IMG/VR virus record: IMGVR_UViG_3300043464_001636
Span: 1-56,230 of that record
DNA length: 56,230 bases
Strand: one strand, 5' to 3'
Source of the DNA: a virus
Taxonomy: Duplodnaviria; Caudoviricetes
Within the stretch, counting starts at the first letter, position 1; the number at the start of each line of letters is the position of its first letter. The position numbers and the translations under genes were made by a program. Of the stretch, positions 1 to 56,230 are shown in pieces. The notes below the pieces were generated by a model that searched no databases, was not told the DNA's origin, and was given only the letters and a program-made list of their open reading frames with translations.

Positions 1-127
1 GGCGCGGCCAGGCGGACGGCGCGGCCAGGCGGACGGCGCGGCCAGGCGGACGGCGCGGCCAGGCGGACGGCGCGGCCAGGCGGACGGCGCGGCCAGGCGG
101 ACGGCGCGGCCAGGCGGACGGCGCGGC
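1..127. repeat. Tandem array, 17-bp unit GGCGCGGCCAGGCGGAC, 7 full copies plus a partial, truncated by the window edge
   Basis: Exact repeats read directly from the sequence; no spacers. Confidence 0.97.
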
Positions 128-152
128 GCACCACCGCGGCGGCTGTCCATAC

Positions 153-234
153 ATAGACCCCGCTGTGGCAAAGACCCGCCCGTGATAAAGACCCGCCCGT
201 GATAAAGACCCGCCCGTGATAAAGACCCGCCCGT
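153..234. repeat. Tandem array, 17-bp unit AAAGACCCGCCCGTGAT: 3 full copies plus a partial (170-234) and a degenerate copy at 153-169
   Basis: Read directly from the sequence. Confidence 0.93.
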
Positions 235-251
235 AGCAAATTCTTGAGCTT

Positions 252-267
252 TGGCACGACTTGTGCA
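252..267 (+). promoter_or_regulatory. Candidate sigma-54 (-24/-12) promoter for the plus-strand gene block
   Basis: TGGCACG-ACTT-GTGCA; GG-N10-GC spacing is exact; one mismatch to TGGCACGN4TTGCW; lies upstream of the first RBS/ATG. Confidence 0.55.
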
Positions 268-307
268 GTAGATGAAATCCAGACTCGAAACCCTGGAGAT
301 CAAACCA

Positions 308-691
308 ATGACCAAACGAACCATCGAGATCGACGACGTACTCCCCGGCTGTGTTGAGAACGCCATCGAGGAAACCGAGCGCCTGCTGCGCGGGTATCTC
401 GCGGACAACCCCGACATCGACGAGCCGCCGTGCCTGTCGAACGACCTCGATTACGACGGCAGGTTCCACGAAATCATCGACGGGTGCGTGCCTATTTGGA
501 CTAGCCAAATCGAGGCGGCGTGGTTTCTTCACGGCCGCGCGCTGGAAATGGCCTATGAGAACGCCGGCGTGGGCGATAACCCGCGAGAGAACGGCGGCAT
601 GGCGGCGATCTATTACTACATCTACGAGAAAGCCGCCGAGTGGTATCAGCGGAACGTCGATCGGATTTTTGACCAAGTGCGCAATTCATAA
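308..691 (+). CDS. Hypothetical acidic protein
   Basis: ORF 272-691; GGAG RBS favours ATG at 308. Confidence 0.8.
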   Translation: MTKRTIEIDDVLPGCVENAIEETERLLRGYLADNPDIDEPPCLSNDLDYDGRFHEIIDGCVPIWTSQIEAAWFLHGRALEMAYENAGVGDNPRENGGMAAIYYYIYEKAAEWYQRNVDRIFDQVRNS

Positions 692-701
692 CCCCGTCCG
701 A

Positions 702-718
702 GCAAACACAAGGAGACC
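702..718 (+). repeat. Intergenic 17-mer GCAAACACAAGGAGACC containing the RBS; identical copy at 1132-1148
   Basis: Exact match at both positions. Confidence 0.85.
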
Positions 719-724
719 AGTCCG

Positions 725-1120
725 ATGAAAACTTTTCGCGTAGTGCGGTGCTGGCCAGTGGATTACTCCTCGACTGTTGAGGTGGAGGCCGAGACTGTTG
801 AGGAAGCCTGCAGGCTGGCCCTTGAGGACGATGACTATTCCGACGCCGAGTCGTGCGACGGCAGCGACGGCCCGACAGAAATCGACGCCGTGTACGAAGT
901 GGACGAGGACGGTTTCGAGACGAGGTGCGAACTAGAGCCGGAGCCAGCCGGGCCGGACCTGCTGTCGGAACTGAAAACCGTCGTTGACTATCTGGAGCAG
1001 TTGACTGTCTACGAGCGAATCAACTTTGGCGATGACAGCGAACTGATAGCCATAAATGACCGGATCTTGATAAACGCTGCCGCGGCCATTCGGCACGCGA
1101 CTTGCACTGATAACAAGTAG
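725..1120 (+). CDS. Hypothetical very acidic protein
   Basis: ORF with AAGGAG RBS. Confidence 0.8.
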   Translation: MKTFRVVRCWPVDYSSTVEVEAETVEEACRLALEDDDYSDAESCDGSDGPTEIDAVYEVDEDGFETRCELEPEPAGPDLLSELKTVVDYLEQLTVYERINFGDDSELIAINDRILINAAAAIRHATCTDNK

Positions 1121-1154
1121 ACCCGAACGACGCAAACACAAGGAGACCCGAACG

Positions 1155-1451
1155 ATGAAAACACGAGTAGACGCAAGCGGTACGAGTTTTTTCGACACGA
1201 CGATCGACGCAACCATTGAACAGATGGTCGCGGCCATCGGGCCGGCGGATTGCAGCGACAACGGCGGCGGCGGAAAAACAAACTTCGATTGGGCGCGACA
1301 GACTCCGAGCGGCACGGTGTTCACTGTGTACGACTGGAAATACTACCGCCGGCTGCGATCCAAAGAGATCGTGAACTGGCATATCGGCGGGTTCGATAAG
1401 GAATCGACCGAGCAAGCCAGGCGTGAATTGGAACGGCTGTTGCAGAAGTAA
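1155..1451 (+). CDS. Hypothetical phage protein (FTVYDWK...WHIGG motif)
   Basis: ORF with AAGGAG RBS. Confidence 0.8.
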   Translation: MKTRVDASGTSFFDTTIDATIEQMVAAIGPADCSDNGGGGKTNFDWARQTPSGTVFTVYDWKYYRRLRSKEIVNWHIGGFDKESTEQARRELERLLQK

Positions 1452-1475
1452 ACAAACCAGAAGGAGAACACAGCG

Positions 1476-1718
1476 ATGACCTACGAAGAATGGCTAACGA
1501 CCGAAAAGAGACACGCAAATTTCGCGGTTGCCGAAAACGCACTCGGCTACAAGCCGGAAGGTTGCGTCGAGGTAATCGAGTATTCGCCCGGCGTGATTCT
1601 GCGGCTTCAGGATGGATCGTACTTCACGCACGTTGGCCGCGACGATTACGAGGGGACTCTCGATGAAGTGCGCGTCGCGCTTTGGCGAGAGTACGCAAGC
1701 CCGGATTCGGGGTATTGA
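1476..1718 (+). CDS. Hypothetical protein
   Basis: ORF with AAGGAG RBS. Confidence 0.75.
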   Translation: MTYEEWLTTEKRHANFAVAENALGYKPEGCVEVIEYSPGVILRLQDGSYFTHVGRDDYEGTLDEVRVALWREYASPDSGY

Positions 1719-1720
1719 CC

Positions 1721-1912
1721 ATGACAATCATCCCGGCCTGGATACGCAAGCGAGACGAAACCGGAGTGTGGGCGATTCTCGGCAGTGAGCCGCCAATCGA
1801 CGCGCAGGAAGTGTTTGTTCCAGAGTCGCGTATCGAGTCAGTGGTGATGCACGACCAAGAGGTAAACGGCAGGAAGTTCGGAATACTCGTACTCAAGGAG
1901 ACCCCTACATGA
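1721..1912 (+). CDS. Hypothetical protein
   Basis: ATG just after the upstream stop; operon packing. Confidence 0.6.
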   Translation: MTIIPAWIRKRDETGVWAILGSEPPIDAQEVFVPESRIESVVMHDQEVNGRKFGILVLKETPT

Positions 1913-2178
1913 CAACGAGCGGATTCACGCAGGACGTTATCGCGCTGTTTCAGCACGCACCGATCGGGCGAACTCTCGCTCGCCACGCAATCGGCCTTCT
2001 GCAACAAGAGGGCAGCGACCCGGCAGAAACCATGAGGCAAGGAATTGTCGAGGCGCTATCGACAGAAATGCAGGCGGCAAACCCCCTGGTCGCGCAGATC
2101 GTGGCACGCGCTTTGCTCGAACACGTTGATTGGGAGCAGGTTGTCGTGGCTGTGGCGACTGATGAGAAACTCAACTGA
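1909..2178 (+). CDS. Hypothetical protein
   Basis: AAGGAG RBS, ATGA overlap. Confidence 0.7.
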   Translation: MTTSGFTQDVIALFQHAPIGRTLARHAIGLLQQEGSDPAETMRQGIVEALSTEMQAANPLVAQIVARALLEHVDWEQVVVAVATDEKLN

Positions 2179-2188
2179 GGGGCAAACC

Positions 2189-2392
2189 ATGCGAGAGTCT
2201 GACTATCCAGAAGGTGTATATGACAAGTTCACCATCGAGGTCGCCCTAGATGGTGAGACAGGGAATTACATGATCTGGTGCGGCGAGTGGAAGTGCGAAC
2301 TTGCTGGCGGCAAGTGGCCAGGCGCTACGGTGGCAAAGCTCGTTGACGAGATCGCGGCGCACAACAAGTGCGAACTAGAGGAGTCACGGTAA
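2189..2392 (+). CDS. Hypothetical protein
   Basis: GAGG RBS, TAATG overlap with the next gene. Confidence 0.6.
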   Translation: MRESDYPEGVYDKFTIEVALDGETGNYMIWCGEWKCELAGGKWPGATVAKLVDEIAAHNKCELEESR

Positions 2393-2856
2393 TGCAAACT
2401 TTTTTGCCTTGCCCCTCGTTTCTCGACTCGGCCCGCTGCCTCGACTACCGCAGGCTCGGCAAGCAGCGCGTCGAGTGCAAGCAGATCCTTCAGGCGCTCG
2501 GCGTTCCGGTCGGCGGCCCCCTTCGTGACAAGCCAAGCAGTTGGCGCAATCATCCCGCCACCCGTATGTGGCAAGGACACGAATACTCGCTGTGTCTTTA
2601 CGCCATCGCCATCTGCCGGGAGTGGCGCGACCGCGGCTACAAAGACACGCTGCTGCCGCAATTCATGTACGCGGCATCGTGTTGCATGGTGGACGGCGAC
2701 ACTTCGCCGCCGGAGTGGCTGGGGTGTGGCGAGTTCCATTCGTCGCACAGAAGCAACCTCCTGCGCAAACTTCCTTCGCACTACTCGGCGTTCGGGTGGA
2801 GCGAGCCAGACAACCTTGAATATGTCTGGCCGATTGGCACGGCAGTTGCTCTTTAG
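2392..2856 (+). CDS. Pyrimidine-dimer DNA glycosylase / endonuclease V-like protein (MSMEG_6728 family)
   Basis: MQTFLP...LDYRRLGKQRVE...WRNHPATRMW...EW..RGYKD...H.SHRSNLLRK motifs. Confidence 0.85.
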   Translation: MQTFLPCPSFLDSARCLDYRRLGKQRVECKQILQALGVPVGGPLRDKPSSWRNHPATRMWQGHEYSLCLYAIAICREWRDRGYKDTLLPQFMYAASCCMVDGDTSPPEWLGCGEFHSSHRSNLLRKLPSHYSAFGWSEPDNLEYVWPIGTAVAL

Positions 2857-2874
2857 TAATTCCGAAAGGAGATC

Positions 2875-3072
2875 GTGATGAGAAAGCAAACCCCAGTGTT
2901 TCTGACGAAGCGGGAAGCCAACTCGGTGATGGCGGCCCTCGACCAGTTGTTCAGTGTGTACCCAGGCGGGCCGGATTGCCCGAAGTGTGCAAAGGCGCTG
3001 TGGAGCGCGATCGAAAAGATCGACACGGCGTTCGGCATGAAGATCCTTCAAGAGGAGACTAGTGATGAGTGA
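2875..3072 (+). CDS. Hypothetical protein (CxxC)
   Basis: AAGGAG RBS. Confidence 0.65.
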   Translation: MMRKQTPVFLTKREANSVMAALDQLFSVYPGGPDCPKCAKALWSAIEKIDTAFGMKILQEETSDE

Positions 3073-3532
3073 CTTTCTTTCTACATATCGTGACTACGCA
3101 GCAGCCCAACGCAGGGAGGCGGAAGCCGCCCGCGCCACACTGATGCGAGTGCTAAAGGCGGAAGGCGTGACTCGGGTTGAGGTTGAGTTCGACGGCAGCG
3201 GAGACAGCGGAAGCATCGAGGCGCCGGTTTTTTTCAAGCGTCGCGGCAAGGGTTACGCGACGGGGACGGAATTTGCTGGGAAGGAAGTCCCGGGCAGTGA
3301 GTTCGAGGCGAGCGATTGGTCGGGTGGCAAGTGCAAGAAAGTGACTCGCCAAAAAACGATCGGAGAACTCATCGAAGACGTTTGTTACGGCATCCTTGGA
3401 TCAGAACACGGCGGCTGGGAGATCAACGAGGGTAGTTTTGGGACGTTCATTTTCAGAGTTGACGATGACAAGGTTCTCGTGACCTTCAATCAGCGTATCG
3501 AGAGTGTCGAATCCTACGACGAGGAGTATTGA
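3062..3532 (+). CDS. DUF6878-like protein
   Basis: VEFDGSGDSGSIE and GWEINEGSFGTF motifs. Confidence 0.75.
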   Translation: MMSDFLSTYRDYAAAQRREAEAARATLMRVLKAEGVTRVEVEFDGSGDSGSIEAPVFFKRRGKGYATGTEFAGKEVPGSEFEASDWSGGKCKKVTRQKTIGELIEDVCYGILGSEHGGWEINEGSFGTFIFRVDDDKVLVTFNQRIESVESYDEEY

Positions 3533-3534
3533 AA

Positions 3535-3900
3535 ATGGCCAATCCATACCATCACGCGGTTAGTTCACAGCGGAAGTGGGGCGGAAGCATCGAAGACTAT
3601 CAACCAATCCACGACTGGTTCGATGAATCCAAGATGATGATGGCTGACTTCCGCCACCGGGCGCTGCGGCATCACGCGGAGGGGATCTTTATGGCCGAGC
3701 GCATTTTCGGCCACACGATCACAAATTCTGACGGCCGGGTTGTGCCTGTGCGTTTCATCGGAGAGCAGCACGTTCGGGAGGACTTGGGGTTCATTCCGTC
3801 GATGCAGGATTGGTTGCGGCATATCCGGCCGCAGAAATGGATGGGCGAGCCGCCCGTCAAGTTGGAGGAGATTCTTGAACCATCAGTAGTGGAGGTATGA
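3535..3900 (+). CDS. DUF6915-like His-rich protein
   Basis: NPYHHAVSS..KWGG, HDWFDESK, RHRALRHHAEG, GEQHVREDLG motifs. Confidence 0.8.
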   Translation: MANPYHHAVSSQRKWGGSIEDYQPIHDWFDESKMMMADFRHRALRHHAEGIFMAERIFGHTITNSDGRVVPVRFIGEQHVREDLGFIPSMQDWLRHIRPQKWMGEPPVKLEEILEPSVVEV

Positions 3901-3902
3901 CC

Positions 3903-4040
3903 ATGCCGATCGAATTAGACCTCAAGCGAGAAGAAGTAGACGAGGCGATGGCAGAGCTGGAGCGGCTTTTGATCCAGGCCGAAGAAGCATACGAATTCAT
4001 GGTGTGGGAACATGAAAGCGAAAACCGAGATTCTGACTGA
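3903..4040 (+). CDS. Small acidic hypothetical protein (45 aa, not in ORF track)
   Basis: GGAGG RBS at 3891; MPIELDLKREEVDEAMAELE...; fills the gap between neighbours. Confidence 0.5.
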   Translation: MPIELDLKREEVDEAMAELERLLIQAEEAYEFMVWEHESENRDSD

Positions 4041-4329
4041 ATACCGCGTGTCGCCGCGCGTCGTTCTTCGCACTGGCGACAAGTTCCGCGTCACGGGCGG
4101 GCCATACGTCCGTGACGCGGAGGGTGAGAAGATTGCTATGGCATACCGTGGGGTCTGCACGTTCGTTCGCGCCGAAAAGACCGGAGCGCGAGTGCATATC
4201 TACGCAACCAATAAAACTGGAACAGTCCTGCTGCACGTTGCCGGCCGTCGCAGGAACGAGTATGTGCCGGATCTGGTTTGCCGTCCCTACAAAATCAAGG
4301 GGCGGGTCAGGAAGGGGGTTCGTAAGTGA
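4012..4329 (+). CDS. Hypothetical basic protein
   Basis: ORF in operon. Confidence 0.7.
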   Translation: MKAKTEILTEYRVSPRVVLRTGDKFRVTGGPYVRDAEGEKIAMAYRGVCTFVRAEKTGARVHIYATNKTGTVLLHVAGRRRNEYVPDLVCRPYKIKGRVRKGVRK

Positions 4330-4580
4330 AGAAGAACGCAGAGAACCAAAAGCCGTTCACGACGTTCGTTCGTGAATACATGGCCGGCTTCGTGGCCGGC
4401 GAAGATGCGGACGCTATCGCCAAGCGGCTGGAGACAACTCCGGCGGCGTTGCTGGTGTACGCGTCCGATCTGCGGAAGCGTGGCGTCGCGCTGCCGCGGC
4501 TCAACGAGCGGTTCGACGCAGGGCATCTCAACAGCATGATCCGAAACGCGAAAAGAAAGGCGAAGTCATGGGCGCAGTGA
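4326..4580 (+). CDS. Hypothetical protein, possible helix-turn-helix
   Basis: ADAIAKRLETTPAAL...SDLRKRGV pattern. Confidence 0.65.
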   Translation: MKKNAENQKPFTTFVREYMAGFVAGEDADAIAKRLETTPAALLVYASDLRKRGVALPRLNERFDAGHLNSMIRNAKRKAKSWAQ

Positions 4581-4843
4581 AAGAAGCGATGATGGAGTGT
4601 CACGAAGCCGGATTGGTCTGGGTGAACGAGGATTTCGGTATCCCGTTCATGGAAAACCAAGCGGCACGCGACTTGCTTGCAGGTATGCCACTCAGGCACA
4701 CTATCACGAATCGCTGGGGCGAGCCGTGCGAACTGCCGGTAATCCCTGTGGCTGTGGCTGTGCGTCTGGAGAGATTGTTTCCCGAAGAACTAAACGACAC
4801 GATCGGATGGCAACTCGACATGATTGCGGAGACCCTAACATGA
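4568..4843 (+). CDS. Hypothetical protein
   Basis: Overlapping operon packing. Confidence 0.65.
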   Translation: MGAVKEAMMECHEAGLVWVNEDFGIPFMENQAARDLLAGMPLRHTITNRWGEPCELPVIPVAVAVRLERLFPEELNDTIGWQLDMIAETLT

Positions 4844-5004
4844 CAAACAGAATCCAGAAATACGACGCCCTCGAATGGCTGGCGTTTCTCGTTGAGCACG
4901 GGCTCATCGAGTACGGCGAGCCAGTGGTGGCAACTCACGAAGCGATGATGAACAGTCCAGAGATCTGCAGCCTGGAAGGAGGCGACGATGAATCGGAAGG
5001 ATAA
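4840..5004 (+). CDS. Small hypothetical protein, similar to 5376-5564
   Basis: GGAG RBS, ATGA overlap; NRIQKYDALEWLAFLVE. Confidence 0.6.
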   Translation: MTNRIQKYDALEWLAFLVEHGLIEYGEPVVATHEAMMNSPEICSLEGGDDESEG

Positions 5005-5434
5005 TCTTGTCGATGCCGACTATGTTGCAGACCTCCACGGCGTAAGCCGAAGGACTGTGCTGCGAGCGGCCATGAAGCAAAACGCGGCCACGAAACTTGG
5101 GAACAAGTATTTCGTTCAGCCTGACGTTCTTGGCAAAGACCCGTCCGTGGCAAAAGCGGCGCAGCCGCTGGTCGGTGCCATCACACTGCAGGAGGCGGCT
5201 CGCCGGCTGGGGTGCTCGCGGTCTACAGTCCTTCGCGTCTGCGAGCGGACGAAGTTGGGCATCAAGGTTGGTAGCCGAAGGTATGTCCTCGAACGCAAAC
5301 TCGAAGACATCAAGTTCAACATCCTCAAGCCAGGTTTGCCGCTACGATTCCACGACCCCGCGGAGATGAAGGCCCATGCGTCACGAATGGCTCGAAGACT
5401 GTGGCGAGTGCGGAAATCGGCTAAAGCGGTATGA
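4988..5434 (+). CDS. DNA-binding protein with two excisionase/HTH_17-like repeats
   Basis: VADLHGVSRRTVLR and EAARRLGCSRSTVLR repeats, each followed by a wing-like K(L/V)G..Y segment. Confidence 0.75.
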   Translation: MNRKDNLVDADYVADLHGVSRRTVLRAAMKQNAATKLGNKYFVQPDVLGKDPSVAKAAQPLVGAITLQEAARRLGCSRSTVLRVCERTKLGIKVGSRRYVLERKLEDIKFNILKPGLPLRFHDPAEMKAHASRMARRLWRVRKSAKAV

Positions 5435-5564
5435 CGTTCGCGCTTGGCTGGAACTGCTCGTCGAGATAAAAGTCATCCGAGAAGATAGCGTCGGCGAGGT
5501 CGCCCACTCGATCCGCCGGCGCTTCCTCGATGGCTACTATCCTTGGCAGCCCAAAGAAGAGTGA
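5376..5564 (+). CDS. Small hypothetical protein, similar to 4840-5004; start uncertain
   Basis: NRLKRYDVRAWLELLVE. Confidence 0.45.
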   Translation: MRHEWLEDCGECGNRLKRYDVRAWLELLVEIKVIREDSVGEVAHSIRRRFLDGYYPWQPKEE

Positions 5565-5815
5565 CGCTTTGAGTGGCAGGATCGGCAGAGCACGCGCAGG
5601 TTGTTCATCGCGTCAGTTCCGTGAGGCTTCTCGATGATATGGTCAACGTGCGCCTCGCGGCCTGACACGATCGCCTTGCACATTCTGCACTGCGATCCAT
5701 CGCGGGCAATGACAGCCAGGCGTGTGCGACGCCACGCGGCAGAGCAGTAGCCGCGCTGCGCTGCGTTCGGCCTAGTCTTTACCGCCGGCGTGTAGGGCTT
5801 CAGCCTCTTTGGCAC
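5537..5815 (-). CDS. HNH endonuclease (packaging-associated type)
   Basis: RDGSQCRMC...HVDHI...NLRVLCRSCHSKRH. Confidence 0.92.
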   Translation of the reverse strand: MPKRLKPYTPAVKTRPNAAQRGYCSAAWRRTRLAVIARDGSQCRMCKAIVSGREAHVDHIIEKPHGTDAMNNLRVLCRSCHSKRHSSLGCQG

Positions 5816-6113
5816 GAATGTTCCATCCCGTCATGAGAACTCGATGCGAGTCACGTTCCATCCACCAGTCGATCACGATGCGAACCAGGGCGTTGATGAA
5901 CGCAGACAGCAGGATTACGGCGATCACGCTGCCGTACTTCTTGCGGGCTCGGATGCGGAGTCTGGCGGAGAGTACGTCGAAAATCTTGTCGGCATCGCAC
6001 CCGGCGGGCCATTCGAGCACCGCGGCCTCGGTGAGCTGGTCGCGGAGCTGCGGGTGCATGGCAAGCCGAATTCCGCCTACTTTGCGGACTCGTTCTTTCA
6101 GTGGTTGGTACAT
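5772..6113 (-). CDS. Hypothetical membrane protein
   Basis: Start MYQPLK by TAATG overlap; hydrophobic segment SVIAVILLSAFINALVRIVI. Confidence 0.7.
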   Translation of the reverse strand: MYQPLKERVRKVGGIRLAMHPQLRDQLTEAAVLEWPAGCDADKIFDVLSARLRIRARKKYGSVIAVILLSAFINALVRIVIDWWMERDSHRVLMTGWNIRAKEAEALHAGGKD

Positions 6114-6367
6114 TACTTCAGCACCGACTTCGCCTTGCAAGCGCATGTCTCTGGGCAGCGGCAGTTCACGATCGAAATGCCGTCGCCGCTCTTCTCTTTG
6201 CCGGTGCCGTTGCACTTGCAGCCCTCGGCGCAGCCTTTGCTTGGCTGCGGGGGTTCGTGGCAAATCAAGGAGTAATGCCCGGTGACGGAGAGCCACGGCT
6301 GCAGATTCGGCGTCGTATCGCAACCGTGGAAAGCAAGCACCGTGGAAAGCAGCACAGTCTTATACAT
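6113..6367 (-). CDS. Small Cys-rich secreted/lipoprotein-like protein
   Basis: MYKTVLLSTVLAFHGC signal-like N-terminus; CAEGCKCNG...CRCPETCAC. Confidence 0.65.
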   Translation of the reverse strand: MYKTVLLSTVLAFHGCDTTPNLQPWLSVTGHYSLICHEPPQPSKGCAEGCKCNGTGKEKSGDGISIVNCRCPETCACKAKSVLK

Positions 6368-7358
6368 TTCCTTCGGCCCCGTAGGAGGGAAGAACACGAA
6401 GCGGCCAGCCGGCCACGCTCGACAGGGCGATGCAGTTGCAGCGGTCGATCGTGCTGGCCAACGCCCAAAATGCGCCATGCGGAAGTTCGTAGTTCGTGCC
6501 AAGGACGCGGCGAGGGCCGGAGTTCCAGTTCCCCCATTGGTTGAGCCACGCCACAAGCGGCTGGCCGTACTTCCTGACGGTCTCTGGTCGGTCGTCGTAG
6601 CCGATGAAACTCTGGGCGTGCGCCCAGGTTCCGCGCTGCTGCGAAACGCCGTCTTCGTTTCTCGAGTCCGAAAAGCCCATGCTCGAGCAGTTGAAGACGC
6701 CGTAGCCGGCTGCCAGGAAGTCTCGCACCTGCTCTCGTCCGCGCAAAACAGTCGCGGTTCGCGCCCTGTGCTGCTTGGACTCGGCCAGCCATTTGTCGCT
6801 CGGGCGCTTCGAGCCGCCGATCCGGATAGTGCGGTCGGTGTATTTCGTGAGGTCGATCGAGAGATCTGGATAGTTCTTCCGTATCAAGAAGCCCTTCTCG
6901 GTCGCAACCTGCGCCGCCTCGGAACACACCCACCCGTCCTGGTCGTAGCCCCTCCACGCCCAAAGAGACTCGGATGCGACGGGGATATTCTTAATGCCTT
7001 CCTTGGAGAGTTCAGGCACGCCCTCGACTTTGCCGGTTACTTCGTCTGGCTTGGCCTCGACGATCTCGCAGCAGGTGGTGGTCAGCAGGCAGTTCGCCGC
7101 TGCTTTGGCCACGCAGTCGCCCCACAGCTGTGGCGGCCCAGGCCAGCAGCCGGGGAAAACGTGCTCAACGTGCAGCCACAGCATCGTGAGTTTGCCGGCG
7201 CCACTTCCAGCGAGTTCCCACTCGTGCGCGACTTCGGCGCCGATGGGGTTGCCGCCGGCGCGAACGATGCTGTCTTCAAACAGTTCGTCCGCTCGCGGGT
7301 CTTTGCGGCACCCGACAAGCCCGGCGTCGTAGGCGACTTTCGGATCAAAGTCATTCAT
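6360..7358 (-). CDS. Papain-like (C1A-type) cysteine peptidase
   Basis: Q-x-x-G-D-C-V (QLWGDCV), WAHAQSFIGYD, LNQWG: Gln/Cys/His/Asn catalytic order. Confidence 0.75.
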   Translation of the reverse strand: MNDFDPKVAYDAGLVGCRKDPRADELFEDSIVRAGGNPIGAEVAHEWELAGSGAGKLTMLWLHVEHVFPGCWPGPPQLWGDCVAKAAANCLLTTTCCEIVEAKPDEVTGKVEGVPELSKEGIKNIPVASESLWAWRGYDQDGWVCSEAAQVATEKGFLIRKNYPDLSIDLTKYTDRTIRIGGSKRPSDKWLAESKQHRARTATVLRGREQVRDFLAAGYGVFNCSSMGFSDSRNEDGVSQQRGTWAHAQSFIGYDDRPETVRKYGQPLVAWLNQWGNWNSGPRRVLGTNYELPHGAFWALASTIDRCNCIALSSVAGWPLRVLPSYGAEGNV

Positions 7359-7836
7359 CGGACGGGATGCCGAAAGTCCATGCGAGTAAAGCACAGGCGC
7401 CGACAAGCCGATCACGAAGATCCGGCGTCATCTGCCTCACCTCTGGCCCGATGGCGTTCACAAACACTTGGTCGATTGCTGGGCCGAGACCGTCGTACTT
7501 GCCAACGTCTTTGCGATCGACCGCCAACTGCAGGCTGCCGCCGTGGAAAGCAGCGAACTTCTCGGTGTCGGTGATAAGCGGCGCCGACCGCTGCGAGTCC
7601 CTGGTGAGGATGAACCCCATAGCGTCGTAAAAGTTCGACAGGAAGAGCCGGTCGGTGTGGGTCATTCGTGGCAAGACGCCGCGGACGGGCTCCGCGAACT
7701 TCATAACCTCCAGCGGCGGCTTGGGGATCGACCTCGCCGACGCGTTCGGGATCGGCCACTTGAAGTCAAGAACAGACCCCTTCCATGCAAAAAACAGGAG
7801 CACGGCCACGAGAATGATCCTTGCGTAATTGCTCAT
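7351..7836 (-). CDS. Hypothetical protein with N-terminal membrane anchor
   Basis: RIILVAVLLFFAW. Confidence 0.75.
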   Translation of the reverse strand: MSNYARIILVAVLLFFAWKGSVLDFKWPIPNASARSIPKPPLEVMKFAEPVRGVLPRMTHTDRLFLSNFYDAMGFILTRDSQRSAPLITDTEKFAAFHGGSLQLAVDRKDVGKYDGLGPAIDQVFVNAIGPEVRQMTPDLRDRLVGACALLAWTFGIPSDE

Positions 7837-8051
7837 TTGTCGGATCCAGCAACCAGGGCCAGCGTGAGCGCGTCAATGGCCTTCTTCTGCTCGTCGGCAA
7901 GATTCTCCGTCGCAAGCAGGCGAGCGCGGACGAGCGCAAGGTTCGCAATCGCTTCTTGGTACGTTGGCCCTACCTTCGGAATTACCTTCAGTTGCGGCCA
8001 CAGGCCGACCGCCACTGCGGCCACTGCGGCCGCTATCTGCGCCCAGTTCAT
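7833..8051 (-). CDS. Small membrane protein (holin/spanin-like candidate)
   Basis: MNWAQIAAAVAAVAVGLWP; ATGA overlaps. Confidence 0.65.
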   Translation of the reverse strand: MNWAQIAAAVAAVAVGLWPQLKVIPKVGPTYQEAIANLALVRARLLATENLADEQKKAIDALTLALVAGSDK

Positions 8052-8320
8052 GTGCTCACCTTTGCGACAACCCAATCAAACGCCGCCTTGCCCTCGTTGC
8101 TCTTCAGGATCGCCTCGATATGAAAAAGAGCCTCGTCGTCGAGTTCCGTATTTGACTTGCCAGCAGCCCACTGCAGAGCGTCGACGATAGCCGTCGCTCT
8201 TTCCATCGGCTCCCTGGCCTCGAAGATCACCTGAAGGCGCGCAATCAGCGGAGCCCACTCAGTCAGAAGCTTGATCTTCTCCAGAAAGCTCAGATTGCTG
8301 CCGTAAACTTCCTCGTCCAT
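8048..8320 (-). CDS. Hypothetical protein
   Basis: AAGGAGG RBS in a hairpin loop. Confidence 0.75.
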   Translation of the reverse strand: MDEEVYGSNLSFLEKIKLLTEWAPLIARLQVIFEAREPMERATAIVDALQWAAGKSNTELDDEALFHIEAILKSNEGKAAFDWVVAKVST

Positions 8321-8486
8321 CTTTTTGCGCCTCCTTGCGCTCGTGCTTTGCTCGAAACAAAAGGTAAGACACGCTGTCCGTGCGTCGTCTGCTTGTAAGC
8401 TTGCCCCAGTGGCTCGGCGGCGGCTCCGGGACGCTGGCCATCAGCGGCGGCTCGTCGTTGCCGTAAGCCAATGGGTTGTCATTCAT
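8259..8486 (-). CDS. Hypothetical protein
   Basis: ORF fills the operon gap but overlaps the next gene by 62 nt. Confidence 0.45.
   Translation of the reverse strand: MNDNPLAYGNDEPPLMASVPEPPPSHWGKLTSRRRTDSVSYLLFRAKHERKEAQKDGRGSLRQQSELSGEDQASD
8327..8340 (-). promoter_or_regulatory. RBS stem-loop GCGC-AAGGAG-GCGC, candidate CsrA site
   Basis: 4-bp stem with ANGGAN hexaloop, 6 nt before the ATG at 8320. Confidence 0.6.
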
Positions 8487-8667
8487 TGACCACCGCGTTC
8501 ATGAAGTCGTAGAGGTCGTCGAACGACACGCGGGCCGCTTCAGCCGCCTCGGAAGAGGAGACCTTTGCGTCGAACTTCCAGATCTCGTCGTCAATCACCT
8601 CGCCGCCGTTGATCAGCATGAGGCGGGCCTCACGGGCGGCTATCAGCAGGCGCACTTCCGCCAGCAT
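8479..8667 (-). CDS. Hypothetical protein
   Basis: GGAGG RBS. Confidence 0.65.
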   Translation of the reverse strand: MLAEVRLLIAAREARLMLINGGEVIDDEIWKFDAKVSSSEAAEAARVSFDDLYDFMNAVVNE

Positions 8668-8995
8668 GATTATGTCCTCCGGTAGCCTCTTTCATTCTAC
8701 CGAAGTCAGCGCCCCCAATGCGGGCTTCCCGCTCCGCCGGTGTCCACGATTGGCGTATCTCTGCGCACGCCAGCCGTATCTCGGCGGGCGTCGGAATGTA
8801 GTCGTTCGGCTCGACGCGCTCTGGTAATTGCATGTGCTCGGCGATGTCGAGCACCATCGCAGTCGTGAAATCCACGATCTCGCAATCGCCGAAATCGACA
8901 GACGAGATAGAAAGCTCTTCTGCGACCTCATCAAGAGTCAGCCCTCCTCGCCACAGCCTTCGCATGGCACGCTTCTGATTTGGCGTCAATCTCAT
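8630..8995 (-). CDS. HTH-containing hypothetical protein, paralog of 11356-11646
   Basis: LTLDEVAEELSIS HTH-like segment; PTPAEIRLACAEIRQSWT. Confidence 0.7.
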   Translation of the reverse strand: MRLTPNQKRAMRRLWRGGLTLDEVAEELSISSVDFGDCEIVDFTTAMVLDIAEHMQLPERVEPNDYIPTPAEIRLACAEIRQSWTPAEREARIGGADFGRMKEATGGHNHAGGSAPADSRP

Positions 8996-9846
8996 TGCCA
9001 GATGGCGACGTAGCGGCAGCCTGGGTTGAGGTACAGTTGGTAGCCTGCCCTTCGCAAACTCTGATGAAAAGGAACGTGCTCGCAGTCCTCGCCGTCGTAC
9101 TGCCCATCCAGGTAGGCGCGAGTCGGATAGACGCAGAGTCCGCCAAATGCCGAGTTCATCGGGATGGGCGGCGAACCCACCGGCGGAAGGAGCGTCGAGA
9201 ACCAGGCGAAGCCGACTTCCTCCTTCCGGTCGTGCCACCAGTTGAGTCTTGCGGCCCACGAGTCGTACTGCGCGATGTCTTTGCCGCCTCGTTCGTTTGT
9301 CGTTCCGTAGAGACTGAAGCTCGCCATTGCGCCGGGTGCTAGAACCGCCGGCTGCGCCTGCAGTGCGCATAGGCAGGCGATCGAGTGAAACACGCCGTCG
9401 ACGCTGAAGCCGTGATGCGGATCAACGTCAAGCACGATCGTCCAGGAAGTGTTGAAGGCGTTGCGCCGCACCCACTCTTGGCATTTTGTCCTGCAGGCGG
9501 CGAGGCGCCTGGTTCTTTCTTTCTCGAACCCGCGGCCGTCGCAGACACCGAGAGTTTCGTGTTCGACGGTGGCCCACTGCCTCGTGGCGGCGTGGGCGTC
9601 GAGCACGCGGGCCGTATCGTCGGCGGAGTCGTTCTCATAGACGTAGAGGCGGCAGTCATTGAATCCACGCTGCAACTCGTCGACCAACTCCAGCGTGTTT
9701 TGCAGGTGAGGCATCGCGTTCCTTGCGATCGTCACGATCACGGCGTCGAGATTGCTGGCCGTCTGCCGGCCGATTCGCACCTTTGCCTCGTAGTCTTCGG
9801 CGTACTCTTGATCGACGGGCCAGATGTTTTCAGGTCGCAGCGGCAC
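8992..9846 (-). CDS. GT-A glycosyltransferase, CAP59/GT69-like
   Basis: YENDSADDT, RLAACR, DVD (DxD), SAFGGLCVY, CEHVPFH. Confidence 0.8.
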   Translation of the reverse strand: MPLRPENIWPVDQEYAEDYEAKVRIGRQTASNLDAVIVTIARNAMPHLQNTLELVDELQRGFNDCRLYVYENDSADDTARVLDAHAATRQWATVEHETLGVCDGRGFEKERTRRLAACRTKCQEWVRRNAFNTSWTIVLDVDPHHGFSVDGVFHSIACLCALQAQPAVLAPGAMASFSLYGTTNERGGKDIAQYDSWAARLNWWHDRKEEVGFAWFSTLLPPVGSPPIPMNSAFGGLCVYPTRAYLDGQYDGEDCEHVPFHQSLRRAGYQLYLNPGCRYVAIWQ

Positions 9847-10474
9847 AGAGCCTCCTGACTTCGCCGATACGATCTTCGTACATGGTCACATGGACGAAAT
9901 TCGGCTCCGGCACCTTCCCGGAGTCGTAGGGGTGGTGGTTCCACTTCGCGTCCAGGAATGTCGTGGCCGAGAGCAGCGGCGTTTCGGCGATTCGTCTCGT
10001 CTGCGTGCAGCCGTTTGTGTGGGCAACCGAGTAGCCAAGCTGCTCCAAAAACGCGGCCTGCTCCCACCACGGGTGGTTGAGGTACTTCTGGAGCGACTCT
10101 CGCCAAATCTTGTCGAGCGTCGGGGCAAGCGACTTTCTCGCCACCCATACGCCGAAGTTTGGGACGTCTCCGCACGGTGTATGGTGCTCGACAACCGCCA
10201 GCGACGAACTCTCTGCGACGTCTGCGAATATGCTGTCGAGGCTACGAAACACCACGACGTCGGCGTCGATCCACAACACCTCGTCGAACTGCTCGAGCGC
10301 CTTGAGAACGTATGGCACCTTGACCCAAGAAGCCGGTACTCCGGCCATCTGGAGGTTGACGCACGAAAACTCAGCGCCGTGCGTGTGGGCGTAGGAGTGA
10401 ATCAGCGGCGCCGTGTGAGAAGCCATCATCCCAAACGGCGTCCCTGTCCAGCCGGTCATTACGAGGCGACTCAT
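9830..10474 (-). CDS. GT-A glycosyltransferase, GT34 (GMA12/MNN10)-like
   Basis: SWVKV, VLWIDADVV, NFGVW, WWEQAAF. Confidence 0.82.
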   Translation of the reverse strand: MSRLVMTGWTGTPFGMMASHTAPLIHSYAHTHGAEFSCVNLQMAGVPASWVKVPYVLKALEQFDEVLWIDADVVVFRSLDSIFADVAESSSLAVVEHHTPCGDVPNFGVWVARKSLAPTLDKIWRESLQKYLNHPWWEQAAFLEQLGYSVAHTNGCTQTRRIAETPLLSATTFLDAKWNHHPYDSGKVPEPNFVHVTMYEDRIGEVRRLCAAAT

Positions 10475-11037
10475 TTCTTGATGATGAACGACGTGTACCC
10501 GTCCATCGCCATGCCGTAGATCATCAGATCGTGCTCGTCCAGGAACTCGTCGACAGCTCGCTTGACGCCGAAGTTTGCGTAATGCGAAGCGTCGACACAC
10601 TTCTCGGCGTTGATCGAGTAATCGTGGCCGGCGATGAAGCCGCCGTAGCGGACGAGCCGCCACGCCTGCGCGAGGTCGTTCTTGACGCCTTCGTATGAGT
10701 GGTCTGCGTCCAGATAAATGAAGTCGAGCGAGTGGTCGGAGAGCGTCGGCAGAACCTGCGACGATGGGCCGGAGTAGACCTCGACGCCCTGGCGGGTGGC
10801 TGCCAGAGCCTTAGAAGCGTCCAGCATAAAGTCGCCCGAAAGCGTCCTGCCGTTGCCGCCGTGCTCGTCACCCGAGAATGTCCATGCCTGAAATAAGTCC
10901 ACGAGCACAAGCCTCGCCGGGTCGCAGATGGCCGCGATCTGCCGCGAGAAGTCTCCGGCGAACACGCCGACCTCGCAGCACTCGCCGCCCTGCGGAATCT
11001 CGTGGAGCATCTCTGTTCTGCTCTCAAATCGAATCAT
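10471..11037 (-). CDS. Class I SAM-dependent methyltransferase (Methyltransf_24-like)
   Basis: EVGVFAGDFS, DFIYLDADHSYEGVKNDL, GGFIAGHDY. Confidence 0.88.
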   Translation of the reverse strand: MIRFESRTEMLHEIPQGGECCEVGVFAGDFSRQIAAICDPARLVLVDLFQAWTFSGDEHGGNGRTLSGDFMLDASKALAATRQGVEVYSGPSSQVLPTLSDHSLDFIYLDADHSYEGVKNDLAQAWRLVRYGGFIAGHDYSINAEKCVDASHYANFGVKRAVDEFLDEHDLMIYGMAMDGYTSFIIKK

Positions 11038-11324
11038 TCGATTCCCTCCAGAAATTGCCTCGCCTCAGCGGCAGAGTAGGCAACTGTCACGGGACACCCA
11101 GCCGTGGCTAGTTCTTGCATCCGATGCTCTTGGATCCTTGAGGGGGCATTGCCCTCGACCTTGACCTCGATCCAGGCGGCTTTGCCGCCCTTGATGGCCA
11201 AGACGTCTGGCAGGCCGGCCAACTGGAAGGCATTGCCGTGGATCTTGACCGCGTACCACCCGAGAGAACGCGCGGCGGCCATGACTTTGGCTACCACGGT
11301 TCTCTCGAGTGGTTTTTTCTTCAC
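11034..11324 (-). CDS. VRR-NUC domain nuclease
   Basis: GLPDVL...WIEVK...Q, PD-(D/E)xK pattern. Confidence 0.88.
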   Translation of the reverse strand: MKKKPLERTVVAKVMAAARSLGWYAVKIHGNAFQLAGLPDVLAIKGGKAAWIEVKVEGNAPSRIQEHRMQELATAGCPVTVAYSAAEARQFLEGIE

Positions 11325-11330
11325 AGGCTG

Positions 11331-11359
11331 ATTGTGTCGGCCTGTAGAAAACGCGTCAA
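11331..11359 (-). promoter_or_regulatory. Sigma-70-type promoter, probably leaderless
   Basis: TTGACG-N17-CACAAT-N6-GTG start. Confidence 0.55.
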
Positions 11360-11646
11360 GACTGAATCATGCGGCACACCGGCGGTCGCCAGCGGTGTGC
11401 CGGAGTCCTGTTTCTGACCTGACTGCGAGTCCACGAGGCGCGGATCTCTGCAGATCTGGCCTCGATCTCCTCTGGGGTCGGGTCGAGTTCGCCTGCCATG
11501 CGCTTGCCGCCTTCGCGCTTGGGCAACTTCAGCCGCTTCGCCTCACGGTAAAGCGGCGTCAAAGTAGTCCCAAGCAGAGCGGCGACCTCTCGCGTGCGCA
11601 GGGAATCGTCGGCCCAGAGTTCTCGCAGTTTCTGCTCGTCGATCAT
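11356..11646 (-). CDS. HTH-containing hypothetical protein, paralog of 8630-8995
   Basis: LRTREVAALLGTT; PTPEEIEARSAEIRASWT. Confidence 0.7.
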   Translation of the reverse strand: MIDEQKLRELWADDSLRTREVAALLGTTLTPLYREAKRLKLPKREGGKRMAGELDPTPEEIEARSAEIRASWTRSQVRNRTPAHRWRPPVCRMIQS

Positions 11647-11933
11647 CACTCGTACCTCACGCACGCGTACCAGCCGCGAACGCCGCGGGCTACGCCGACC
11701 TCGCGGACGCGGTAGCGTCCCCAGAAGCAGCAGTTCTTGATGGCCGCATCGGCCGAAACTGCCGAGAATCCGACACCCTCACGCCGCCCGCCGGCACCGC
11801 CGCAGTGGCCCAAGATCCCTCTTCGGGCCATCGTTTCGGCCGACTGCTGGGCCGTCACAATTACTGTGACAGTCTGGGCAGAAGCAACCGACGCGAACAG
11901 CAGGCACAGGGACAAAACAACCGTCTTCATCAA
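11646..11933 (-). CDS. Secreted mini CAP/SCP-like protein
   Basis: Signal peptide; AQQSAETMA...GH...EGVG...CC...GVA...WYAC pattern. Confidence 0.6.
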   Translation of the reverse strand: MMKTVVLSLCLLFASVASAQTVTVIVTAQQSAETMARRGILGHCGGAGGRREGVGFSAVSADAAIKNCCFWGRYRVREVGVARGVRGWYACVRYE

Positions 11934-11944
11934 GACCTCCGTTT

Positions 11945-12157
11945 CTAAGGAACAGCTCTCTCAACCACAAACCGAGTCATTTCTTCACGAAACGACTCGA
12001 CCGACTCAACCATCATCTGTGCCGCAAACGCCAGCGCCGGTGCTTCGCACCGCTTGGCGGCGTCGGCCATTTGTTTCGTCATCTCGATCATGGAAGACAG
12101 GGCGTCTCGCATCTCTGCGAGTAGCGTGTATGCCTCGGAGATGTTGTCTTCATCCAT
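11945..12157 (-). CDS. Hypothetical helical protein
   Basis: TGATG overlap. Confidence 0.65.
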   Translation of the reverse strand: MDEDNISEAYTLLAEMRDALSSMIEMTKQMADAAKRCEAPALAFAAQMMVESVESFREEMTRFVVERAVP

Positions 12158-12591
12158 CAGACTCGCTCCCATCGCTGGACGTTCTTGCGCTCAAAGAGTT
12201 GCGGATAGACTCCTGCCCTGCGGGCGACGAGCAGCATGTGCGGATGAAACACGGCGATATTTCCGCTGCCGTAAAGCGGCCCAGCCGTCAGCGCGCTCAC
12301 GGCAAGCGTGGCCAGCCCCCGGTTGCGGAGTTGCGGGCTGACGAAGGCTTCGAGCGTGTCCCACGAACAGGCTGGGTTTTCCTCCCAGCGCTCACTTCTC
12401 GCCCAGCCGACGATCTCGCCGTCGAGTTTCACGACCGCCAGATAGCCGTCGTCTTCGTGCGGCGTGTCTCCGGCCCTGTAACGACGCAACTTCTTCTGAA
12501 AGTCGCTTCCGGTGTGACACAGGTGTTCGGAGATCTCGCGGAAATACTTCTGGAACGCGCCGATCTCATCGAGAACAAGTTTCAGCCTCAC
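12157..12591 (-). CDS. GNAT-family acetyltransferase
   Basis: DGEIVGWA and motif A FVSPQLRNRGLAT; AAGGAGG RBS before GTG. Confidence 0.72.
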   Translation of the reverse strand: MRLKLVLDEIGAFQKYFREISEHLCHTGSDFQKKLRRYRAGDTPHEDDGYLAVVKLDGEIVGWARSERWEENPACSWDTLEAFVSPQLRNRGLATLAVSALTAGPLYGSGNIAVFHPHMLLVARRAGVYPQLFERKNVQRWERV

Positions 12592-13303
12592 GCAGCCTCC
12601 TTTGTGCAATCGCGGCGTACTCTGGATTCAGTTCGATGCCGATGCCGTCGCGGTACATTTCTTGTGCCACGGCGAGCGTTGTGCCAGACCCCAGAAACGG
12701 ATCGAGCACGACGTCGCCTGGGTTGCTCGAGACGCCGATGATGCGACGCACGAGTTCAGACGGCAGTTGCGTCGGCACGCCCTTGACGCGTTCCTTGAAC
12801 GTCCCGCACACGCGGCTGATCTTCCAGACGTCGCCCATGATCTTGCCGCCGGCGGCTGCCCGCTTGTCGCCGTAGACTTCTTGGCGGGCCGAAGGAACAG
12901 TCACGACTTCAGAATTGAAGGTGAAGTTCTTATCGTCCTTGACGGCGTAATAGATCGGCCTGCTCGTTCGGGCGAACTTCTTCCGACACTGGACGCCAAA
13001 GGTCTCGTGCCAAGTGATGCGGTTGCGGATGGCGAAATCACAGTTCTGCAGGGCGATGTCGATGTCGGCCCCGTGCTCTTGGCCGCTGATGATCCAGATG
13101 GAGCCGTGAGGCTTGAGCGCTCGGTAGCACCAGTTGATCCATCGCTCGCACCAAATGTCGTAGTCGGCTCGCCTGTCGGCTCGCTGTCCAGATCCGTAGT
13201 CGATTCCGATGTTGTACGGCGGGTCGGCAACAATGAGGTCGACGCTATCGCGGGGGAGTTCAGACAGCACTTTGCAGCAGTCGCCGACGATGATGTTGGT
13301 CAT
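12566..13303 (-). CDS. DNA N6-adenine/N4-cytosine methyltransferase (beta class)
   Basis: DPPY precedes DPFLGSGTT. Confidence 0.93.
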   Translation of the reverse strand: MTNIIVGDCCKVLSELPRDSVDLIVADPPYNIGIDYGSGQRADRRADYDIWCERWINWCYRALKPHGSIWIISGQEHGADIDIALQNCDFAIRNRITWHETFGVQCRKKFARTSRPIYYAVKDDKNFTFNSEVVTVPSARQEVYGDKRAAAGGKIMGDVWKISRVCGTFKERVKGVPTQLPSELVRRIIGVSSNPGDVVLDPFLGSGTTLAVAQEMYRDGIGIELNPEYAAIAQRRLREAETCSR

Positions 13304-14232
13304 AGGGCGAGAATCCTTTCTCCAATCCATCGCATCACCGGCACGGCCATCGAGTTGCCTACGGCGCCGTAGCGGGCCGTGTCTGATGCAGGTTTCCCTT
13401 TGAACAAGATGTCTGTGTGAGAGCCAGAGAATCCCTGAAGTCTCTCGAACTCAGATGGCGTAAGCCTGCGTGGCCGGCCGTCTGGCTCGACGATGATCGT
13501 TGTTGCACGAGAGTCGCCGCAGTCGAACAGCGTTGCCGTCGGCGAAATGTCGCCTCGAACCCAGGTCTCGCAGTCTGTTTTGCTCTGCGCCCGGCGGGAC
13601 TTCGTGAACACTAGACGGCCATCAGTGCCGCCTGAAGTTCCGGTGGTAGCGACTTCCCTTTCCTCGAACCCCTCTCCAAAATCCCCCGACAGGTCTTTCG
13701 GCTCAAAAAGAACTTCTGCGGCACGCTCTGAACCTCGAGAATTTCCGACAAGGAACAAGCGACGGCGCCGCTGTGGAACTCCGAAGTATTTAGCGTCGAG
13801 TATCCGGTACGCGAACCCATAGCCGAACTCATCCAGCGCCCCGAGGATGGCGCCAAAGTCCCGTCCTCCGTTCGCAGTAAGGACGCCTGGGACGTTTTCC
13901 CAGACGACCCACTGCGGCTGCATTTGCCCGACGAGCTGCATGAACCGCATGGCGAGGTTCCCTCGCGGGTCTGACAGCCCCTCGCGGACGCAGGCCGCAA
14001 CGCTAAATGACTGGCAGGGGGTTCCTCCGACAAGAATGTCAACTGCTCCTCTTTCATGGATCGCCTCCGGCCGGATGGCCGTCATATCTCCCAGGTTGGT
14101 GACTCCGTACCGCTGTTCGCAGACACTCGCCGCGAACGCGTCGATTTCACTCACCCATGCACATTCCATGCCAAGCGGCATCCATGCTTCGTGAACTGCG
14201 CCGATTCCATCGCACACGCTGGCGTATCTCAC
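13300..14232 (-). CDS. DNA cytosine-C5 methyltransferase
   Basis: CDGIG, GTPCQSFS, ENV, QRRRR, RRLTPSEFERLQGF, GNSM. Confidence 0.95.
   Translation of the reverse strand: MRYASVCDGIGAVHEAWMPLGMECAWVSEIDAFAASVCEQRYGVTNLGDMTAIRPEAIHERGAVDILVGGTPCQSFSVAACVREGLSDPRGNLAMRFMQLVGQMQPQWVVWENVPGVLTANGGRDFGAILGALDEFGYGFAYRILDAKYFGVPQRRRRLFLVGNSRGSERAAEVLFEPKDLSGDFGEGFEEREVATTGTSGGTDGRLVFTKSRRAQSKTDCETWVRGDISPTATLFDCGDSRATTIIVEPDGRPRRLTPSEFERLQGFSGSHTDILFKGKPASDTARYGAVGNSMAVPVMRWIGERILAL
13309..13322 (-). promoter_or_regulatory. RBS stem-loop GAGA-AAGGAT-TCTC, candidate CsrA site
   Basis: ANGGAN hexaloop 5 nt before the ATG at 13303. Confidence 0.55.
13611..14057 (-). CDS. Nested alternative-frame protein resembling the M.EcoHK31I beta polypeptide
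   Basis: GGAGG-N6-ATG; SSGRWMSSAM...TLNTSEF...CSLSEILE...FFLS...GILER...GKSLP; lies wholly inside the C5-MTase gene. Confidence 0.7.
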   Translation of the reverse strand: MKEEQLTFLSEEPPASHLALRPASARGCQTREGTSPCGSCSSSGKCSRSGSSGKTSQASLLRTEDGTLAPSSGRWMSSAMGSRTGYSTLNTSEFHSGAVACSLSEILEVQSVPQKFFLSRKTCRGILERGSRKGKSLPPELQAALMAV

Positions 14233-14327
14233 TCCTCACCGCCCGTCATGTACGGCCAGATGGACAAATAGAAAACGAGGCCGGCGAGCGCCAGGATGGC
14301 GCCGGCGTTGGCTAGGTCGTGATTCAT
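14229..14327 (-). CDS. Small membrane peptide (32 aa)
   Basis: MNHDLANAGAILALAGLVFYLSIWPY; start/stop overlaps at both ends. Confidence 0.5.
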   Translation of the reverse strand: MNHDLANAGAILALAGLVFYLSIWPYMTGGEE

Positions 14328-14497
14328 TGCTTCGCCGGCTTCTCTGCGAGAAGCTCCTCGCGGAGTACGCGAATCTGCTCCGGCGCCTTGATGCCAAGCC
14401 GCACCCGGCCGTTTGGCAGCACTGCCGCGATCACGATCTCGACGTTCAACTCTGGGAGAACGACCTTCTCTCCCTCTTTTCTCGTCACAACAAGCAT
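14324..14497 (-). CDS. csrA: Carbon storage regulator CsrA/RsmA-family RNA-binding protein (57 aa, not in ORF track)
   Basis: Manual translation MLVVTRKEGEKVVLPELNVEIVIAAVLPNGRVRLGIKAPEQIRVLREELLAEKPAKQ; keeps MLxxTR.xGE, VRLGI.AP and R-E-E. Confidence 0.92.
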   Translation of the reverse strand: MLVVTRKEGEKVVLPELNVEIVIAAVLPNGRVRLGIKAPEQIRVLREELLAEKPAKQ

Positions 14498-14499
14498 CG

Positions 14500-14515
14500 T
14501 CCGACTCCTTTCGGA
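14500..14515 (-). promoter_or_regulatory. csrA RBS stem-loop TCCGA-AAGGAG-TCGGA, candidate autoregulatory site
   Basis: Perfect 5-bp stem with ANGGAN hexaloop, 2 nt before the ATG. Confidence 0.65.
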
Positions 14516-14532
14516 ATATGTGCTTTGGTAGC

Positions 14533-15009
14533 CTATGACCGACCCGCACGAGAGTCAAGCCACGTTCTGCACGCTTTCTGAACCGCGGCTCTTTTATGAG
14601 AACAAGCCGCCCACTCGATGTAGTCCATGCCGTTCTCTTCTTTTGCCGCATCGTCAATCGTGCGTCCCTCGAATATGCCGTCGCGGAAGGTGAAGGTCTG
14701 TCCCTGTGATTCTGGAAGAATCCCGGGAACAGACGTCACCCACTGACCAGTCCCGCAGATCATGCACTCCAGTTTCCATTCGTCCTTGTAGTCGTCGATG
14801 ATGTCGAACTGCTGCGATTTGCATCGCGTATCTGCACACTCATGCAAATCGCGTACCTGTCCGAGAATTTCGGCTGTGTAGATCGGAGGAGGGAAATCAG
14901 TCGTGGCTTCGGACGAAGCCACGACCTGCTCTCCCATTCTCCGACTAGACCTGCCCTTCTTTTTGACTGGCTCGTCGTCAGAGATGTCGAACAGAAGGCT
15001 CTGGTTCAC
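14533..15009 (-). CDS. Hypothetical protein with Zn-ribbon-like Cys pairs
   Basis: CADTRC...CMICG; GTGA overlap with the helicase stop. Confidence 0.65.
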   Translation of the reverse strand: MNQSLLFDISDDEPVKKKGRSSRRMGEQVVASSEATTDFPPPIYTAEILGQVRDLHECADTRCKSQQFDIIDDYKDEWKLECMICGTGQWVTSVPGILPESQGQTFTFRDGIFEGRTIDDAAKEENGMDYIEWAACSHKRAAVQKACRTWLDSRAGRS

Positions 15010-16640
15010 AGCATCATCCTGTAATCGCACGGCTCCGAGCACAAAATCAGTTTCCTCCTGGCCCTCGTCACGGCGACGTATTCGACGCGGCGCTCTTCGT
15101 CGTACTGCTCTGGATCAAGCTGCTGCGACTCCTGAACGCGACGGCTTGTGGCCGTGGCGAGGCAAACCGTATCAGCCTCCATGCCCTTTGCTGCATGAAT
15201 CGTGCCAATGCGAATCTGTGGCTTGGTAGCCAATTCGGGGCCATACTTTACTGCGGCCAGCCGCCAGCGCTCGCCGCCTGTGATGAGTTCGGCCCAGGTG
15301 CCGTCCATCGTTCTGGCCGCGAAGTACGGCGTCATGCCGGTCTGTTCGAGCATCGACGGATAGACGCGATCCCACCTGTCTCTGGTGGCGTCTCGCTCCC
15401 AGGCGGCCTTCGCCCCACGCACCATGAGCGGCCCGTCGGCGCCACGCACTGGAATCTCGGACACGGCGCAGGCGAAGTCATCGCCGTTGACGGGCCTGCC
15501 GTGCTCGAGATCCCACATGGCCTTGATGCCGCGCTTGAGCGCCGTGTTGTCTTTGGACTTAAGCTTCGAGAACGGCACGCCGCGTTTTTGCATGGCGCCT
15601 GCCCAGTCGTCGAGCGTGTAGTTGCAGCGGGCGATAATCAGTGTGGATTCTGTGGGGTCGAGCTTTGGGACGATCGCCGACGGGCCGCCGCCGGCTTTGA
15701 TCTCGCCGTCGTGGTCGGCCGGAGCGACCTCTCGGTCCCAGTAGCCCTTCCGCATCCGCTTCAGGCAGCGCTCGCCCAGATCCAGAATGGGTTTCGGGCA
15801 GCGCCATGATTTTTTCATGACGCGCTGCTTGTCGGCCTTCCAGTCCATGAAGTGCGAGGCGTCGGAGCCTCCGAATCCGAACACGGCCTGGAACGGGTCG
15901 CCAGCGAGGTAGACCCACTGCACCTGCTCGCCGCTGGCGAGACGCCTGCAGACGAGATCAACCAACTTGGAGGCGTCCTGGGCTTCGTCGAAGATCCAGG
16001 CTTTGACTCCTGGGGGTAGACCGCCGTCAGGCCCGACGTCATAGATTGAATCGGGTTCAAACTTCAAGCCAACGTATCGGGCGAGTAGATCTGCGTAATC
16101 GCAGCGCTCTTCGAGACGCTTGGCCTGTTCGTATCGCGTTATGAACTGCCTACACTCGGCAAACGTCGGAGGCGACTGCCCCGTGCGGGACATGCGCTTG
16201 ATCGTTTCGCAGAGCGGCTCGACTCTCGACCGGCTGAGATCCCAGCAGTTGAGGGCCGCCGCCGCGGCAGTGTCCCCAGTATACAGGGAATATCCGCTGT
16301 CGTCGTCAAACATCACCCGAACGTCGACCTTGAGGGCGTCTGCGACCCACTTCTGGTCGGCCTTCGAGTCCCCGATGAGTTGCCCCTTCTCGATCTTGAG
16401 CATCCGGTGGGCGACCCCGTGGACGGTCTTGAACCAGCCGTCCTTCGACAGGACGTCGGCCGGCACGTTCCAGGCCGCCGCCGCCCGACCCACTGCCTCG
16501 GCCCGAGCCGCCCGCGTGAACGAAGCGAACCCGATGGAGAAAGGGTCTCCACCTAGCCCAGCCTTCGCAGATTCCATAACCCGCAGAAGTTCCGTAGTCT
16601 TCCCAGACCCCGCAGACCCAATCAGTTTAGCGATGAGCAT
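15006..16640 (-). CDS. UvrD/Rep-like SF1 helicase
   Basis: GSAGSGKTT, FTRAA, DEAQD, GDPFQAVFGFGG, SWRCP, TIHAAKGMEAD, YVAVTRAR. Confidence 0.93.
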   Translation of the reverse strand: MLIAKLIGSAGSGKTTELLRVMESAKAGLGGDPFSIGFASFTRAARAEAVGRAAAAWNVPADVLSKDGWFKTVHGVAHRMLKIEKGQLIGDSKADQKWVADALKVDVRVMFDDDSGYSLYTGDTAAAAALNCWDLSRSRVEPLCETIKRMSRTGQSPPTFAECRQFITRYEQAKRLEERCDYADLLARYVGLKFEPDSIYDVGPDGGLPPGVKAWIFDEAQDASKLVDLVCRRLASGEQVQWVYLAGDPFQAVFGFGGSDASHFMDWKADKQRVMKKSWRCPKPILDLGERCLKRMRKGYWDREVAPADHDGEIKAGGGPSAIVPKLDPTESTLIIARCNYTLDDWAGAMQKRGVPFSKLKSKDNTALKRGIKAMWDLEHGRPVNGDDFACAVSEIPVRGADGPLMVRGAKAAWERDATRDRWDRVYPSMLEQTGMTPYFAARTMDGTWAELITGGERWRLAAVKYGPELATKPQIRIGTIHAAKGMEADTVCLATATSRRVQESQQLDPEQYDEERRVEYVAVTRARRKLILCSEPCDYRMML

Positions 16641-16656
16641 ACCACTTTTCCATAAA

Positions 16657-16746
16657 CAAGTCTAGACTTGACCAAAGTTTGGTATCACTTAAAGTGTTGC
16701 ACAGCAACGACTTGCGACTCAAAAAACCACAAAACCACAAAACCAC
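16657..16746. promoter_or_regulatory. Candidate replication origin: four abutting inverted repeats plus 3x AAAACCAC
   Basis: CAAGTCTAGACTTG, ACCAAA-G-TTTGGT, CACTT-A-AAGTG, GTTGC-ACA-GCAAC; AT-rich; lies between prim-pol and helicase. Confidence 0.55.
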
Positions 16747-16754
16747 GCCCATTT

Positions 16755-18431
16755 TCAACTCGATGCCCCAATTCCGCGTGTATAACTGGGGATTTGGGCA
16801 GCCTCGCCCGTAGCAATTCGCTCCAGTGCGCGCAAGTGCTTGCTGGCAAAGCGGATATAGCGTTTCGACGACCCGCCGTCCCCTCGGTGCCTCCCGACGA
16901 CGAACTCCGCGTCGCCCGACTCGGCCAAGATCAGCCGCTTCATCATCTGCTGGTCGCCCCCTAGGAGCTTCCTGCGGCCCCGATCGACGTCCTCCCAGGC
17001 CCGAGCCCAGGCGAACCACAACTCCCACTCTCCGGCCCCATTACGAACCCAGGAGGGGCGTCCTCCGGCGTCGGGCGTCCCGTCGTCGGACTCCTCGTCC
17101 CCTGGCTCTGGCGTGAGGCTGAGAACGTCTAGGAGCCAACCAGCGACGGTGGCGTACCTCAGATCCTCGACCGCCGCCTCCTCCTCAAGGGCGGCGTCCA
17201 TCAGCTTGGCCTTGAGCCCACGCACGGCCGGCTGGCCGCGACGAGCACCCCGGCCGCACCAGATCATCGACCACGCCTCTGGGATCTCGTCCAGAATGAC
17301 CGTGTGGGCGGCCTCCAAGACGGCGTGGGCAACCAGGGCTGCAGACCGATACTGCTCTGCGTTGAGGGTGACGTCGACCACCTTGTCCTCGCCCTTCTGG
17401 TGGACGGGGATCGACAGAACGTAGGACACAGGGTCGTTGTGGATGACCCGCAGCCGCCACCGCCCCGGGAACCACTCACCGTCCCGGTACTCCAGGCCGG
17501 TCAGCGTGAACGGCGTGTCGGCAGTCTCCTCTTCGCAGGTCTCCTCTTCACCGGCCAGATGGGACTCGAGCCGCTCCCGCAAAAACGCCGGCCCCTCTCC
17601 GGCCGCCCGCACCTTGATCGCCCACTTGAGTTGCCCCTGCCAGATGGAGGTGACTTCCTGGTCGTCCAGGGGCGGCCGGCACATGGTCTGGTTGATGGCC
17701 CTCGCCATCGCCAGCGTGTCTTGCTGCTCTCGCGGGTCGTGAGGGTCGAGCATCTGGATGCAAGCCCGCGAGATATAGCGGCACATCTCGGAGTTGCGCT
17801 CCCCTTGGCCGGCGCCCTTGTGCAGAATCTCAGTGGCGGGCCGCTTCGAGAGCATCTTCTCGCCACCGGTGTTCACGACAGCCTGCAGAAAACTCTCTGG
17901 AATCGGCGCGACGTCGACCTCGTCTGGCGTGAAGCCGTACTTCCACCTGTAGCGAACGCCGCTGGCGTGGGCCGACGGCGGAAAGACAGATTGCGAGCCG
18001 CGTGCGCCGCCGCCGATGCGCACTTCTAGGCCGCCAACCTTGATGACGGCCTGGGCCGGGAGCCTGGAGTCGAACTTGAAAAGTCTGTGCTCGCTGCGGT
18101 GCGAGATATAGGTCGGCGTCTCGATCGACGTCAGGCCGTACTTTTCGGCCGTGGCCTTGCCAGCCTCGTCGTCCCACTCGATGTCGATGATCCCAGACTG
18201 CTCGCCGAGAGCCACGCCGAGATTGTGGTCGGTGCCGTCAAACCACTCAGCCAGCGTGGTCTCGTCCGTTGTGGCCGCCCGCTGCCAGCCGGCAATGACA
18301 GGGTGCTTGCCAGGTGTGCCGCAGGCGGGATTCTTGCAGGCGCATCGCCCGTCCTCCCGCAGGCCGTAGACCGGGATGACTCGCCACCCACGCGCGGCGT
18401 AGTCAGCCGCACACTTGAAAACGTCTTCCAT
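16755..18431 (-). CDS. Bifunctional DNA primase-polymerase with PriCT-like domain
   Basis: GWRVIPV, C.C..P.C..PGKHP, NLGVA.G, IIDIE, VFPPSAH.SG..YRW, GERN. Confidence 0.88.
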   Translation of the reverse strand: MEDVFKCAADYAARGWRVIPVYGLREDGRCACKNPACGTPGKHPVIAGWQRAATTDETTLAEWFDGTDHNLGVALGEQSGIIDIEWDDEAGKATAEKYGLTSIETPTYISHRSEHRLFKFDSRLPAQAVIKVGGLEVRIGGGARGSQSVFPPSAHASGVRYRWKYGFTPDEVDVAPIPESFLQAVVNTGGEKMLSKRPATEILHKGAGQGERNSEMCRYISRACIQMLDPHDPREQQDTLAMARAINQTMCRPPLDDQEVTSIWQGQLKWAIKVRAAGEGPAFLRERLESHLAGEEETCEEETADTPFTLTGLEYRDGEWFPGRWRLRVIHNDPVSYVLSIPVHQKGEDKVVDVTLNAEQYRSAALVAHAVLEAAHTVILDEIPEAWSMIWCGRGARRGQPAVRGLKAKLMDAALEEEAAVEDLRYATVAGWLLDVLSLTPEPGDEESDDGTPDAGGRPSWVRNGAGEWELWFAWARAWEDVDRGRRKLLGGDQQMMKRLILAESGDAEFVVGRHRGDGGSSKRYIRFASKHLRALERIATGEAAQIPSYTRGIGASS

Positions 18432-18448
18432 GAGATCCTCCGTGAATG

Positions 18449-18491
18449 AAAAAAGCCGCTGGGTGGCGGGTGTGTGGCGCCACCCAGCGGC
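18449..18491 (-). terminator. Intrinsic terminator directly upstream of the prim-pol RBS
   Basis: 14-bp perfect stem GCCGCTGGGTGGCG/CGCCACCCAGCGGC followed by T6 on the minus strand. Confidence 0.8.
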
Positions 18492-18623
18492 AAACGCTCG
18501 CCGTGCGCTAGGCGTGGAGAAGGTCGCTGCGCAAGGCCGAACTTCCGGTGTTACAAAGCCACGGCCGGCTGGGCTGGCGGCCGGCGAAAGTGCCGGTTTG
18601 GGCCGCCGCCCCAGCCGCTGTGC

Positions 18624-19397
18624 CTACTCCTCGTCCTCGATCTCCACGGTGCCGCCACCAATCGGCGGGGTCGTGAACATCGCGCGGATCGGATCCGCGT
18701 AGGTGCGCCGAGCCACCTCTCCCTGCTCCTCGGACAACTGCCCGACGAGCCGCGGAACGATCTGGCTGTAGGGCTGACCGCCCTTGCCCTTCGCCCGCGT
18801 CAACTTCAGGCCGACGACAGCCTCGTGCGGGAAGCACGGCAACCGCTTGAGGAACGGGATGATGTTCCGCAGGCTGCCTGGGCCGACCGTCACGAGGATC
18901 GGCCACGTTTCGTTCTGACGAAGAATCGCCAAAACACGCGCCTCCTTGCACCGCTTGCCGCTGCCAGACCGCGACGTCCCGTAGCCGAACTCGACAGAGC
19001 TGGCCAGGGCCGCCCAGTCGTACTTCCGATCCCCGATCCTGTAGCGCTCGAGCGCGTCCGGGTTGATCGTTCCCAGATCGTCCGACACCCGGTAGCCGAT
19101 CTGCAGATCGTTCGACACGAGCACCGGACGAGACTCCGACGGGTCTTCCGCCGGCCACAAGATCCCCTTCTTGCCGACGCCGACGAGCAGCCCGACGATC
19201 TCGTCGGTCGTCTCGACGTTGCCGTCGACGTCAATCGACCACTGCGTCGCACCGCCCAGAGGCGTCTTGACGCGAACGAGATCCGTCTCGTTCATCTGCT
19301 CGCCTTCCAGATTGGCAGAAATGATCTGCATCTGGCGGCTGTTCGGCGCGAGCGCCGGGTAGTCGACCGTCTTGGTCGACAAGGCCGTAGTGACCAT
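18624..19397 (-). CDS. Replication-module protein, possible ssDNA-binding protein
   Basis: AAGGAG RBS; beta-rich with acidic C-terminal tail EIEDEE; position in module. Confidence 0.6.
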   Translation of the reverse strand: MVTTALSTKTVDYPALAPNSRQMQIISANLEGEQMNETDLVRVKTPLGGATQWSIDVDGNVETTDEIVGLLVGVGKKGILWPAEDPSESRPVLVSNDLQIGYRVSDDLGTINPDALERYRIGDRKYDWAALASSVEFGYGTSRSGSGKRCKEARVLAILRQNETWPILVTVGPGSLRNIIPFLKRLPCFPHEAVVGLKLTRAKGKGGQPYSQIVPRLVGQLSEEQGEVARRTYADPIRAMFTTPPIGGGTVEIEDEE

Positions 19398-19441
19398 AAA
19401 TCAACTCCTTCTTCTTCTGTAGTTAATCAACCGTACCAGCG

Positions 19442-19882
19442 TCAGCCAACCGTGACATGACGCAACTTCATCTCCACGAACTCGCCCACGACGCCCTCGA
19501 AGGGCGTCCCTGCGGCGAACGACCGGCCGGCCTCCCTGCCGGCTTCTTTGGCACGTTCGACCAGCCACGCCTTGAGCGTAGGCGTGGCTACCGTCGTGAT
19601 CGCATCCTCGATCCCGATGGCTCGCGCTGCCTCCAGCACCGCGTCGCGCCGATCCTTCGGCACCGACAGGTGAAGGGACTCCTCCACCCGCCAACTCCTC
19701 CCTGCGACTCGAACTCCGTCGAGCCGTTGTGTTTTCATTTCTTCCACTGCCAGACCTTCCAAGTCAGCGCGTTGACGCTTCAGTTCGTCCGCCTGTGCAG
19801 ATAGCGTGCCAATCGTTTTGTCGAGCTGCGTGATTTTCTCAAGCAGCGACGACAGTTCTTCTGTACCCGTCAATGATGGCAT
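19442..19882 (-). CDS. Conserved-type phage protein (coiled coil plus TLKAW motif)
   Basis: AGGAGG RBS. Confidence 0.7.
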   Translation of the reverse strand: MPSLTGTEELSSLLEKITQLDKTIGTLSAQADELKRQRADLEGLAVEEMKTQRLDGVRVAGRSWRVEESLHLSVPKDRRDAVLEAARAIGIEDAITTVATPTLKAWLVERAKEAGREAGRSFAAGTPFEGVVGEFVEMKLRHVTVG

Positions 19883-21203
19883 TGATGACCTCCTGTCTCT
19901 CCGAAAGTGCCTTATAAACTCCACCGTCCACCGTCATGCCGCCGCCAACGGTGGCGACGAGCGAATAAAAATGAGTTGTCTTGGCCTGCCCTGGCCGATG
20001 TAGCCGCGCAATGGCCTGCAGGTATTCGCTGAGTGAGTGGCCGAGCGAATAGAAAACCCCATACGACGCCCGCGTGAGGTCTATTCCGATGCCGCCGCTG
20101 GCTGTGTTGGCCACAAGGACGTTTGTCTTGCCTTCCTGCCAGTCGGCCAGTTCGTTCTTGCTGCCCGACAGTTCGCTGGCCGCGCGGCCGCATTTCTTGC
20201 ACTCGGCCAGAATCGCCTCCAGATCTGCGCGGTACTTGCAGAACACGACCACAGGCTCTTCAGGCGGCAGATCTTCGAGGATCTCACGCAACGCCGCGGC
20301 CTTGCTCGGCGTCTCGGTGAGTTTCGTGGCCTGCCTGTTACCGTCTTTATGGACGCTGCCGCCGCAGACCTCGAGCAGGCGGATCAACTGCACGAGCACG
20401 TTGGCCGGCGTCACCTCGCCGTCCTCCATGACTGCGCAGAAATCCTTCTCGATCTCTCGATAAAGTTTGGCCTCGGTGTCGTTCAGTTCAACGTCGACTT
20501 GTTCGTGCATGATGGGCGGCAGATCCAGAACGTCTTCAGACCGACGATGGAATGTCGTCTCTGCAATCTTCGTGCCAAACTGCGATGTGTTTCTGTACCC
20601 TATCACCATGCCCGGTATCCGCGGGTTCGTGATGGCATAGGTGCTTTTGAACGTCGTGTAGGACGTTCCGAACGTCTGGCAAACCGGCGCCTCGATGGCC
20701 CGGTAGACCCCGTAGGCGTCCAGCGGCGAGTGGGCGAGCAGCGTCCCAGACAGCCCGATGCGTCGCGCCGCGGGGTTTTTCTTCCCCATGCGGGCCGCCC
20801 AGCGGCTTGTTGTGCCGCTGGGCGCCTTGAGCCTGTGGCACTCGTCGTAGCAAAGGGCGTCCCAGGGTGTTTTTTCGAGCGTCGGCAGCCGCCATGCGGT
20901 CTCATAATTGACCACCACGACGAGCGGCGAGTTGTCCGCCAGCGCGGCCGCGAGGGCTTTTTCTTTCTGGGCAGACGTTCCCTTCGTCAAAAGCAGCACG
21001 CGGTAGCCGGCCAGCCACAGGCCGGCCTGCTTCCCCCACGCCGGCACGACGGCTTTCGGGCAGCACACGAGCGCGCGCCTGGCGCCGCTGCGCATCAGAA
21101 TCTCAAGCAGACAGCGGCTCTTTCCCGTCCCCATCCCCATGTGCAGGATGGCGCAGAGCCTTCCCAGCGCCCACTCGACAGCTTCCTGCTGATGCCTCCA
21201 CAT
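19839..21203 (-). CDS. SNF2-like SF2 helicase
   Basis: MGTGKS, NYE, DECH, LSGT, GGIGIDL, QAIARLHRPGQ. Confidence 0.92.
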   Translation of the reverse strand: MWRHQQEAVEWALGRLCAILHMGMGTGKSRCLLEILMRSGARRALVCCPKAVVPAWGKQAGLWLAGYRVLLLTKGTSAQKEKALAAALADNSPLVVVVNYETAWRLPTLEKTPWDALCYDECHRLKAPSGTTSRWAARMGKKNPAARRIGLSGTLLAHSPLDAYGVYRAIEAPVCQTFGTSYTTFKSTYAITNPRIPGMVIGYRNTSQFGTKIAETTFHRRSEDVLDLPPIMHEQVDVELNDTEAKLYREIEKDFCAVMEDGEVTPANVLVQLIRLLEVCGGSVHKDGNRQATKLTETPSKAAALREILEDLPPEEPVVVFCKYRADLEAILAECKKCGRAASELSGSKNELADWQEGKTNVLVANTASGGIGIDLTRASYGVFYSLGHSLSEYLQAIARLHRPGQAKTTHFYSLVATVGGGMTVDGGVYKALSERQEVINAIIDGYRRTVVAA

Positions 21204-21211
21204 GGCGCGGC

Positions 21212-21240
21212 ATGATACGCATCTATTTTCTACAGGTCAA
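21212..21240 (-). promoter_or_regulatory. Sigma-70-type promoter of the replication operon, near-leaderless
   Basis: TTGACC-N17-TATCAT-N8-ATG. Confidence 0.65.
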
Positions 21241-21751
21241 CAGAAGATCTGGGCCGGCCTTTTTTCGTCCCAGACTCCTCTTGTCGCCTGACTTCAGAAG
21301 CCCATGCCTCGACAGAGGTGCGTGAGAAAATCCACAACCGCGACCGGCTGGCTCGCTGCGACCAGAGGATTCTGCCGACGATCTTCCCATCGCCGACCAT
21401 TCGAGGCACGAGCGTCCAGAACACCCCCAGGACTCTCGCGGCCTCCTCGACGCCGATGGCGTCCCCGAACTCGATAGCCGGCTTGCTCTTGGCGGCAAGC
21501 TGCCTGAGAGTCTCGGCCCGCGACGCCACGGCCACCCGTGGCCTGCCCGCCTTGCCGGAACTGCGCCCGCGCTCGTATTCACGAAAGTTCTCGTCGCATT
21601 CGCGGGCCGAGTAAACCGCGAAAGATCTGCCGGCTGTGCCGGCAATCTCGCGGGACGAGATCACCCCGTCTTCGGCGAGTTTCCTGGGGCGCGTAAAGTG
21701 GACGCCTAGCAGTCCCGCGGCCTCGTAGGCTCCGACAGCCTCGTTTCTCAT
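21230..21751 (-). CDS. DNA-binding protein with two HTH_17/excisionase-like repeats
   Basis: VGAYEAAGLLGVH and IGVEEAARVLGVF; divergent from the integrase unit. Confidence 0.72.
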   Translation of the reverse strand: MRNEAVGAYEAAGLLGVHFTRPRKLAEDGVISSREIAGTAGRSFAVYSARECDENFREYERGRSSGKAGRPRVAVASRAETLRQLAAKSKPAIEFGDAIGVEEAARVLGVFWTLVPRMVGDGKIVGRILWSQRASRSRLWIFSRTSVEAWASEVRRQEESGTKKGRPRSSVDL

Positions 21752-21853
21752 GCCGGAATAATCCCGTGCTGCCCGGCGCTTGACAAGTAAGTCTCGAGTG
21801 GAGGATAGTTTACTCGAATCCCAGCCACCCACGGCCGGGGCCGAAAGCACGCA

Positions 21854-21867
21854 TTTCAAGGAGGAAA
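21854..21867 (+). promoter_or_regulatory. RBS stem-loop TTTC-AAGGAG-GAAA, candidate CsrA site
   Basis: ANGGAN hexaloop 2 nt before the ATG at 21870. Confidence 0.55.
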
Positions 21868-21869
21868 GC

Positions 21870-22076
21870 ATGGCAAGGCGGTACGCCGTAATTGTGGACT
21901 GGACAGATGGCGAGGTTGTCGATGCCGACGAGGTTGTCGTTTACGCAGACTCTGCGGCAGAGGCAATCAGGAAGGCCAGAAGTAAGTGGAGGATTACGGT
22001 CGGCGCCGTGTGGCCGCATTGTCGACTGGATCGTGCCTGGATTCTCACTCCCAGCAGGCGGCTGGGGGTTGTGTAG
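21870..22076 (+). CDS. Hypothetical protein
   Basis: AAGGAGG RBS. Confidence 0.7.
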   Translation: MARRYAVIVDWTDGEVVDADEVVVYADSAAEAIRKARSKWRITVGAVWPHCRLDRAWILTPSRRLGVV

Positions 22077-22115
22077 ACGCATGGAGGTGGTACACCCGTC
22101 AGCCTGGGGACCACC

Positions 22116-22985
22116 GTGATTTGCAACAACGATAGCTTGACCCTCCGCGGGTGCTGCCGCGACGTATACGCACCGCTACGCGCCATCTCGCCGCGGACGC
22201 TGAAGCTCTACCTGTTCACGATCGACGCCTTCGGCGCATTCATCGGCCACGAGCCGACGACCGCCGATCTTGAGGAACTGGTCGTAGCTCAGTTCTTGGC
22301 CCACCGCACGCGCACCCGCGCAGCGGCCACAGCCGCGAAGGATCGGGCGTGCCTCCATGCCCTGTGGGAGTTCCTAGCGCGCCGCAAGGCGGTCAGCACA
22401 TGGCCGACGATTCCTACCGTCAACGTGCCTGAGCGAGTCCCAGAGGCGTGGCTGACCGAGGAGTTCGCCAGGCTCCTGGCTGCGGCTCGGGCCGAGAAGA
22501 CGACGATCGCGGGCGTCCCCGGTGGCCTCTGGTGGCGCGCACTTTTACTGCTGGCCTACGATACGGGCGAGCGCATCGCTGCACTGACGGCGGTGCGTTG
22601 GGCCGACGTCCGCCCCGGCTTCGTACTGTTTAGGGCCGAGACGCGCAAGGGCCGCCGCCGCGACATCGTCCGCGAGGTCGGCGAGGAGACACAGGCGGCG
22701 CTCGAGGCGATCCGCGGCGATCGTGACCTCGTTTTCCCTTGGCCTTATTGCCACACATACCTCTGGACGAGGCTGTCTATCATCCTACGGCGCGCGAACC
22801 TGCCCGCTGGTCGCCGCGACAAGTTTCACCGGATAAGAAGGACGACCGCGAGCTACTACGAAGCCGCCGGCCATTCGGCCCAGCGGCTGCTCGATCATGC
22901 CTCGCCGGCCACAACCCGCCGATATCTCGATCCGCGGGTTGTGCAGACCGTTGCGGCGCCGTCGGTCATTCCAAAGGTGAGCTGA
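22116..22985 (+). CDS. int: Tyrosine recombinase/integrase; start uncertain
   Basis: YDTGERI (R), TRK (K), FHRIRRT (HxxR), LLDH, TTRRY (Y). Confidence 0.9.
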   Translation: MICNNDSLTLRGCCRDVYAPLRAISPRTLKLYLFTIDAFGAFIGHEPTTADLEELVVAQFLAHRTRTRAAATAAKDRACLHALWEFLARRKAVSTWPTIPTVNVPERVPEAWLTEEFARLLAAARAEKTTIAGVPGGLWWRALLLLAYDTGERIAALTAVRWADVRPGFVLFRAETRKGRRRDIVREVGEETQAALEAIRGDRDLVFPWPYCHTYLWTRLSIILRRANLPAGRRDKFHRIRRTTASYYEAAGHSAQRLLDHASPATTRRYLDPRVVQTVAAPSVIPKVS

Positions 22986-23006
22986 CCTGCCCCAGTCGAT
23001 GTATGC

Positions 23007-23297
23007 CTACTCCTCGCGGAGGAGCGTGACTCCGAACGAGCCAGGAGCGGCCGGCGGAATGGTGTCTGTCGCCACAAACTCGAAGGCCGCCGGCTCTGAC
23101 ACATTCGCGGCGTCGTCGACGTCGACGAGCGTCAGCACGACCGAGTCGCTGTCGGCAAACCCAAACTCGCCGAAACTAGTCGTGTCAGCCTCGTAGGAAG
23201 TCTCACCGCGAACCTCGCCGTTCACGGTCACGGTGAGCTTGCGCGAAACGACATCAGCATCGACGACGGGGGCAGCGGTAACGGCATAGATCAGCAT
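23007..23297 (-). CDS. Small beta-rich (Ig/FN3-like) protein; alternative leaderless start at 23399
   Basis: AGGAG RBS; VD.AANVSEP...DTIPPAAP motif. Confidence 0.65.
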   Translation of the reverse strand: MLIYAVTAAPVVDADVVSRKLTVTVNGEVRGETSYEADTTSFGEFGFADSDSVVLTLVDVDDAANVSEPAAFEFVATDTIPPAAPGSFGVTLLREE

Positions 23298-23470
23298 GGA
23301 TTTGCTCCTACGTTTTTGGCGAGCATGAAGGCAGTACGGCCGTGTCTGTTTGCGGACGAGCCTCGCCAATTGTTGCTCGATGCCGCGAAAAGGCCACATA
23401 CCAACACTATACCATTCCACGCCTTGCAGCCCGCTCAATGGACGGGCGGCGTTCTCTCGCCGCAAGAGCG

Positions 23471-23836
23471 TCATTCGCCTTCTGGGATTTCAATTCCATA
23501 AGACGCCAGCCTGTCCATGATCTCGTTTTGGGTCGTCGGCCCGAGATTGGTGCAGCACTCCAAGTCCAACCGCGTCAGCCCGGCGAGCGACTTCCCGTCC
23601 ACAAACCCCATTCGACGGAGCAGCTTGTTCGCTCGTGGGCCAAGCCCAGACATGAACTCCTCAAAGTCTATCGCCTCGCAAGCCTCCCGCATTGCATCCC
23701 AGTCTACATCAACGTCCAGGCGAAGACGCTCAATCGCCTTTGTAATGCTTTCTGCGCTTTGCTGTAACGTCCTCAAATCCTTGGCTATCGAGTTGAGCCG
23801 CAGCCGAACCTGTCTGACCGTTGGTTTGTTCTTCAT
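23471..23836 (-). CDS. Coiled coil fused to an RNA polymerase alpha C-terminal domain-like module
   Basis: LGPRANKLLRRMGF...L...T..DL....NLGPTTQNEI.DRL..YG matches the alpha-CTD HhH pattern. Confidence 0.75.
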   Translation of the reverse strand: MKNKPTVRQVRLRLNSIAKDLRTLQQSAESITKAIERLRLDVDVDWDAMREACEAIDFEEFMSGLGPRANKLLRRMGFVDGKSLAGLTRLDLECCTNLGPTTQNEIMDRLASYGIEIPEGE

Positions 23837-23948
23837 TGTCGCCTCCTTGTGGCAACCAACCCTACCGGGTTTTTTTGCGGCGGCAAGCAACAAAATGAAG
23901 ATCAACCAAGATCAATCAACATCAATCAACGGGCGTCTCTCCCTTCGC

Positions 23949-24116
23949 TCAGTAGCGCAATAGTTCGATCTGCCGCCGCAGGTCGCGTGCCAGCCCACGC
24001 AAGGCCGGAGCGTTCCCGGCGCTGGTCTTGGCGGCTGCGAGACAGGCATCACGCTGCCTCTCTAGCCGCTGCATTTCCTTGTCGCGCCGACGCTTCCATT
24101 CTGCTTCGGAGAGCAT
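23949..24116 (-). CDS. Small basic hypothetical protein
   Basis: GAGGG upstream of ATG. Confidence 0.5.
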   Translation of the reverse strand: MLSEAEWKRRRDKEMQRLERQRDACLAAAKTSAGNAPALRGLARDLRRQIELLRY

Positions 24117-24210
24117 CCGTCCCTCTCTGATTTCAGTACGGCACAATGCCGCATGTGCGGAGTGTGCAAAAACTGTCACTTTTCGCCAGTGTGTGTATCA
24201 AAAATGACAC

Positions 24211-24414
24211 TTATCGCTCCAGCAGTTCCGCCGGGATCAGCCGCCGAATTTCCTCCGCTAGTTCGCGTTCCGGCTGCGTCGGGCTGCCGTGCTTCAGCAA
24301 TCCGCGACAACGCTGGTCGATCTCCCAGAGCGTGGCGAGCGCCTCGCTCCCAAGCCGGGCGGCGTCGAACTCTGATTGTTCGTCGGGCAGGCGGAATCGG
24401 AGGGTGGCGATCAT
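24211..24414 (-). CDS. Hypothetical phage protein
   Basis: Preceded by TTGCGC-N16-TACAAT-N7-ATG (leaderless-type promoter). Confidence 0.7.
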   Translation of the reverse strand: MIATLRFRLPDEQSEFDAARLGSEALATLWEIDQRCRGLLKHGSPTQPERELAEEIRRLIPAELLER

Positions 24415-24591
24415 GGGTCAGATTGTACCGCCTCGCCTAACGGGCGCAATGCTGCTTTGTGGCCGGTTTGCTGGCCGTTACAAAACCTCTGCCGGAAGCG
24501 TTGCAAGGCATAGGTTTCGTGACAGGCGTGGCCGGTTGCGTGGCCGTACTCTGGTGCAAGAGCGCACATTCACAACATAAGGTGAAGAGCG

Positions 24592-24909
24592 TCACACCAG
24601 CGGCGGATCGGGCGGCAGCAACGCTAGTCCGTCAGCAATCGGCACCACTTCGACTCCCGGCAGCAGCACCGATTGGTCGGCCGCCTGCCACATAGAGTGC
24701 AGATACCCACCGGGCTCCACCATCGTCAGGATGTCAGCCGTCAAGAACCAGCGGTTGTCGGTGGTGCGGCGCGGCATGATTTGGCAATCCGCCCTGCCAT
24801 GCTCGGCGTGCAGTTCCGCAAGCCTCTGGGCGAGAGCGTCGGGAAAAAGCAGGGCGTGAGCGCAGCCCCATTCGTAGGTGATTGGAAGCGTAACGTCTGC
24901 GAGTGTCAT
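24592..24909 (-). CDS. Hypothetical protein, possible tail-fibre accessory
   Basis: ATGA overlap with the fibre gene. Confidence 0.65.
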   Translation of the reverse strand: MTLADVTLPITYEWGCAHALLFPDALAQRLAELHAEHGRADCQIMPRRTTDNRWFLTADILTMVEPGGYLHSMWQAADQSVLLPGVEVVPIADGLALLPPDPPLV

Positions 24910-26558
24910 ACATTCCGCCCTAGTGCCGTCTGGAAAGCCTGCATCGCCGCGTCATAGGCTGCGATCTGCGTGGCGTCTAGGCCGATGCCGATAGAGTACG
25001 CCGCAAGGGTTTGATTGCTAAACAGGTTTGTTGAGTATGCGTTAGTGTCGGTGCTTTGGTCGTTGCGCGCAAAGACGGCAAACGGAATAGACGTTCCAGT
25101 GACCGATGCACTCGCTGCGTTTGCTGTTGCCAGCGATGTGCGGCGAAAAGAAACAAGATCGGTTGAGTTAGTGCGCGTAATGCCAATCAAGGAATCATGC
25201 GTTGACGGCACTGGAAAACTTCCTGTACCCCCGCCCAGCAAGTTTCCACCAGCCCCAAACTCCCATGTGTTCCCAAGCGTGGTAGACCTCGCACTGAGGA
25301 GGACGCCGCTGTTGGTTGACGTTCGCTTATACACAGCGAGGTGCGACCGGGCATTTCCGCCAGTGATAAACGCAGACGATGCCAGCCCGGTCTGCAAATA
25401 CTTGCTTGATCCGTTGCCCGTCAGGCCGTTGCCCTCGCTGTAATCGGCTGGAGCAAAAAGGTTGCCTGCGTTTACATCGGTAAGGTTTCCGAACTGCGTC
25501 CCGCCCAGCGACTGCCCCCGATAGAGCGGCGTGCGCACGGCGGCGAGCGCGGAGTCGGAGTTGCCGCAGAACAGGTTGAGTCTGAAGAAACGGTCGCGGA
25601 TTCCGGCCGCGTCGATGTCATCGCAGAACGTATTCACCGCCGCCGCAGTGCTGGTGCTGACGGTGCCGCCGTTGGAATACACGCGGTTGATCCAATCCTG
25701 TGCGTCGGCGTTGGAAACTTGCGGGGCGAGGGTGATGCCCCACTTGGAGGCGAGGTAGCGTTCGACGCGCTGGCGTTCAGCGACTGGGAGATTGCGCTCA
25801 TAAAGCACAATCTCGCATATCTGGCCGTCCATGAAAACACTGCCGGTGGCGACGGTAGCCGAGTTGCGCCTGCTGGCGAGTGACACGGCAGACCACGCGC
25901 CGCCATTGAATCTGGTGGTTTCAGAAAGAGATGCGCCGTCCACTCCTCCGTATCTCCCGGTCGTTACGGCACCGAAGGATGCCGACAGGGATGAGAGCGC
26001 TACGCGGCCCGCAGCATACGCGGAGGTAGCCGACGAGCGGGCAGTCTGATCACTTACAAACGCGCGAGTAGAGTCTAGGCGATGAAGAATCGACCCCACG
26101 CCAGCCACTTGCAGACCAAGAGAGTTCAAGAACCCAGACGATTCCGTGCGGATGGCGTTAGTGATGTCGCCTTGATGCGTGAAGTCAAAGGCAATCCCGC
26201 CCAGCGTGTCGTACCGATAGACGCACAACGCAGTCAGGTTGTCGCTCGTCGGCCCTGGTGCTGCCCAGATGTTGTCGCTAGTGCCGTCAAAGTCGATGCA
26301 ACGTCGGCCATTTACGCTCACAGCCGCGACGGTCGGCCTGTCGCCCGCCGTCGCCTGCGTGACGTGCCGGTTGTTGCCAGACTTGTCGCCCCAGTACCCC
26401 ACCGGAGCGCCGGTTGCGGTGGCTGGAACAGTGCCGTCGCTGTTCTGAAACAAAGTTGATCCGTCGCTGGCGTCCAGCCACAGGGCGAGGCCGGAGATGG
26501 AGCGGGGGTTGAAGCCGCCTGCGGCTCTGGGCCTCAACAGTCTCGGTGACATTGGCAT
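24906..26558 (-). CDS. Tail fibre/receptor-binding-like protein with two LamG/ConA-like domains
   Basis: GLALWLDASD, FDG..D, G.ICEIVLY.R.L, YLASKWG; second lectin-like half. Confidence 0.75.
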   Translation of the reverse strand: MPMSPRLLRPRAAGGFNPRSISGLALWLDASDGSTLFQNSDGTVPATATGAPVGYWGDKSGNNRHVTQATAGDRPTVAAVSVNGRRCIDFDGTSDNIWAAPGPTSDNLTALCVYRYDTLGGIAFDFTHQGDITNAIRTESSGFLNSLGLQVAGVGSILHRLDSTRAFVSDQTARSSATSAYAAGRVALSSLSASFGAVTTGRYGGVDGASLSETTRFNGGAWSAVSLASRRNSATVATGSVFMDGQICEIVLYERNLPVAERQRVERYLASKWGITLAPQVSNADAQDWINRVYSNGGTVSTSTAAAVNTFCDDIDAAGIRDRFFRLNLFCGNSDSALAAVRTPLYRGQSLGGTQFGNLTDVNAGNLFAPADYSEGNGLTGNGSSKYLQTGLASSAFITGGNARSHLAVYKRTSTNSGVLLSARSTTLGNTWEFGAGGNLLGGGTGSFPVPSTHDSLIGITRTNSTDLVSFRRTSLATANAASASVTGTSIPFAVFARNDQSTDTNAYSTNLFSNQTLAAYSIGIGLDATQIAAYDAAMQAFQTALGRNV

Positions 26559-26591
26559 GGGCGCGACGCTCTTGTGGTGAGAGAGGGAAAT

Positions 26592-26915
26592 TCAGTTCTG
26601 CGGCTCTGAGCCTGACGTTATGACCTTCACCGTCCGCAACCGCTCGCCAATGTCCCTCTGGCCGGCGGCGATCTCCTGAAGCGTCTGGGCCTGCTTCTCT
26701 TGCGTGTGGCCGATCTCTGTCAGTGTCTCGCGAGTCGCATCGAGGAACTCGATATGGCTCTCCACAACCGGCTTGATGAGCGTCGAGTGCAGCGTGATCG
26801 CGGCCTCGCGGCCAAACCAAATCAGCACCGCCAGGATGACGCACGGGACGCCGAACCTGTCGGCGATCCGAAACATCGTCTCGACCAGCCCCGCTTTCAG
26901 CTCTTCCGCAGTCAT
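26592..26915 (-). CDS. Membrane protein with one TM helix plus coiled coil (holin-like candidate)
   Basis: RFGVPCVILAVLIWFG. Confidence 0.65.
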   Translation of the reverse strand: MTAEELKAGLVETMFRIADRFGVPCVILAVLIWFGREAAITLHSTLIKPVVESHIEFLDATRETLTEIGHTQEKQAQTLQEIAAGQRDIGERLRTVKVITSGSEPQN

Positions 26916-26922
26916 CGCTGCC

Positions 26923-27279
26923 TCAAGTCTTGAGGGTGACGAAAGCGACGGCGGCCGTGGAGTGCGTGTTGGCCGAGACGAGCTTAATCGCCCCGCAACC
27001 GTAAACGGCATCTGGAAGGGCGTACATGCGGAATTCGGTCGTCGACGGTGCGAGAGTGATGTCGGCGGCCGAACCGTCGGAATTGTATAGCCGACCGAAC
27101 GAGGTCGTCACGCCGTCGCTGGCCCACACCTGGATCGTGGCGGCGTTGGTGCTGACGGTCCCCATCTCGAGGGCGCCGCCGGCAACGTCGTCCCACCGCA
27201 GCGTGGTAGCAGACGCGGTGACCGTCGCCATCGTCACGGCGACGGTCTTAAACTTGCGACGAATCTTCGGCTCAGACAT
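26923..27279 (-). CDS. Beta-rich hypothetical (probably virion) protein
   Basis: AAGGAGG RBS; Thr/Ala-rich. Confidence 0.7.
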   Translation of the reverse strand: MSEPKIRRKFKTVAVTMATVTASATTLRWDDVAGGALEMGTVSTNAATIQVWASDGVTTSFGRLYNSDGSAADITLAPSTTEFRMYALPDAVYGCGAIKLVSANTHSTAAVAFVTLKT

Positions 27280-27281
27280 AT

Positions 27282-27295
27282 GCACCTCCTTGTGC
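27282..27295 (-). promoter_or_regulatory. RBS stem-loop GCAC-AAGGAG-GTGC, candidate CsrA site
   Basis: Compensatory variant of GCGC-AAGGAG-GCGC. Confidence 0.6.
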
Positions 27296-27327
27296 GTTGC
27301 GGGCCTCTAGGGGCCGCTCGTGGCGTG

Positions 27328-27918
27328 TCACAGGCTATCTGCCATTGTATCATTGAGCAGCCAATCGAGGGCTTTATCGACGCGCTCCAGCAGGCCGGCG
27401 ACGTCGGTGTCGTTGACAATGCTGACGTCGATGAGTTCATTTGGCACTCCTGCCTCCGAGGAGTGCCGGCGAGCCTCGTCGGGGACGCCGGAGAGTGGCG
27501 TCGGCCGCACGATCTCAATGATGTGGCCGCCGCGCTCTCGAATGGCCTGGGCTTCGTTGGCGAAGCGGACGTCGGTAACGACGAAGCTTGCCTTGTCGCT
27601 CCACCTCCCCATTGCGTGAGAGTAGGCGTCGATACGCCGGAAAAGGTTCTTGATCCAGATGTCGTCGCCCAGCGTTCCCCTGCCCCATTCGGTGCCGAGG
27701 GTCTGAAGCAACCGCCGCGGCGAGGTGCCGATCCACGCGATGTCGGCCTCCTTCACCTTGCGGTCGCCCATCTTCTCGACCGGCAGGCCCGTCATGGCCG
27801 CGACCATGGCGTAGAGCGGGTCGGCCAGAGCGAGTTTCAGGCAGCCGTGGGCTTTGAATAGGTGCGACGCCACAGTGTCTTTGCCAGCCCCAGCGGCGCC
27901 GGTGAGTCCGATCAGCAT
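27328..27918 (-). CDS. Deoxynucleoside monophosphate kinase
   Basis: IGLTGAAGAGKDT, ADPL, PRRLLQTLGTEWGR, VTDVRF.NE, HSSE. Confidence 0.92.
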   Translation of the reverse strand: MLIGLTGAAGAGKDTVASHLFKAHGCLKLALADPLYAMVAAMTGLPVEKMGDRKVKEADIAWIGTSPRRLLQTLGTEWGRGTLGDDIWIKNLFRRIDAYSHAMGRWSDKASFVVTDVRFANEAQAIRERGGHIIEIVRPTPLSGVPDEARRHSSEAGVPNELIDVSIVNDTDVAGLLERVDKALDWLLNDTMADSL

Positions 27919-27919
27919 T

Positions 27920-28093
27920 TCATTTCTCCTGGTGGCGTTCTTCCATCACTGCAATTCGGTAGGTGAGCCGCTCAATCTCCTCAAGCGCCCGGCCGAGGGC
28001 CGCGGCCAGCGTCCCGTTGGCGGCCGTCCAGGCGTTCGGCGGACCGTATTTGTTCACAAGGATCCAGGCGCGTTGGATTTCGTCGTGGGTCAT
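27920..28093 (-). CDS. Small hypothetical protein (57 aa, not in ORF track)
   Basis: MTHDEIQRAWILVNKYGPPNAW...; ATGA overlap; fills the gap. Confidence 0.6.
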   Translation of the reverse strand: MTHDEIQRAWILVNKYGPPNAWTAANGTLAAALGRALEEIERLTYRIAVMEERHQEK

Positions 28094-29139
28094 TTGCAGA
28101 AGATCGGCAGTACCTTCGTGACTCTGCCGTGCTCGTGGTCGATGATGATGAGCGACTGGCTGGGGGGCTGATACTCAGCCTTGATCCTGTCAGCGAATGC
28201 GTTGTGGCCGATAAGGCAGCCGTTCGCGACGAAGCGATACGGGAGCCAACTAAAACAGTGCCAGTGGCCGAAGATGTCGAGATCAGCCCGCTGGGCCTGG
28301 TTCCAGTTGCTGATGGCCTTGTTGGCAGGGATCGTCAGCCCGCCGACGCCCCCGCCGAATCGAATGGCGTGGCCGTGGTGCGCCCGCACGATGAAGCCGT
28401 CAAGGTTGATGTTGTTGAGATAGCCCTCGCCCACCTGCCACTCAACATTCGCCCGCCGCTCCTCCGCGGCCATCGTCAGATACAGGTCTTGCTCAAACGA
28501 GTGGTCGTTTTCCGTTGCCATGCGAGGAAACTTTGTTGACCGACCGTGGTTGCCGCTGGCCGTGGCGACGAGCACTGGGGCGATCTCGCTCATGGCGTCG
28601 ATGACGCCGTTGAGTCTTTTTCCCGCCCACCGCTTCGCGGCCAGAGGGGCTAGTTGCGTCACCTCAACGAGGTCGTCATGGATATGCCCGGTTATAAAAT
28701 CACCAAGAGCGGCCACGACGATCCTGCGGATGCCGGTCAGCGACTTCTCATGCTCGATCAGCATCGACGCTTTTTGCACGAGCTGGGCAATGCGGCGGTC
28801 GGCGATGTCGAGCGTGTATTCGTTGAGTTTCCGGCACGTTGCGGGGTCGACCCGCTCCTCGCAGTGCCAGTCCGAGAGCACAAGCACAGCCGTCGCCTCC
28901 GGCCGGTCGCCGGCGGGCCGCTTGCGGCTGATCTTCTTCGTACCGACGCCAGAGAGGGCCGTCAGCCGGTCGTTGCGCTGCCGCGCAGCATCAAGCTGCT
29001 TGAGCGCGCTATCGTACTTCCGCTTGAGCGATGACAGTTCGTCACGCAGCCTGGAGTTGTCGGCGTCGCGGGCGACTTCTAGGTGTCGCTCGAACGCAGC
29101 CAGCGGCTGATCGTGTTTGGGCTTTTTGGTACGGGCCAC
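28090..29139 (-). CDS. Calcineurin-like metallophosphoesterase with N-terminal coiled coil
   Basis: SDWH, LGD, GNHGR, HHGH, GHWH. Confidence 0.88.
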   Translation of the reverse strand: MARTKKPKHDQPLAAFERHLEVARDADNSRLRDELSSLKRKYDSALKQLDAARQRNDRLTALSGVGTKKISRKRPAGDRPEATAVLVLSDWHCEERVDPATCRKLNEYTLDIADRRIAQLVQKASMLIEHEKSLTGIRRIVVAALGDFITGHIHDDLVEVTQLAPLAAKRWAGKRLNGVIDAMSEIAPVLVATASGNHGRSTKFPRMATENDHSFEQDLYLTMAAEERRANVEWQVGEGYLNNINLDGFIVRAHHGHAIRFGGGVGGLTIPANKAISNWNQAQRADLDIFGHWHCFSWLPYRFVANGCLIGHNAFADRIKAEYQPPSQSLIIIDHEHGRVTKVLPIFCK

Positions 29140-29345
29140 GATTGCTCCTTCAACAGTGCCTCGACTGCCTGACATACGGCCGCCAGCGTGATGCCAGCAA
29201 ACTGCCCTGCGGCGAACGCCTCTTTGATTGCCGAGAGTCGCTTCTTCGCGTCTGCCGGCAACTTGGAGAACCACGACTTCCTGTGGTCGCGGCTCATGGC
29301 GGCCCCGGCGATCTTCATCACGAATTCCAGGTCTTTCGCCATCAC
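29079..29345 (-). CDS. Hypothetical protein
   Basis: Operon packing. Confidence 0.6.
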   Translation of the reverse strand: MMAKDLEFVMKIAGAAMSRDHRKSWFSKLPADAKKRLSAIKEAFAAGQFAGITLAAVCQAVEALLKEQSWPVPKSPNTISRWLRSSDT

Positions 29346-29632
29346 TCAATCTCCCGGTAGCCAAGTGACCAGAGAACCCTCGCCAGATCGCGTGCCGATT
29401 CTGTGATGTGCTCTTCGCTCACGGTTGGATAGAGAACGTGCAAGCACTCGTGGATCACAACCTCGAGACGCCGGCGGTGCTTCAGGCGGCTGTCGATCAA
29501 AATCTTGCGCTCAGAGCGATTGGGATCTTTGGTGTCTGGCAGATATGCCCAGCCGTCGGCACCGCCGCGGAGGCGGGAGAATCTCAAGAGCCAGCGCAGG
29601 CCGGCGAGCGTGAAATGGTGGTCTTCCGGCAT
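29342..29632 (-). CDS. Small HExxH zinc-metallopeptidase-like protein
   Basis: VVIHECLH...EE; upstream TTGACA promoter-like sequence. Confidence 0.68.
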   Translation of the reverse strand: MPEDHHFTLAGLRWLLRFSRLRGGADGWAYLPDTKDPNRSERKILIDSRLKHRRRLEVVIHECLHVLYPTVSEEHITESARDLARVLWSLGYREIE

Positions 29633-29654
29633 CTCTAAAGTGTCGGCCGGTAGC

Positions 29655-30101
29655 CTAGGATGTCAAGGTGGATTTTCGCTTGGCGTTGGCGATCGCACGG
29701 CGTACTAGCAGGCGGCCAGCGGCGTCGATGAACGGAAGTTTTCGTTTCGTCGCTTCCTCACGCAGCCAGCCGACGATCTCGTCAATTCGCTTTTCGCTTT
29801 CGTCCGCGCCCCATGCGTTCATTTGCGCGGCGCGAGCGTTGCATGAGCAGTTTGCCGAGGCTGTGATTCCGACCTTGGAGAGCAGTTTTTTTAGTTCAGT
29901 ACCAGGGCCATCTTGCACCTCCTGCGGCTCTGGCTGAAACCGCATTTTCAGAACGTCTTCGAGGGTTGTGTTTTCCCTCTTGATGCCAACCATGCAGGCA
30001 GAGAAGGGCTTTTCTGGCACAACGCTCTTTGGCACGACGGCCTTGCACTGGCCGCATACCCACGACTTGTCAAGCTCCTCCCACTGACACCAGATCGACA
30101 T
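29655..30101 (-). CDS. Cys-containing hypothetical protein
   Basis: AGGAGG RBS; CGQC, GPGTELK.LL, CSC..RA..MN.WG. Confidence 0.72.
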   Translation of the reverse strand: MSIWCQWEELDKSWVCGQCKAVVPKSVVPEKPFSACMVGIKRENTTLEDVLKMRFQPEPQEVQDGPGTELKKLLSKVGITASANCSCNARAAQMNAWGADESEKRIDEIVGWLREEATKRKLPFIDAAGRLLVRRAIANAKRKSTLTS

Positions 30102-30102
30102 A

Positions 30103-33100
30103 TTACCTCCTGTACGGCGTGCCGTTGGCGTGGTCGGGGCAGCTCGCTGGAGTTTCGGCAGACAGCGAAAGCGTCGGGCCGTACTCAATCACCGTGTATT
30201 CGTAGGAGTACGGAATATCTGCGGGAGTTCTTTCGGGATTTTTTCTTTCGAGCAGTGCGTACCCCGTCGTCGGCGGCGCGTCTCTGTTTGATGGGCTGTC
30301 TGGAAAGGCATAGTCAAACGGCGCGCCTGCCCCGAAAAAGCAACCAGCCCCCCAGACTTTCGCAAGGGGGTAAGTCTTGTTTAGCAAAGAGTGATAGCAG
30401 TCCGAGAAAGCGCACACACTGCTTCTCGGAACAAATGACGGCATTTCGCCAGAAAATACGTTGTGTGTTGAGAATGTCTCGTGATTGAAATTTCTCGGCA
30501 CAAGCGGCTCCGCAGCGGGCTGGCCGGGGGCGTGTCCGTGCCATCCCAAGTGAGCCTGAAGGAACCACTGCTGGTCGAGGACAGGCCCGCCGACGTATGT
30601 ATTTTCCAGCATCCAAAAATACCCCGCCGATTGGTCAGCGTAGTCGCGGCCTCCAAGTGGCATCGACGACGGCGCCTCAATCCACCCGTTGTTTGCGTCT
30701 GGCACGCCAACCCCCGCCGTCGAGATGCCGGGGTGCTTTGGGTCAACCGTGATCGACGGGTCTGCGATTATTGAAACCGACAGCAACTCTCCAAACGTGC
30801 TGCTTTCATAGTTTACGTCAAACGCTCCAGTCGCGAGCGCGCCATATCCAAGCGTTGAAGTCAACACGACCTGCGCGTCTGGATTTTTCTTGCCTGACGA
30901 TAGCACGGTCTTAAACATCATGCCGCCATGCACGACTTCAAGCCCAGTGATTCCGCCGCTTTCGTTTACCGAAGAAACCCGAAGAACGCACACAGGATGC
31001 GGAGACGAAACAGGCTCGCCATATTGCCCCGTTTCCTGGTTTACAATCAAAGAGAAGTATCCGCTTGCGTTGATCCCAGTAGCCCTCGGGCCTCCGTACC
31101 ACGCGCCGTTTGGGCAAACGTCAGGCGAGTCGCCGCCGGTGGCCTTCCACATATCGGTAACGGCGCGGCCGCCTTCAGGCTTTACCTCAAACTCCTGTCC
31201 AACTGAGTACCCGCTCCCTCTGTGCGACGAGTTGATTGTTGCGCCGGTCACCGGAAAATAAGAAAACCGATTTGACGCAGGTGGATCGACGCCCCATGCC
31301 ACGGCTGGGTTTGGAAAGTTATTTATTGCACCAAACCCAAACGACGCTATTTTTGCGCCTGAGCCAGCGCCAATGCCAGGAACATCAAGCGGTAATGTTG
31401 GGGCGATGTGGTACTTGTCGCGAAAGCAGTAGCCTCCGCCACCAGCGCGCACTATGCCGCCGTTTATTGAACTACCCCAGTCAGACTCGTTGGCTCCAGC
31501 CGCGCCAAAAACGGGAGTAATAACTGCTCCGCCGCCCGCGCACTCTGGATACGGGGGCCACAAGTTTCGAGCGCGGTCGTTGATCGACGTTGAGTTCGCT
31601 ATCTGTTCCCCAAACGGCCAAGCGTAAACGTAAACCTCGATGGCGGTTTCGCATTGACGTCGTGTAATTTGAAGCGACAGGTTTGTAAAGTTGCTCTGAT
31701 TTTCCCCGGTGTTGCAAAGCGATCTGATTTCCACGCTGCTTCGGACTTTCCTGACAGGAACCCCAACGGCCTCCCACCGCAGGTCGCACAGCACCTTCGC
31801 CTTCCACTCGTAGTGCCCGCGGTCGTCAAACTGATCCGGCGGGTTCAGGGGTCGCTGGCTGCAAAACGCTAGGCAGTTTCCGCTTGAGTCGGTTTCGTCG
31901 CACACGTTGACGGTCGCGTACCCCGCCGGGAAGTCTGATCCTCGAATGCGCCAGTCTAAGATTCCGCCTTCGTCGTCGACGTCTGACACAACTGCCGTGG
32001 CTACCTCAATCTCGTCGCAGTCCGGGTTATCGCAGTGCCATTGAATTTCGTCGCCGACTGTGTAGCCAATGCCGGGCATAGCAACGGAAATTGGGTGGCA
32101 AAGCACGCGACCGTAGCCTGTGTAAAACTTTGTTCTCTGGTCACCGATTCGCTCGACGTTGCAAAACGGCGGGTCTTTATACTCTGGCGTTTTGAAGATC
32201 GGAACAACTTCAAGAGAAACGATTGAACCCGGCCCCGCAACTTCGGAGATGCGGATTCTTTGGTAGAGCAACACGCCGCCTTCTACGTTCTGGCCTGAAT
32301 ATCCATACTTGTCTATGTAATTGGGGAAATACTGAGGAAAGCAGGTTGCGTCTGGTCTTGGGAAAAAACTTATTCGCTCACCGCCGAGCGGCGGACGCGA
32401 GTTGTCGAAGTTGACGTAGAAGAACTCGCCAACCTCATACCCATACCCGCCGTCTTTTATGTCTACGCCGATCACCTTCCAGCTGTCGGGAAATCGGCCG
32501 TTGGGGTCTGGTTCGTGGCTTGCAGGCCCAAGCCGCAAATACAACTGAGCGGTGTGATTTAGCGATTGGTGGTACGGAGCGAGGTGCGGCTTCACGATGC
32601 CCTGGTTTAGTCCTTGGCACTTGCCGCGAGAACAAATCTGGCCGCCCTCAAAAGCGTACCACGGGTTTCGTTTTCCGCAGCGGTAGTCGACGATGAAGTG
32701 GTCGCCTTCGGGGGGGAACAGGATGTCGGTGCATTCGTCTGGAGGAGGCTGAAAAACCCACGTTCGGTACTCGGCGACGTTGTAGAGCAGCGTCGCCTCT
32801 GTGACGCCTGGGTATTGCGAGATACGCTCTGGCGCGAGCGGCACCTGTCGCGTGATCGTTGCCTTCAGTTGCGGACGGACGAACTGGTTTGGGCGGTGGC
32901 ATATATAAGTGCCATTCAAGTCCTCTTGGTTTGTATAGAGTATGCCTTGGTTGGGGTTGCATGGGCCTGCCTGAAAAGGCCCAAACTCCGGACGCTCGCA
33001 AAACTTTGGATGCCCCGGTGGAGTTGCGTCTGGGTCGCACTTTGCTTCGTTTACGGAAATCCTAGTGACAATTGCAGCGGGGCAGTTGTCGCATGTGTCG

Positions 33101-33564
33101 CCTGGGGCTGAGCATGTAGAACTGTCAAAGTATGCGGCAAAATTTTGGCCGCACATCGGGTCTTCGTTGTCCCTGCCTTGCCCCTCACCAAGCCTAAAAT
33201 ATGGAACTTGAGGCGGAAAAAACTGGCGCGACCACGCTAGATTTTCAAAGTCTCCGAAATTATAAGTCCAGCCAAGGATATTTCCGCTTACATTTAAAGG
33301 GATTACACATCCAAGGTGCTCTTCGGCAAGAATAATGTCTGCGAAAGACCCGCGGGGGTCGCCCAAAAAGGCATAGGTTTCTTCGCACTCTTGATCGCAC
33401 TCAAAGAACCGGCTCTCGTGAAATGCAACAATAACACTCTCCACGCCATAGGAAACTATCTGCCCAGACATTCCATCAACGCTCGCCGTCACCGTCTCCG
33501 GTGTGCAGCACCGCATCTCGGGGCAGCAGTTGCACGAGTCCTTGCTGTTGACGAGCATCAGCAC
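30103..33564 (-). CDS. Large Cys-rich distal tail/adhesin-like protein; start uncertain (33585, 33564 or 33558)
   Basis: About 1150 aa downstream of the tape measure; repeated GxGYxVG(D/E/Q) motifs. Confidence 0.7.
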   Translation of the reverse strand: MLMLVNSKDSCNCCPEMRCCTPETVTASVDGMSGQIVSYGVESVIVAFHESRFFECDQECEETYAFLGDPRGSFADIILAEEHLGCVIPLNVSGNILGWTYNFGDFENLAWSRQFFPPQVPYFRLGEGQGRDNEDPMCGQNFAAYFDSSTCSAPGDTCDNCPAAIVTRISVNEAKCDPDATPPGHPKFCERPEFGPFQAGPCNPNQGILYTNQEDLNGTYICHRPNQFVRPQLKATITRQVPLAPERISQYPGVTEATLLYNVAEYRTWVFQPPPDECTDILFPPEGDHFIVDYRCGKRNPWYAFEGGQICSRGKCQGLNQGIVKPHLAPYHQSLNHTAQLYLRLGPASHEPDPNGRFPDSWKVIGVDIKDGGYGYEVGEFFYVNFDNSRPPLGGERISFFPRPDATCFPQYFPNYIDKYGYSGQNVEGGVLLYQRIRISEVAGPGSIVSLEVVPIFKTPEYKDPPFCNVERIGDQRTKFYTGYGRVLCHPISVAMPGIGYTVGDEIQWHCDNPDCDEIEVATAVVSDVDDEGGILDWRIRGSDFPAGYATVNVCDETDSSGNCLAFCSQRPLNPPDQFDDRGHYEWKAKVLCDLRWEAVGVPVRKVRSSVEIRSLCNTGENQSNFTNLSLQITRRQCETAIEVYVYAWPFGEQIANSTSINDRARNLWPPYPECAGGGAVITPVFGAAGANESDWGSSINGGIVRAGGGGYCFRDKYHIAPTLPLDVPGIGAGSGAKIASFGFGAINNFPNPAVAWGVDPPASNRFSYFPVTGATINSSHRGSGYSVGQEFEVKPEGGRAVTDMWKATGGDSPDVCPNGAWYGGPRATGINASGYFSLIVNQETGQYGEPVSSPHPVCVLRVSSVNESGGITGLEVVHGGMMFKTVLSSGKKNPDAQVVLTSTLGYGALATGAFDVNYESSTFGELLSVSIIADPSITVDPKHPGISTAGVGVPDANNGWIEAPSSMPLGGRDYADQSAGYFWMLENTYVGGPVLDQQWFLQAHLGWHGHAPGQPAAEPLVPRNFNHETFSTHNVFSGEMPSFVPRSSVCAFSDCYHSLLNKTYPLAKVWGAGCFFGAGAPFDYAFPDSPSNRDAPPTTGYALLERKNPERTPADIPYSYEYTVIEYGPTLSLSAETPASCPDHANGTPYRR

Positions 33565-34046
33565 TCCACCGCGATCAAGAGCCACAGCTTGCTGTACGGA
33601 CGCAAAATTGGAATTTCCTGCTGGTCTTCGTATGTCACTTGGCCCGTGTCATAACTTCCTGCCAAATCACTGATCGGCACGACTGCACACCACTTCAAAA
33701 GGTCGCCCTGTCCAACTGGAATATGCGTGAACCAGTTGATCGTGACGGCGAACACTGGGTCGCCGAATGAATCCGTCTCGGGAATCCAGTCGGCTGGGCC
33801 GGTTGGGTTATCTGGCTGCTTGAATAGGCGAACAACTCGGACGTTGAGCGGCGGCTCGTTGGGCCACGGGCCTTCGCATTGGCCGAGGCGGATCGTGGAG
33901 ATGCCGCCACCGCCGCGGCGCTTGAACCCTTCCTCAAACCGCGCCTCCATACGCGGCACGCTCATTGACGTTACGCCATTTTTGCGCTCCGCGACAATGT
34001 CACGCAGTTCATCGCGCAGCCCTGGACCGATCAGAAATCCGCTCAT
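33558..34046 (-). CDS. Putative minor tail protein
   Basis: Position; ATGA overlap. Confidence 0.7.
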   Translation of the reverse strand: MSGFLIGPGLRDELRDIVAERKNGVTSMSVPRMEARFEEGFKRRGGGGISTIRLGQCEGPWPNEPPLNVRVVRLFKQPDNPTGPADWIPETDSFGDPVFAVTINWFTHIPVGQGDLLKWCAVVPISDLAGSYDTGQVTYEDQQEIPILRPYSKLWLLIAVEC

Positions 34047-35179
34047 CGGAATCGCAGCCCAAGAATTGTCATGTTGAAAGTCTTATACATCTGAAACCTG
34101 CGGACGAGCACCGGGTCTTTCATTTGAACGCCGTTAACCACCCGCGTTGCCTCTGGGTCGCGAGGCGTGCCGTCCTCGTTGAGCGGAACCGGCGACGCCG
34201 ACGGGCGCTGCGATGCGCGGGTTCCGCTTGAAGTGGGAGTTGTTATGAGCACATTTGCCCGCATCTTTTTTCCGTTCGTGTTTGGCGCGATAGTTGGATT
34301 CGGCCAATCCTTGATCGCCCCTGTGTCGTCGTTTTCGAGGGTTAGGTGGCACGCTCCCTTGTCGACGTCGTTGCCAAATTTATTGATTATGTTGTACCCG
34401 CTGAGAGGGATTGCGATGTCCCAGCCAATAAACTCTTGCAAGTAGTTATTGTAGTTGGCCTTGTACGAAAACTCGAAAGTGCCAATCCAGCCGCGCCACT
34501 TTCGCCGCCCAAAACTTTCCACATGCGGCTTGAACGAAACGCTGCGAAACAACACGCTGCGCGGGAACAGGTTTAGCGACCCAAGCTTGCCCTGGTTCTC
34601 GTTGACCATTCCGACGTATTGAGAAAACACGGTCTGGTCGCCGGCGCAATACTGCTCCACGCTAATGTTTACGATTGGCTGCAGGATCGTCAGGCCGTCG
34701 ACAATATCGCCGGCTGGATTGAAGGCCGGAAACGGTGTGCCGGCGTTGGCGCCAAACTGCGGAATCCACCACCATGACGGCACCTCGATTGTTGTGGTGG
34801 AAGTCGACCAATTTGCTGGTCGCAGGTCTGGTGGCTGTTCTCTCGGGTCTGGGTCGTTGTTGTTGTCACCGCCCTGGTCAAGTGACACTGAATCGCCAGA
34901 TGGCTTGTATTGAACCGTGATCGTGTACGAAAGACGACTGTCGCCGTCAGGGGAGATCGAAACGCTGTCGCACGTTGCAAAATTGTCGAGCGGGTGCGGG
35001 GTGCCAATGCCGAGAAATCCGCCGTCGAGATTTGCAATGGCACCGATGACGTCGAACGACTGTATTTCGGCCGGGGTATCCAGCAATACTTTGAAAGTCC
35101 GTGTGTACGAAACCCCAGACTGCCCGCTGGCAAGCGTGGCCCCCTGCCCCTGAACCATTTCCTTGAACATTTTTGCCAT
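34043..35179 (-). CDS. Putative tail hub/distal tail protein
   Basis: Immediately follows the tape measure; beta-rich. Confidence 0.7.
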   Translation of the reverse strand: MAKMFKEMVQGQGATLASGQSGVSYTRTFKVLLDTPAEIQSFDVIGAIANLDGGFLGIGTPHPLDNFATCDSVSISPDGDSRLSYTITVQYKPSGDSVSLDQGGDNNNDPDPREQPPDLRPANWSTSTTTIEVPSWWWIPQFGANAGTPFPAFNPAGDIVDGLTILQPIVNISVEQYCAGDQTVFSQYVGMVNENQGKLGSLNLFPRSVLFRSVSFKPHVESFGRRKWRGWIGTFEFSYKANYNNYLQEFIGWDIAIPLSGYNIINKFGNDVDKGACHLTLENDDTGAIKDWPNPTIAPNTNGKKMRANVLITTPTSSGTRASQRPSASPVPLNEDGTPRDPEATRVVNGVQMKDPVLVRRFQMYKTFNMTILGLRFR

Positions 35180-35181
35180 GA

Positions 35182-38100
35182 CTACAAATCCACCACAACG
35201 CCTGTCTGGGCCTTGATTGCGTTCTCGATCGCCTGAAGAAGCTCCGACTGCTTTCTTAGTTCAAGAATGTTGACGTCTTTCGAGGCGTCGTCTCCGCGCA
35301 AGAGTCGATTCAACTCCCTCGCGCCTTCGGTCGTCTGAACGTCCTGGGCGTTGAGGGCCGCCCGCGAAGGGCCAGCGAGGCGAGCGTTCATAACCTCGTC
35401 GGCGAAGCCGGCCAGCATCGGCGCTGCCTGACGGCCAAGATTGTTGGCAGCAGTCTGCGTGGCGTCCTGAATCTGTTGTCTTCCGGCGCCTTCGTCGCGC
35501 ATGTCTTTGACGGCGTTGGCAATGTCTCCAGCGCTGGCCTTCACGGCTTCTTCAGCACGCTGCCGCTCCGTCTTCATGAGTTCGCGGCCACGGGCTGCCG
35601 AGTCTTTGCGAGCACGCTCCCGGTCGGCTTCGTCGGCCCTGCGACGCTCGGCCTGAACCTCTGGGCGGTTCTCGAACTCTCGCTCCTGCTCGCGCCGCAG
35701 CCTGTCTGCCTCGGCCCTGGCTGCTTCGCGATCGGCTGCTGTCTTCCGCTCGTCGGCCGCGTCGGCCTCGAGCTGGCGGATCTTTTCTGCCCGCGCAGCA
35801 GCAGCGGGGTTTGCCCCATTGGCGATCTCATTCTCGAACTTCACGCGCTCCTCGGCGATCCGCTTTCTTGCCCTCGCAGCCTCGTCGTCGGCGGCTCTTG
35901 CTGCGTCCTCGCGGCGCTTCTGCTCTGCGCGAGCCTCGCGTGCTTGAGGCGACTTTTCGCCAAAGATTGCCTCGGCTTCGTTGGCCCGCCGGCGGGCAGC
36001 CTCCGCGGCCCCCTGCGATTCGGAAGCGACCTTGTTCTGTAGATCGAGGGCTGCCTTGTTGGCGGCTGCCTGGAACGCACCGACGGCAATTGCGGCAGCG
36101 TTGAGTTGCTCGGCGTGGGCATCCATTGCGTTGATGTCGTTCTGAATGGTAGCCGCAAGCTCGCCAAAGTTTTGCTGCAGCGCCTCGTCACGTTTTTTCT
36201 CGAGCGACTGCCTTTGCACTTCGAGCGCAGTAAGCTCGCCCTCAATGTTAGAAGCAAACCCCTGAACTTCGTCGCGGGCGCGCTTGGACTGGGCGTCGAA
36301 GCCGCCGGCTCTGTTTTGCGCTCTGTCCGTGGTTTGCTTTACGAAGTCTTGTCGCTGTGCCTCGATTTCTTTAGCAAGTTCTTTAATCCGATCCCTGAGT
36401 TCATCTGGAATGTCGGCTCCGGCTTGCGCGGCGTCGTCGACCTTCCTCTTGGCCTCTTCCATCGCAAGCGACAATTCTGCCGCTGCTTTTATGGCGTCGC
36501 CGCCAAGGGCAGCCGCCATCTGCTTGTTGCCGCCCTGTATTCCGCTGGCAACTCCTACCCCCGCAACCGTGCGCTCATTCCGCCGCCGAGATTCCTCAAT
36601 TTCTGCCTGCCGCGTGCGGTCGCGTGCGTTGGCGGCCTCCTCAAACGGTTTCAGGCGATCCCTGAGAAGCCTTTGGAGTTGAGCCTCGGCCTCGTCGGCC
36701 CGCTGCTTGCCGGCAAGCTGCTCGCCAACGCCAAGCGTTTTGTCCTCCTGGGCGCGGCGTCCTTCCTGAACTGCGCGTGCCAGATCGCCGACACGGCCGT
36801 CCCCAGACTTCTCGCGCTCGAACTTGAGCCGCTCGTTCTCAAGTTCACGCTGCAGTTGTCGGTCGCTGTCTTCCTGCTCGCGCCTGCGTCGCTCGGCCTC
36901 CGCAGCGTCTCGACGCGCTCCTGGCCCAAGCTCTGCGTCGCCGGCCACGCGATTCGCACGCCTGCGGGCTCGCTCGACGTCCGACTGCGCCTCGTTGACC
37001 AGGGTTCTGGACAGGTTCAGGGCCGCTTCTTCGGCGGCACGCTGGAACGCCGCCACAGCGATGGCGGCCTTGCCGACCTCGTCGGCCAGCAGGCGGATCT
37101 TCTCAAGTTCTTTGTCGATGGCAGCAACGTCGGCTGCGCCTGCTGGGCCGCGCAACTCAGCGCGTCGCCGGCGGTTCCCTAGTTCTTGGCGATCGGCCTC
37201 GAATCTCGCGGCGTTCGAGCCTGCGATCGTTTGGCCGCCGGCGAGCTGGGCGGCAGACGATAGCTTGTCGGCCGTCGGGATGAGTTTTCCGAGCGCGGCG
37301 TCGCGAGCGATCTTGTCGGCCTGCTGATAAAGAGCCTCAAGAGATTTTCCTGCAGCCCCTGCCTCTGCCTTAAGCGCCGAAATGTCTGCGTTAGGATCGA
37401 GCCGCAGCGCTTCTTCGATCTTCTTTACGGCATCAGCGAGGCCGGCTGCCGGAGCCTTGAACTGCTCCTCGAACCGCCCCTGAACGTCGCCGTCGAGGCG
37501 AAGGGCGGCCAGATCCTTGAATACGCCCTTAATTTCTTCTTGAGCGATCAGTGCTTGCTCGGCAAAGCCAGCGGCGATGTCGTCGGCGCCGCTTTTGATG
37601 ACTTCCTTGAGTCGCTCAAGTTCGGCGTTCAGATCAGCAATCGTTTTTTCGTTCTGCTGAAATGCGTTGACGGCGTCGAATCGCCCAGGCATCGCAACTC
37701 GGAAGCCTCCTAGTGCGTCTGTGAGCTGCGCTGAAAGTTTGTCGATTGGGTCAGCGGTCTGCTGGGTCTTGATTAACTCATCGAGCCTCGACTCAATGGC
37801 CTTGACAGCTTCCTGCTGAGTCGTCGGCGCTGAAATGCGCTCGGCGCGAAGGCCGGCGAGCCTCTCGCTTCGCCGCTGCTCACCAAACGGCACGATGGCG
37901 GCGGTCTCTCTCCTGTTGAGCGTAAGTATTTCCGCCTGCCTTGCCTTCTCAAGAAGATCGCGAACTCCGGTCAGCGGCCCTCTCGGCGTTCTGCCATCAA
38001 GCGGAGTTGTCGATCTTGCAATCGCGTCGCGCTCACGCTTTCGGAGTTGCTCAAGCTCTCGGGCGATTCGCACTCGATCGCTGCCGGTGGCTTGAGAAAG

Positions 38101-40425
38101 ACGCTCTTCGGCGGCAGCGCGGGCGCCGGCCGCGCTTGAAACCTCTGGCGACGCGCTGCGAACCTGAGCTTCTCGAGACTTCTTTTGCTCCTCGCGAAGA
38201 TCCCGCACTCTCTGCTCAATATCGCCACGCGGCCCAGACGACGTTGATGTTCTTAGTGCCTTCGCAAGATCTTCAAATGCCTTCGTTGTCTGCTCGGCAA
38301 GGTTCCTCGACTTCTCAAGTTCGTCGTTCATGAACTTGAGCGCGCCTTCGGCCTCTTTTGAAGCCTTACCGATTCCTCCAAATTGAATCAACAACTGAAC
38401 CGCAGACGTTGCCGCAACGGCAGCCATCAACCCTTTCGTGCCACCAAGCACGAAGCCAAACTGCGAGATGTTGTTGCTGATCGCCCGCAGCTTGTATTCA
38501 AAGCCGCCAGTGGACGAGAAGAAGTCGTCTACCGCGAACGTCAACTGCTGCAAAGCAAGCTGGCCTGCCTGCGCAGAGCCGCGAAGACCTGAGATGTCGC
38601 CTCGCAGCCTGCGGTTGGCAGACAGAAGCCGGTTGAGTTGCTTTTCGGTGAACCTCGTCGGGTCCAGGCCGGCGAGTTCCGTCGCCAAGGCCTTGCTCTC
38701 AGCGCGAATCTGTGCCAGCAGCCGCTCGGCGTTGGCGTTGCCTTCTGGCGTTCGCGGCTGGGCGGCAATCTGCTGATAGAGCGACTTGACCTTCGCCCGC
38801 GAAGCCTCCAGGGAGGCGCCGAACTTCGTTCCAAGTTCTTCGTTCAGGTTGCCGCCAAGGTTCAGGAGCAACTGAAAATCGTTGATGTAGTCCTTGACAG
38901 CACGAGGCTGCAAGTTGATGGCCGTCGACGAGTCGAACTCGTTCAGTAGCTGCTGCTGCTTGTTTGCAGCATTGATGTCTTTTTCGAGGCCGGAAATCTG
39001 ATTCCGCAGAGCAACGATTTGAGAGATCGCCGGCGTTGCGTCTGTGCTGACGAGCTTCTGCAGGCTTTTCGTTGCGGCGTCGAGTTGAGCCTGCAGCTTT
39101 TTCCCAGCCTCGCCTTCAATGCCTGAGACCTTGCCCTGCAGATTCTGAATACGGCCGCCGATCTCGTTGCTGAGAAAGTCGCGCCTTCTGGCGGCAGTCA
39201 CGCCCTCCGGAGGCACGCCAGCCGCCGTGGCCTCATCGAGGGTCTCTTTGACTCGCACGCGCCTCGAAGTGAGGGCGTCGGCTCGCTTTCTTGAGTCTTG
39301 ATCCAGGCTTCTGATCGAGTCCGTGGCGCCTGCAAGCCGTATGCCGGCCGCGGCTTGGCTGTTGAGCTTTGCGAGCGCGGCAGCCGCAGCGTCACTGCCC
39401 TGCGCCAGCGTCGAGGCAGCCTCGGCCGTGGTTCTAATCTGCTCTGCGTAGCTGTCGAGGCCGGCGGAGCGTAGAGCCTGAATGGCCTGGGCGGCCTTCT
39501 CAGCAGTCCTCTCTGTCTCGGTGGCGGCCGCCGGCGCACGCAAGCCGGCCACAGCGGATAAGGTCGTGGCGTTGGCGAGCCGTTGATTGCGCAGCCGCTG
39601 CGCGTCGGTCTCGCGGTCAAGCTGCGTCTGGGCGCGGCGCTGTTCTTCGGTTGCCGTGGCGGCGTTGCGGAGCGCGATGGGGCTTGTCGGATTGCGCGAA
39701 AGCACCGACTCGGCGAGCGCGGCCTTGAGTTTCGCCTTCTCAATCTTGCTGACAAGCGCCTCGATGCGCTCGCCTGCGGCGCTTGCGTCCCGAATGATGC
39801 CCTGAAAGAACGGGTTCTCGCGCTGATCGGCGGGAAGCTGGGCCGCCTTGTCTCGCAGGGCGATGAACTTCTGCAGTTCTTCGAGGGCGCGAGGTTGAAC
39901 AAACTTCGCTCCGACGCTGTCCGTGGACAGGCTGCCGGTGAGTTTCGCAAAGTCGGCGACGACGGCCGTGCTGGCCTTGAGTCGCTCGATCTGTCGAGTC
40001 AGCGAATTGATTCTGCCCTGCGCGGCGTCGAACGTCGTCGTGCCGGCCTTGATCTCGTTGAAGAGGTTCTGAAACCCCTTCTGGGCGCGCTCGAGGGCCG
40101 GATACAAGTACGCCTGTGTCGAATTCGACAGCGACTCGATCTGATTCTTGACCTTTGTCAGCGGCTTGCCGACGTCCTCAAAGACCTTGTAGAGATCCTG
40201 AAGAGCGCCGACGTCAATCTTCTTGCCGAGCGCCTCCTGAAGAGTCCTCCTGAAGAGTTGGACTTTCGTCAGGGTCTTGTCGAGGGCCGCCGTCTCCAGG
40301 TTGAGTCGGTAGCCCTGAACTTTTTTTTGGAGCGAGTTAAGCTCCGACTTCACGTTCCCGATGGTGCGGGTGAAGTCTGTGGCGTTCGCCGTGATGACTG
40401 CAGAGATTTTGCCTAGAAGAGCCAT
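35182..40425 (-). CDS. Tail tape measure protein
   Basis: 1747 aa, Ala-rich and helical; follows the G/GT chaperones. Confidence 0.9.
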   Translation of the reverse strand: MALLGKISAVITANATDFTRTIGNVKSELNSLQKKVQGYRLNLETAALDKTLTKVQLFRRTLQEALGKKIDVGALQDLYKVFEDVGKPLTKVKNQIESLSNSTQAYLYPALERAQKGFQNLFNEIKAGTTTFDAAQGRINSLTRQIERLKASTAVVADFAKLTGSLSTDSVGAKFVQPRALEELQKFIALRDKAAQLPADQRENPFFQGIIRDASAAGERIEALVSKIEKAKLKAALAESVLSRNPTSPIALRNAATATEEQRRAQTQLDRETDAQRLRNQRLANATTLSAVAGLRAPAAATETERTAEKAAQAIQALRSAGLDSYAEQIRTTAEAASTLAQGSDAAAAALAKLNSQAAAGIRLAGATDSIRSLDQDSRKRADALTSRRVRVKETLDEATAAGVPPEGVTAARRRDFLSNEIGGRIQNLQGKVSGIEGEAGKKLQAQLDAATKSLQKLVSTDATPAISQIVALRNQISGLEKDINAANKQQQLLNEFDSSTAINLQPRAVKDYINDFQLLLNLGGNLNEELGTKFGASLEASRAKVKSLYQQIAAQPRTPEGNANAERLLAQIRAESKALATELAGLDPTRFTEKQLNRLLSANRRLRGDISGLRGSAQAGQLALQQLTFAVDDFFSSTGGFEYKLRAISNNISQFGFVLGGTKGLMAAVAATSAVQLLIQFGGIGKASKEAEGALKFMNDELEKSRNLAEQTTKAFEDLAKALRTSTSSGPRGDIEQRVRDLREEQKKSREAQVRSASPEVSSAAGARAAAEERLSQATGSDRVRIARELEQLRKRERDAIARSTTPLDGRTPRGPLTGVRDLLEKARQAEILTLNRRETAAIVPFGEQRRSERLAGLRAERISAPTTQQEAVKAIESRLDELIKTQQTADPIDKLSAQLTDALGGFRVAMPGRFDAVNAFQQNEKTIADLNAELERLKEVIKSGADDIAAGFAEQALIAQEEIKGVFKDLAALRLDGDVQGRFEEQFKAPAAGLADAVKKIEEALRLDPNADISALKAEAGAAGKSLEALYQQADKIARDAALGKLIPTADKLSSAAQLAGGQTIAGSNAARFEADRQELGNRRRRAELRGPAGAADVAAIDKELEKIRLLADEVGKAAIAVAAFQRAAEEAALNLSRTLVNEAQSDVERARRRANRVAGDAELGPGARRDAAEAERRRREQEDSDRQLQRELENERLKFEREKSGDGRVGDLARAVQEGRRAQEDKTLGVGEQLAGKQRADEAEAQLQRLLRDRLKPFEEAANARDRTRQAEIEESRRRNERTVAGVGVASGIQGGNKQMAAALGGDAIKAAAELSLAMEEAKRKVDDAAQAGADIPDELRDRIKELAKEIEAQRQDFVKQTTDRAQNRAGGFDAQSKRARDEVQGFASNIEGELTALEVQRQSLEKKRDEALQQNFGELAATIQNDINAMDAHAEQLNAAAIAVGAFQAAANKAALDLQNKVASESQGAAEAARRRANEAEAIFGEKSPQAREARAEQKRREDAARAADDEAARARKRIAEERVKFENEIANGANPAAAARAEKIRQLEADAADERKTAADREAARAEADRLRREQEREFENRPEVQAERRRADEADRERARKDSAARGRELMKTERQRAEEAVKASAGDIANAVKDMRDEGAGRQQIQDATQTAANNLGRQAAPMLAGFADEVMNARLAGPSRAALNAQDVQTTEGARELNRLLRGDDASKDVNILELRKQSELLQAIENAIKAQTGVVVDL

Positions 40426-40427
40426 TG

Positions 40428-40441
40428 CCTCATCCTTGAGG
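40428..40441 (-). promoter_or_regulatory. Stem-loop CCTC-AAGGAT-GAGG at the tape-measure start, candidate CsrA site
   Basis: ANGGAN hexaloop 2 nt before the ATG. Confidence 0.6.
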
Positions 40442-40737
40442 TGCCTGCAGTTTCATCAATTCCGTAATGATTTCTTCCTGGCTTTGCCTTGGCGCCACCG
40501 CCGCCGGGATGAACACGTTTTCGTCCGGAACTTTCTTATAGTTGCCGCTCGCCGCCATGACGATCCGGCAAAGTCTCGCCGTTTGCGCCCAGTGGTTTGG
40601 CAGTGGCCATCTCTGGTCGAAGGCATACCACTCCGAAAGCTCTTCGCTGTCCAGTTCAGACAGCAGTTGCTTGACGGTTTTGCCCAACGCCAGCGCTAGG
40701 CGGAAGTAGAACCTCCGCTCTGGTCGGTCGGTAAATC
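40430..40737 (-). CDS. Tail assembly chaperone GT extension (-1 frame)
   Basis: After GGGAAAA the -1 frame reads RFTDRPERRFYFRLALALGKTVKQLL...EWYAF. Confidence 0.8.
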
Positions 40738-41067
40738 TTTTCCCAGGGCATCAACGTCCTCCGAGCGGAAGGCATTGTGAGCCCACGCCTTTTCAAACAG
40801 CCGCGAGATCACAGTTGCAGACTTCTTGCCAAGATCGTCGGCCTCTGCGTCAGAGAACAGGCGATCCCCCTTGTTGTCGCACAGCGTCAGGATCAGAAAA
40901 CGAACCCGGAAGTTCTTCATCTTGTCCGTGCTATACGCGTCCTCGAACGCATCGCGCTCAGTGCCGGAAAGTGTCTTGATATAGACGTCGCCGCCCCACT
41001 CAGGGACAGGAATCGCCTCCGTCTTGACGTCATCAGCCGCGAGAATCTTTGCCTTACTCAGAGCCAT
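40696..41067 (-). CDS. Tail assembly chaperone G
   Basis: VPEWGGDVYI..LSG.ERD.FE; position. Confidence 0.85.
   Translation of the reverse strand: MALSKAKILAADDVKTEAIPVPEWGGDVYIKTLSGTERDAFEDAYSTDKMKNFRVRFLILTLCDNKGDRLFSDAEADDLGKKSATVISRLFEKAWAHNAFRSEDVDALGKDLPTDQSGGSTSA
40738..40744 (-). other. Programmed -1 frameshift slippery site G GGA AAA
   Basis: XXXYYYZ in the correct phase near the end of chaperone G; lambda G/GT paradigm. Confidence 0.85.
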
Positions 41068-41089
41068 CGGTTATGTTCCTGTGGAGCCT

Positions 41090-41449
41090 TTACGGTAAAT
41101 AATCAGTCAAGCGAAACTTCATCGTACCTCGCACCAGATCTCCAGTGCGCGCCTCAATAGAGGCGTTTTCGAGAATGCAGCGGCGAGTCAGGTTGACCCC
41201 CGTGCTGTTGGCAAAAGAAAGCGGCCCAATCGTTCCGATTGTTGCCGGCGTTGCCTGCCCGATGAACTCGACAGTCACAGTCCCGCCGGAGAATGCGCCG
41301 GTCGGGACTAGGATCTGATGACCCGTATTGTCAAACATTCCGGTCATGTCGACGACCTCTGCAGTCGGCTCCTCGACTTGAACGGAGACGACGGTTGCGC
41401 GCACGTTGTTAAACGTGAAGGTCGCCCCTTGCGCCGTGAACCCTGCCAT
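41090..41449 (-). CDS. Short tail-tube-like protein 2
   Basis: Paralog of 41456-41791; position before the chaperone. Confidence 0.65.
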   Translation of the reverse strand: MAGFTAQGATFTFNNVRATVVSVQVEEPTAEVVDMTGMFDNTGHQILVPTGAFSGGTVTVEFIGQATPATIGTIGPLSFANSTGVNLTRRCILENASIEARTGDLVRGTMKFRLTDYLP

Positions 41450-41455
41450 GTCGCT

Positions 41456-41791
41456 TTACGCGACGCGGAAGGTCGCGCTCCCGCTGATGAGGGCACCCAC
41501 AGAACCGCCGATCGAGGCCGATGAGCAGGTCGCGGTGCCGCCGAATGAAATCGGCCCGGAGATTGAGAGGTTGCCGCTAATGCCGGCCGCGAGAATGTTC
41601 GTCGAGATGTAGTCGATGGTGACTTCGCGGTCAGTCGCGAAGCCGCCCACGAACTCACGGCGGGAGTTCGGAGCGATGCCGAGGTGCGAGCCGTCGATGA
41701 GATCCTGGGTGTCATTGACCTGCACCGACGTAACCGTGAGAGTGGTGCCGCCGAAAACAAAGGTGAGTCCCTGGGACGAAACGCCTGCCAT
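41456..41791 (-). CDS. Short tail-tube-like protein 1
   Basis: Follows the tail terminator; strong RBS; beta-rich. Confidence 0.68.
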   Translation of the reverse strand: MAGVSSQGLTFVFGGTTLTVTSVQVNDTQDLIDGSHLGIAPNSRREFVGGFATDREVTIDYISTNILAAGISGNLSISGPISFGGTATCSSASIGGSVGALISGSATFRVA

Positions 41792-41797
41792 GTTGCT

Positions 41798-41811
41798 GCG
41801 CCTCCTTGCGC
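41798..41811 (-). promoter_or_regulatory. RBS stem-loop GCGC-AAGGAG-GCGC, candidate CsrA site
   Basis: Identical to 8327-8340. Confidence 0.6.
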
Positions 41812-42240
41812 CTACCCGGTAGCCTCAGACCACCGAATTGAGTAAAGCTGTCGAACTTCGTATGCCGGTGGAAGTTGTGCGCCCACTTCTGTTGGGTCGA
41901 TGTAGTCATCGACCTCAGAAACGAGCCTCATATCACTGATTGTAACTCCAGCAAGCGTGCCTGTGTGGCCATCCAAGGCCAGGCGAACCTCGTCGGCAAG
42001 GTCGCGGACGGCGTCGTATGACATCGACCAGCACGAGATCTGCAGGCTGACGACGGGCTGAAAAAGCGGCCCAGACAGGGCCGACTCACGCTGGATATTT
42101 ACCCTTCTGTAGGCAATTAGCGGCATGGCCGCGCCGGACTTCGGCACAGCGATTGGATAGATCTGGAAGCCCACCATCCTCGCCACCCCAGGCGTCGAGG
42201 CCAGCTTGGAGTAAACGTGTTTTTCTGGCGAGATGAGCAT
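41812..42240 (-). CDS. Tail terminator/completion protein (DUF3168-like)
   Basis: IYP...P.I.Y...LQISCWS.SY.....LADEVR.ALDG. Confidence 0.8.
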   Translation of the reverse strand: MLISPEKHVYSKLASTPGVARMVGFQIYPIAVPKSGAAMPLIAYRRVNIQRESALSGPLFQPVVSLQISCWSMSYDAVRDLADEVRLALDGHTGTLAGVTISDMRLVSEVDDYIDPTEVGAQLPPAYEVRQLYSIRWSEATG

Positions 42241-42956
42241 TACTTGATGGCCCCGTTGATGGCCTCGATGATTCCAGACCGCAGAATGCCCTGAACCTTC
42301 GACCGCTGGCTCTTGATGGTGTTTTCCATCAAGTGATACCCAGGCATGGCGCCGTAGGTCTCGCCGGGGTGGAGAGTGAACACGCGCGGCCCCTTGCCGA
42401 GGTCTGGCAGGAAGTCGTGGGTATACCCCTTGCCGCGGCGAGGCTGCCTCGTCGGCTCAAACCAAGACGACATCAGAAAGTAGTAGCCGCGGCTGCGTTT
42501 GGCGAACTTCTCGCTGTCTTCAAGCCGTGCGTGAACCGTCATTTTGCGGTTCACCATCTTGTGTACGTTGACGTAGGTCTTCTTGTTGCGCGTGCTCGGG
42601 CGCCTTCGGCCGTCGCTGCCGAACTCAAGAAGCCAGCTATGATTTCCGCTGGCTTTCGATCCAGTCGCGCCCACAGAGCCGGTATGCCGCGGGCCGGCGA
42701 TAGCAACGGCGATGCCGCTTGGATACGTCTTGGTCTTGATCGTCGTGCTTTTGGCCAGATTGCCAGTGGCGTCGTGCTTGAGCACCCGCGTTTTGTATTC
42801 GTCACGAATCGGAATAGCCGCTTCGTGCAGGGCTTTCTCGAGGACGCCCTTTTTGCCAAATGATCCGATGAGCAGGTCGAGGATGTCCAGCATGGGGCCG
42901 ACGCCAGTCAGGCTGACCCGAATGAACGCTTCCGCGGAAGAAAGATTCGACATCAC
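42240..42956 (-). CDS. HK97 gp10-like neck protein
   Basis: TGNLAKS, WLLEFGS; position. Confidence 0.72.
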   Translation of the reverse strand: MMSNLSSAEAFIRVSLTGVGPMLDILDLLIGSFGKKGVLEKALHEAAIPIRDEYKTRVLKHDATGNLAKSTTIKTKTYPSGIAVAIAGPRHTGSVGATGSKASGNHSWLLEFGSDGRRRPSTRNKKTYVNVHKMVNRKMTVHARLEDSEKFAKRSRGYYFLMSSWFEPTRQPRRGKGYTHDFLPDLGKGPRVFTLHPGETYGAMPGYHLMENTIKSQRSKVQGILRSGIIEAINGAIK

Positions 42957-43270
42957 TGCACCTCTCGGGCCAGAATTTCGTGCATCGTGCGGTTCTCGCG
43001 CTCAACGACGCTCGCTATTTCCATTGTGCGCCCCCGCCAGACGATGCGGTGGGTATGCAAGAGCCCAGGCAGAAAACGGATGCGGATCTTGTGGGAGGCG
43101 ATGGAGTTGGCCTGCTGGGCCTGCAGCATCTCGCGGCTCGACAGCCCATCAACGCTGGCCCAGGCTGTTGCGAACGTGGCCCACGACAGCGTGGCCTCGC
43201 CGAGCGGGCTTCGCGACTCCGTCGGCGCCTCGATCGCTATTCGCTCGCGCATCGAGCCAGACTTAATCAC
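42953..43270 (-). CDS. Head closure (head-tail joining) protein
   Basis: MRERI.IE.P, W.TFAT.WASV, IRIRF, RIVW.GR..EI.SV. Confidence 0.85.
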   Translation of the reverse strand: MIKSGSMRERIAIEAPTESRSPLGEATLSWATFATAWASVDGLSSREMLQAQQANSIASHKIRIRFLPGLLHTHRIVWRGRTMEIASVVERENRTMHEILAREVQ

Positions 43271-43746
43271 GAGATGGTTCCCTCGCCGATGAGGACGACT
43301 TGAGCGCTGGCGACGGGACTGTCGTCGCCAGCATTTAGGCCAAACGCATAATCCGCGTTTGCGGGCCATCCATTCGCGTCCGGGCACACAAACAGCGCCG
43401 CCGCGCCTGGCCTAAAGAAGGCCGAGCCGTTTTCAGATATGGGGCCGTCGGGCCACCCGCTCACATAAAAGTCAATGCTCCCCGTGTTCTTGATATAGAT
43501 GGCCTTGAGTGCAGAAAAATCAACAGTCCCGCGGTTGTCGCTGAAGACGAGTCCGTTGGAGCCGAGGACATATTCGCCATCAAACGTCCCCTCAAAGCTC
43601 CACACGACCTGCGCCTGATTCGCCCCGGTGCCGTCGGAGAGCGTGGCCGCATATGACACCGGCGTCGCCCGCAGGGTCTTCGACAAGTCGCCAGCGCTCG
43701 TCTCGTGAGCCAGGATGGATAGAAGAATCTGTGCGTTCAGTGGCAT
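43267..43746 (-). CDS. Beta-rich virion protein (paralog set member 3)
   Basis: LKAIYIKNTG...FRPGAAALF. Confidence 0.7.
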   Translation of the reverse strand: MPLNAQILLSILAHETSAGDLSKTLRATPVSYAATLSDGTGANQAQVVWSFEGTFDGEYVLGSNGLVFSDNRGTVDFSALKAIYIKNTGSIDFYVSGWPDGPISENGSAFFRPGAAALFVCPDANGWPANADYAFGLNAGDDSPVASAQVVLIGEGTIS

Positions 43747-43749
43747 TAT

Positions 43750-44118
43750 TTAGCCCTCTGTGATGTCTACGCGGAGGCGGCTGCCGGCGGTGCCAGTGGC
43801 AAAGTAGTTCTGGCCGGCAGAGAGCCGGTAGATCGCCGGCTCGCCGGCCCGCAGCGTGTTGAAGCCCAGGAACGAGCCGCCGGCGTCGATGCCGACCGTC
43901 ACGGTCGCGGCCGTCGCCGTGGACAGGTTCCGCATGAACGCGAGGCCGACGCTCGACAGATTCGCCGTCGTGATCTGCACGGCGTTCGTCGAGAGCGTGA
44001 GCGTGAAGCTCTGCATACCAACTTGATTCATGTTGGCGGTAGCGTTGCCAACGCTGACAGAGTTGCTGAGAAATTCCTTATCTACCTTGAGGCTGACCGC
44101 GTAGGAAATGTCAGGCAT
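43750..44118 (-). CDS. Beta-rich virion protein (paralog set member 2)
   Basis: VGLAFMRNLS...LRAGEPAIY. Confidence 0.7.
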   Translation of the reverse strand: MPDISYAVSLKVDKEFLSNSVSVGNATANMNQVGMQSFTLTLSTNAVQITTANLSSVGLAFMRNLSTATAATVTVGIDAGGSFLGFNTLRAGEPAIYRLSAGQNYFATGTAGSRLRVDITEG

Positions 44119-44119
44119 T

Positions 44120-44608
44120 TTATGCTCCCATTACATAGATTTCGTATTCTTGACCGCTCGTGCCGCCGATGCGGAGAATGCTGCCGCCGCTGGTCGTCGC
44201 GAATCCGGCTGTATTTGGGCTCGACGCCATGAAGCAGCCACGCTCGCGGATTGGATAGCCCCGCAGCGTCAGGCTGCCGAGGTTGATCATGGGGCTAAAG
44301 TTCCAACTCGTGACGTCCTGCCGGAAGACGCTGAATTGCGAGCCTGTCCAGCCAGCCGAGAGGGCGATCTGGCTCGTGCCGGAGAGGTTCCGCACAAAGA
44401 TCAGTTTTACGACGCTCATTCCGATCGTCGCGAAGTCGATGTCGTCAAAGCCAGCGGACGGGAACGTCCTCTTGTCGCTGAACACCTTTGTGCAGTCGCC
44501 CACCGACACCGAGAAGTCGAAGGAGTGGGCGGAGATCGACTGAGCCAGGCCAGAGGTCTGGGAGAGCGCGGCGTCGGCTTTTGCGACGACCGTCGCCGTC
44601 ATGCTCAT
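44120..44608 (-). CDS. Beta-rich virion protein (paralog set member 1)
   Basis: ATGA overlap; VKLIFVRNLS. Confidence 0.7.
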   Translation of the reverse strand: MSMTATVVAKADAALSQTSGLAQSISAHSFDFSVSVGDCTKVFSDKRTFPSAGFDDIDFATIGMSVVKLIFVRNLSGTSQIALSAGWTGSQFSVFRQDVTSWNFSPMINLGSLTLRGYPIRERGCFMASSPNTAGFATTSGGSILRIGGTSGQEYEIYVMGA

Positions 44609-45243
44609 CGGTATCCACCCCAGCCACTCGCGGCCATCAACGTCTCGAACGTCATCGGTACTTCCATCATCTGCCCAGACGTCACGGCCTCGCGATTGGC
44701 GTACCAGTGGCCGACGAGCAGAAGAACACCGTGGCGGATCGTTTGCGGCACGCTCGTGCCAGACGCACCGTAGCCAGCGCTCCACTGCACGGTGACGCTG
44801 TTCTCGTCGCCGCGAGTCGGCGGCCATGCCTCGAGGTACTTCGGATAGATCCGCCCAGGGATGACGTTCGAGTCGACCTGAAACGCCCCAGTCGCGCTCG
44901 ACATCGACACGCTCTGGCCATCTGGATTGCGATACGTCACCGTGACCGTGCCGGCCAGCATCGGCGGCCTCGGCAGAACGACCTCCCACGATGGGAAGTT
45001 GTCGTAGCGGGCAGTCCACGTTGTCGTGATGAGCGTGACGTCCAAGCGGCCCTCGACGTACTCGCGAGCGCCAGCGATGAGTGCCGAAATCAGCGCGTCG
45101 TCGGTGGAGTGGTCAACCCTGCAGTGCGCCTTGGCTTCAGCGAGCGTCACCGGCTCGACGGCTGGCCCGGACGTCCGCACGAGGCTCCGGTAGGGCGTGA
45201 GGGCGACATCTGGATTTTCTGGGGCCGGAAATACAAGTGTCAT
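44605..45243 (-). CDS. Head-tail connector/adaptor (gp6-like)
   Basis: EPVTLAEAKAHCRVD..DDALI..LI..AREYVE, LLLVGHWYANRE. Confidence 0.92.
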   Translation of the reverse strand: MTLVFPAPENPDVALTPYRSLVRTSGPAVEPVTLAEAKAHCRVDHSTDDALISALIAGAREYVEGRLDVTLITTTWTARYDNFPSWEVVLPRPPMLAGTVTVTYRNPDGQSVSMSSATGAFQVDSNVIPGRIYPKYLEAWPPTRGDENSVTVQWSAGYGASGTSVPQTIRHGVLLLVGHWYANREAVTSGQMMEVPMTFETLMAASGWGGYR

Positions 45244-45434
45244 GGCTTCTTCTTCTTTGGCCTGTTGTCAATGAACGCCCTCTCGCACCGCTCTTCGACG
45301 GCAGCCGCCTCCGGCTCTTCGCGCACTTCCTCGATCATGCCGCGGCCGATGAAAATCCGGCACATGCCGTCTGCCCAGTCGAAGACTTGGCCGACCTTGT
45401 AGCCTCGAAATGCCTTGGCGATGCGAATCTTCAT
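45240..45434 (-). CDS. Small head-module protein
   Basis: ATGA overlaps; Y.VGQV...A....I.RG pattern common after capsid genes. Confidence 0.7.
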   Translation of the reverse strand: MKIRIAKAFRGYKVGQVFDWADGMCRIFIGRGMIEEVREEPEAAAVEERCERAFIDNRPKKKKP

Positions 45435-46159
45435 GCCACGAACCCCCAGGCGTCGGCCGGCGGCTTCTGGCCGTCATTCCAGAACGTCGTCGTGTGCTGC
45501 TGCACCTTGCCGCCGTCGACCGTTCGCGAGGGCCAGGTAATCATCAGTTCGCAGTGGCCGACGCTGACGTTCGTTGCGATGCCGAGTTTGTTGCCGGCGG
45601 CCGAGAACGACTTCCAGAACGCTATGTCTTCATCCAAATGGCCGCCGTTGTATTCACCATTCTCGTTGGCGCGCCCCTCAAACCACGGCTTCTTCATCTT
45701 CTTGATCGCCGCGGTGCGAATGAACGTGCAGCCGAAGTGGGCAGTCTCGGCGATCTGAACTGGCTTGCTGAACCAGTCCTGGTCGACGCTCGTCTTCTCG
45801 TCCACGCTGACTCCGGGGAGGGCGAACATGACAGCGTTGCTCTCCCGCTTTGTCTGGAGCGGTGCGATGGCGTCCACGCCGGCGTGCATCATCAAGGCCA
45901 GAAGCGCCTCGACAGTCTTGGCCGTGAACACGGTGTCGTAGTCGATGCACAGCACGACGTCGTGCGTGTCGATGACAGTCTCCATGCTCCTTTGGAGGCA
46001 TTGCCCCCAGAACGCGCCGGTGTATTTGATCGGAGAAATCCGATGCGGCGCGAGGGCTGCGGAGACGCAGAAGAAGTTATCAGTGAAGCCGAGGCGGGGT
46101 GTGCTCATAAGAGCAGCAACCTTCACCTCGGCTTCACAATTACCAATTCGCAAAAACAT
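45431..46159 (-). CDS. GT-A fold glycosyltransferase-like protein in the head module
   Basis: VLCIDYD (DxD), HFGCTFIR, PWF, EDIAFW, VGH. Confidence 0.75.
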   Translation of the reverse strand: MFLRIGNCEAEVKVAALMSTPRLGFTDNFFCVSAALAPHRISPIKYTGAFWGQCLQRSMETVIDTHDVVLCIDYDTVFTAKTVEALLALMMHAGVDAIAPLQTKRESNAVMFALPGVSVDEKTSVDQDWFSKPVQIAETAHFGCTFIRTAAIKKMKKPWFEGRANENGEYNGGHLDEDIAFWKSFSAAGNKLGIATNVSVGHCELMITWPSRTVDGGKVQQHTTTFWNDGQKPPADAWGFVA

Positions 46160-46187
46160 TCACCTGCTCCTGTTGTGAGGAGCGGGC

Positions 46188-46201
46188 GCGCGTCCTTGCG
46201 C
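46188..46201 (-). promoter_or_regulatory. Stem-loop GCGC-AAGGAC-GCGC upstream of an RBS-sequestering hairpin (CTCCT-CACAAC-AGGAG)
   Basis: ANGGAN hexaloop that is not the SD itself. Confidence 0.55.
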
Positions 46202-46239
46202 CTTTGTCGGCCGTCGTGGCCGTCCCGCTTGTATCGGGA

Positions 46240-46689
46240 CTAGCCACGCACCCAGCCGCTGACGCACGCGCCGGCCTCGGAGGCGGTAGCCGGAGCAACT
46301 TCGGGCCGCGAGAGGCGGGCCGAGATGCCGCAGGTGGCGCTCACGCCGGGCGTGTAGGACAGCTTCAGGTAACGCTTGCGAGCCTTCGTGTCGACGTCGA
46401 GCTTCACGATGGCCGCACTGGCCGTCGCAGAAGCAGCAATCGTCGGCATCGTGAACCCGCCGGTGCCGCCACCGACGAGCGCGGTCACGTTGGCGTAAGA
46501 CGAGTTGTCGTCAGACTCCTCGATCTTCAGCACGTTCGCGAACGCAGTGCTGGCGTTGTTAGCGCGAATCACCGTGAACGACGCGTAGTCGTAGCCGAGC
46601 GTGTCGACCGTCAGCGTCGCCGTGGCAGTTGCGCCGACGGCAGCGGTGGGGACATCACCAACAATCTTTTCGTTCTGAGCCTTGAGCAT
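46240..46689 (-). CDS. Putative capsid decoration/cement protein
   Basis: Follows the capsid gene; VDT.GY, L.IEESDD, KRYL.L pattern. Confidence 0.72.
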   Translation of the reverse strand: MLKAQNEKIVGDVPTAAVGATATATLTVDTLGYDYASFTVIRANNASTAFANVLKIEESDDNSSYANVTALVGGGTGGFTMPTIAASATASAAIVKLDVDTKARKRYLKLSYTPGVSATCGISARLSRPEVAPATASEAGACVSGWVRG

Positions 46690-46707
46690 TTCTAGGAAAC
46701 TCCTTTA

Positions 46708-48060
46708 TCAAGCGGCCGGCGTGCGGAGGGCGACCACAGGGCCGACCTCGCTCGTCGATCCGAGAGAGTGGTGATTGATGTCGAACCGCATCGTGCCTTG
46801 GAGCAGCAACTGATCCGTGGTGGCGTACACCTGGTCGTACAGCCGCACGGAGAAGTCACGGCGACGGGCATAGATGGACGACAGGCCCATGTTCCCGAAC
46901 AGCACCTTGACCTTGCTGGCGTCGGCGCCCAGGGTGCTGTTCATCACATGCACCACAGAAACCGGATAGCCGAGCCAAGTGTCCGAAGACCCGCCGGCAA
47001 CGGTGTCGGCCGTGTTTCCGCCAGCCGCGTACTTCAGGCGGTCGATCGAGGCAGCCTTGCCGGCCGGCGAGATGTACCACCGAGCGCCCTGACGGGCGTA
47101 GATGGGCAGCTTGCCGATGACGCCGAGGAAATCCTCGATGTCGAGGGTCTCGAAGGCCGTGTTGCCGGCCGCGCCCGTCACAACCGAGGCGGTGTGGTCT
47201 CCACTGTTGATCTTGGACACGATGCCGCGGATGCCGCCGAAATCGGAGGTGCCGTCGCCGAGCCAGCCGCAGAGGTCGATCTTGTAGGCCAGCGACGTTG
47301 CGAATTCTTGGCCAACTGCGTCGGCCAGACCCACCACGCCAGCGGAATCCTCGACCACCTCCGAGCTCATCCGGCAGCTCACGGCCAGCTTCTTGGCCAC
47401 GAGTTGCACGTTGCCGTAGGTCGGCTCGCTCTCGGTGATGCTCGAGCCTTCACCCACGAAGTACGCCGTCGTGCCGGTGAGGCGCTTCGGAATCACCATC
47501 GTGTCGCGGCTCATGCTCACGTTCTCGGCGGTGCCGGGGAACGTGCCGTATGTCTCGACGAGCCGGATCACCCGGTTCGCGAACTCTTCGGGAACCAAGG
47601 CGCCACCGGCAGCGTTGCTGCCTTCGTTCAGGGCGCGGGCCTCGACGCCGTGGTCGCGGCACCACCGCATATCGTCGGCACTCTTGAACACCGTCGCCCG
47701 CAGCCAGCGGCCGCAGCGGTAGGCGCTCTCGACGGCATCGGGGCCGTCGTTGAAGGCCCGAAGCTGGGTGTGATGCGGCAGGATATGCCGGATCTCGAGC
47801 TTCTTCTCTTCGGCAGCCGGGGTAGCAACGGGGGCCGGAGCGGGGGCAGCCCGCTCGACCACAGCCCGAAGTTCGGCTTCCTTGGCGGCGAGCTTCTGCT
47901 CGAACTCGAGGTCGGACTGAACCTTGTCAGCCTCGTCGGTCAGCTTGCGGAGTTCCGCGTTTTGATCTTCCGACCGCTCTTCGCAATCGGCGAGTTCGTT
48001 GAGGCGGGCCGCAATCGCTGCCGCACGATCCTGAAGACGCTTGAGGTTGCTCGCTGCCAT
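46708..48060 (-). CDS. Major capsid protein, HK97 fold with N-terminal delta domain
   Basis: Coiled-coil N-terminus, GGALVPEEF, AYFVGEG, KKL...SSE..EDS, GDG, LG.PV, FGN. Confidence 0.95.
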   Translation of the reverse strand: MAASNLKRLQDRAAAIAARLNELADCEERSEDQNAELRKLTDEADKVQSDLEFEQKLAAKEAELRAVVERAAPAPAPVATPAAEEKKLEIRHILPHHTQLRAFNDGPDAVESAYRCGRWLRATVFKSADDMRWCRDHGVEARALNEGSNAAGGALVPEEFANRVIRLVETYGTFPGTAENVSMSRDTMVIPKRLTGTTAYFVGEGSSITESEPTYGNVQLVAKKLAVSCRMSSEVVEDSAGVVGLADAVGQEFATSLAYKIDLCGWLGDGTSDFGGIRGIVSKINSGDHTASVVTGAAGNTAFETLDIEDFLGVIGKLPIYARQGARWYISPAGKAASIDRLKYAAGGNTADTVAGGSSDTWLGYPVSVVHVMNSTLGADASKVKVLFGNMGLSSIYARRRDFSVRLYDQVYATTDQLLLQGTMRFDINHHSLGSTSEVGPVVALRTPAA

Positions 48061-48235
48061 TTTCGACTGACTCCTGTTGAGCCGGCCAAAAACGCAAACG
48101 CGACGGCCGGCGGGTAAAAGTCCCGCAAGGGCGCCGCGCCTTGAATCCTCAAAGCACTCGCACTATCTCCTGACGAAATCCTCGTCCGGAGTTGTGTATG
48201 CCTGTAGCCTAGCAGATGGAGAGGGTGGCGTGCAA
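48061..48235 (-). promoter_or_regulatory. Capsid gene promoter and structured 5' leader with GGA-loop hairpins
   Basis: TTGCAC-N18-TAGGCT with TG extension; CTCC-G-GACGA-GGATT-TCGTC-A-GGAG (48167-48191); TTGA-GGAT-TCAA (48141-48152); further GC stems. Confidence 0.6.
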
Positions 48236-48236
48236 C

Positions 48237-48428
48237 CTAGTCGACGATCCACTCCCTGCCCTCGGACGCCAGCCAATCCGAAAACTCTTCCGGCGTCATC
48301 TCGCTTTTCCATTGCTCGGCGAGTTTCGCAATCTCTTCCTCGAAGGCGTCGAACTCTTCTTTTCCGTAGTGGTTGTTTCGCTGCTCTCTTTCTGGGATGG
48401 AGTCCCAGGTCTTCTTTTTTAAGGGCAT
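48237..48428 (-). CDS. Small acidic protein, possible inhibitor of the upstream enzyme
   Basis: 63 aa, Glu/Trp-rich; AGGA RBS. Confidence 0.6.
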   Translation of the reverse strand: MPLKKKTWDSIPEREQRNNHYGKEEFDAFEEEIAKLAEQWKSEMTPEEFSDWLASEGREWIVD

Positions 48429-48436
48429 GCGGTTTC

Positions 48437-50749
48437 CTATTTCTTCTTTGGCTTTGCCTTGCCAGCGGCAACAAGCGCGTCTTCGTCAACCACCAAGACA
48501 AAAACAGCGCTTGGCTTTTTTGACTGATCCCAAGAGCCGCCCATCAATTTCGTCAAATCATCGTCCCGCACCCTGTCGCCCGGCTTTGCGCTTCCGTTTT
48601 TTACCGCCGGATGGTTTTTATCCAGCAGCCAATAGTGCTCTGACGCTTTGTATTGAGAGGAGGTCGCAGGCGGAATTATAACCTCACTCTCGGCGGCATG
48701 GTGCGGAAGCCTTTTCCCCGTGTCGGCGCCCCTTGTGTTGTTTCTCACTACGACAACGACCGTACCGCTGGGGAAGCTGCTTCCGGATTTTATGGATGAT
48801 TCGATCTCCGACGCTTTGTCGATCTTGCTAAACGAGGCGTGCGTCGGGCTGCCGGGGGCGCTGGGGTATTCGGTATTCCATCTGCCGGTCTTTAGCCACG
48901 TTTTTATCTGCTCTCCAGAAATCGCATCCAGCCGGCGAGTGACTTTGCCGTGGTACTTTGGCAGCTTTGACACGGCGCTTGCGAATGTTTGGGCTTTTTG
49001 GCTATTGGCCACCGCCTGAGCGCCTTGCTTCTCTATGTGGTGAATTTCTTTCCACTGCGACCCTCCCCACGCAAGCGCTTCGTTTCGCTCCTTTGCTGAC
49101 AGGCTGTGATTCCACACCGCGCTTACTGCCGCGTCTTGGTCGCTCGACGACATCATTGACGATGTCTTGCCTGTCGCGACCGAGTTTTTAACGGCCTCGC
49201 TCTTCTGTGAAACAGACTCCACCGCTTTCTTAAGCCCGGCGCCGTTGGCTTCTTGATACCCTTTACCGGCGACGGGCTTGCTCTTGAGCGACTTCTTGTA
49301 CGACTTCTGCCAAGCGGAGAGGCTGTCCAGTCGCTTTGACAGCGTGGCGCGAAGCTCATCTGTCTTGGCGGCCGCAAGGATCTGCTCTTTGCGCTTCAAA
49401 ACCTGCGTGATCTGCGAACTGATCTCTTTGTTGCTGAGAGAGCCAAAAACGCTGGCAGACGCCGAGTTGATCGAGGCGTCTCGAAGGCTGGATATTTCCG
49501 TCACCTCGGGGCCGAATTCCTTGTTTTTGCCTTGAGCGCGGAACGTGAGCGACCCTCCGTTGTCGACGCGAAACACTTTGCCGCCTTTTCCAACGACAAT
49601 GTTGTCGAGGTTCGCGCCCACAACGTCGTAGTTTCCGAGCAGCGCGTCGGCGACAAAATGCTTCTTGATCTTTGCGACTGCCGCTTCGTACTGCTTCGGA
49701 TTTGACGTCTTGAGTTCGCCGAGCGTTTTTCCGTCGATGAATTCCGCGACTTTTGCGGACGTTCCGTCTGCGTTCTTGTGGAGTTGCTGCTTGGGGACAT
49801 CTGCTCCTGCGGCTCGGTACAGATCGTCGGCCTGAGACTCGCTTTCAATGTGGCCCTTTGTCTTCCCAGATTTGATGACGTACTTTTTGCCGCTGGCGTC
49901 GACTGCAAGCTGGGCGCCTGTGGTGCCGCCAAGATTCTTCTCTACCTTGAGCGATGCGGGCGCCGGCGTCGTGTCTGGGTTCTCGACTGCTGCGAGGGCT
50001 TTCTCGTGCTCGTCGCCGACCTTCTTGACCGGCGCTGGCTTGCCCTTCCTTGCCGTGTCGGCTTGGGCGTCAAGCATCGCTTTTTGCTTGGCGGACGCCT
50101 CTTCTGCGGCGTTCTTCTGGGCCTCAGCGAGCGCTTTTGCCTTTGCCTCGTCGATTTCTTGCTTGATGCTCTTGGGCGTTCCGGAGACGGTCAGTTGCTT
50201 TGAAGCCTCTGCCGTCTTCGTCTTCATTGCAGCCTTGGCTTCGTCAAGCTGCTCCTTCACGCTCTTTGGAGTGCCGACGACCTCAAGCTTTTCATTCGCC
50301 TTCTTGACGCGAATCTTCTGGAGCATGGCCTCGCGCTTCTTAGCACGGGCGGCGTCGAGTGCCTGTTTTTCCTCGGCGTCTTTGGACTGCTTCTCCTTCT
50401 TACGAACAGCGGCCTTCTTGCGCGCGGACGAGATCTTTGCGTCCTTGGCAGCGACTTTGAGGGCGGCCGCTTTTGCAGCCAGCGCTTCCTTCGTCGCCGG
50501 GAGGCTTGCCGCTACGGCCTGCTTGCCCTTCTGAGCAAACGACTTCGGAAGATTGGGGCGGCCGTCTTCTTTTGCGCAGTTGTTTCCAACACCGAACCCG
50601 CCAGCGCCGGTCCCGCAGCCGGTCTTGCGGCCGGTCTTTGCCGGCCGCCCTGGCGCGCGCACCTTCTTCTTCTTTTGGGCCTTGCGGCCGCCTCCCATGC
50701 GCGCTCTCGCCTCTGCGATTGCGCGAAGAAGTTCAGCGCGAATGTCCAC
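48437..50749 (-). CDS. Multi-domain protein: Lys/Ala-rich N-terminus, atypical kinase-like domain, ADP-ribosyltransferase-like domain
   Basis: GGTTGA, YVIK, ESE, DALLGNYD, N, RVDNGGS; then LPKYHGKVTR, ASFS, ESEVII. Confidence 0.72.
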   Translation of the reverse strand: MDIRAELLRAIAEARARMGGGRKAQKKKKVRAPGRPAKTGRKTGCGTGAGGFGVGNNCAKEDGRPNLPKSFAQKGKQAVAASLPATKEALAAKAAALKVAAKDAKISSARKKAAVRKKEKQSKDAEEKQALDAARAKKREAMLQKIRVKKANEKLEVVGTPKSVKEQLDEAKAAMKTKTAEASKQLTVSGTPKSIKQEIDEAKAKALAEAQKNAAEEASAKQKAMLDAQADTARKGKPAPVKKVGDEHEKALAAVENPDTTPAPASLKVEKNLGGTTGAQLAVDASGKKYVIKSGKTKGHIESESQADDLYRAAGADVPKQQLHKNADGTSAKVAEFIDGKTLGELKTSNPKQYEAAVAKIKKHFVADALLGNYDVVGANLDNIVVGKGGKVFRVDNGGSLTFRAQGKNKEFGPEVTEISSLRDASINSASASVFGSLSNKEISSQITQVLKRKEQILAAAKTDELRATLSKRLDSLSAWQKSYKKSLKSKPVAGKGYQEANGAGLKKAVESVSQKSEAVKNSVATGKTSSMMSSSDQDAAVSAVWNHSLSAKERNEALAWGGSQWKEIHHIEKQGAQAVANSQKAQTFASAVSKLPKYHGKVTRRLDAISGEQIKTWLKTGRWNTEYPSAPGSPTHASFSKIDKASEIESSIKSGSSFPSGTVVVVVRNNTRGADTGKRLPHHAAESEVIIPPATSSQYKASEHYWLLDKNHPAVKNGSAKPGDRVRDDDLTKLMGGSWDQSKKPSAVFVLVVDEDALVAAGKAKPKKK

Positions 50750-52304
50750 GAGAGAGAGACTCCAGGGTTTTTGCCTTGAGTCGCGCCGCCGCGCTCCGCG
50801 GCTCCTCGTCAGGCTCGCCGATTGCTGAAATCGGGTCTTCCATCGAGAGCTTCTCCTCTGGAATGATCCAGAGCTTGCACAGCCCCTTCTCTTCGATCTG
50901 GCCCTCCACGACGTCGCACGAGCCGCCCTCGTTGAAGAAGACGCAGTTCGAGCACATCATGCCCTGCCCCTGGAACGGGCTTCGCTTCATGTAGTGGGAG
51001 CCGTCTGGGCCTTCCTGCGGCCACATGCCCTCGGTGTCGGCGATGGTGTTCAGCGCCTCGTAGAGGGCGTAGTTTGCAGCGGACAACGAGCCGGCAGTGG
51101 GCTGTGCGTCCATCTCTTCCGCCCTGACCTCGACGGCCTGCTCGTCAACGCTCCGCTCCATTGCGGCAGACTTGCGTTTCGACCAGTTCTTCGCCGGCGT
51201 GCCGCCCCACAGGAGCCACGCCACGAAGCCGGGTTTTTCCTCGCCGGCCTTGTCCCAGCCTGGTGACTTGCTCGCCGTCTCGTGGCGGGCGAACCACGCA
51301 TTCATCTCCTTAACGTGATCCTCGGCCAGCGACTCGCGGCGGGCGATCTTGTTGGCGCGGGCCACGGTCTCGGGCTTGAGGCCGTCGCCAGACTTCCCCT
51401 CTTCGTGCAGACGCAGGCCGCGCTTGGCCGCGGCGGCCATGCCGGCCGTCGGCTTGAGGTCTACGGCCCGCTCGTCTGGCATCGAGTCGATGAACGCAGG
51501 AACCTCGCCCATGACGTTGCTGGCGGCGACGAGTTCCGACATCATTTTGGCCACGAATTCGTCGGTCTCTTCCCAGTAGCCTTCCTCGAACTCGTACTTG
51601 CGGACGAGCACGATCGGATCGCCAGGCTTGGCCTCCATCGGCTCGGAGAGGTATTCGCCAAGCTGGCCCTCTTCCATGACGTATTCGATCTGACCGACGC
51701 CGCCGTCCCAGGCCACGAACGCGCCCTGCGAATACATCGTCGCGGCGGCGCGAGTGTGAACGACGTCGAGGGCGCGGCGGCTCACGAACGACTCAGTGGC
51801 GCTGTAGGCCGGCTTAAGGACCGGCCCGACATCGAAGAGGCCGTCGATCGTGCGAATCTCACGCAACTGCCGGCCGTCGGCTGTGCGACTCCAGGCTTCA
51901 CCGGATCCTTTCACGCGGAACGCGAAGCTCGAGCCTCGCACATCAGAGCGCTCGATGGCTTCAACGACGTCAGCACGAGATTCCGGTGGGTCGATCTCGT
52001 ATCGCAATCCGCGTTCGTCCACGAACAGGCGCAGCGTGCCGGAGGACTCTCGTCCCAGCAAAAACATCGGATCGTGGTTGTAGAGGGCCACGACGTCGGT
52101 GCCGCGCTTCATGACCTCGTCGAACGCGCCTGGGGAGATTCTTTCCACGAACCCGCCCAAGTCCTGCGAGTCGGAATTAAATAATGCCGCATAGCCGCGG
52201 ATGACCGGCTTTTTCTTGCCCGTCTTCTCGCACATGCACCGTTCGACGACCGCCTCGGTCTCGATCAGCCGGCGTTCAACGTCTTCTCGACTCTCTCCGT
52301 CCAT
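50733..52304 (-). CDS. HK97-type prohead protease with about 340 aa of C-terminal extra domains
   Basis: IRGYAALFN, ERI.PGAF, LYNHD, GR, D.RGL.YEI, SFAF, PAY. Confidence 0.9.
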   Translation of the reverse strand: MDGESREDVERRLIETEAVVERCMCEKTGKKKPVIRGYAALFNSDSQDLGGFVERISPGAFDEVMKRGTDVVALYNHDPMFLLGRESSGTLRLFVDERGLRYEIDPPESRADVVEAIERSDVRGSSFAFRVKGSGEAWSRTADGRQLREIRTIDGLFDVGPVLKPAYSATESFVSRRALDVVHTRAAATMYSQGAFVAWDGGVGQIEYVMEEGQLGEYLSEPMEAKPGDPIVLVRKYEFEEGYWEETDEFVAKMMSELVAASNVMGEVPAFIDSMPDERAVDLKPTAGMAAAAKRGLRLHEEGKSGDGLKPETVARANKIARRESLAEDHVKEMNAWFARHETASKSPGWDKAGEEKPGFVAWLLWGGTPAKNWSKRKSAAMERSVDEQAVEVRAEEMDAQPTAGSLSAANYALYEALNTIADTEGMWPQEGPDGSHYMKRSPFQGQGMMCSNCVFFNEGGSCDVVEGQIEEKGLCKLWIIPEEKLSMEDPISAIGEPDEEPRSAAARLKAKTLESLSRGHSR

Positions 52305-53866
52305 GTTCCCGTAACCTCCTCGTAGGGCTTTCCGCTGCGGTGGCATTCCAGCAGCAGGTCTCGCGTCTCATTCATCCATGCGGCCGCAAACTCGTCTATC
52401 TGTCGGCCTGTAGCCTTCGCGGCGTCGCATAGTTCTGTCTTCATGCGGCCCTCGTGGGCCTCAAGCCACGCGGCCAGCTTGGCCGGCTTCTTGCGACGCT
52501 CGAGGATTCCGTCGGCTTCGATCGACGCCAGCTTTCGCAGCGTCTGGGCGAAGAGCACCTCGGAGGCGCTGCGGGCGGCGTCCACTGGAGGTGGCGGAGC
52601 CTCCTCAGCCTGCGTCGCCTCCGCTTCGAGTGCGGGCGGTGGCTCTTCCTCGGGTGGCACAGGCTCCTCCACTGGCGGCGCCACCACAAACGACTCCAGA
52701 AGGGCCATGTTCACCTGCACGAACCGCTTGTCGCCTTCGTCGATCGGGTTCAGCCCTTCGCTCGTTCTGATCTCATTTATCGAAAGAACGCCAAGCTGCC
52801 AGAGTTCTTTGTAGTAGCTGGCCCTTCCGGCGTTGTCACCGCGCATCAAGCCTCGGACGTCGAACTCTGCAAAGTAGTTCTCGTCGTCCATGATGAGGTC
52901 GCGACGGCAGGCTGATTCCCAGCGGCGCAGCCACGGTACGAGCGAGAACGTCACAAAGTCCAGCCCCTGCTGCTCTACTGAACTGTAGGAACTCTTCGTC
53001 AAATCCCCGATCATGTAGGCCGGCACACGGTAGATGCGAGCTATGTCTTCGACTTGGTAGCGCCTGGTCTCGATGAGCTGGGCAGACTCATTCGTGCCGG
53101 AAAGTTCTTTGACTTTGATGCCGTGCGGGAGGACGGCCGTTCGCCCGTTTTGGTTTGGGCCGCGGTGCATATCCTCCCAGGACTGCCGGAGTCTCTGCGC
53201 AGTCTCAGGCTTCAGCGGCTGATCGCTCTCCAAGACCACCCCAGGGCGCGCGCCGTTGCCGAAGTACGCGCTCGAGTGCAGTTCAGTGGCCCGCGCCAGC
53301 CCGATGGCTTCGCGGGAAAGCATCGTCGGAATGTATCCCTTCACGCCGTCCTGGGTGAGCCACCGCAGGTGAAAGATCTGATCCTGCGTGTACGCGGTCG
53401 GATCCATTTTGTCTGGCTCTTGGTACAGATACCGGAGCCTTCCAGACTTCAGGCGCTCGACTTTCATCCTGCTTGGGTGCAGCGGCCAGAGTTCTGTGAC
53501 GGCGCCAAACTTGCCAGGGCGGATCTCTGCGTAGGCGTTGCCCCACAAAAGAAGCCAGCTTTGCATGAGTTCCCGAAACTCAAACGACGTCATCCAGCCG
53601 TTTGGCTGTTCTGACAGAATTAGATGCAGCGGCATCCCGGCAGCGACTTCTTTGCCGCCAGTCGGGATCCGGTGGAACAGGTTGAATGGAAGCGTCGCGA
53701 CCGACTCCGAGATCACCCGCACGCAGGCCAGAACGGCGCTGCACTGCAGGGCTGTTTCCGGCGTGAGTGCGATGCCAGCGACGGTTTTGCGGTCTTCCGA
53801 CAGTTCCTCGAATACGCGGGAGATGCTCCGCATTTCAACGATGTCTTCGATCGCCGCTTCTTCCAT
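52265..53866 (-). CDS. Portal protein, HK97 family
   Basis: AV.ACV.VISE.VA.LP, LLWGNAY, IARIYRVP, NEIR..E.L.P. Confidence 0.95.
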   Translation of the reverse strand: MEEAAIEDIVEMRSISRVFEELSEDRKTVAGIALTPETALQCSAVLACVRVISESVATLPFNLFHRIPTGGKEVAAGMPLHLILSEQPNGWMTSFEFRELMQSWLLLWGNAYAEIRPGKFGAVTELWPLHPSRMKVERLKSGRLRYLYQEPDKMDPTAYTQDQIFHLRWLTQDGVKGYIPTMLSREAIGLARATELHSSAYFGNGARPGVVLESDQPLKPETAQRLRQSWEDMHRGPNQNGRTAVLPHGIKVKELSGTNESAQLIETRRYQVEDIARIYRVPAYMIGDLTKSSYSSVEQQGLDFVTFSLVPWLRRWESACRRDLIMDDENYFAEFDVRGLMRGDNAGRASYYKELWQLGVLSINEIRTSEGLNPIDEGDKRFVQVNMALLESFVVAPPVEEPVPPEEEPPPALEAEATQAEEAPPPPVDAARSASEVLFAQTLRKLASIEADGILERRKKPAKLAAWLEAHEGRMKTELCDAAKATGRQIDEFAAAWMNETRDLLLECHRSGKPYEEVTGTWTERVEKTLNAG

Positions 53867-55368
53867 CAGATCACCAGAAGTTCGGGTTCGGACTGCGGCC
53901 CATACGTTTCGCCGCTCGAGAGTGCGAGGGCCATGATGCAGGCGACGATTCCGTCGATGCGGCCTAGGTCGTGCGAAGACTTCTTGACGGGCTTGATGAG
54001 CCCTTCGTCGTTAGTCTTTATCTGCACGTTGCTTGCCTGCCACGAAAGCACGGGGTTTCCGGCGTGTCGCAGCCGGCCGGAAATTACAAGATTTTCGAGC
54101 AGACGCGTCGGCGCGTTCAGGGGGCCAAAACCCTGTCCGAACGGGTGGACGGCCTGCCCCTCGGCAGATAGTTGTGTCATCAAGTGAATCGCATTCCAGC
54201 GATCCACAGCGATGCCCTTTACCCAGTTTTTCTCGCAGAATTCGAGAATGTAATCCCGAATCTGGTCGTAATCTGTAACGTCTCCATCTGTAAGTCTAAC
54301 AAATCCATCCTTTACCCACTGTTTATACGGGACTCTGTCCTGCTTATCTCTGCGGTCGGCGTTCTCATCTGGGATCCAGAACATCGCCTGAATGTCAAAC
54401 GTGCCGTCGGCATCTGGCCACGCGGCCACAAACGCCGTCGTGTCGTAGGTGCTCGCAAGGTCGAGGCCGCAGTAGCATGGCCGCCCCGCCGTGCTGCGAA
54501 GCGGGGCGTCGCAGCCCTCCCACGCACCATGCCGGAAGAACTTCTCTTCTGAGGTCGTCCACTGGTTCAAGTGGAGGCGGCGAAAGGTCATTTCGTCGGC
54601 CGTCGACTCCTTGGCCTTCGCAGACATCTGCGTAAAGTAGTCTTCCTTAATCGTTACGCCGTAGTTTGGGTTGGCGTCGCGCCAGGTCTGGGGCTCAAAC
54701 GGGTCTGCGTCGGGCGCAGCCGCAAAGATGCAGGGCAGGAAGGTGTCGTCCTTGAGGACACCGTCGCGGATCTTCTCGGCCCGCTCCCAGGTCTTGAAGC
54801 ATGGCGACTGCCGGTCGTACCCCGCTGTGGTCAAAAAGATAGTCAGCGGCTGCCGGCGGGCGCCGGTGGCTGTCTCGAGCACATCGACCAGCTCTCGGTC
54901 TTTCTGAACGTGATACTCGTCCACGAGGATGCACGATGGGTTGTAGCCGTGCTTGGTCGCCGCCTCGCTAGAAATTGTTTTCATCACGGCGTTGGTGTCG
55001 GGAACTGCAATGCTGTTCCTGTAGAGTTTGCAACGGGAGAGCAGCGTCGGGTTGCTCTCGACCATCTGCTTGGCGGCGTCGTGAAGAAGGGCGGCCTGCT
55101 GCCGGTCGCCGGCTGCCACGATCACCTCGGCCCCGATGTCGTCGCAGAACAACATATAGAGGCCAATGGCTGCGCAAAGCTGAGTCTTTCCATTTTTGCG
55201 CGGAATCGCAAGCAGGCTGGAGCGATATAAGCGAAGGCCGTCGTCGCGCTTGGTGTTGAACAGCTTGTCCAGGTACGCGGCCTGCCACGGGAACAGCTCG
55301 AACGGCTTCCCGGCGTGCTCGCCGCGGGTGTGCCGCAGGCAGGAGATGAAATCGCGTATGTCAACCAC
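53866..55368 (-). CDS. terL: Terminase large subunit
   Basis: PWQ, IPRKNGKT, VDEYH, TTAG, GLDLAS..D, RIDG.VA. Confidence 0.96.
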   Translation of the reverse strand: MVDIRDFISCLRHTRGEHAGKPFELFPWQAAYLDKLFNTKRDDGLRLYRSSLLAIPRKNGKTQLCAAIGLYMLFCDDIGAEVIVAAGDRQQAALLHDAAKQMVESNPTLLSRCKLYRNSIAVPDTNAVMKTISSEAATKHGYNPSCILVDEYHVQKDRELVDVLETATGARRQPLTIFLTTAGYDRQSPCFKTWERAEKIRDGVLKDDTFLPCIFAAAPDADPFEPQTWRDANPNYGVTIKEDYFTQMSAKAKESTADEMTFRRLHLNQWTTSEEKFFRHGAWEGCDAPLRSTAGRPCYCGLDLASTYDTTAFVAAWPDADGTFDIQAMFWIPDENADRRDKQDRVPYKQWVKDGFVRLTDGDVTDYDQIRDYILEFCEKNWVKGIAVDRWNAIHLMTQLSAEGQAVHPFGQGFGPLNAPTRLLENLVISGRLRHAGNPVLSWQASNVQIKTNDEGLIKPVKKSSHDLGRIDGIVACIMALALSSGETYGPQSEPELLVI

Positions 55369-55849
55369 CGGCCAGCAGCGCACTCATTGGGTCTGCCGAT
55401 TTTCCCTGGCGGTCGATCACTGCCATCCCCAGACGCGTCCTGTCTGCAGGGGTGAAGCCGAGCACGGCCTCGAGTTGGCGAAGTTGCTCGTGACACGCCG
55501 TCGCCTGGGCGAACGCCGGAGTCGGCTTCGCGGCCTTCTCCTCGCCGGAGCGGCCGGTCATCGAGTGATAGTGGATGGCGTTCTTGGAGAGTTCCTCCTC
55601 GGCCGAATACCATCGGTCGAGCGTTGCGGCATACCGAATAACGGTGTGCTTGTCCGTCTTCGCAAGAACGCCCATCGCATCAAGGTTGCGGGCTGCCTCC
55701 CGAAAGAAGTCGGCGGCCCGCTCCCGCAGAAACGTCGGCGGCTCCGGGAGAGTCTCATAGAACTCGCCAAGCTCCTCCCGATGGTCGGCGCGCCATGAAC
55801 CCTTGAGGGCCAGAACGTGCTTCGGTTGTGGAGGTGGGCCGCGTCGCAC
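55361..55849 (-). CDS. terS: Terminase small subunit, P27 family
   Basis: RGPPPQP, PP.FL, G.L...D, LGFTPADR.RL. Confidence 0.9.
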   Translation of the reverse strand: MRRGPPPQPKHVLALKGSWRADHREELGEFYETLPEPPTFLRERAADFFREAARNLDAMGVLAKTDKHTVIRYAATLDRWYSAEEELSKNAIHYHSMTGRSGEEKAAKPTPAFAQATACHEQLRQLEAVLGFTPADRTRLGMAVIDRQGKSADPMSALLAGG

Positions 55850-56053
55850 TTGACAATCTCCCGTATTCCTTAGAATACAGGCCAACATGAAGGCGCTGCA
55901 GGTTATGCACGAAACCGGGGGAGTTACGAACCGGAGCCATTTTTGGCTAAACCCGTGAACGCGTGCGAGACGTTAGCATGCGGTCTGCCGCGGGGGGCGA
56001 AAAAATTGCCCTACCCCCCCTCCCCCGCCGCAAAATTTCGAGCGCGGTTTTCG

Positions 56054-56230
56054 AGGGCATCGAGCCGGCCAGGGCATCGAGCCGGCCAGGGCATCGAGCC
56101 GGCCAGGGCATCGAGCCGGCCAGGGCATCGAGCCGGCCAGGGCGTCGAGCCGGCCAGGGCATCGAGCCGGCCAGGGCATCGAGCCGGCCAGGGCATCGAG
56201 CCGGCCAGGGCATCGAGCCGGCCAGGGCAT
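56054..56230. repeat. Tandem array, 17-bp unit AGGGCATCGAGCCGGCC, about 10.4 copies with one A>G variant, truncated by the window edge
   Basis: Read directly from the sequence. Confidence 0.97.

Follow-up and report, generated by a model that had tools for sequence, protein, structure and literature searches.

The 56,230-nucleotide stretch of phage DNA analysed here (the window) encodes a 57-residue CsrA and carries a set of short hairpins that present A-N-GGA-N in their loops, mostly over Shine–Dalgarno (SD) sequences. These features are probably best explained by a Csr-type translational operator network, with autoregulation, that operates within a family of freshwater phages. We infer that the hairpins are bound by the phage CsrA, that this represses translation and that the circuit controls when, or in what dose, tail and other genes are expressed. 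Phage csrA genes have been catalogued since 2020, and the usual proposal for their role, in the available text of PMC8450108, is host manipulation. The hairpins would supply the other half of a circuit in a whole phage family: operators of canonical type, conserved and with covarying stems, on the mRNAs of the phage itself, csrA included. If the phage protein binds them, a captured global regulator has been turned into a virus-internal translational programme. A first-pass annotation had proposed a CsrA regulon over phage genes; the protein and the hexaloop hairpins held up, and the identity of the binder, repression, late timing and a part in lysogeny are kept conditional below.

A phage-encoded CsrA with a hairpin on its own ribosome-binding site

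The regulator gene and its surroundings comprise the following features.
14324-14497, minus strand: csrA, assigned by Pfam PF02599 and alignment to 1y00 and 2jpp
14500-14515, minus strand: candidate csrA operator hairpin TCCGA-AAGGAG-TCGGA, loop coincident with the SD, ATG 2 nt downstream
14530-14558, minus strand: promoter-like TTGACT, 17 nt, TAGGCT upstream of csrA, as read from the sequence
14281-14294, minus strand: terminator-like hairpin and T run, 30 nt past the csrA stop, as judged from the sequence

The reading frame at 14324-14497 encodes CsrA, as the first-pass annotation had it. It matched PF02599 with an E value of 9.5e-14 (51.5 bits against a cut-off of 27), residues 1-52 covering positions 1-50 of the 53-position model, and residues 1-51 align with the solved chains of E. 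coli CsrA (1y00) and RsmE (2jpp). The protein has the size of the family (about 55-75 aa), the MLxLTRR-like N-terminal strand and the GxxAPxxxxVxREE motif with its essential arginine, and is without a C-terminal extension. The stretches MLVVTRK-GE and VRLGIKAP..VLREEL are retained in the alignment with solved CsrA/RsmE, and MLVVTRKEGE and VRLGIKAPEQIRVLREEL of the phage protein match MLILTRRVGE and VRIGVNAPKEVSVHREEI of 1y00 column for column. We take the aligned residues of the N-terminal strand and of GxxAPxxxxVxREE to be the RNA contacts. The family fold is an interdigitated homodimer, and by homology the phage CsrA would act as a dimer. For Rsm proteins, a VHRE/D site and an R44A mutant are named in the available text of PMC9928087.

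The SD of csrA forms the loop of a hairpin (ΔG −4.9 kcal mol−1), as claimed earlier, and this hairpin is kept in 8 of 10 family members with compensatory stems (TCCGA/TCGGA, GCTGA/TCAGC or CGGA/TCCG). Upstream, the TAGGCTAC box is conserved in six relatives (L002, L087, L088, L089, L090 and L097). Neither csrA nor the capsid leader received a promoter call from a sigma-70 consensus scan, so promoter assignments derive solely from the conserved TTGnnn and TAGGCT boxes of the alignments. The gene looks like a monocistronic unit made up of a promoter-like box, a hairpin ribosome-binding site (RBS), the coding sequence and a terminator-like hairpin. Its neighbours are DNA methyltransferase and replication genes. 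We found csrA in 7 of the 10 relative records searched, and in all seven records of at least 67% estimated completeness. A cultured-phage collection returned no match to 16 kb of the window by megablast or to the phage CsrA by tblastn. Among 24 sequencing runs, none was an RNA run containing the phage.

Hexaloop hairpins over Shine–Dalgarno sequences

Besides the csrA hairpin and one leader hairpin listed further below, the window holds eight hexaloop hairpins, given here with a second GGA-loop hairpin that shares the leader of the first.
8327-8340, minus strand: GCGC-AAGGAG-GCGC, SD of gene 8048-8320 (90 aa, no assigned function)
8371-8385, minus strand: second GGA-loop hairpin, ACGC-ACGGACA-GCGT, same leader as 8327-8340
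13309-13322, minus strand: GAGA-AAGGAT-TCTC, SD of the DNA methyltransferase gene 12566-13303
19648-19661, minus strand: GCCG-AAGGAT-CGGC, inside gene 19442-19873, membership of the set uncertain
21854-21867, plus strand: TTTC-AAGGAG-GAAA, SD of a 68-aa gene (21870-22076) just upstream of the integrase gene 22116-22985
27282-27295, minus strand: GCAC-AAGGAG-GTGC, SD of gene 26923-27279 (118 aa, no assigned function)
29142-29153, minus strand: TTG-AAGGAG-CAA with a 3-bp stem, SD of the exonuclease gene 28090-29139
40428-40441, minus strand: CCTC-AAGGAT-GAGG, SD of the tape-measure gene 35182-40425
41798-41811, minus strand: GCGC-AAGGAG-GCGC, SD of gene 41456-41791 (111 aa, putative tail tube protein)

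In total there are ten A-A-GGA-N hexaloop hairpins, nine with stems of at least 4 bp, and in eight of the ten the hairpin ends 3-7 nt before the called start codon. All eleven sites listed by the first-pass annotation exist in the sequence as given, apart from position corrections at two of them: the 21854 site lies on the plus strand before a plus-strand gene (ATG 21870), and the 46188 site, listed as a start-codon site, is in a structured leader 29 nt before ATG 46159, a start codon served by another SD. The hexaloop sites carry the A-N-GGA-N / CANGGANG consensus with GGA in the apical loop. A-N-GGA-N is the published CsrA/RsmE recognition pattern (available text of PMC4894983 and PMC9928087), and the high-affinity site is described as a 'CANGGANG-containing apical hexaloop' (PMC4894983, available text), so the earlier assignment of the phage loops to this type agrees with the literature. 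A C-G pair closes the loop in 18 of the 24 distinct rows of the RBS hairpin alignment, for example in the GCGC, GCAC, CCTC and TTTC stems. The stems are only marginally stable (ΔG +1.6 to −6.2 kcal mol−1), as expected of a site clamped by a protein and not of a self-sufficient block; the weakest member is the exonuclease hairpin at 29142-29153 (+1.6 kcal mol−1).

The product of 41456-41791 has a tube-like fold (best Foldseek E value 1.5e-3), and its gene comes after Tail_completion_gp17. For 8048-8320, 26923-27279 and 21870-22076, neither PHROGs nor Pfam suggested a function. The TGA stop codon of the upstream gene falls within the tape-measure hairpin.

Perfect stems of at least 4 bp flank 9 of the 68 sense-strand AAGGAN hexamers (eight of exactly 4 bp, one of 5 bp) and none of the 23 on the antisense strand. 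Permutation of the 3' flanks gave a mean of 0.65 and a maximum of 6, with 0 of 20,000 permutations reaching 9, so the proposed excess over shuffled flanks is borne out. Similarly, 300 dinucleotide shuffles of the minus strand gave a mean of 0.28 and a maximum of 2, compared with 8 of 59 observed. Any hexaloop with such a stem occurs at 332 of 56,204 positions (0.59%) genome-wide, and AAGGAG and AAGGAT are the two commonest stem-flanked hexaloops on the minus strand. The phage genome is 60% G+C. The excess recurs in two near-complete relatives, with hairpins at 7 of 182 A.GGA. sites in G001 (1.14 expected; 0 of 5000 permutations) and at 5 of 177 in G002 (1.15 expected; 26 of 5000 permutations).

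Other loop classes behaved differently. The pentaloop forms that had been included in the regulon (GAC-AGGAG-GTC at 19887 and TAC-AGGAG-GTA at 30104) belong to a class at chance level, 4 of 253 sense AGGAN sites having a stem of at least 3 bp against a permutation mean of 4.44, and GGA in any loop of 4-8 nt showed no enrichment genome-wide. The AAGGAG SDs of early plus-strand genes (725, 1155, 1476, 1909, 2878 and 4988) are without stems, as noted before.

Conservation and covariation in related phages

In relatives, the hexaloop hairpins are conserved at particular genes, with covarying stems. At the tail-tube gene, where the flanks are not alignable among relatives, the hairpin persists in 22 of 22 distinct upstream sequences (GCGC stems in 18, CACGC/GCGTG in two and GAGC/GCTC in two); the relatives are metagenomic contigs, many of them closely related, so this and the following counts are not counts of independent events. 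The tape-measure gene has a stem of at least 4 bp in 7 of 14 distinct relatives (CCTC/GAGG, CTTC/GAAG, ACTC/GAGT and CGTC/GACG), conservation that may be partly coding since the final codons of the upstream gene (Q-G-stop) extend into the site. Relatives L001 and L002 retain the 8327-8340 hairpin. The 21854 site appears there, by eye, in versions of 3-4 bp whose stems differ (CGG/CCG in L002, CTC/GAG in L001), and its counterpart in G002, orthology being assumed from position, is AAGA/TCTT. The 27282 site is CGCAC/GTGCG in G001 and GCAC-AGGGAG-GTGC in G002. The 19648-19661 hairpin is kept in L001, L002 and G001; it encodes the conserved PKDRR of a real protein, and coding constraint may thus explain its conservation. 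The methyltransferase-gene hairpin at 13309-13322 was conserved in none of seven relatives.

Across 29 anchored RBS 16-mers, 90.6% of cells were paired compared with 47.1% in shuffles, and the covariation score was 0.923 against 0.179 (0 of 500 shuffles), which answers the call for a covariation analysis in the affirmative.

Hairpins of this kind were absent from the RBSs of the capsid gene (0 of 37 distinct upstream sequences, 32 carrying AGGA), gene 46240-46689 (0 of 37, 34 carrying AGGA) and the protease gene (0 of 32, 28 carrying AGGA), and from the portal and terminase start sites. The regulon had been described as genome-wide; what stands is a gene-specific set of about 9-12 sites that leaves out the capsid, protease, portal and terminase starts. 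More distant capsid relatives (L108-L113, fragmentary contigs of metagenome-assembled genomes (MAGs)) have a few RBS hairpins, at 3 of 74 and 4 of 127 A.GGA. sites. We found no csrA on the contig pieces of L108-L113 that we examined, the csrA matches of those genomes being on other contigs.

Leaders with sites away from the Shine–Dalgarno sequence

Two further leaders carry GGA-loop hairpins away from the SD.
46160-46239, minus strand: structured leader of gene 45431-46159 with four hairpins
46187-46202, minus strand: third leader hairpin, G(G)CGC-AAGGAC-GCGC(C), 29 nt upstream of ATG 46159
46166-46183, minus strand: fourth leader hairpin, GCTCCT-CACAAC-AGGAGC, which sequesters the real SD of 45431-46159
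48167-48191, minus strand: capsid-gene leader hairpin 1, CTCC-G-GACGA-GGATT-TCGTC-A-GGAG, apical GGA
48139-48154, minus strand: capsid-gene leader hairpin 2, CTTTGA-GGAT-TCAAGG, with its apical GGA 33 nt downstream of the GGA in hairpin 1

The pattern GCGC-A.GGA.-GCGC is found in the 45431-46159 leader of 32 of 34 distinct relatives. Its stems are invariant, with 0 of 20 pairs covarying; in the loop, positions 2 and 6 are free and A1, G3, G4 and A5 fixed, which reproduces A-N-GGA-N. In the capsid leader, hairpin 1 shows compensatory changes in 9 of 9 pairs across 32 distinct sequences with an invariant GGA. Hairpin 2 shows them in 5 of 6 pairs with 79.7% of cells paired, and is deleted in 3 of the 32 sequences. 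Together, 14 of the 15 pairs are compensatory (0 of 500 shuffles). In individual leaders, two GGA sites lie 33 nt apart in the capsid leader and about 45 nt apart in the 8320 leader, and the 46159 leader also has two, one in the hexaloop and one in the SD. The optimal spacing given for CsrA/RsmE sites is 18-nt (PMC4894983, available text). No Csr sponge RNA of the CsrB/RsmY/RsmZ type emerged: the whole window gave no Rfam match of any kind at gathering score, and none of its intergenic stretches has more than six GGA.

A possible operator network

In the mechanism that we favour, hairpins with stems of only 4 bp would present GGA to CsrA in an apical A-N-GGA-N hexaloop. For about eight of the phage mRNAs the bound loop would be the SD itself, so that CsrA would clamp the hairpin, exclude the 30S subunit and thereby repress translation. 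The predicted targets are csrA, the putative tail tube gene, the tape-measure gene, the small gene before the integrase gene, the exonuclease and methyltransferase genes and two genes without assigned function; binding at its own SD would subject csrA to negative feedback. The 45431-46159 leader would offer a hexaloop site beside the SD-sequestering hairpin, and the capsid leader two covarying GGA-loop hairpins whose spacing of 33 nt would suit bridging by one dimer. An abundant protein such as the probable tail tube product is an awkward target for a simple 'keep the dose low' logic.

The set is cheap and concrete to test, with about ten hairpins of 14-16 nt, one protein of 57 aa and natural compensatory variants.

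The candidate host and its own CsrA proteins

The host is tentatively placed in one family of Planctomycetes, where 8 of 151 genomes contain capsid relatives; one CsrA relative labelled as a Caulobacteraceae MAG points elsewhere. Each of six genomes searched has 4-5 CsrA paralogues (PF02599). In this family fliW, present in 39 of 41 genomes, lies directly upstream of csrA, and in 27 of 30 genomes its RBS has an A.GGAG hexaloop hairpin with a 4-bp stem, like those of the phage. This ties the hexaloop architecture to a bona fide Csr locus and gives an initial view of Csr operators in Planctomycetes. Hexaloop hairpins were not enriched in 124.5 kb sampled from the candidate host (2 of 441 sites, 2.8 expected).

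The fliW site also indicates that host paralogues use the same operator, so host proteins could bind the phage hairpins. The phage hairpins might then be operators for host CsrA paralogues, with the phage CsrA mainly reprogramming host targets such as flagellar genes or defence, a reading that we hold to be fairly unlikely. Besides the fliW hairpin and the number of host paralogues, it draws on the host manipulation proposed for phage RsmA/CsrA (PMC8450108, available text) and on five other csrA-bearing viruses without internal sites. Hexaloop enrichment was absent from the cultured phages phi297 (2 of 305), PSTCR8lys (1 of 228) and Vibrio 219E41.2 (0 of 293) and from the viruses G162 (4 of 300) and G163 (0 of 99); a phage csrA alone thus does not imply such sites. 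However, the SD of the phage's own csrA has an operator-like hairpin, kept with compensatory stems in 8 of 10 members; such a hairpin makes little sense if the amount of phage protein does not depend on whether the site is occupied. Moreover, the very family that bears the hairpins has csrA among its core genes. This reading and the phage-internal network are not exclusive, as both proteins may bind.

Possible functions without CsrA, and chance

Alternatively, the stems could keep the SD, or a standby site resembling it, exposed in a loop amid GC-rich, structured mRNA and so promote initiation, or serve another factor or a nuclease, with CsrA playing no part. The loops are good SDs (AAGGAG), the genome has 60% G+C, the tail tube protein, probably one of the targets, is abundant, and stems this weak would not block ribosomes by themselves. 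We nevertheless regard such a role as distinctly improbable. The 46188 hairpin and both capsid hairpins keep A/GGA while other loop positions drift, which fits read-out by a protein better than pairing with the anti-SD; hairpins are missing from the AGGA SDs of the capsid and protease genes, which are highly expressed, as stems are from the AAGGAG SDs of the early genes; and the same structure occurs at the host fliW-csrA locus. An artefact of chance or composition in the SD-rich sequence of a GC-rich genome has next to no probability: the pentaloop sites and the general 'GGA in any loop' class do sit at chance, but for the hexaloop set it is ruled out by the permutations (0 of 20,000; antisense 0 of 23), by replication in G001 and G002, by gene-specific conservation of hairpins whose flanks diverge and by covariation of the stems.

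Relation to known systems

The Csr-type network proposed here resembles established regulation in several respects. CsrA/RsmE operators that overlap the SD are exemplified by P. fluorescens hcnA and E. coli glgC; the phage loops are likewise A-N-GGA-N, coincide with the SD, mostly have a C-G closing pair and, where a second GGA is present, have it tens of nucleotides away (33 nt in the phage capsid leader). Unlike those operators, the phage sites all lie on phage mRNAs, their stems are almost uniformly 4 bp and the regulator is carried by the phage. Among phage translational repressors with RNA operators, such as T4 RegA, T4 gp32 and gp43 and the MS2/PP7 coat proteins with their replicase hairpin, the likeness is that of a phage protein acting at the RBSs of several phage mRNAs, its own included, and for MS2/PP7 also that of a short hairpin containing the initiation region as target. 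The differences are unrelated folds, the capture of a bacterial global regulator and an operator common to the host lineage.

CsrA proteins on mobile elements include RsmQ of plasmid pQBR103 and the csrA products of phages F116/phi297, DC1 and PTXU04. A CsrA homologue, CsrT, is reportedly encoded on Legionella integrative and conjugative elements. A 2020 survey found a CsrA homologue in 30 of 2517 phage genomes (PMC7366521, available text). Knock-down of csrA in PTXU04 gave small plaques (PMC11879866, available text), and among Pseudomonadaceae plasmids, those that encode rsm tend to hold a larger number of genes with predicted rsm sites (KS p = 0.012; PMC9928087, available text). The mobile-element studies, in their available texts, stress control of host genes and do not describe conserved operators on an element's own structural genes, whereas the phage studied here has operator-like sites on its own genes. 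We found no comparable phage-internal Csr regulon in the literature searched; the supplementary lists of PMC7366521 and PMC8450108 may already include this family's csrA. Such regulons are detectable from sequence alone in uncultured viruses.

As in the CsrA-FliW systems of B. subtilis (hag) and C. jejuni (flaA), the candidate host family has a fliW-csrA locus. The phage CsrA (57 aa) is shorter than the fliW-adjacent host CsrA (about 89 aa). In C. jejuni, the leader of the abundant flaA mRNA, with two GGA hexaloops, receives and titrates CsrA (PMC4894983, available text) and is a possible model for the phage capsid leader.

An extended version of the network, a self-contained Csr timer, is improbable in our estimation. 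The truncated CsrA, made early from its own promoter and resistant to FliW, would shut host flagellar Csr targets and hold back the tail-tube, tape-measure and integrase-side genes. The two covarying, presumably high-affinity GGA hairpins of the abundant late capsid transcript would then soak up CsrA and release translation of the tail genes, so that heads would be made before tails. If true, an mRNA-leader sponge comparable to Campylobacter flaA would serve as a developmental clock inside a virus. In a lysogen, CsrA would lock down leaky late transcripts post-transcriptionally. No classical CI repressor had been evident to the first-pass annotation; among the 20 proteins scanned against Pfam, the sole helix-turn-helix match was HTH_17 at 4988-5434.

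A siphovirus-like phage genome with its own csrA

The window spans the virus record in full (56,230 bp). It has a G+C content of about 60% and, by our own ORF call, consists of a + strand block (272-5564) and a nearly unbroken - strand block (5772-55849). The phage is siphovirus-like and probably temperate. Besides replication genes for a UvrD-like helicase, a Prim-Pol and an SNF2 helicase it encodes the following.

53866-55368, -, large terminase (head/packaging)
52265-53866, -, portal (head/packaging)
50733-52304, -, protease (head/packaging)
46708-48060, -, major capsid protein (head/packaging)
41812-42240, -, tail completion protein (tail)
35182-40425, -, tape-measure-sized gene, 1747 aa (tail)
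28090-29139, -, exonuclease
27328-27918, -, dNMP kinase-like protein (accessory)
22116-22985, +, tyrosine integrase
12566-14232, -, two DNA methyltransferases
4988-5434, +, HTH_17 excisionase-type DNA-binding protein (accessory)
2392-2856, +, pyrimidine-dimer DNA glycosylase (PF03013, E 1.5e-20; accessory)

Near-identical DNA occurs in lake/freshwater metagenome runs, seven of which contain at least half of the sampled words (two of the seven may be the source of the record); no RNA run was among the matches.

The 57-aa ORF at 14324-14497 (-), read as a CsrA in the first-pass annotation, is indeed one: it matches the Pfam CsrA family (E 9.5e-14), and residues 1-51 align with E. coli CsrA (1y00), Yersinia CsrA (2bti) and RsmE (2jpp). 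It retains the N-terminal MLVVTRK-GE strand and the VRLGIKAP....VLREEL stretch, and terminates shortly past the latter without a C-terminal extension. Searching 5.8 billion proteins returned 43 relatives of 54-77 aa, most of them on contigs of phage size (at most 60 kb). Profile searches of relatives' whole records detected csrA in 5/5 of one set and 2/5 of another. It was missing from three records, all of them fragments with an estimated completeness of 52-56%.

When the upstream sequences of ten family csrA loci, the window included, were inspected, the SD lay inside a hexaloop hairpin in eight, extending what had been claimed for the phage gene. Three stem versions occur: TCCGA/TCGGA (window and L002), GCTGA/TCAGC (relatives' loci L086-L089 and L097) and CGGA/TCCG (L096). 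Among the ten, L001 has no SD hairpin and L090 a 3-bp variant. A conserved TAGGCTAC box lies upstream of csrA, in the window 17 nt past TTGACT, and a terminator-like hairpin lies 3' of the gene. The consensus promoter scan makes no call on this box, so the csrA promoter is one that we infer ourselves.

GGA-hexaloop hairpins exceed chance

All hairpins listed in the first-pass annotation were found in the sequence. Two needed correction: the site at 21854 is on the + strand, and the one at 46188 is separated by 29 nt from the start of the gene downstream. Of the 68 sense-strand AAGGAN hexamers, 9 are flanked by a perfect stem of 4 bp or more, compared with 0/23 on the antisense strand; sense-strand stem lengths are bimodal (0-2 bp at 58 sites, 3 bp at 1, 4 bp at 8 and 5 bp at 1). 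When the 3' flanks were permuted among sites, a check proposed earlier, the count averaged 0.65 and never exceeded 6; with 0/20,000 permutations reaching 9, the hexaloop class is far above chance, which is excluded as its source. Dinucleotide shuffles yielded 0.28 on average and never more than 2, where the - strand itself has 8/59.

At 0.59% of genome positions a hexaloop is closed by a stem of at least 4 bp; on the - strand, no loop sequences of this kind are more frequent than AAGGAG and AAGGAT. For the broader A.GGA. class the window has 11/295 against 1.74 expected. The two pentaloop sites that had also been put forward belong to a class at chance (4/253 against a permutation mean of 4.44), and a loose class with GGA anywhere in a 4-8-nt loop showed no enrichment genome-wide. 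The isolated hairpins are weak (+1.6 to -6.2 kcal/mol).

The early-gene SDs were correctly described as lacking stems. The + strand starts at 725, 1155, 1476 and 1909 share a near-identical, unstructured RBS context, (a)acaCAAGGAGAcc, with the ATG after a 9-nt spacer. Set against the hairpin sites, this suggests that the genome has initiation regions of two classes.

Hairpins are conserved and covary in relatives

Of 222 capsid-protein relatives in IMG/VR, the top 80 (76-91% identity) were combined with five loci found via CsrA into a set of 85 loci. Sense AAGGAN carried stems of at least 4 bp in 123/1125 cases, compared with 3/335 antisense and a background of 0.70%; since many of the loci are close kin, 123/1125 is not a count of independent events. 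Scanned whole, the near-complete relatives G001 (7/182 A.GGA. sites, 1.14 expected; 0/5000 permutations) and G002 (5/177, 1.15 expected; 26/5000 permutations) each repeat the window's excess.

Orthologous starts were then located by tblastn for every window gene and distinct 45-nt upstream sequences compared. Gene 41456-41791 has the hexaloop hairpin in 22/22, with GCGC (18), CACGC/GCGTG (2) or GAGC/GCTC (2) stems and flanking sequence that is not alignable on either side. The leader of 45431-46159 carries GCGC-A.GGA.-GCGC in 32/34; loop positions 2 (A/T/C/G) and 6 (T/A/C/G) vary, and A1, G3, G4 and A5 are fixed. For the tape-measure gene the hairpin is present in 7/14 (CCTC/GAGG, CTTC/GAAG, ACTC/GAGT and CGTC/GACG); several further relatives have 3-bp versions and three loci lack any GGA. 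It recurs in 2/2 at gene 8048-8320 and in 0/7 relatives' upstream sequences at the methyltransferase gene 12566-13303. Control starts have AGGA within 20 nt in 32/37 (capsid), 34/37 (46240-46689) and 28/32 (protease) distinct upstream sequences, and hairpins in 0/37, 0/37 and 0/32.

Covariation analysis, likewise proposed earlier, favoured the stems. It used 29 16-mers anchored on the SD's GGA from the tail-tube, tape-measure and csrA groups, a mixture of three non-homologous sites whose rows were not selected for pairing; duplicates were left out, as were csrA rows L001, L002 and L004 and tape-measure row L007, in which the anchor landed on a different GGA. Pairing in the 4-pair stem was seen in 90.6% of cells (47.1% after shuffling), and the covariation score was 0.923 against 0.179 (0/500 shuffles), slid registers giving 19-55%.

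Structured leaders and promoter-like boxes

The 80-nt spacer 46160-46239 is nearly invariant in 32 distinct relatives. Its predicted fold comprises four hairpins (CCCG/CGGG, CGGCC/GGCCG, the A.GGA. hairpin and CGCTCC/GGAGCG), the last burying the real SD. Covariation was seen in 0/20 pairs across these relatives; the predicted structure is supported by conservation, being variable only in loops.

In the capsid leader, TTGCAC and TAGGCT-type boxes are conserved and precede two hairpins with an invariant apical GGA.

48167-48191, -, capsid-leader hairpin 1, compensatory change in 9/9 pairs
48139-48154, -, capsid-leader hairpin 2, compensatory change in 5/6 pairs

Across both hairpins, pairing reaches 86.9% of cells, compared with 70.4% after shuffling (0/500) and 35-49% in slid registers; the two GGAs are 33 nt apart. 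The capsid SD thus lies outside any such hairpin, and the two GGA-loop sites are further upstream in the leader. A further strongly conserved GC-rich structure lies between hairpin 2 and the SD at 48075-48135 (-), in the order GCGGCG..GCGGGA..CCCGCCGGCCG.CGC, a T-rich run and TTGGCCGGC. Alternative pairing between its GCCGGCC and GGCCGGC segments is conceivable, and the structure may therefore be a leader terminator/antiterminator; a terminator scan made no call in this interval.

The motif (T/G)AGGCTAC(C/A), allowing at most one mismatch, has 13 copies in the window against 3.19 expected (0/100 shuffles reach 13). Five lie upstream of gene starts, all on the - strand: 14527-14535, 48203-48211, 29649-29657, 41818-41826 and 8681-8689. 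At csrA and the capsid leader it is positioned 17-18 nt past TTGACT and TTGCAC, respectively, and relatives have TACATT/TACAAT-type boxes at the aligned position. The motif probably represents the -10 region of phage middle/late promoters; a sigma-70 consensus scan made no call on it.

A parallel operator-like hairpin at the fliW-csrA locus of a candidate host family

Three csrA-positive cultured phages, scanned whole or nearly whole, had no excess of A.GGA. hairpins: Pseudomonas phi297 (2/305, 1.84 expected), Providencia PSTCR8lys (1/228, 1.17 expected) and Vibrio 219E41.2 (0/293, 1.12 expected). Nor did the csrA-positive viral contigs G162 (4/300) and G163 (0/99). With no excess in these five viruses, the feature is one of this phage family, not of csrA-positive phages at large.

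The sole capsid relative among 185,579 species genomes is on a 9.9-kb contig of a Planctomycetaceae MAG, and within its GTDB family 8/151 genomes contain a capsid relative, five of them at 37-77% identity. One CsrA relative (P0023; 62% identity, 51-kb contig) is labelled as coming from a Caulobacteraceae MAG, a conflict that makes the Planctomycete host a lead, not a fact.

The candidate host family has 4-5 CsrA hits per genome (6/6 genomes searched) and fliW in 39/41 genomes. In 124.5 kb of the Planctomycetaceae MAG, A.GGA. hairpins showed no excess (2/441, 2.8 expected), and the single AAGGAG case, GGCA-AAGGAG-TGCC, lies 6 nt ahead of the fliW start; csrA (about 89 aa) follows 60 nt downstream of fliW (L131:4962-5753, G006:C190). 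A 4-bp hexaloop hairpin marks the fliW start in 27/30 genomes of the family (L145-L174), as GGCA (19), GGCG with a G-U pair (7) or GGTA/TACC (1), with A, T, G or C at loop position 2; two others have a pentaloop form and one no hairpin. Thus the candidate host lineage's Csr locus shares the phage's operator architecture. The conserved hairpin, with csrA following fliW, suggests that CsrA controls the fliW-csrA operon in this family. We know of no Csr operators described in Planctomycetes.

A putative Csr-type operator network

As described in PMC4894983, a high-affinity CsrA/RsmE site is a 'CANGGANG-containing apical hexaloop', to which the phage hairpins are equal in architecture, and the optimal intersite distance is 18 nt. 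Read most economically, and on balance probably, the phage mRNAs carry a Csr-type operator network in which phage CsrA regulates itself through its own SD; bound CsrA would occlude the SD and presumably repress translation. Host CsrA paralogues might bind the phage hairpins instead, the fliW site indicating that they read the same operator. We regard this as unlikely. Should the actual host have no csrA on its chromosome, only the phage protein would be left as a candidate binder. That the hairpins act without protein, displaying the SD, is less likely still.

Under the operator-network reading the putative targets are heterogeneous: putative tail tube protein, tape measure, a weakly GT2-like protein (E 4.8e-5, below cut-off), exonuclease, methyltransferase, two genes of unknown function and a small one just ahead of the integrase. 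Gene 41456-41791 is a putative tail tube gene by its tube-like predicted fold (mean pLDDT 76.7; best Foldseek E 1.5e-3; all top matches tube, Hcp or Dit proteins) and its place after the tail completion gene. The target set is at odds with a simple 'low-copy proteins' logic; the logic may be one of timing or titration.

Phage csrA genes are already known. Published work reports csrA in 30/2517 phage genomes (PMC7366521), surveys of GenBank and IMG/VR (PMC8450108), a role in the phage cycle termed untested in 2025 (PMC11879866), and a statistical tendency of rsm-encoding Pseudomonadaceae plasmids toward more predicted rsm sites (PMC9928087). In the full-text literature searched, which includes few subscription journals and no supplements, we came across no account of a phage with conserved CsrA operators on genes of its own.

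Further features of the hairpin sites

The gene that precedes the tape-measure gene ends in a TGA, which falls inside the 3' half of the hairpin loop/stem (40428-40432, -). A ribosome terminating there would melt the putative tape-measure operator, and the arrangement hints at coupling of the chaperone-like gene (40430-40687) to tape-measure translation. That gene comes after a weak Phage_TAC_1 match at 40696-41067.

Six GGA-loop hairpins cluster in about 550 nt at 19168-19719 (-; 19718, 19657, 19608, 19537, 19286 and 19168), within genes 18624-19397 and 19442-19873. Two of the six are retained in G001, and coding constraint may explain this conservation since a genuine, conserved protein is encoded here (85% aa identity in G001). 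Translation might also begin internally, at an in-frame GTG (19639) that lies 8 nt past the hairpin at 19657.
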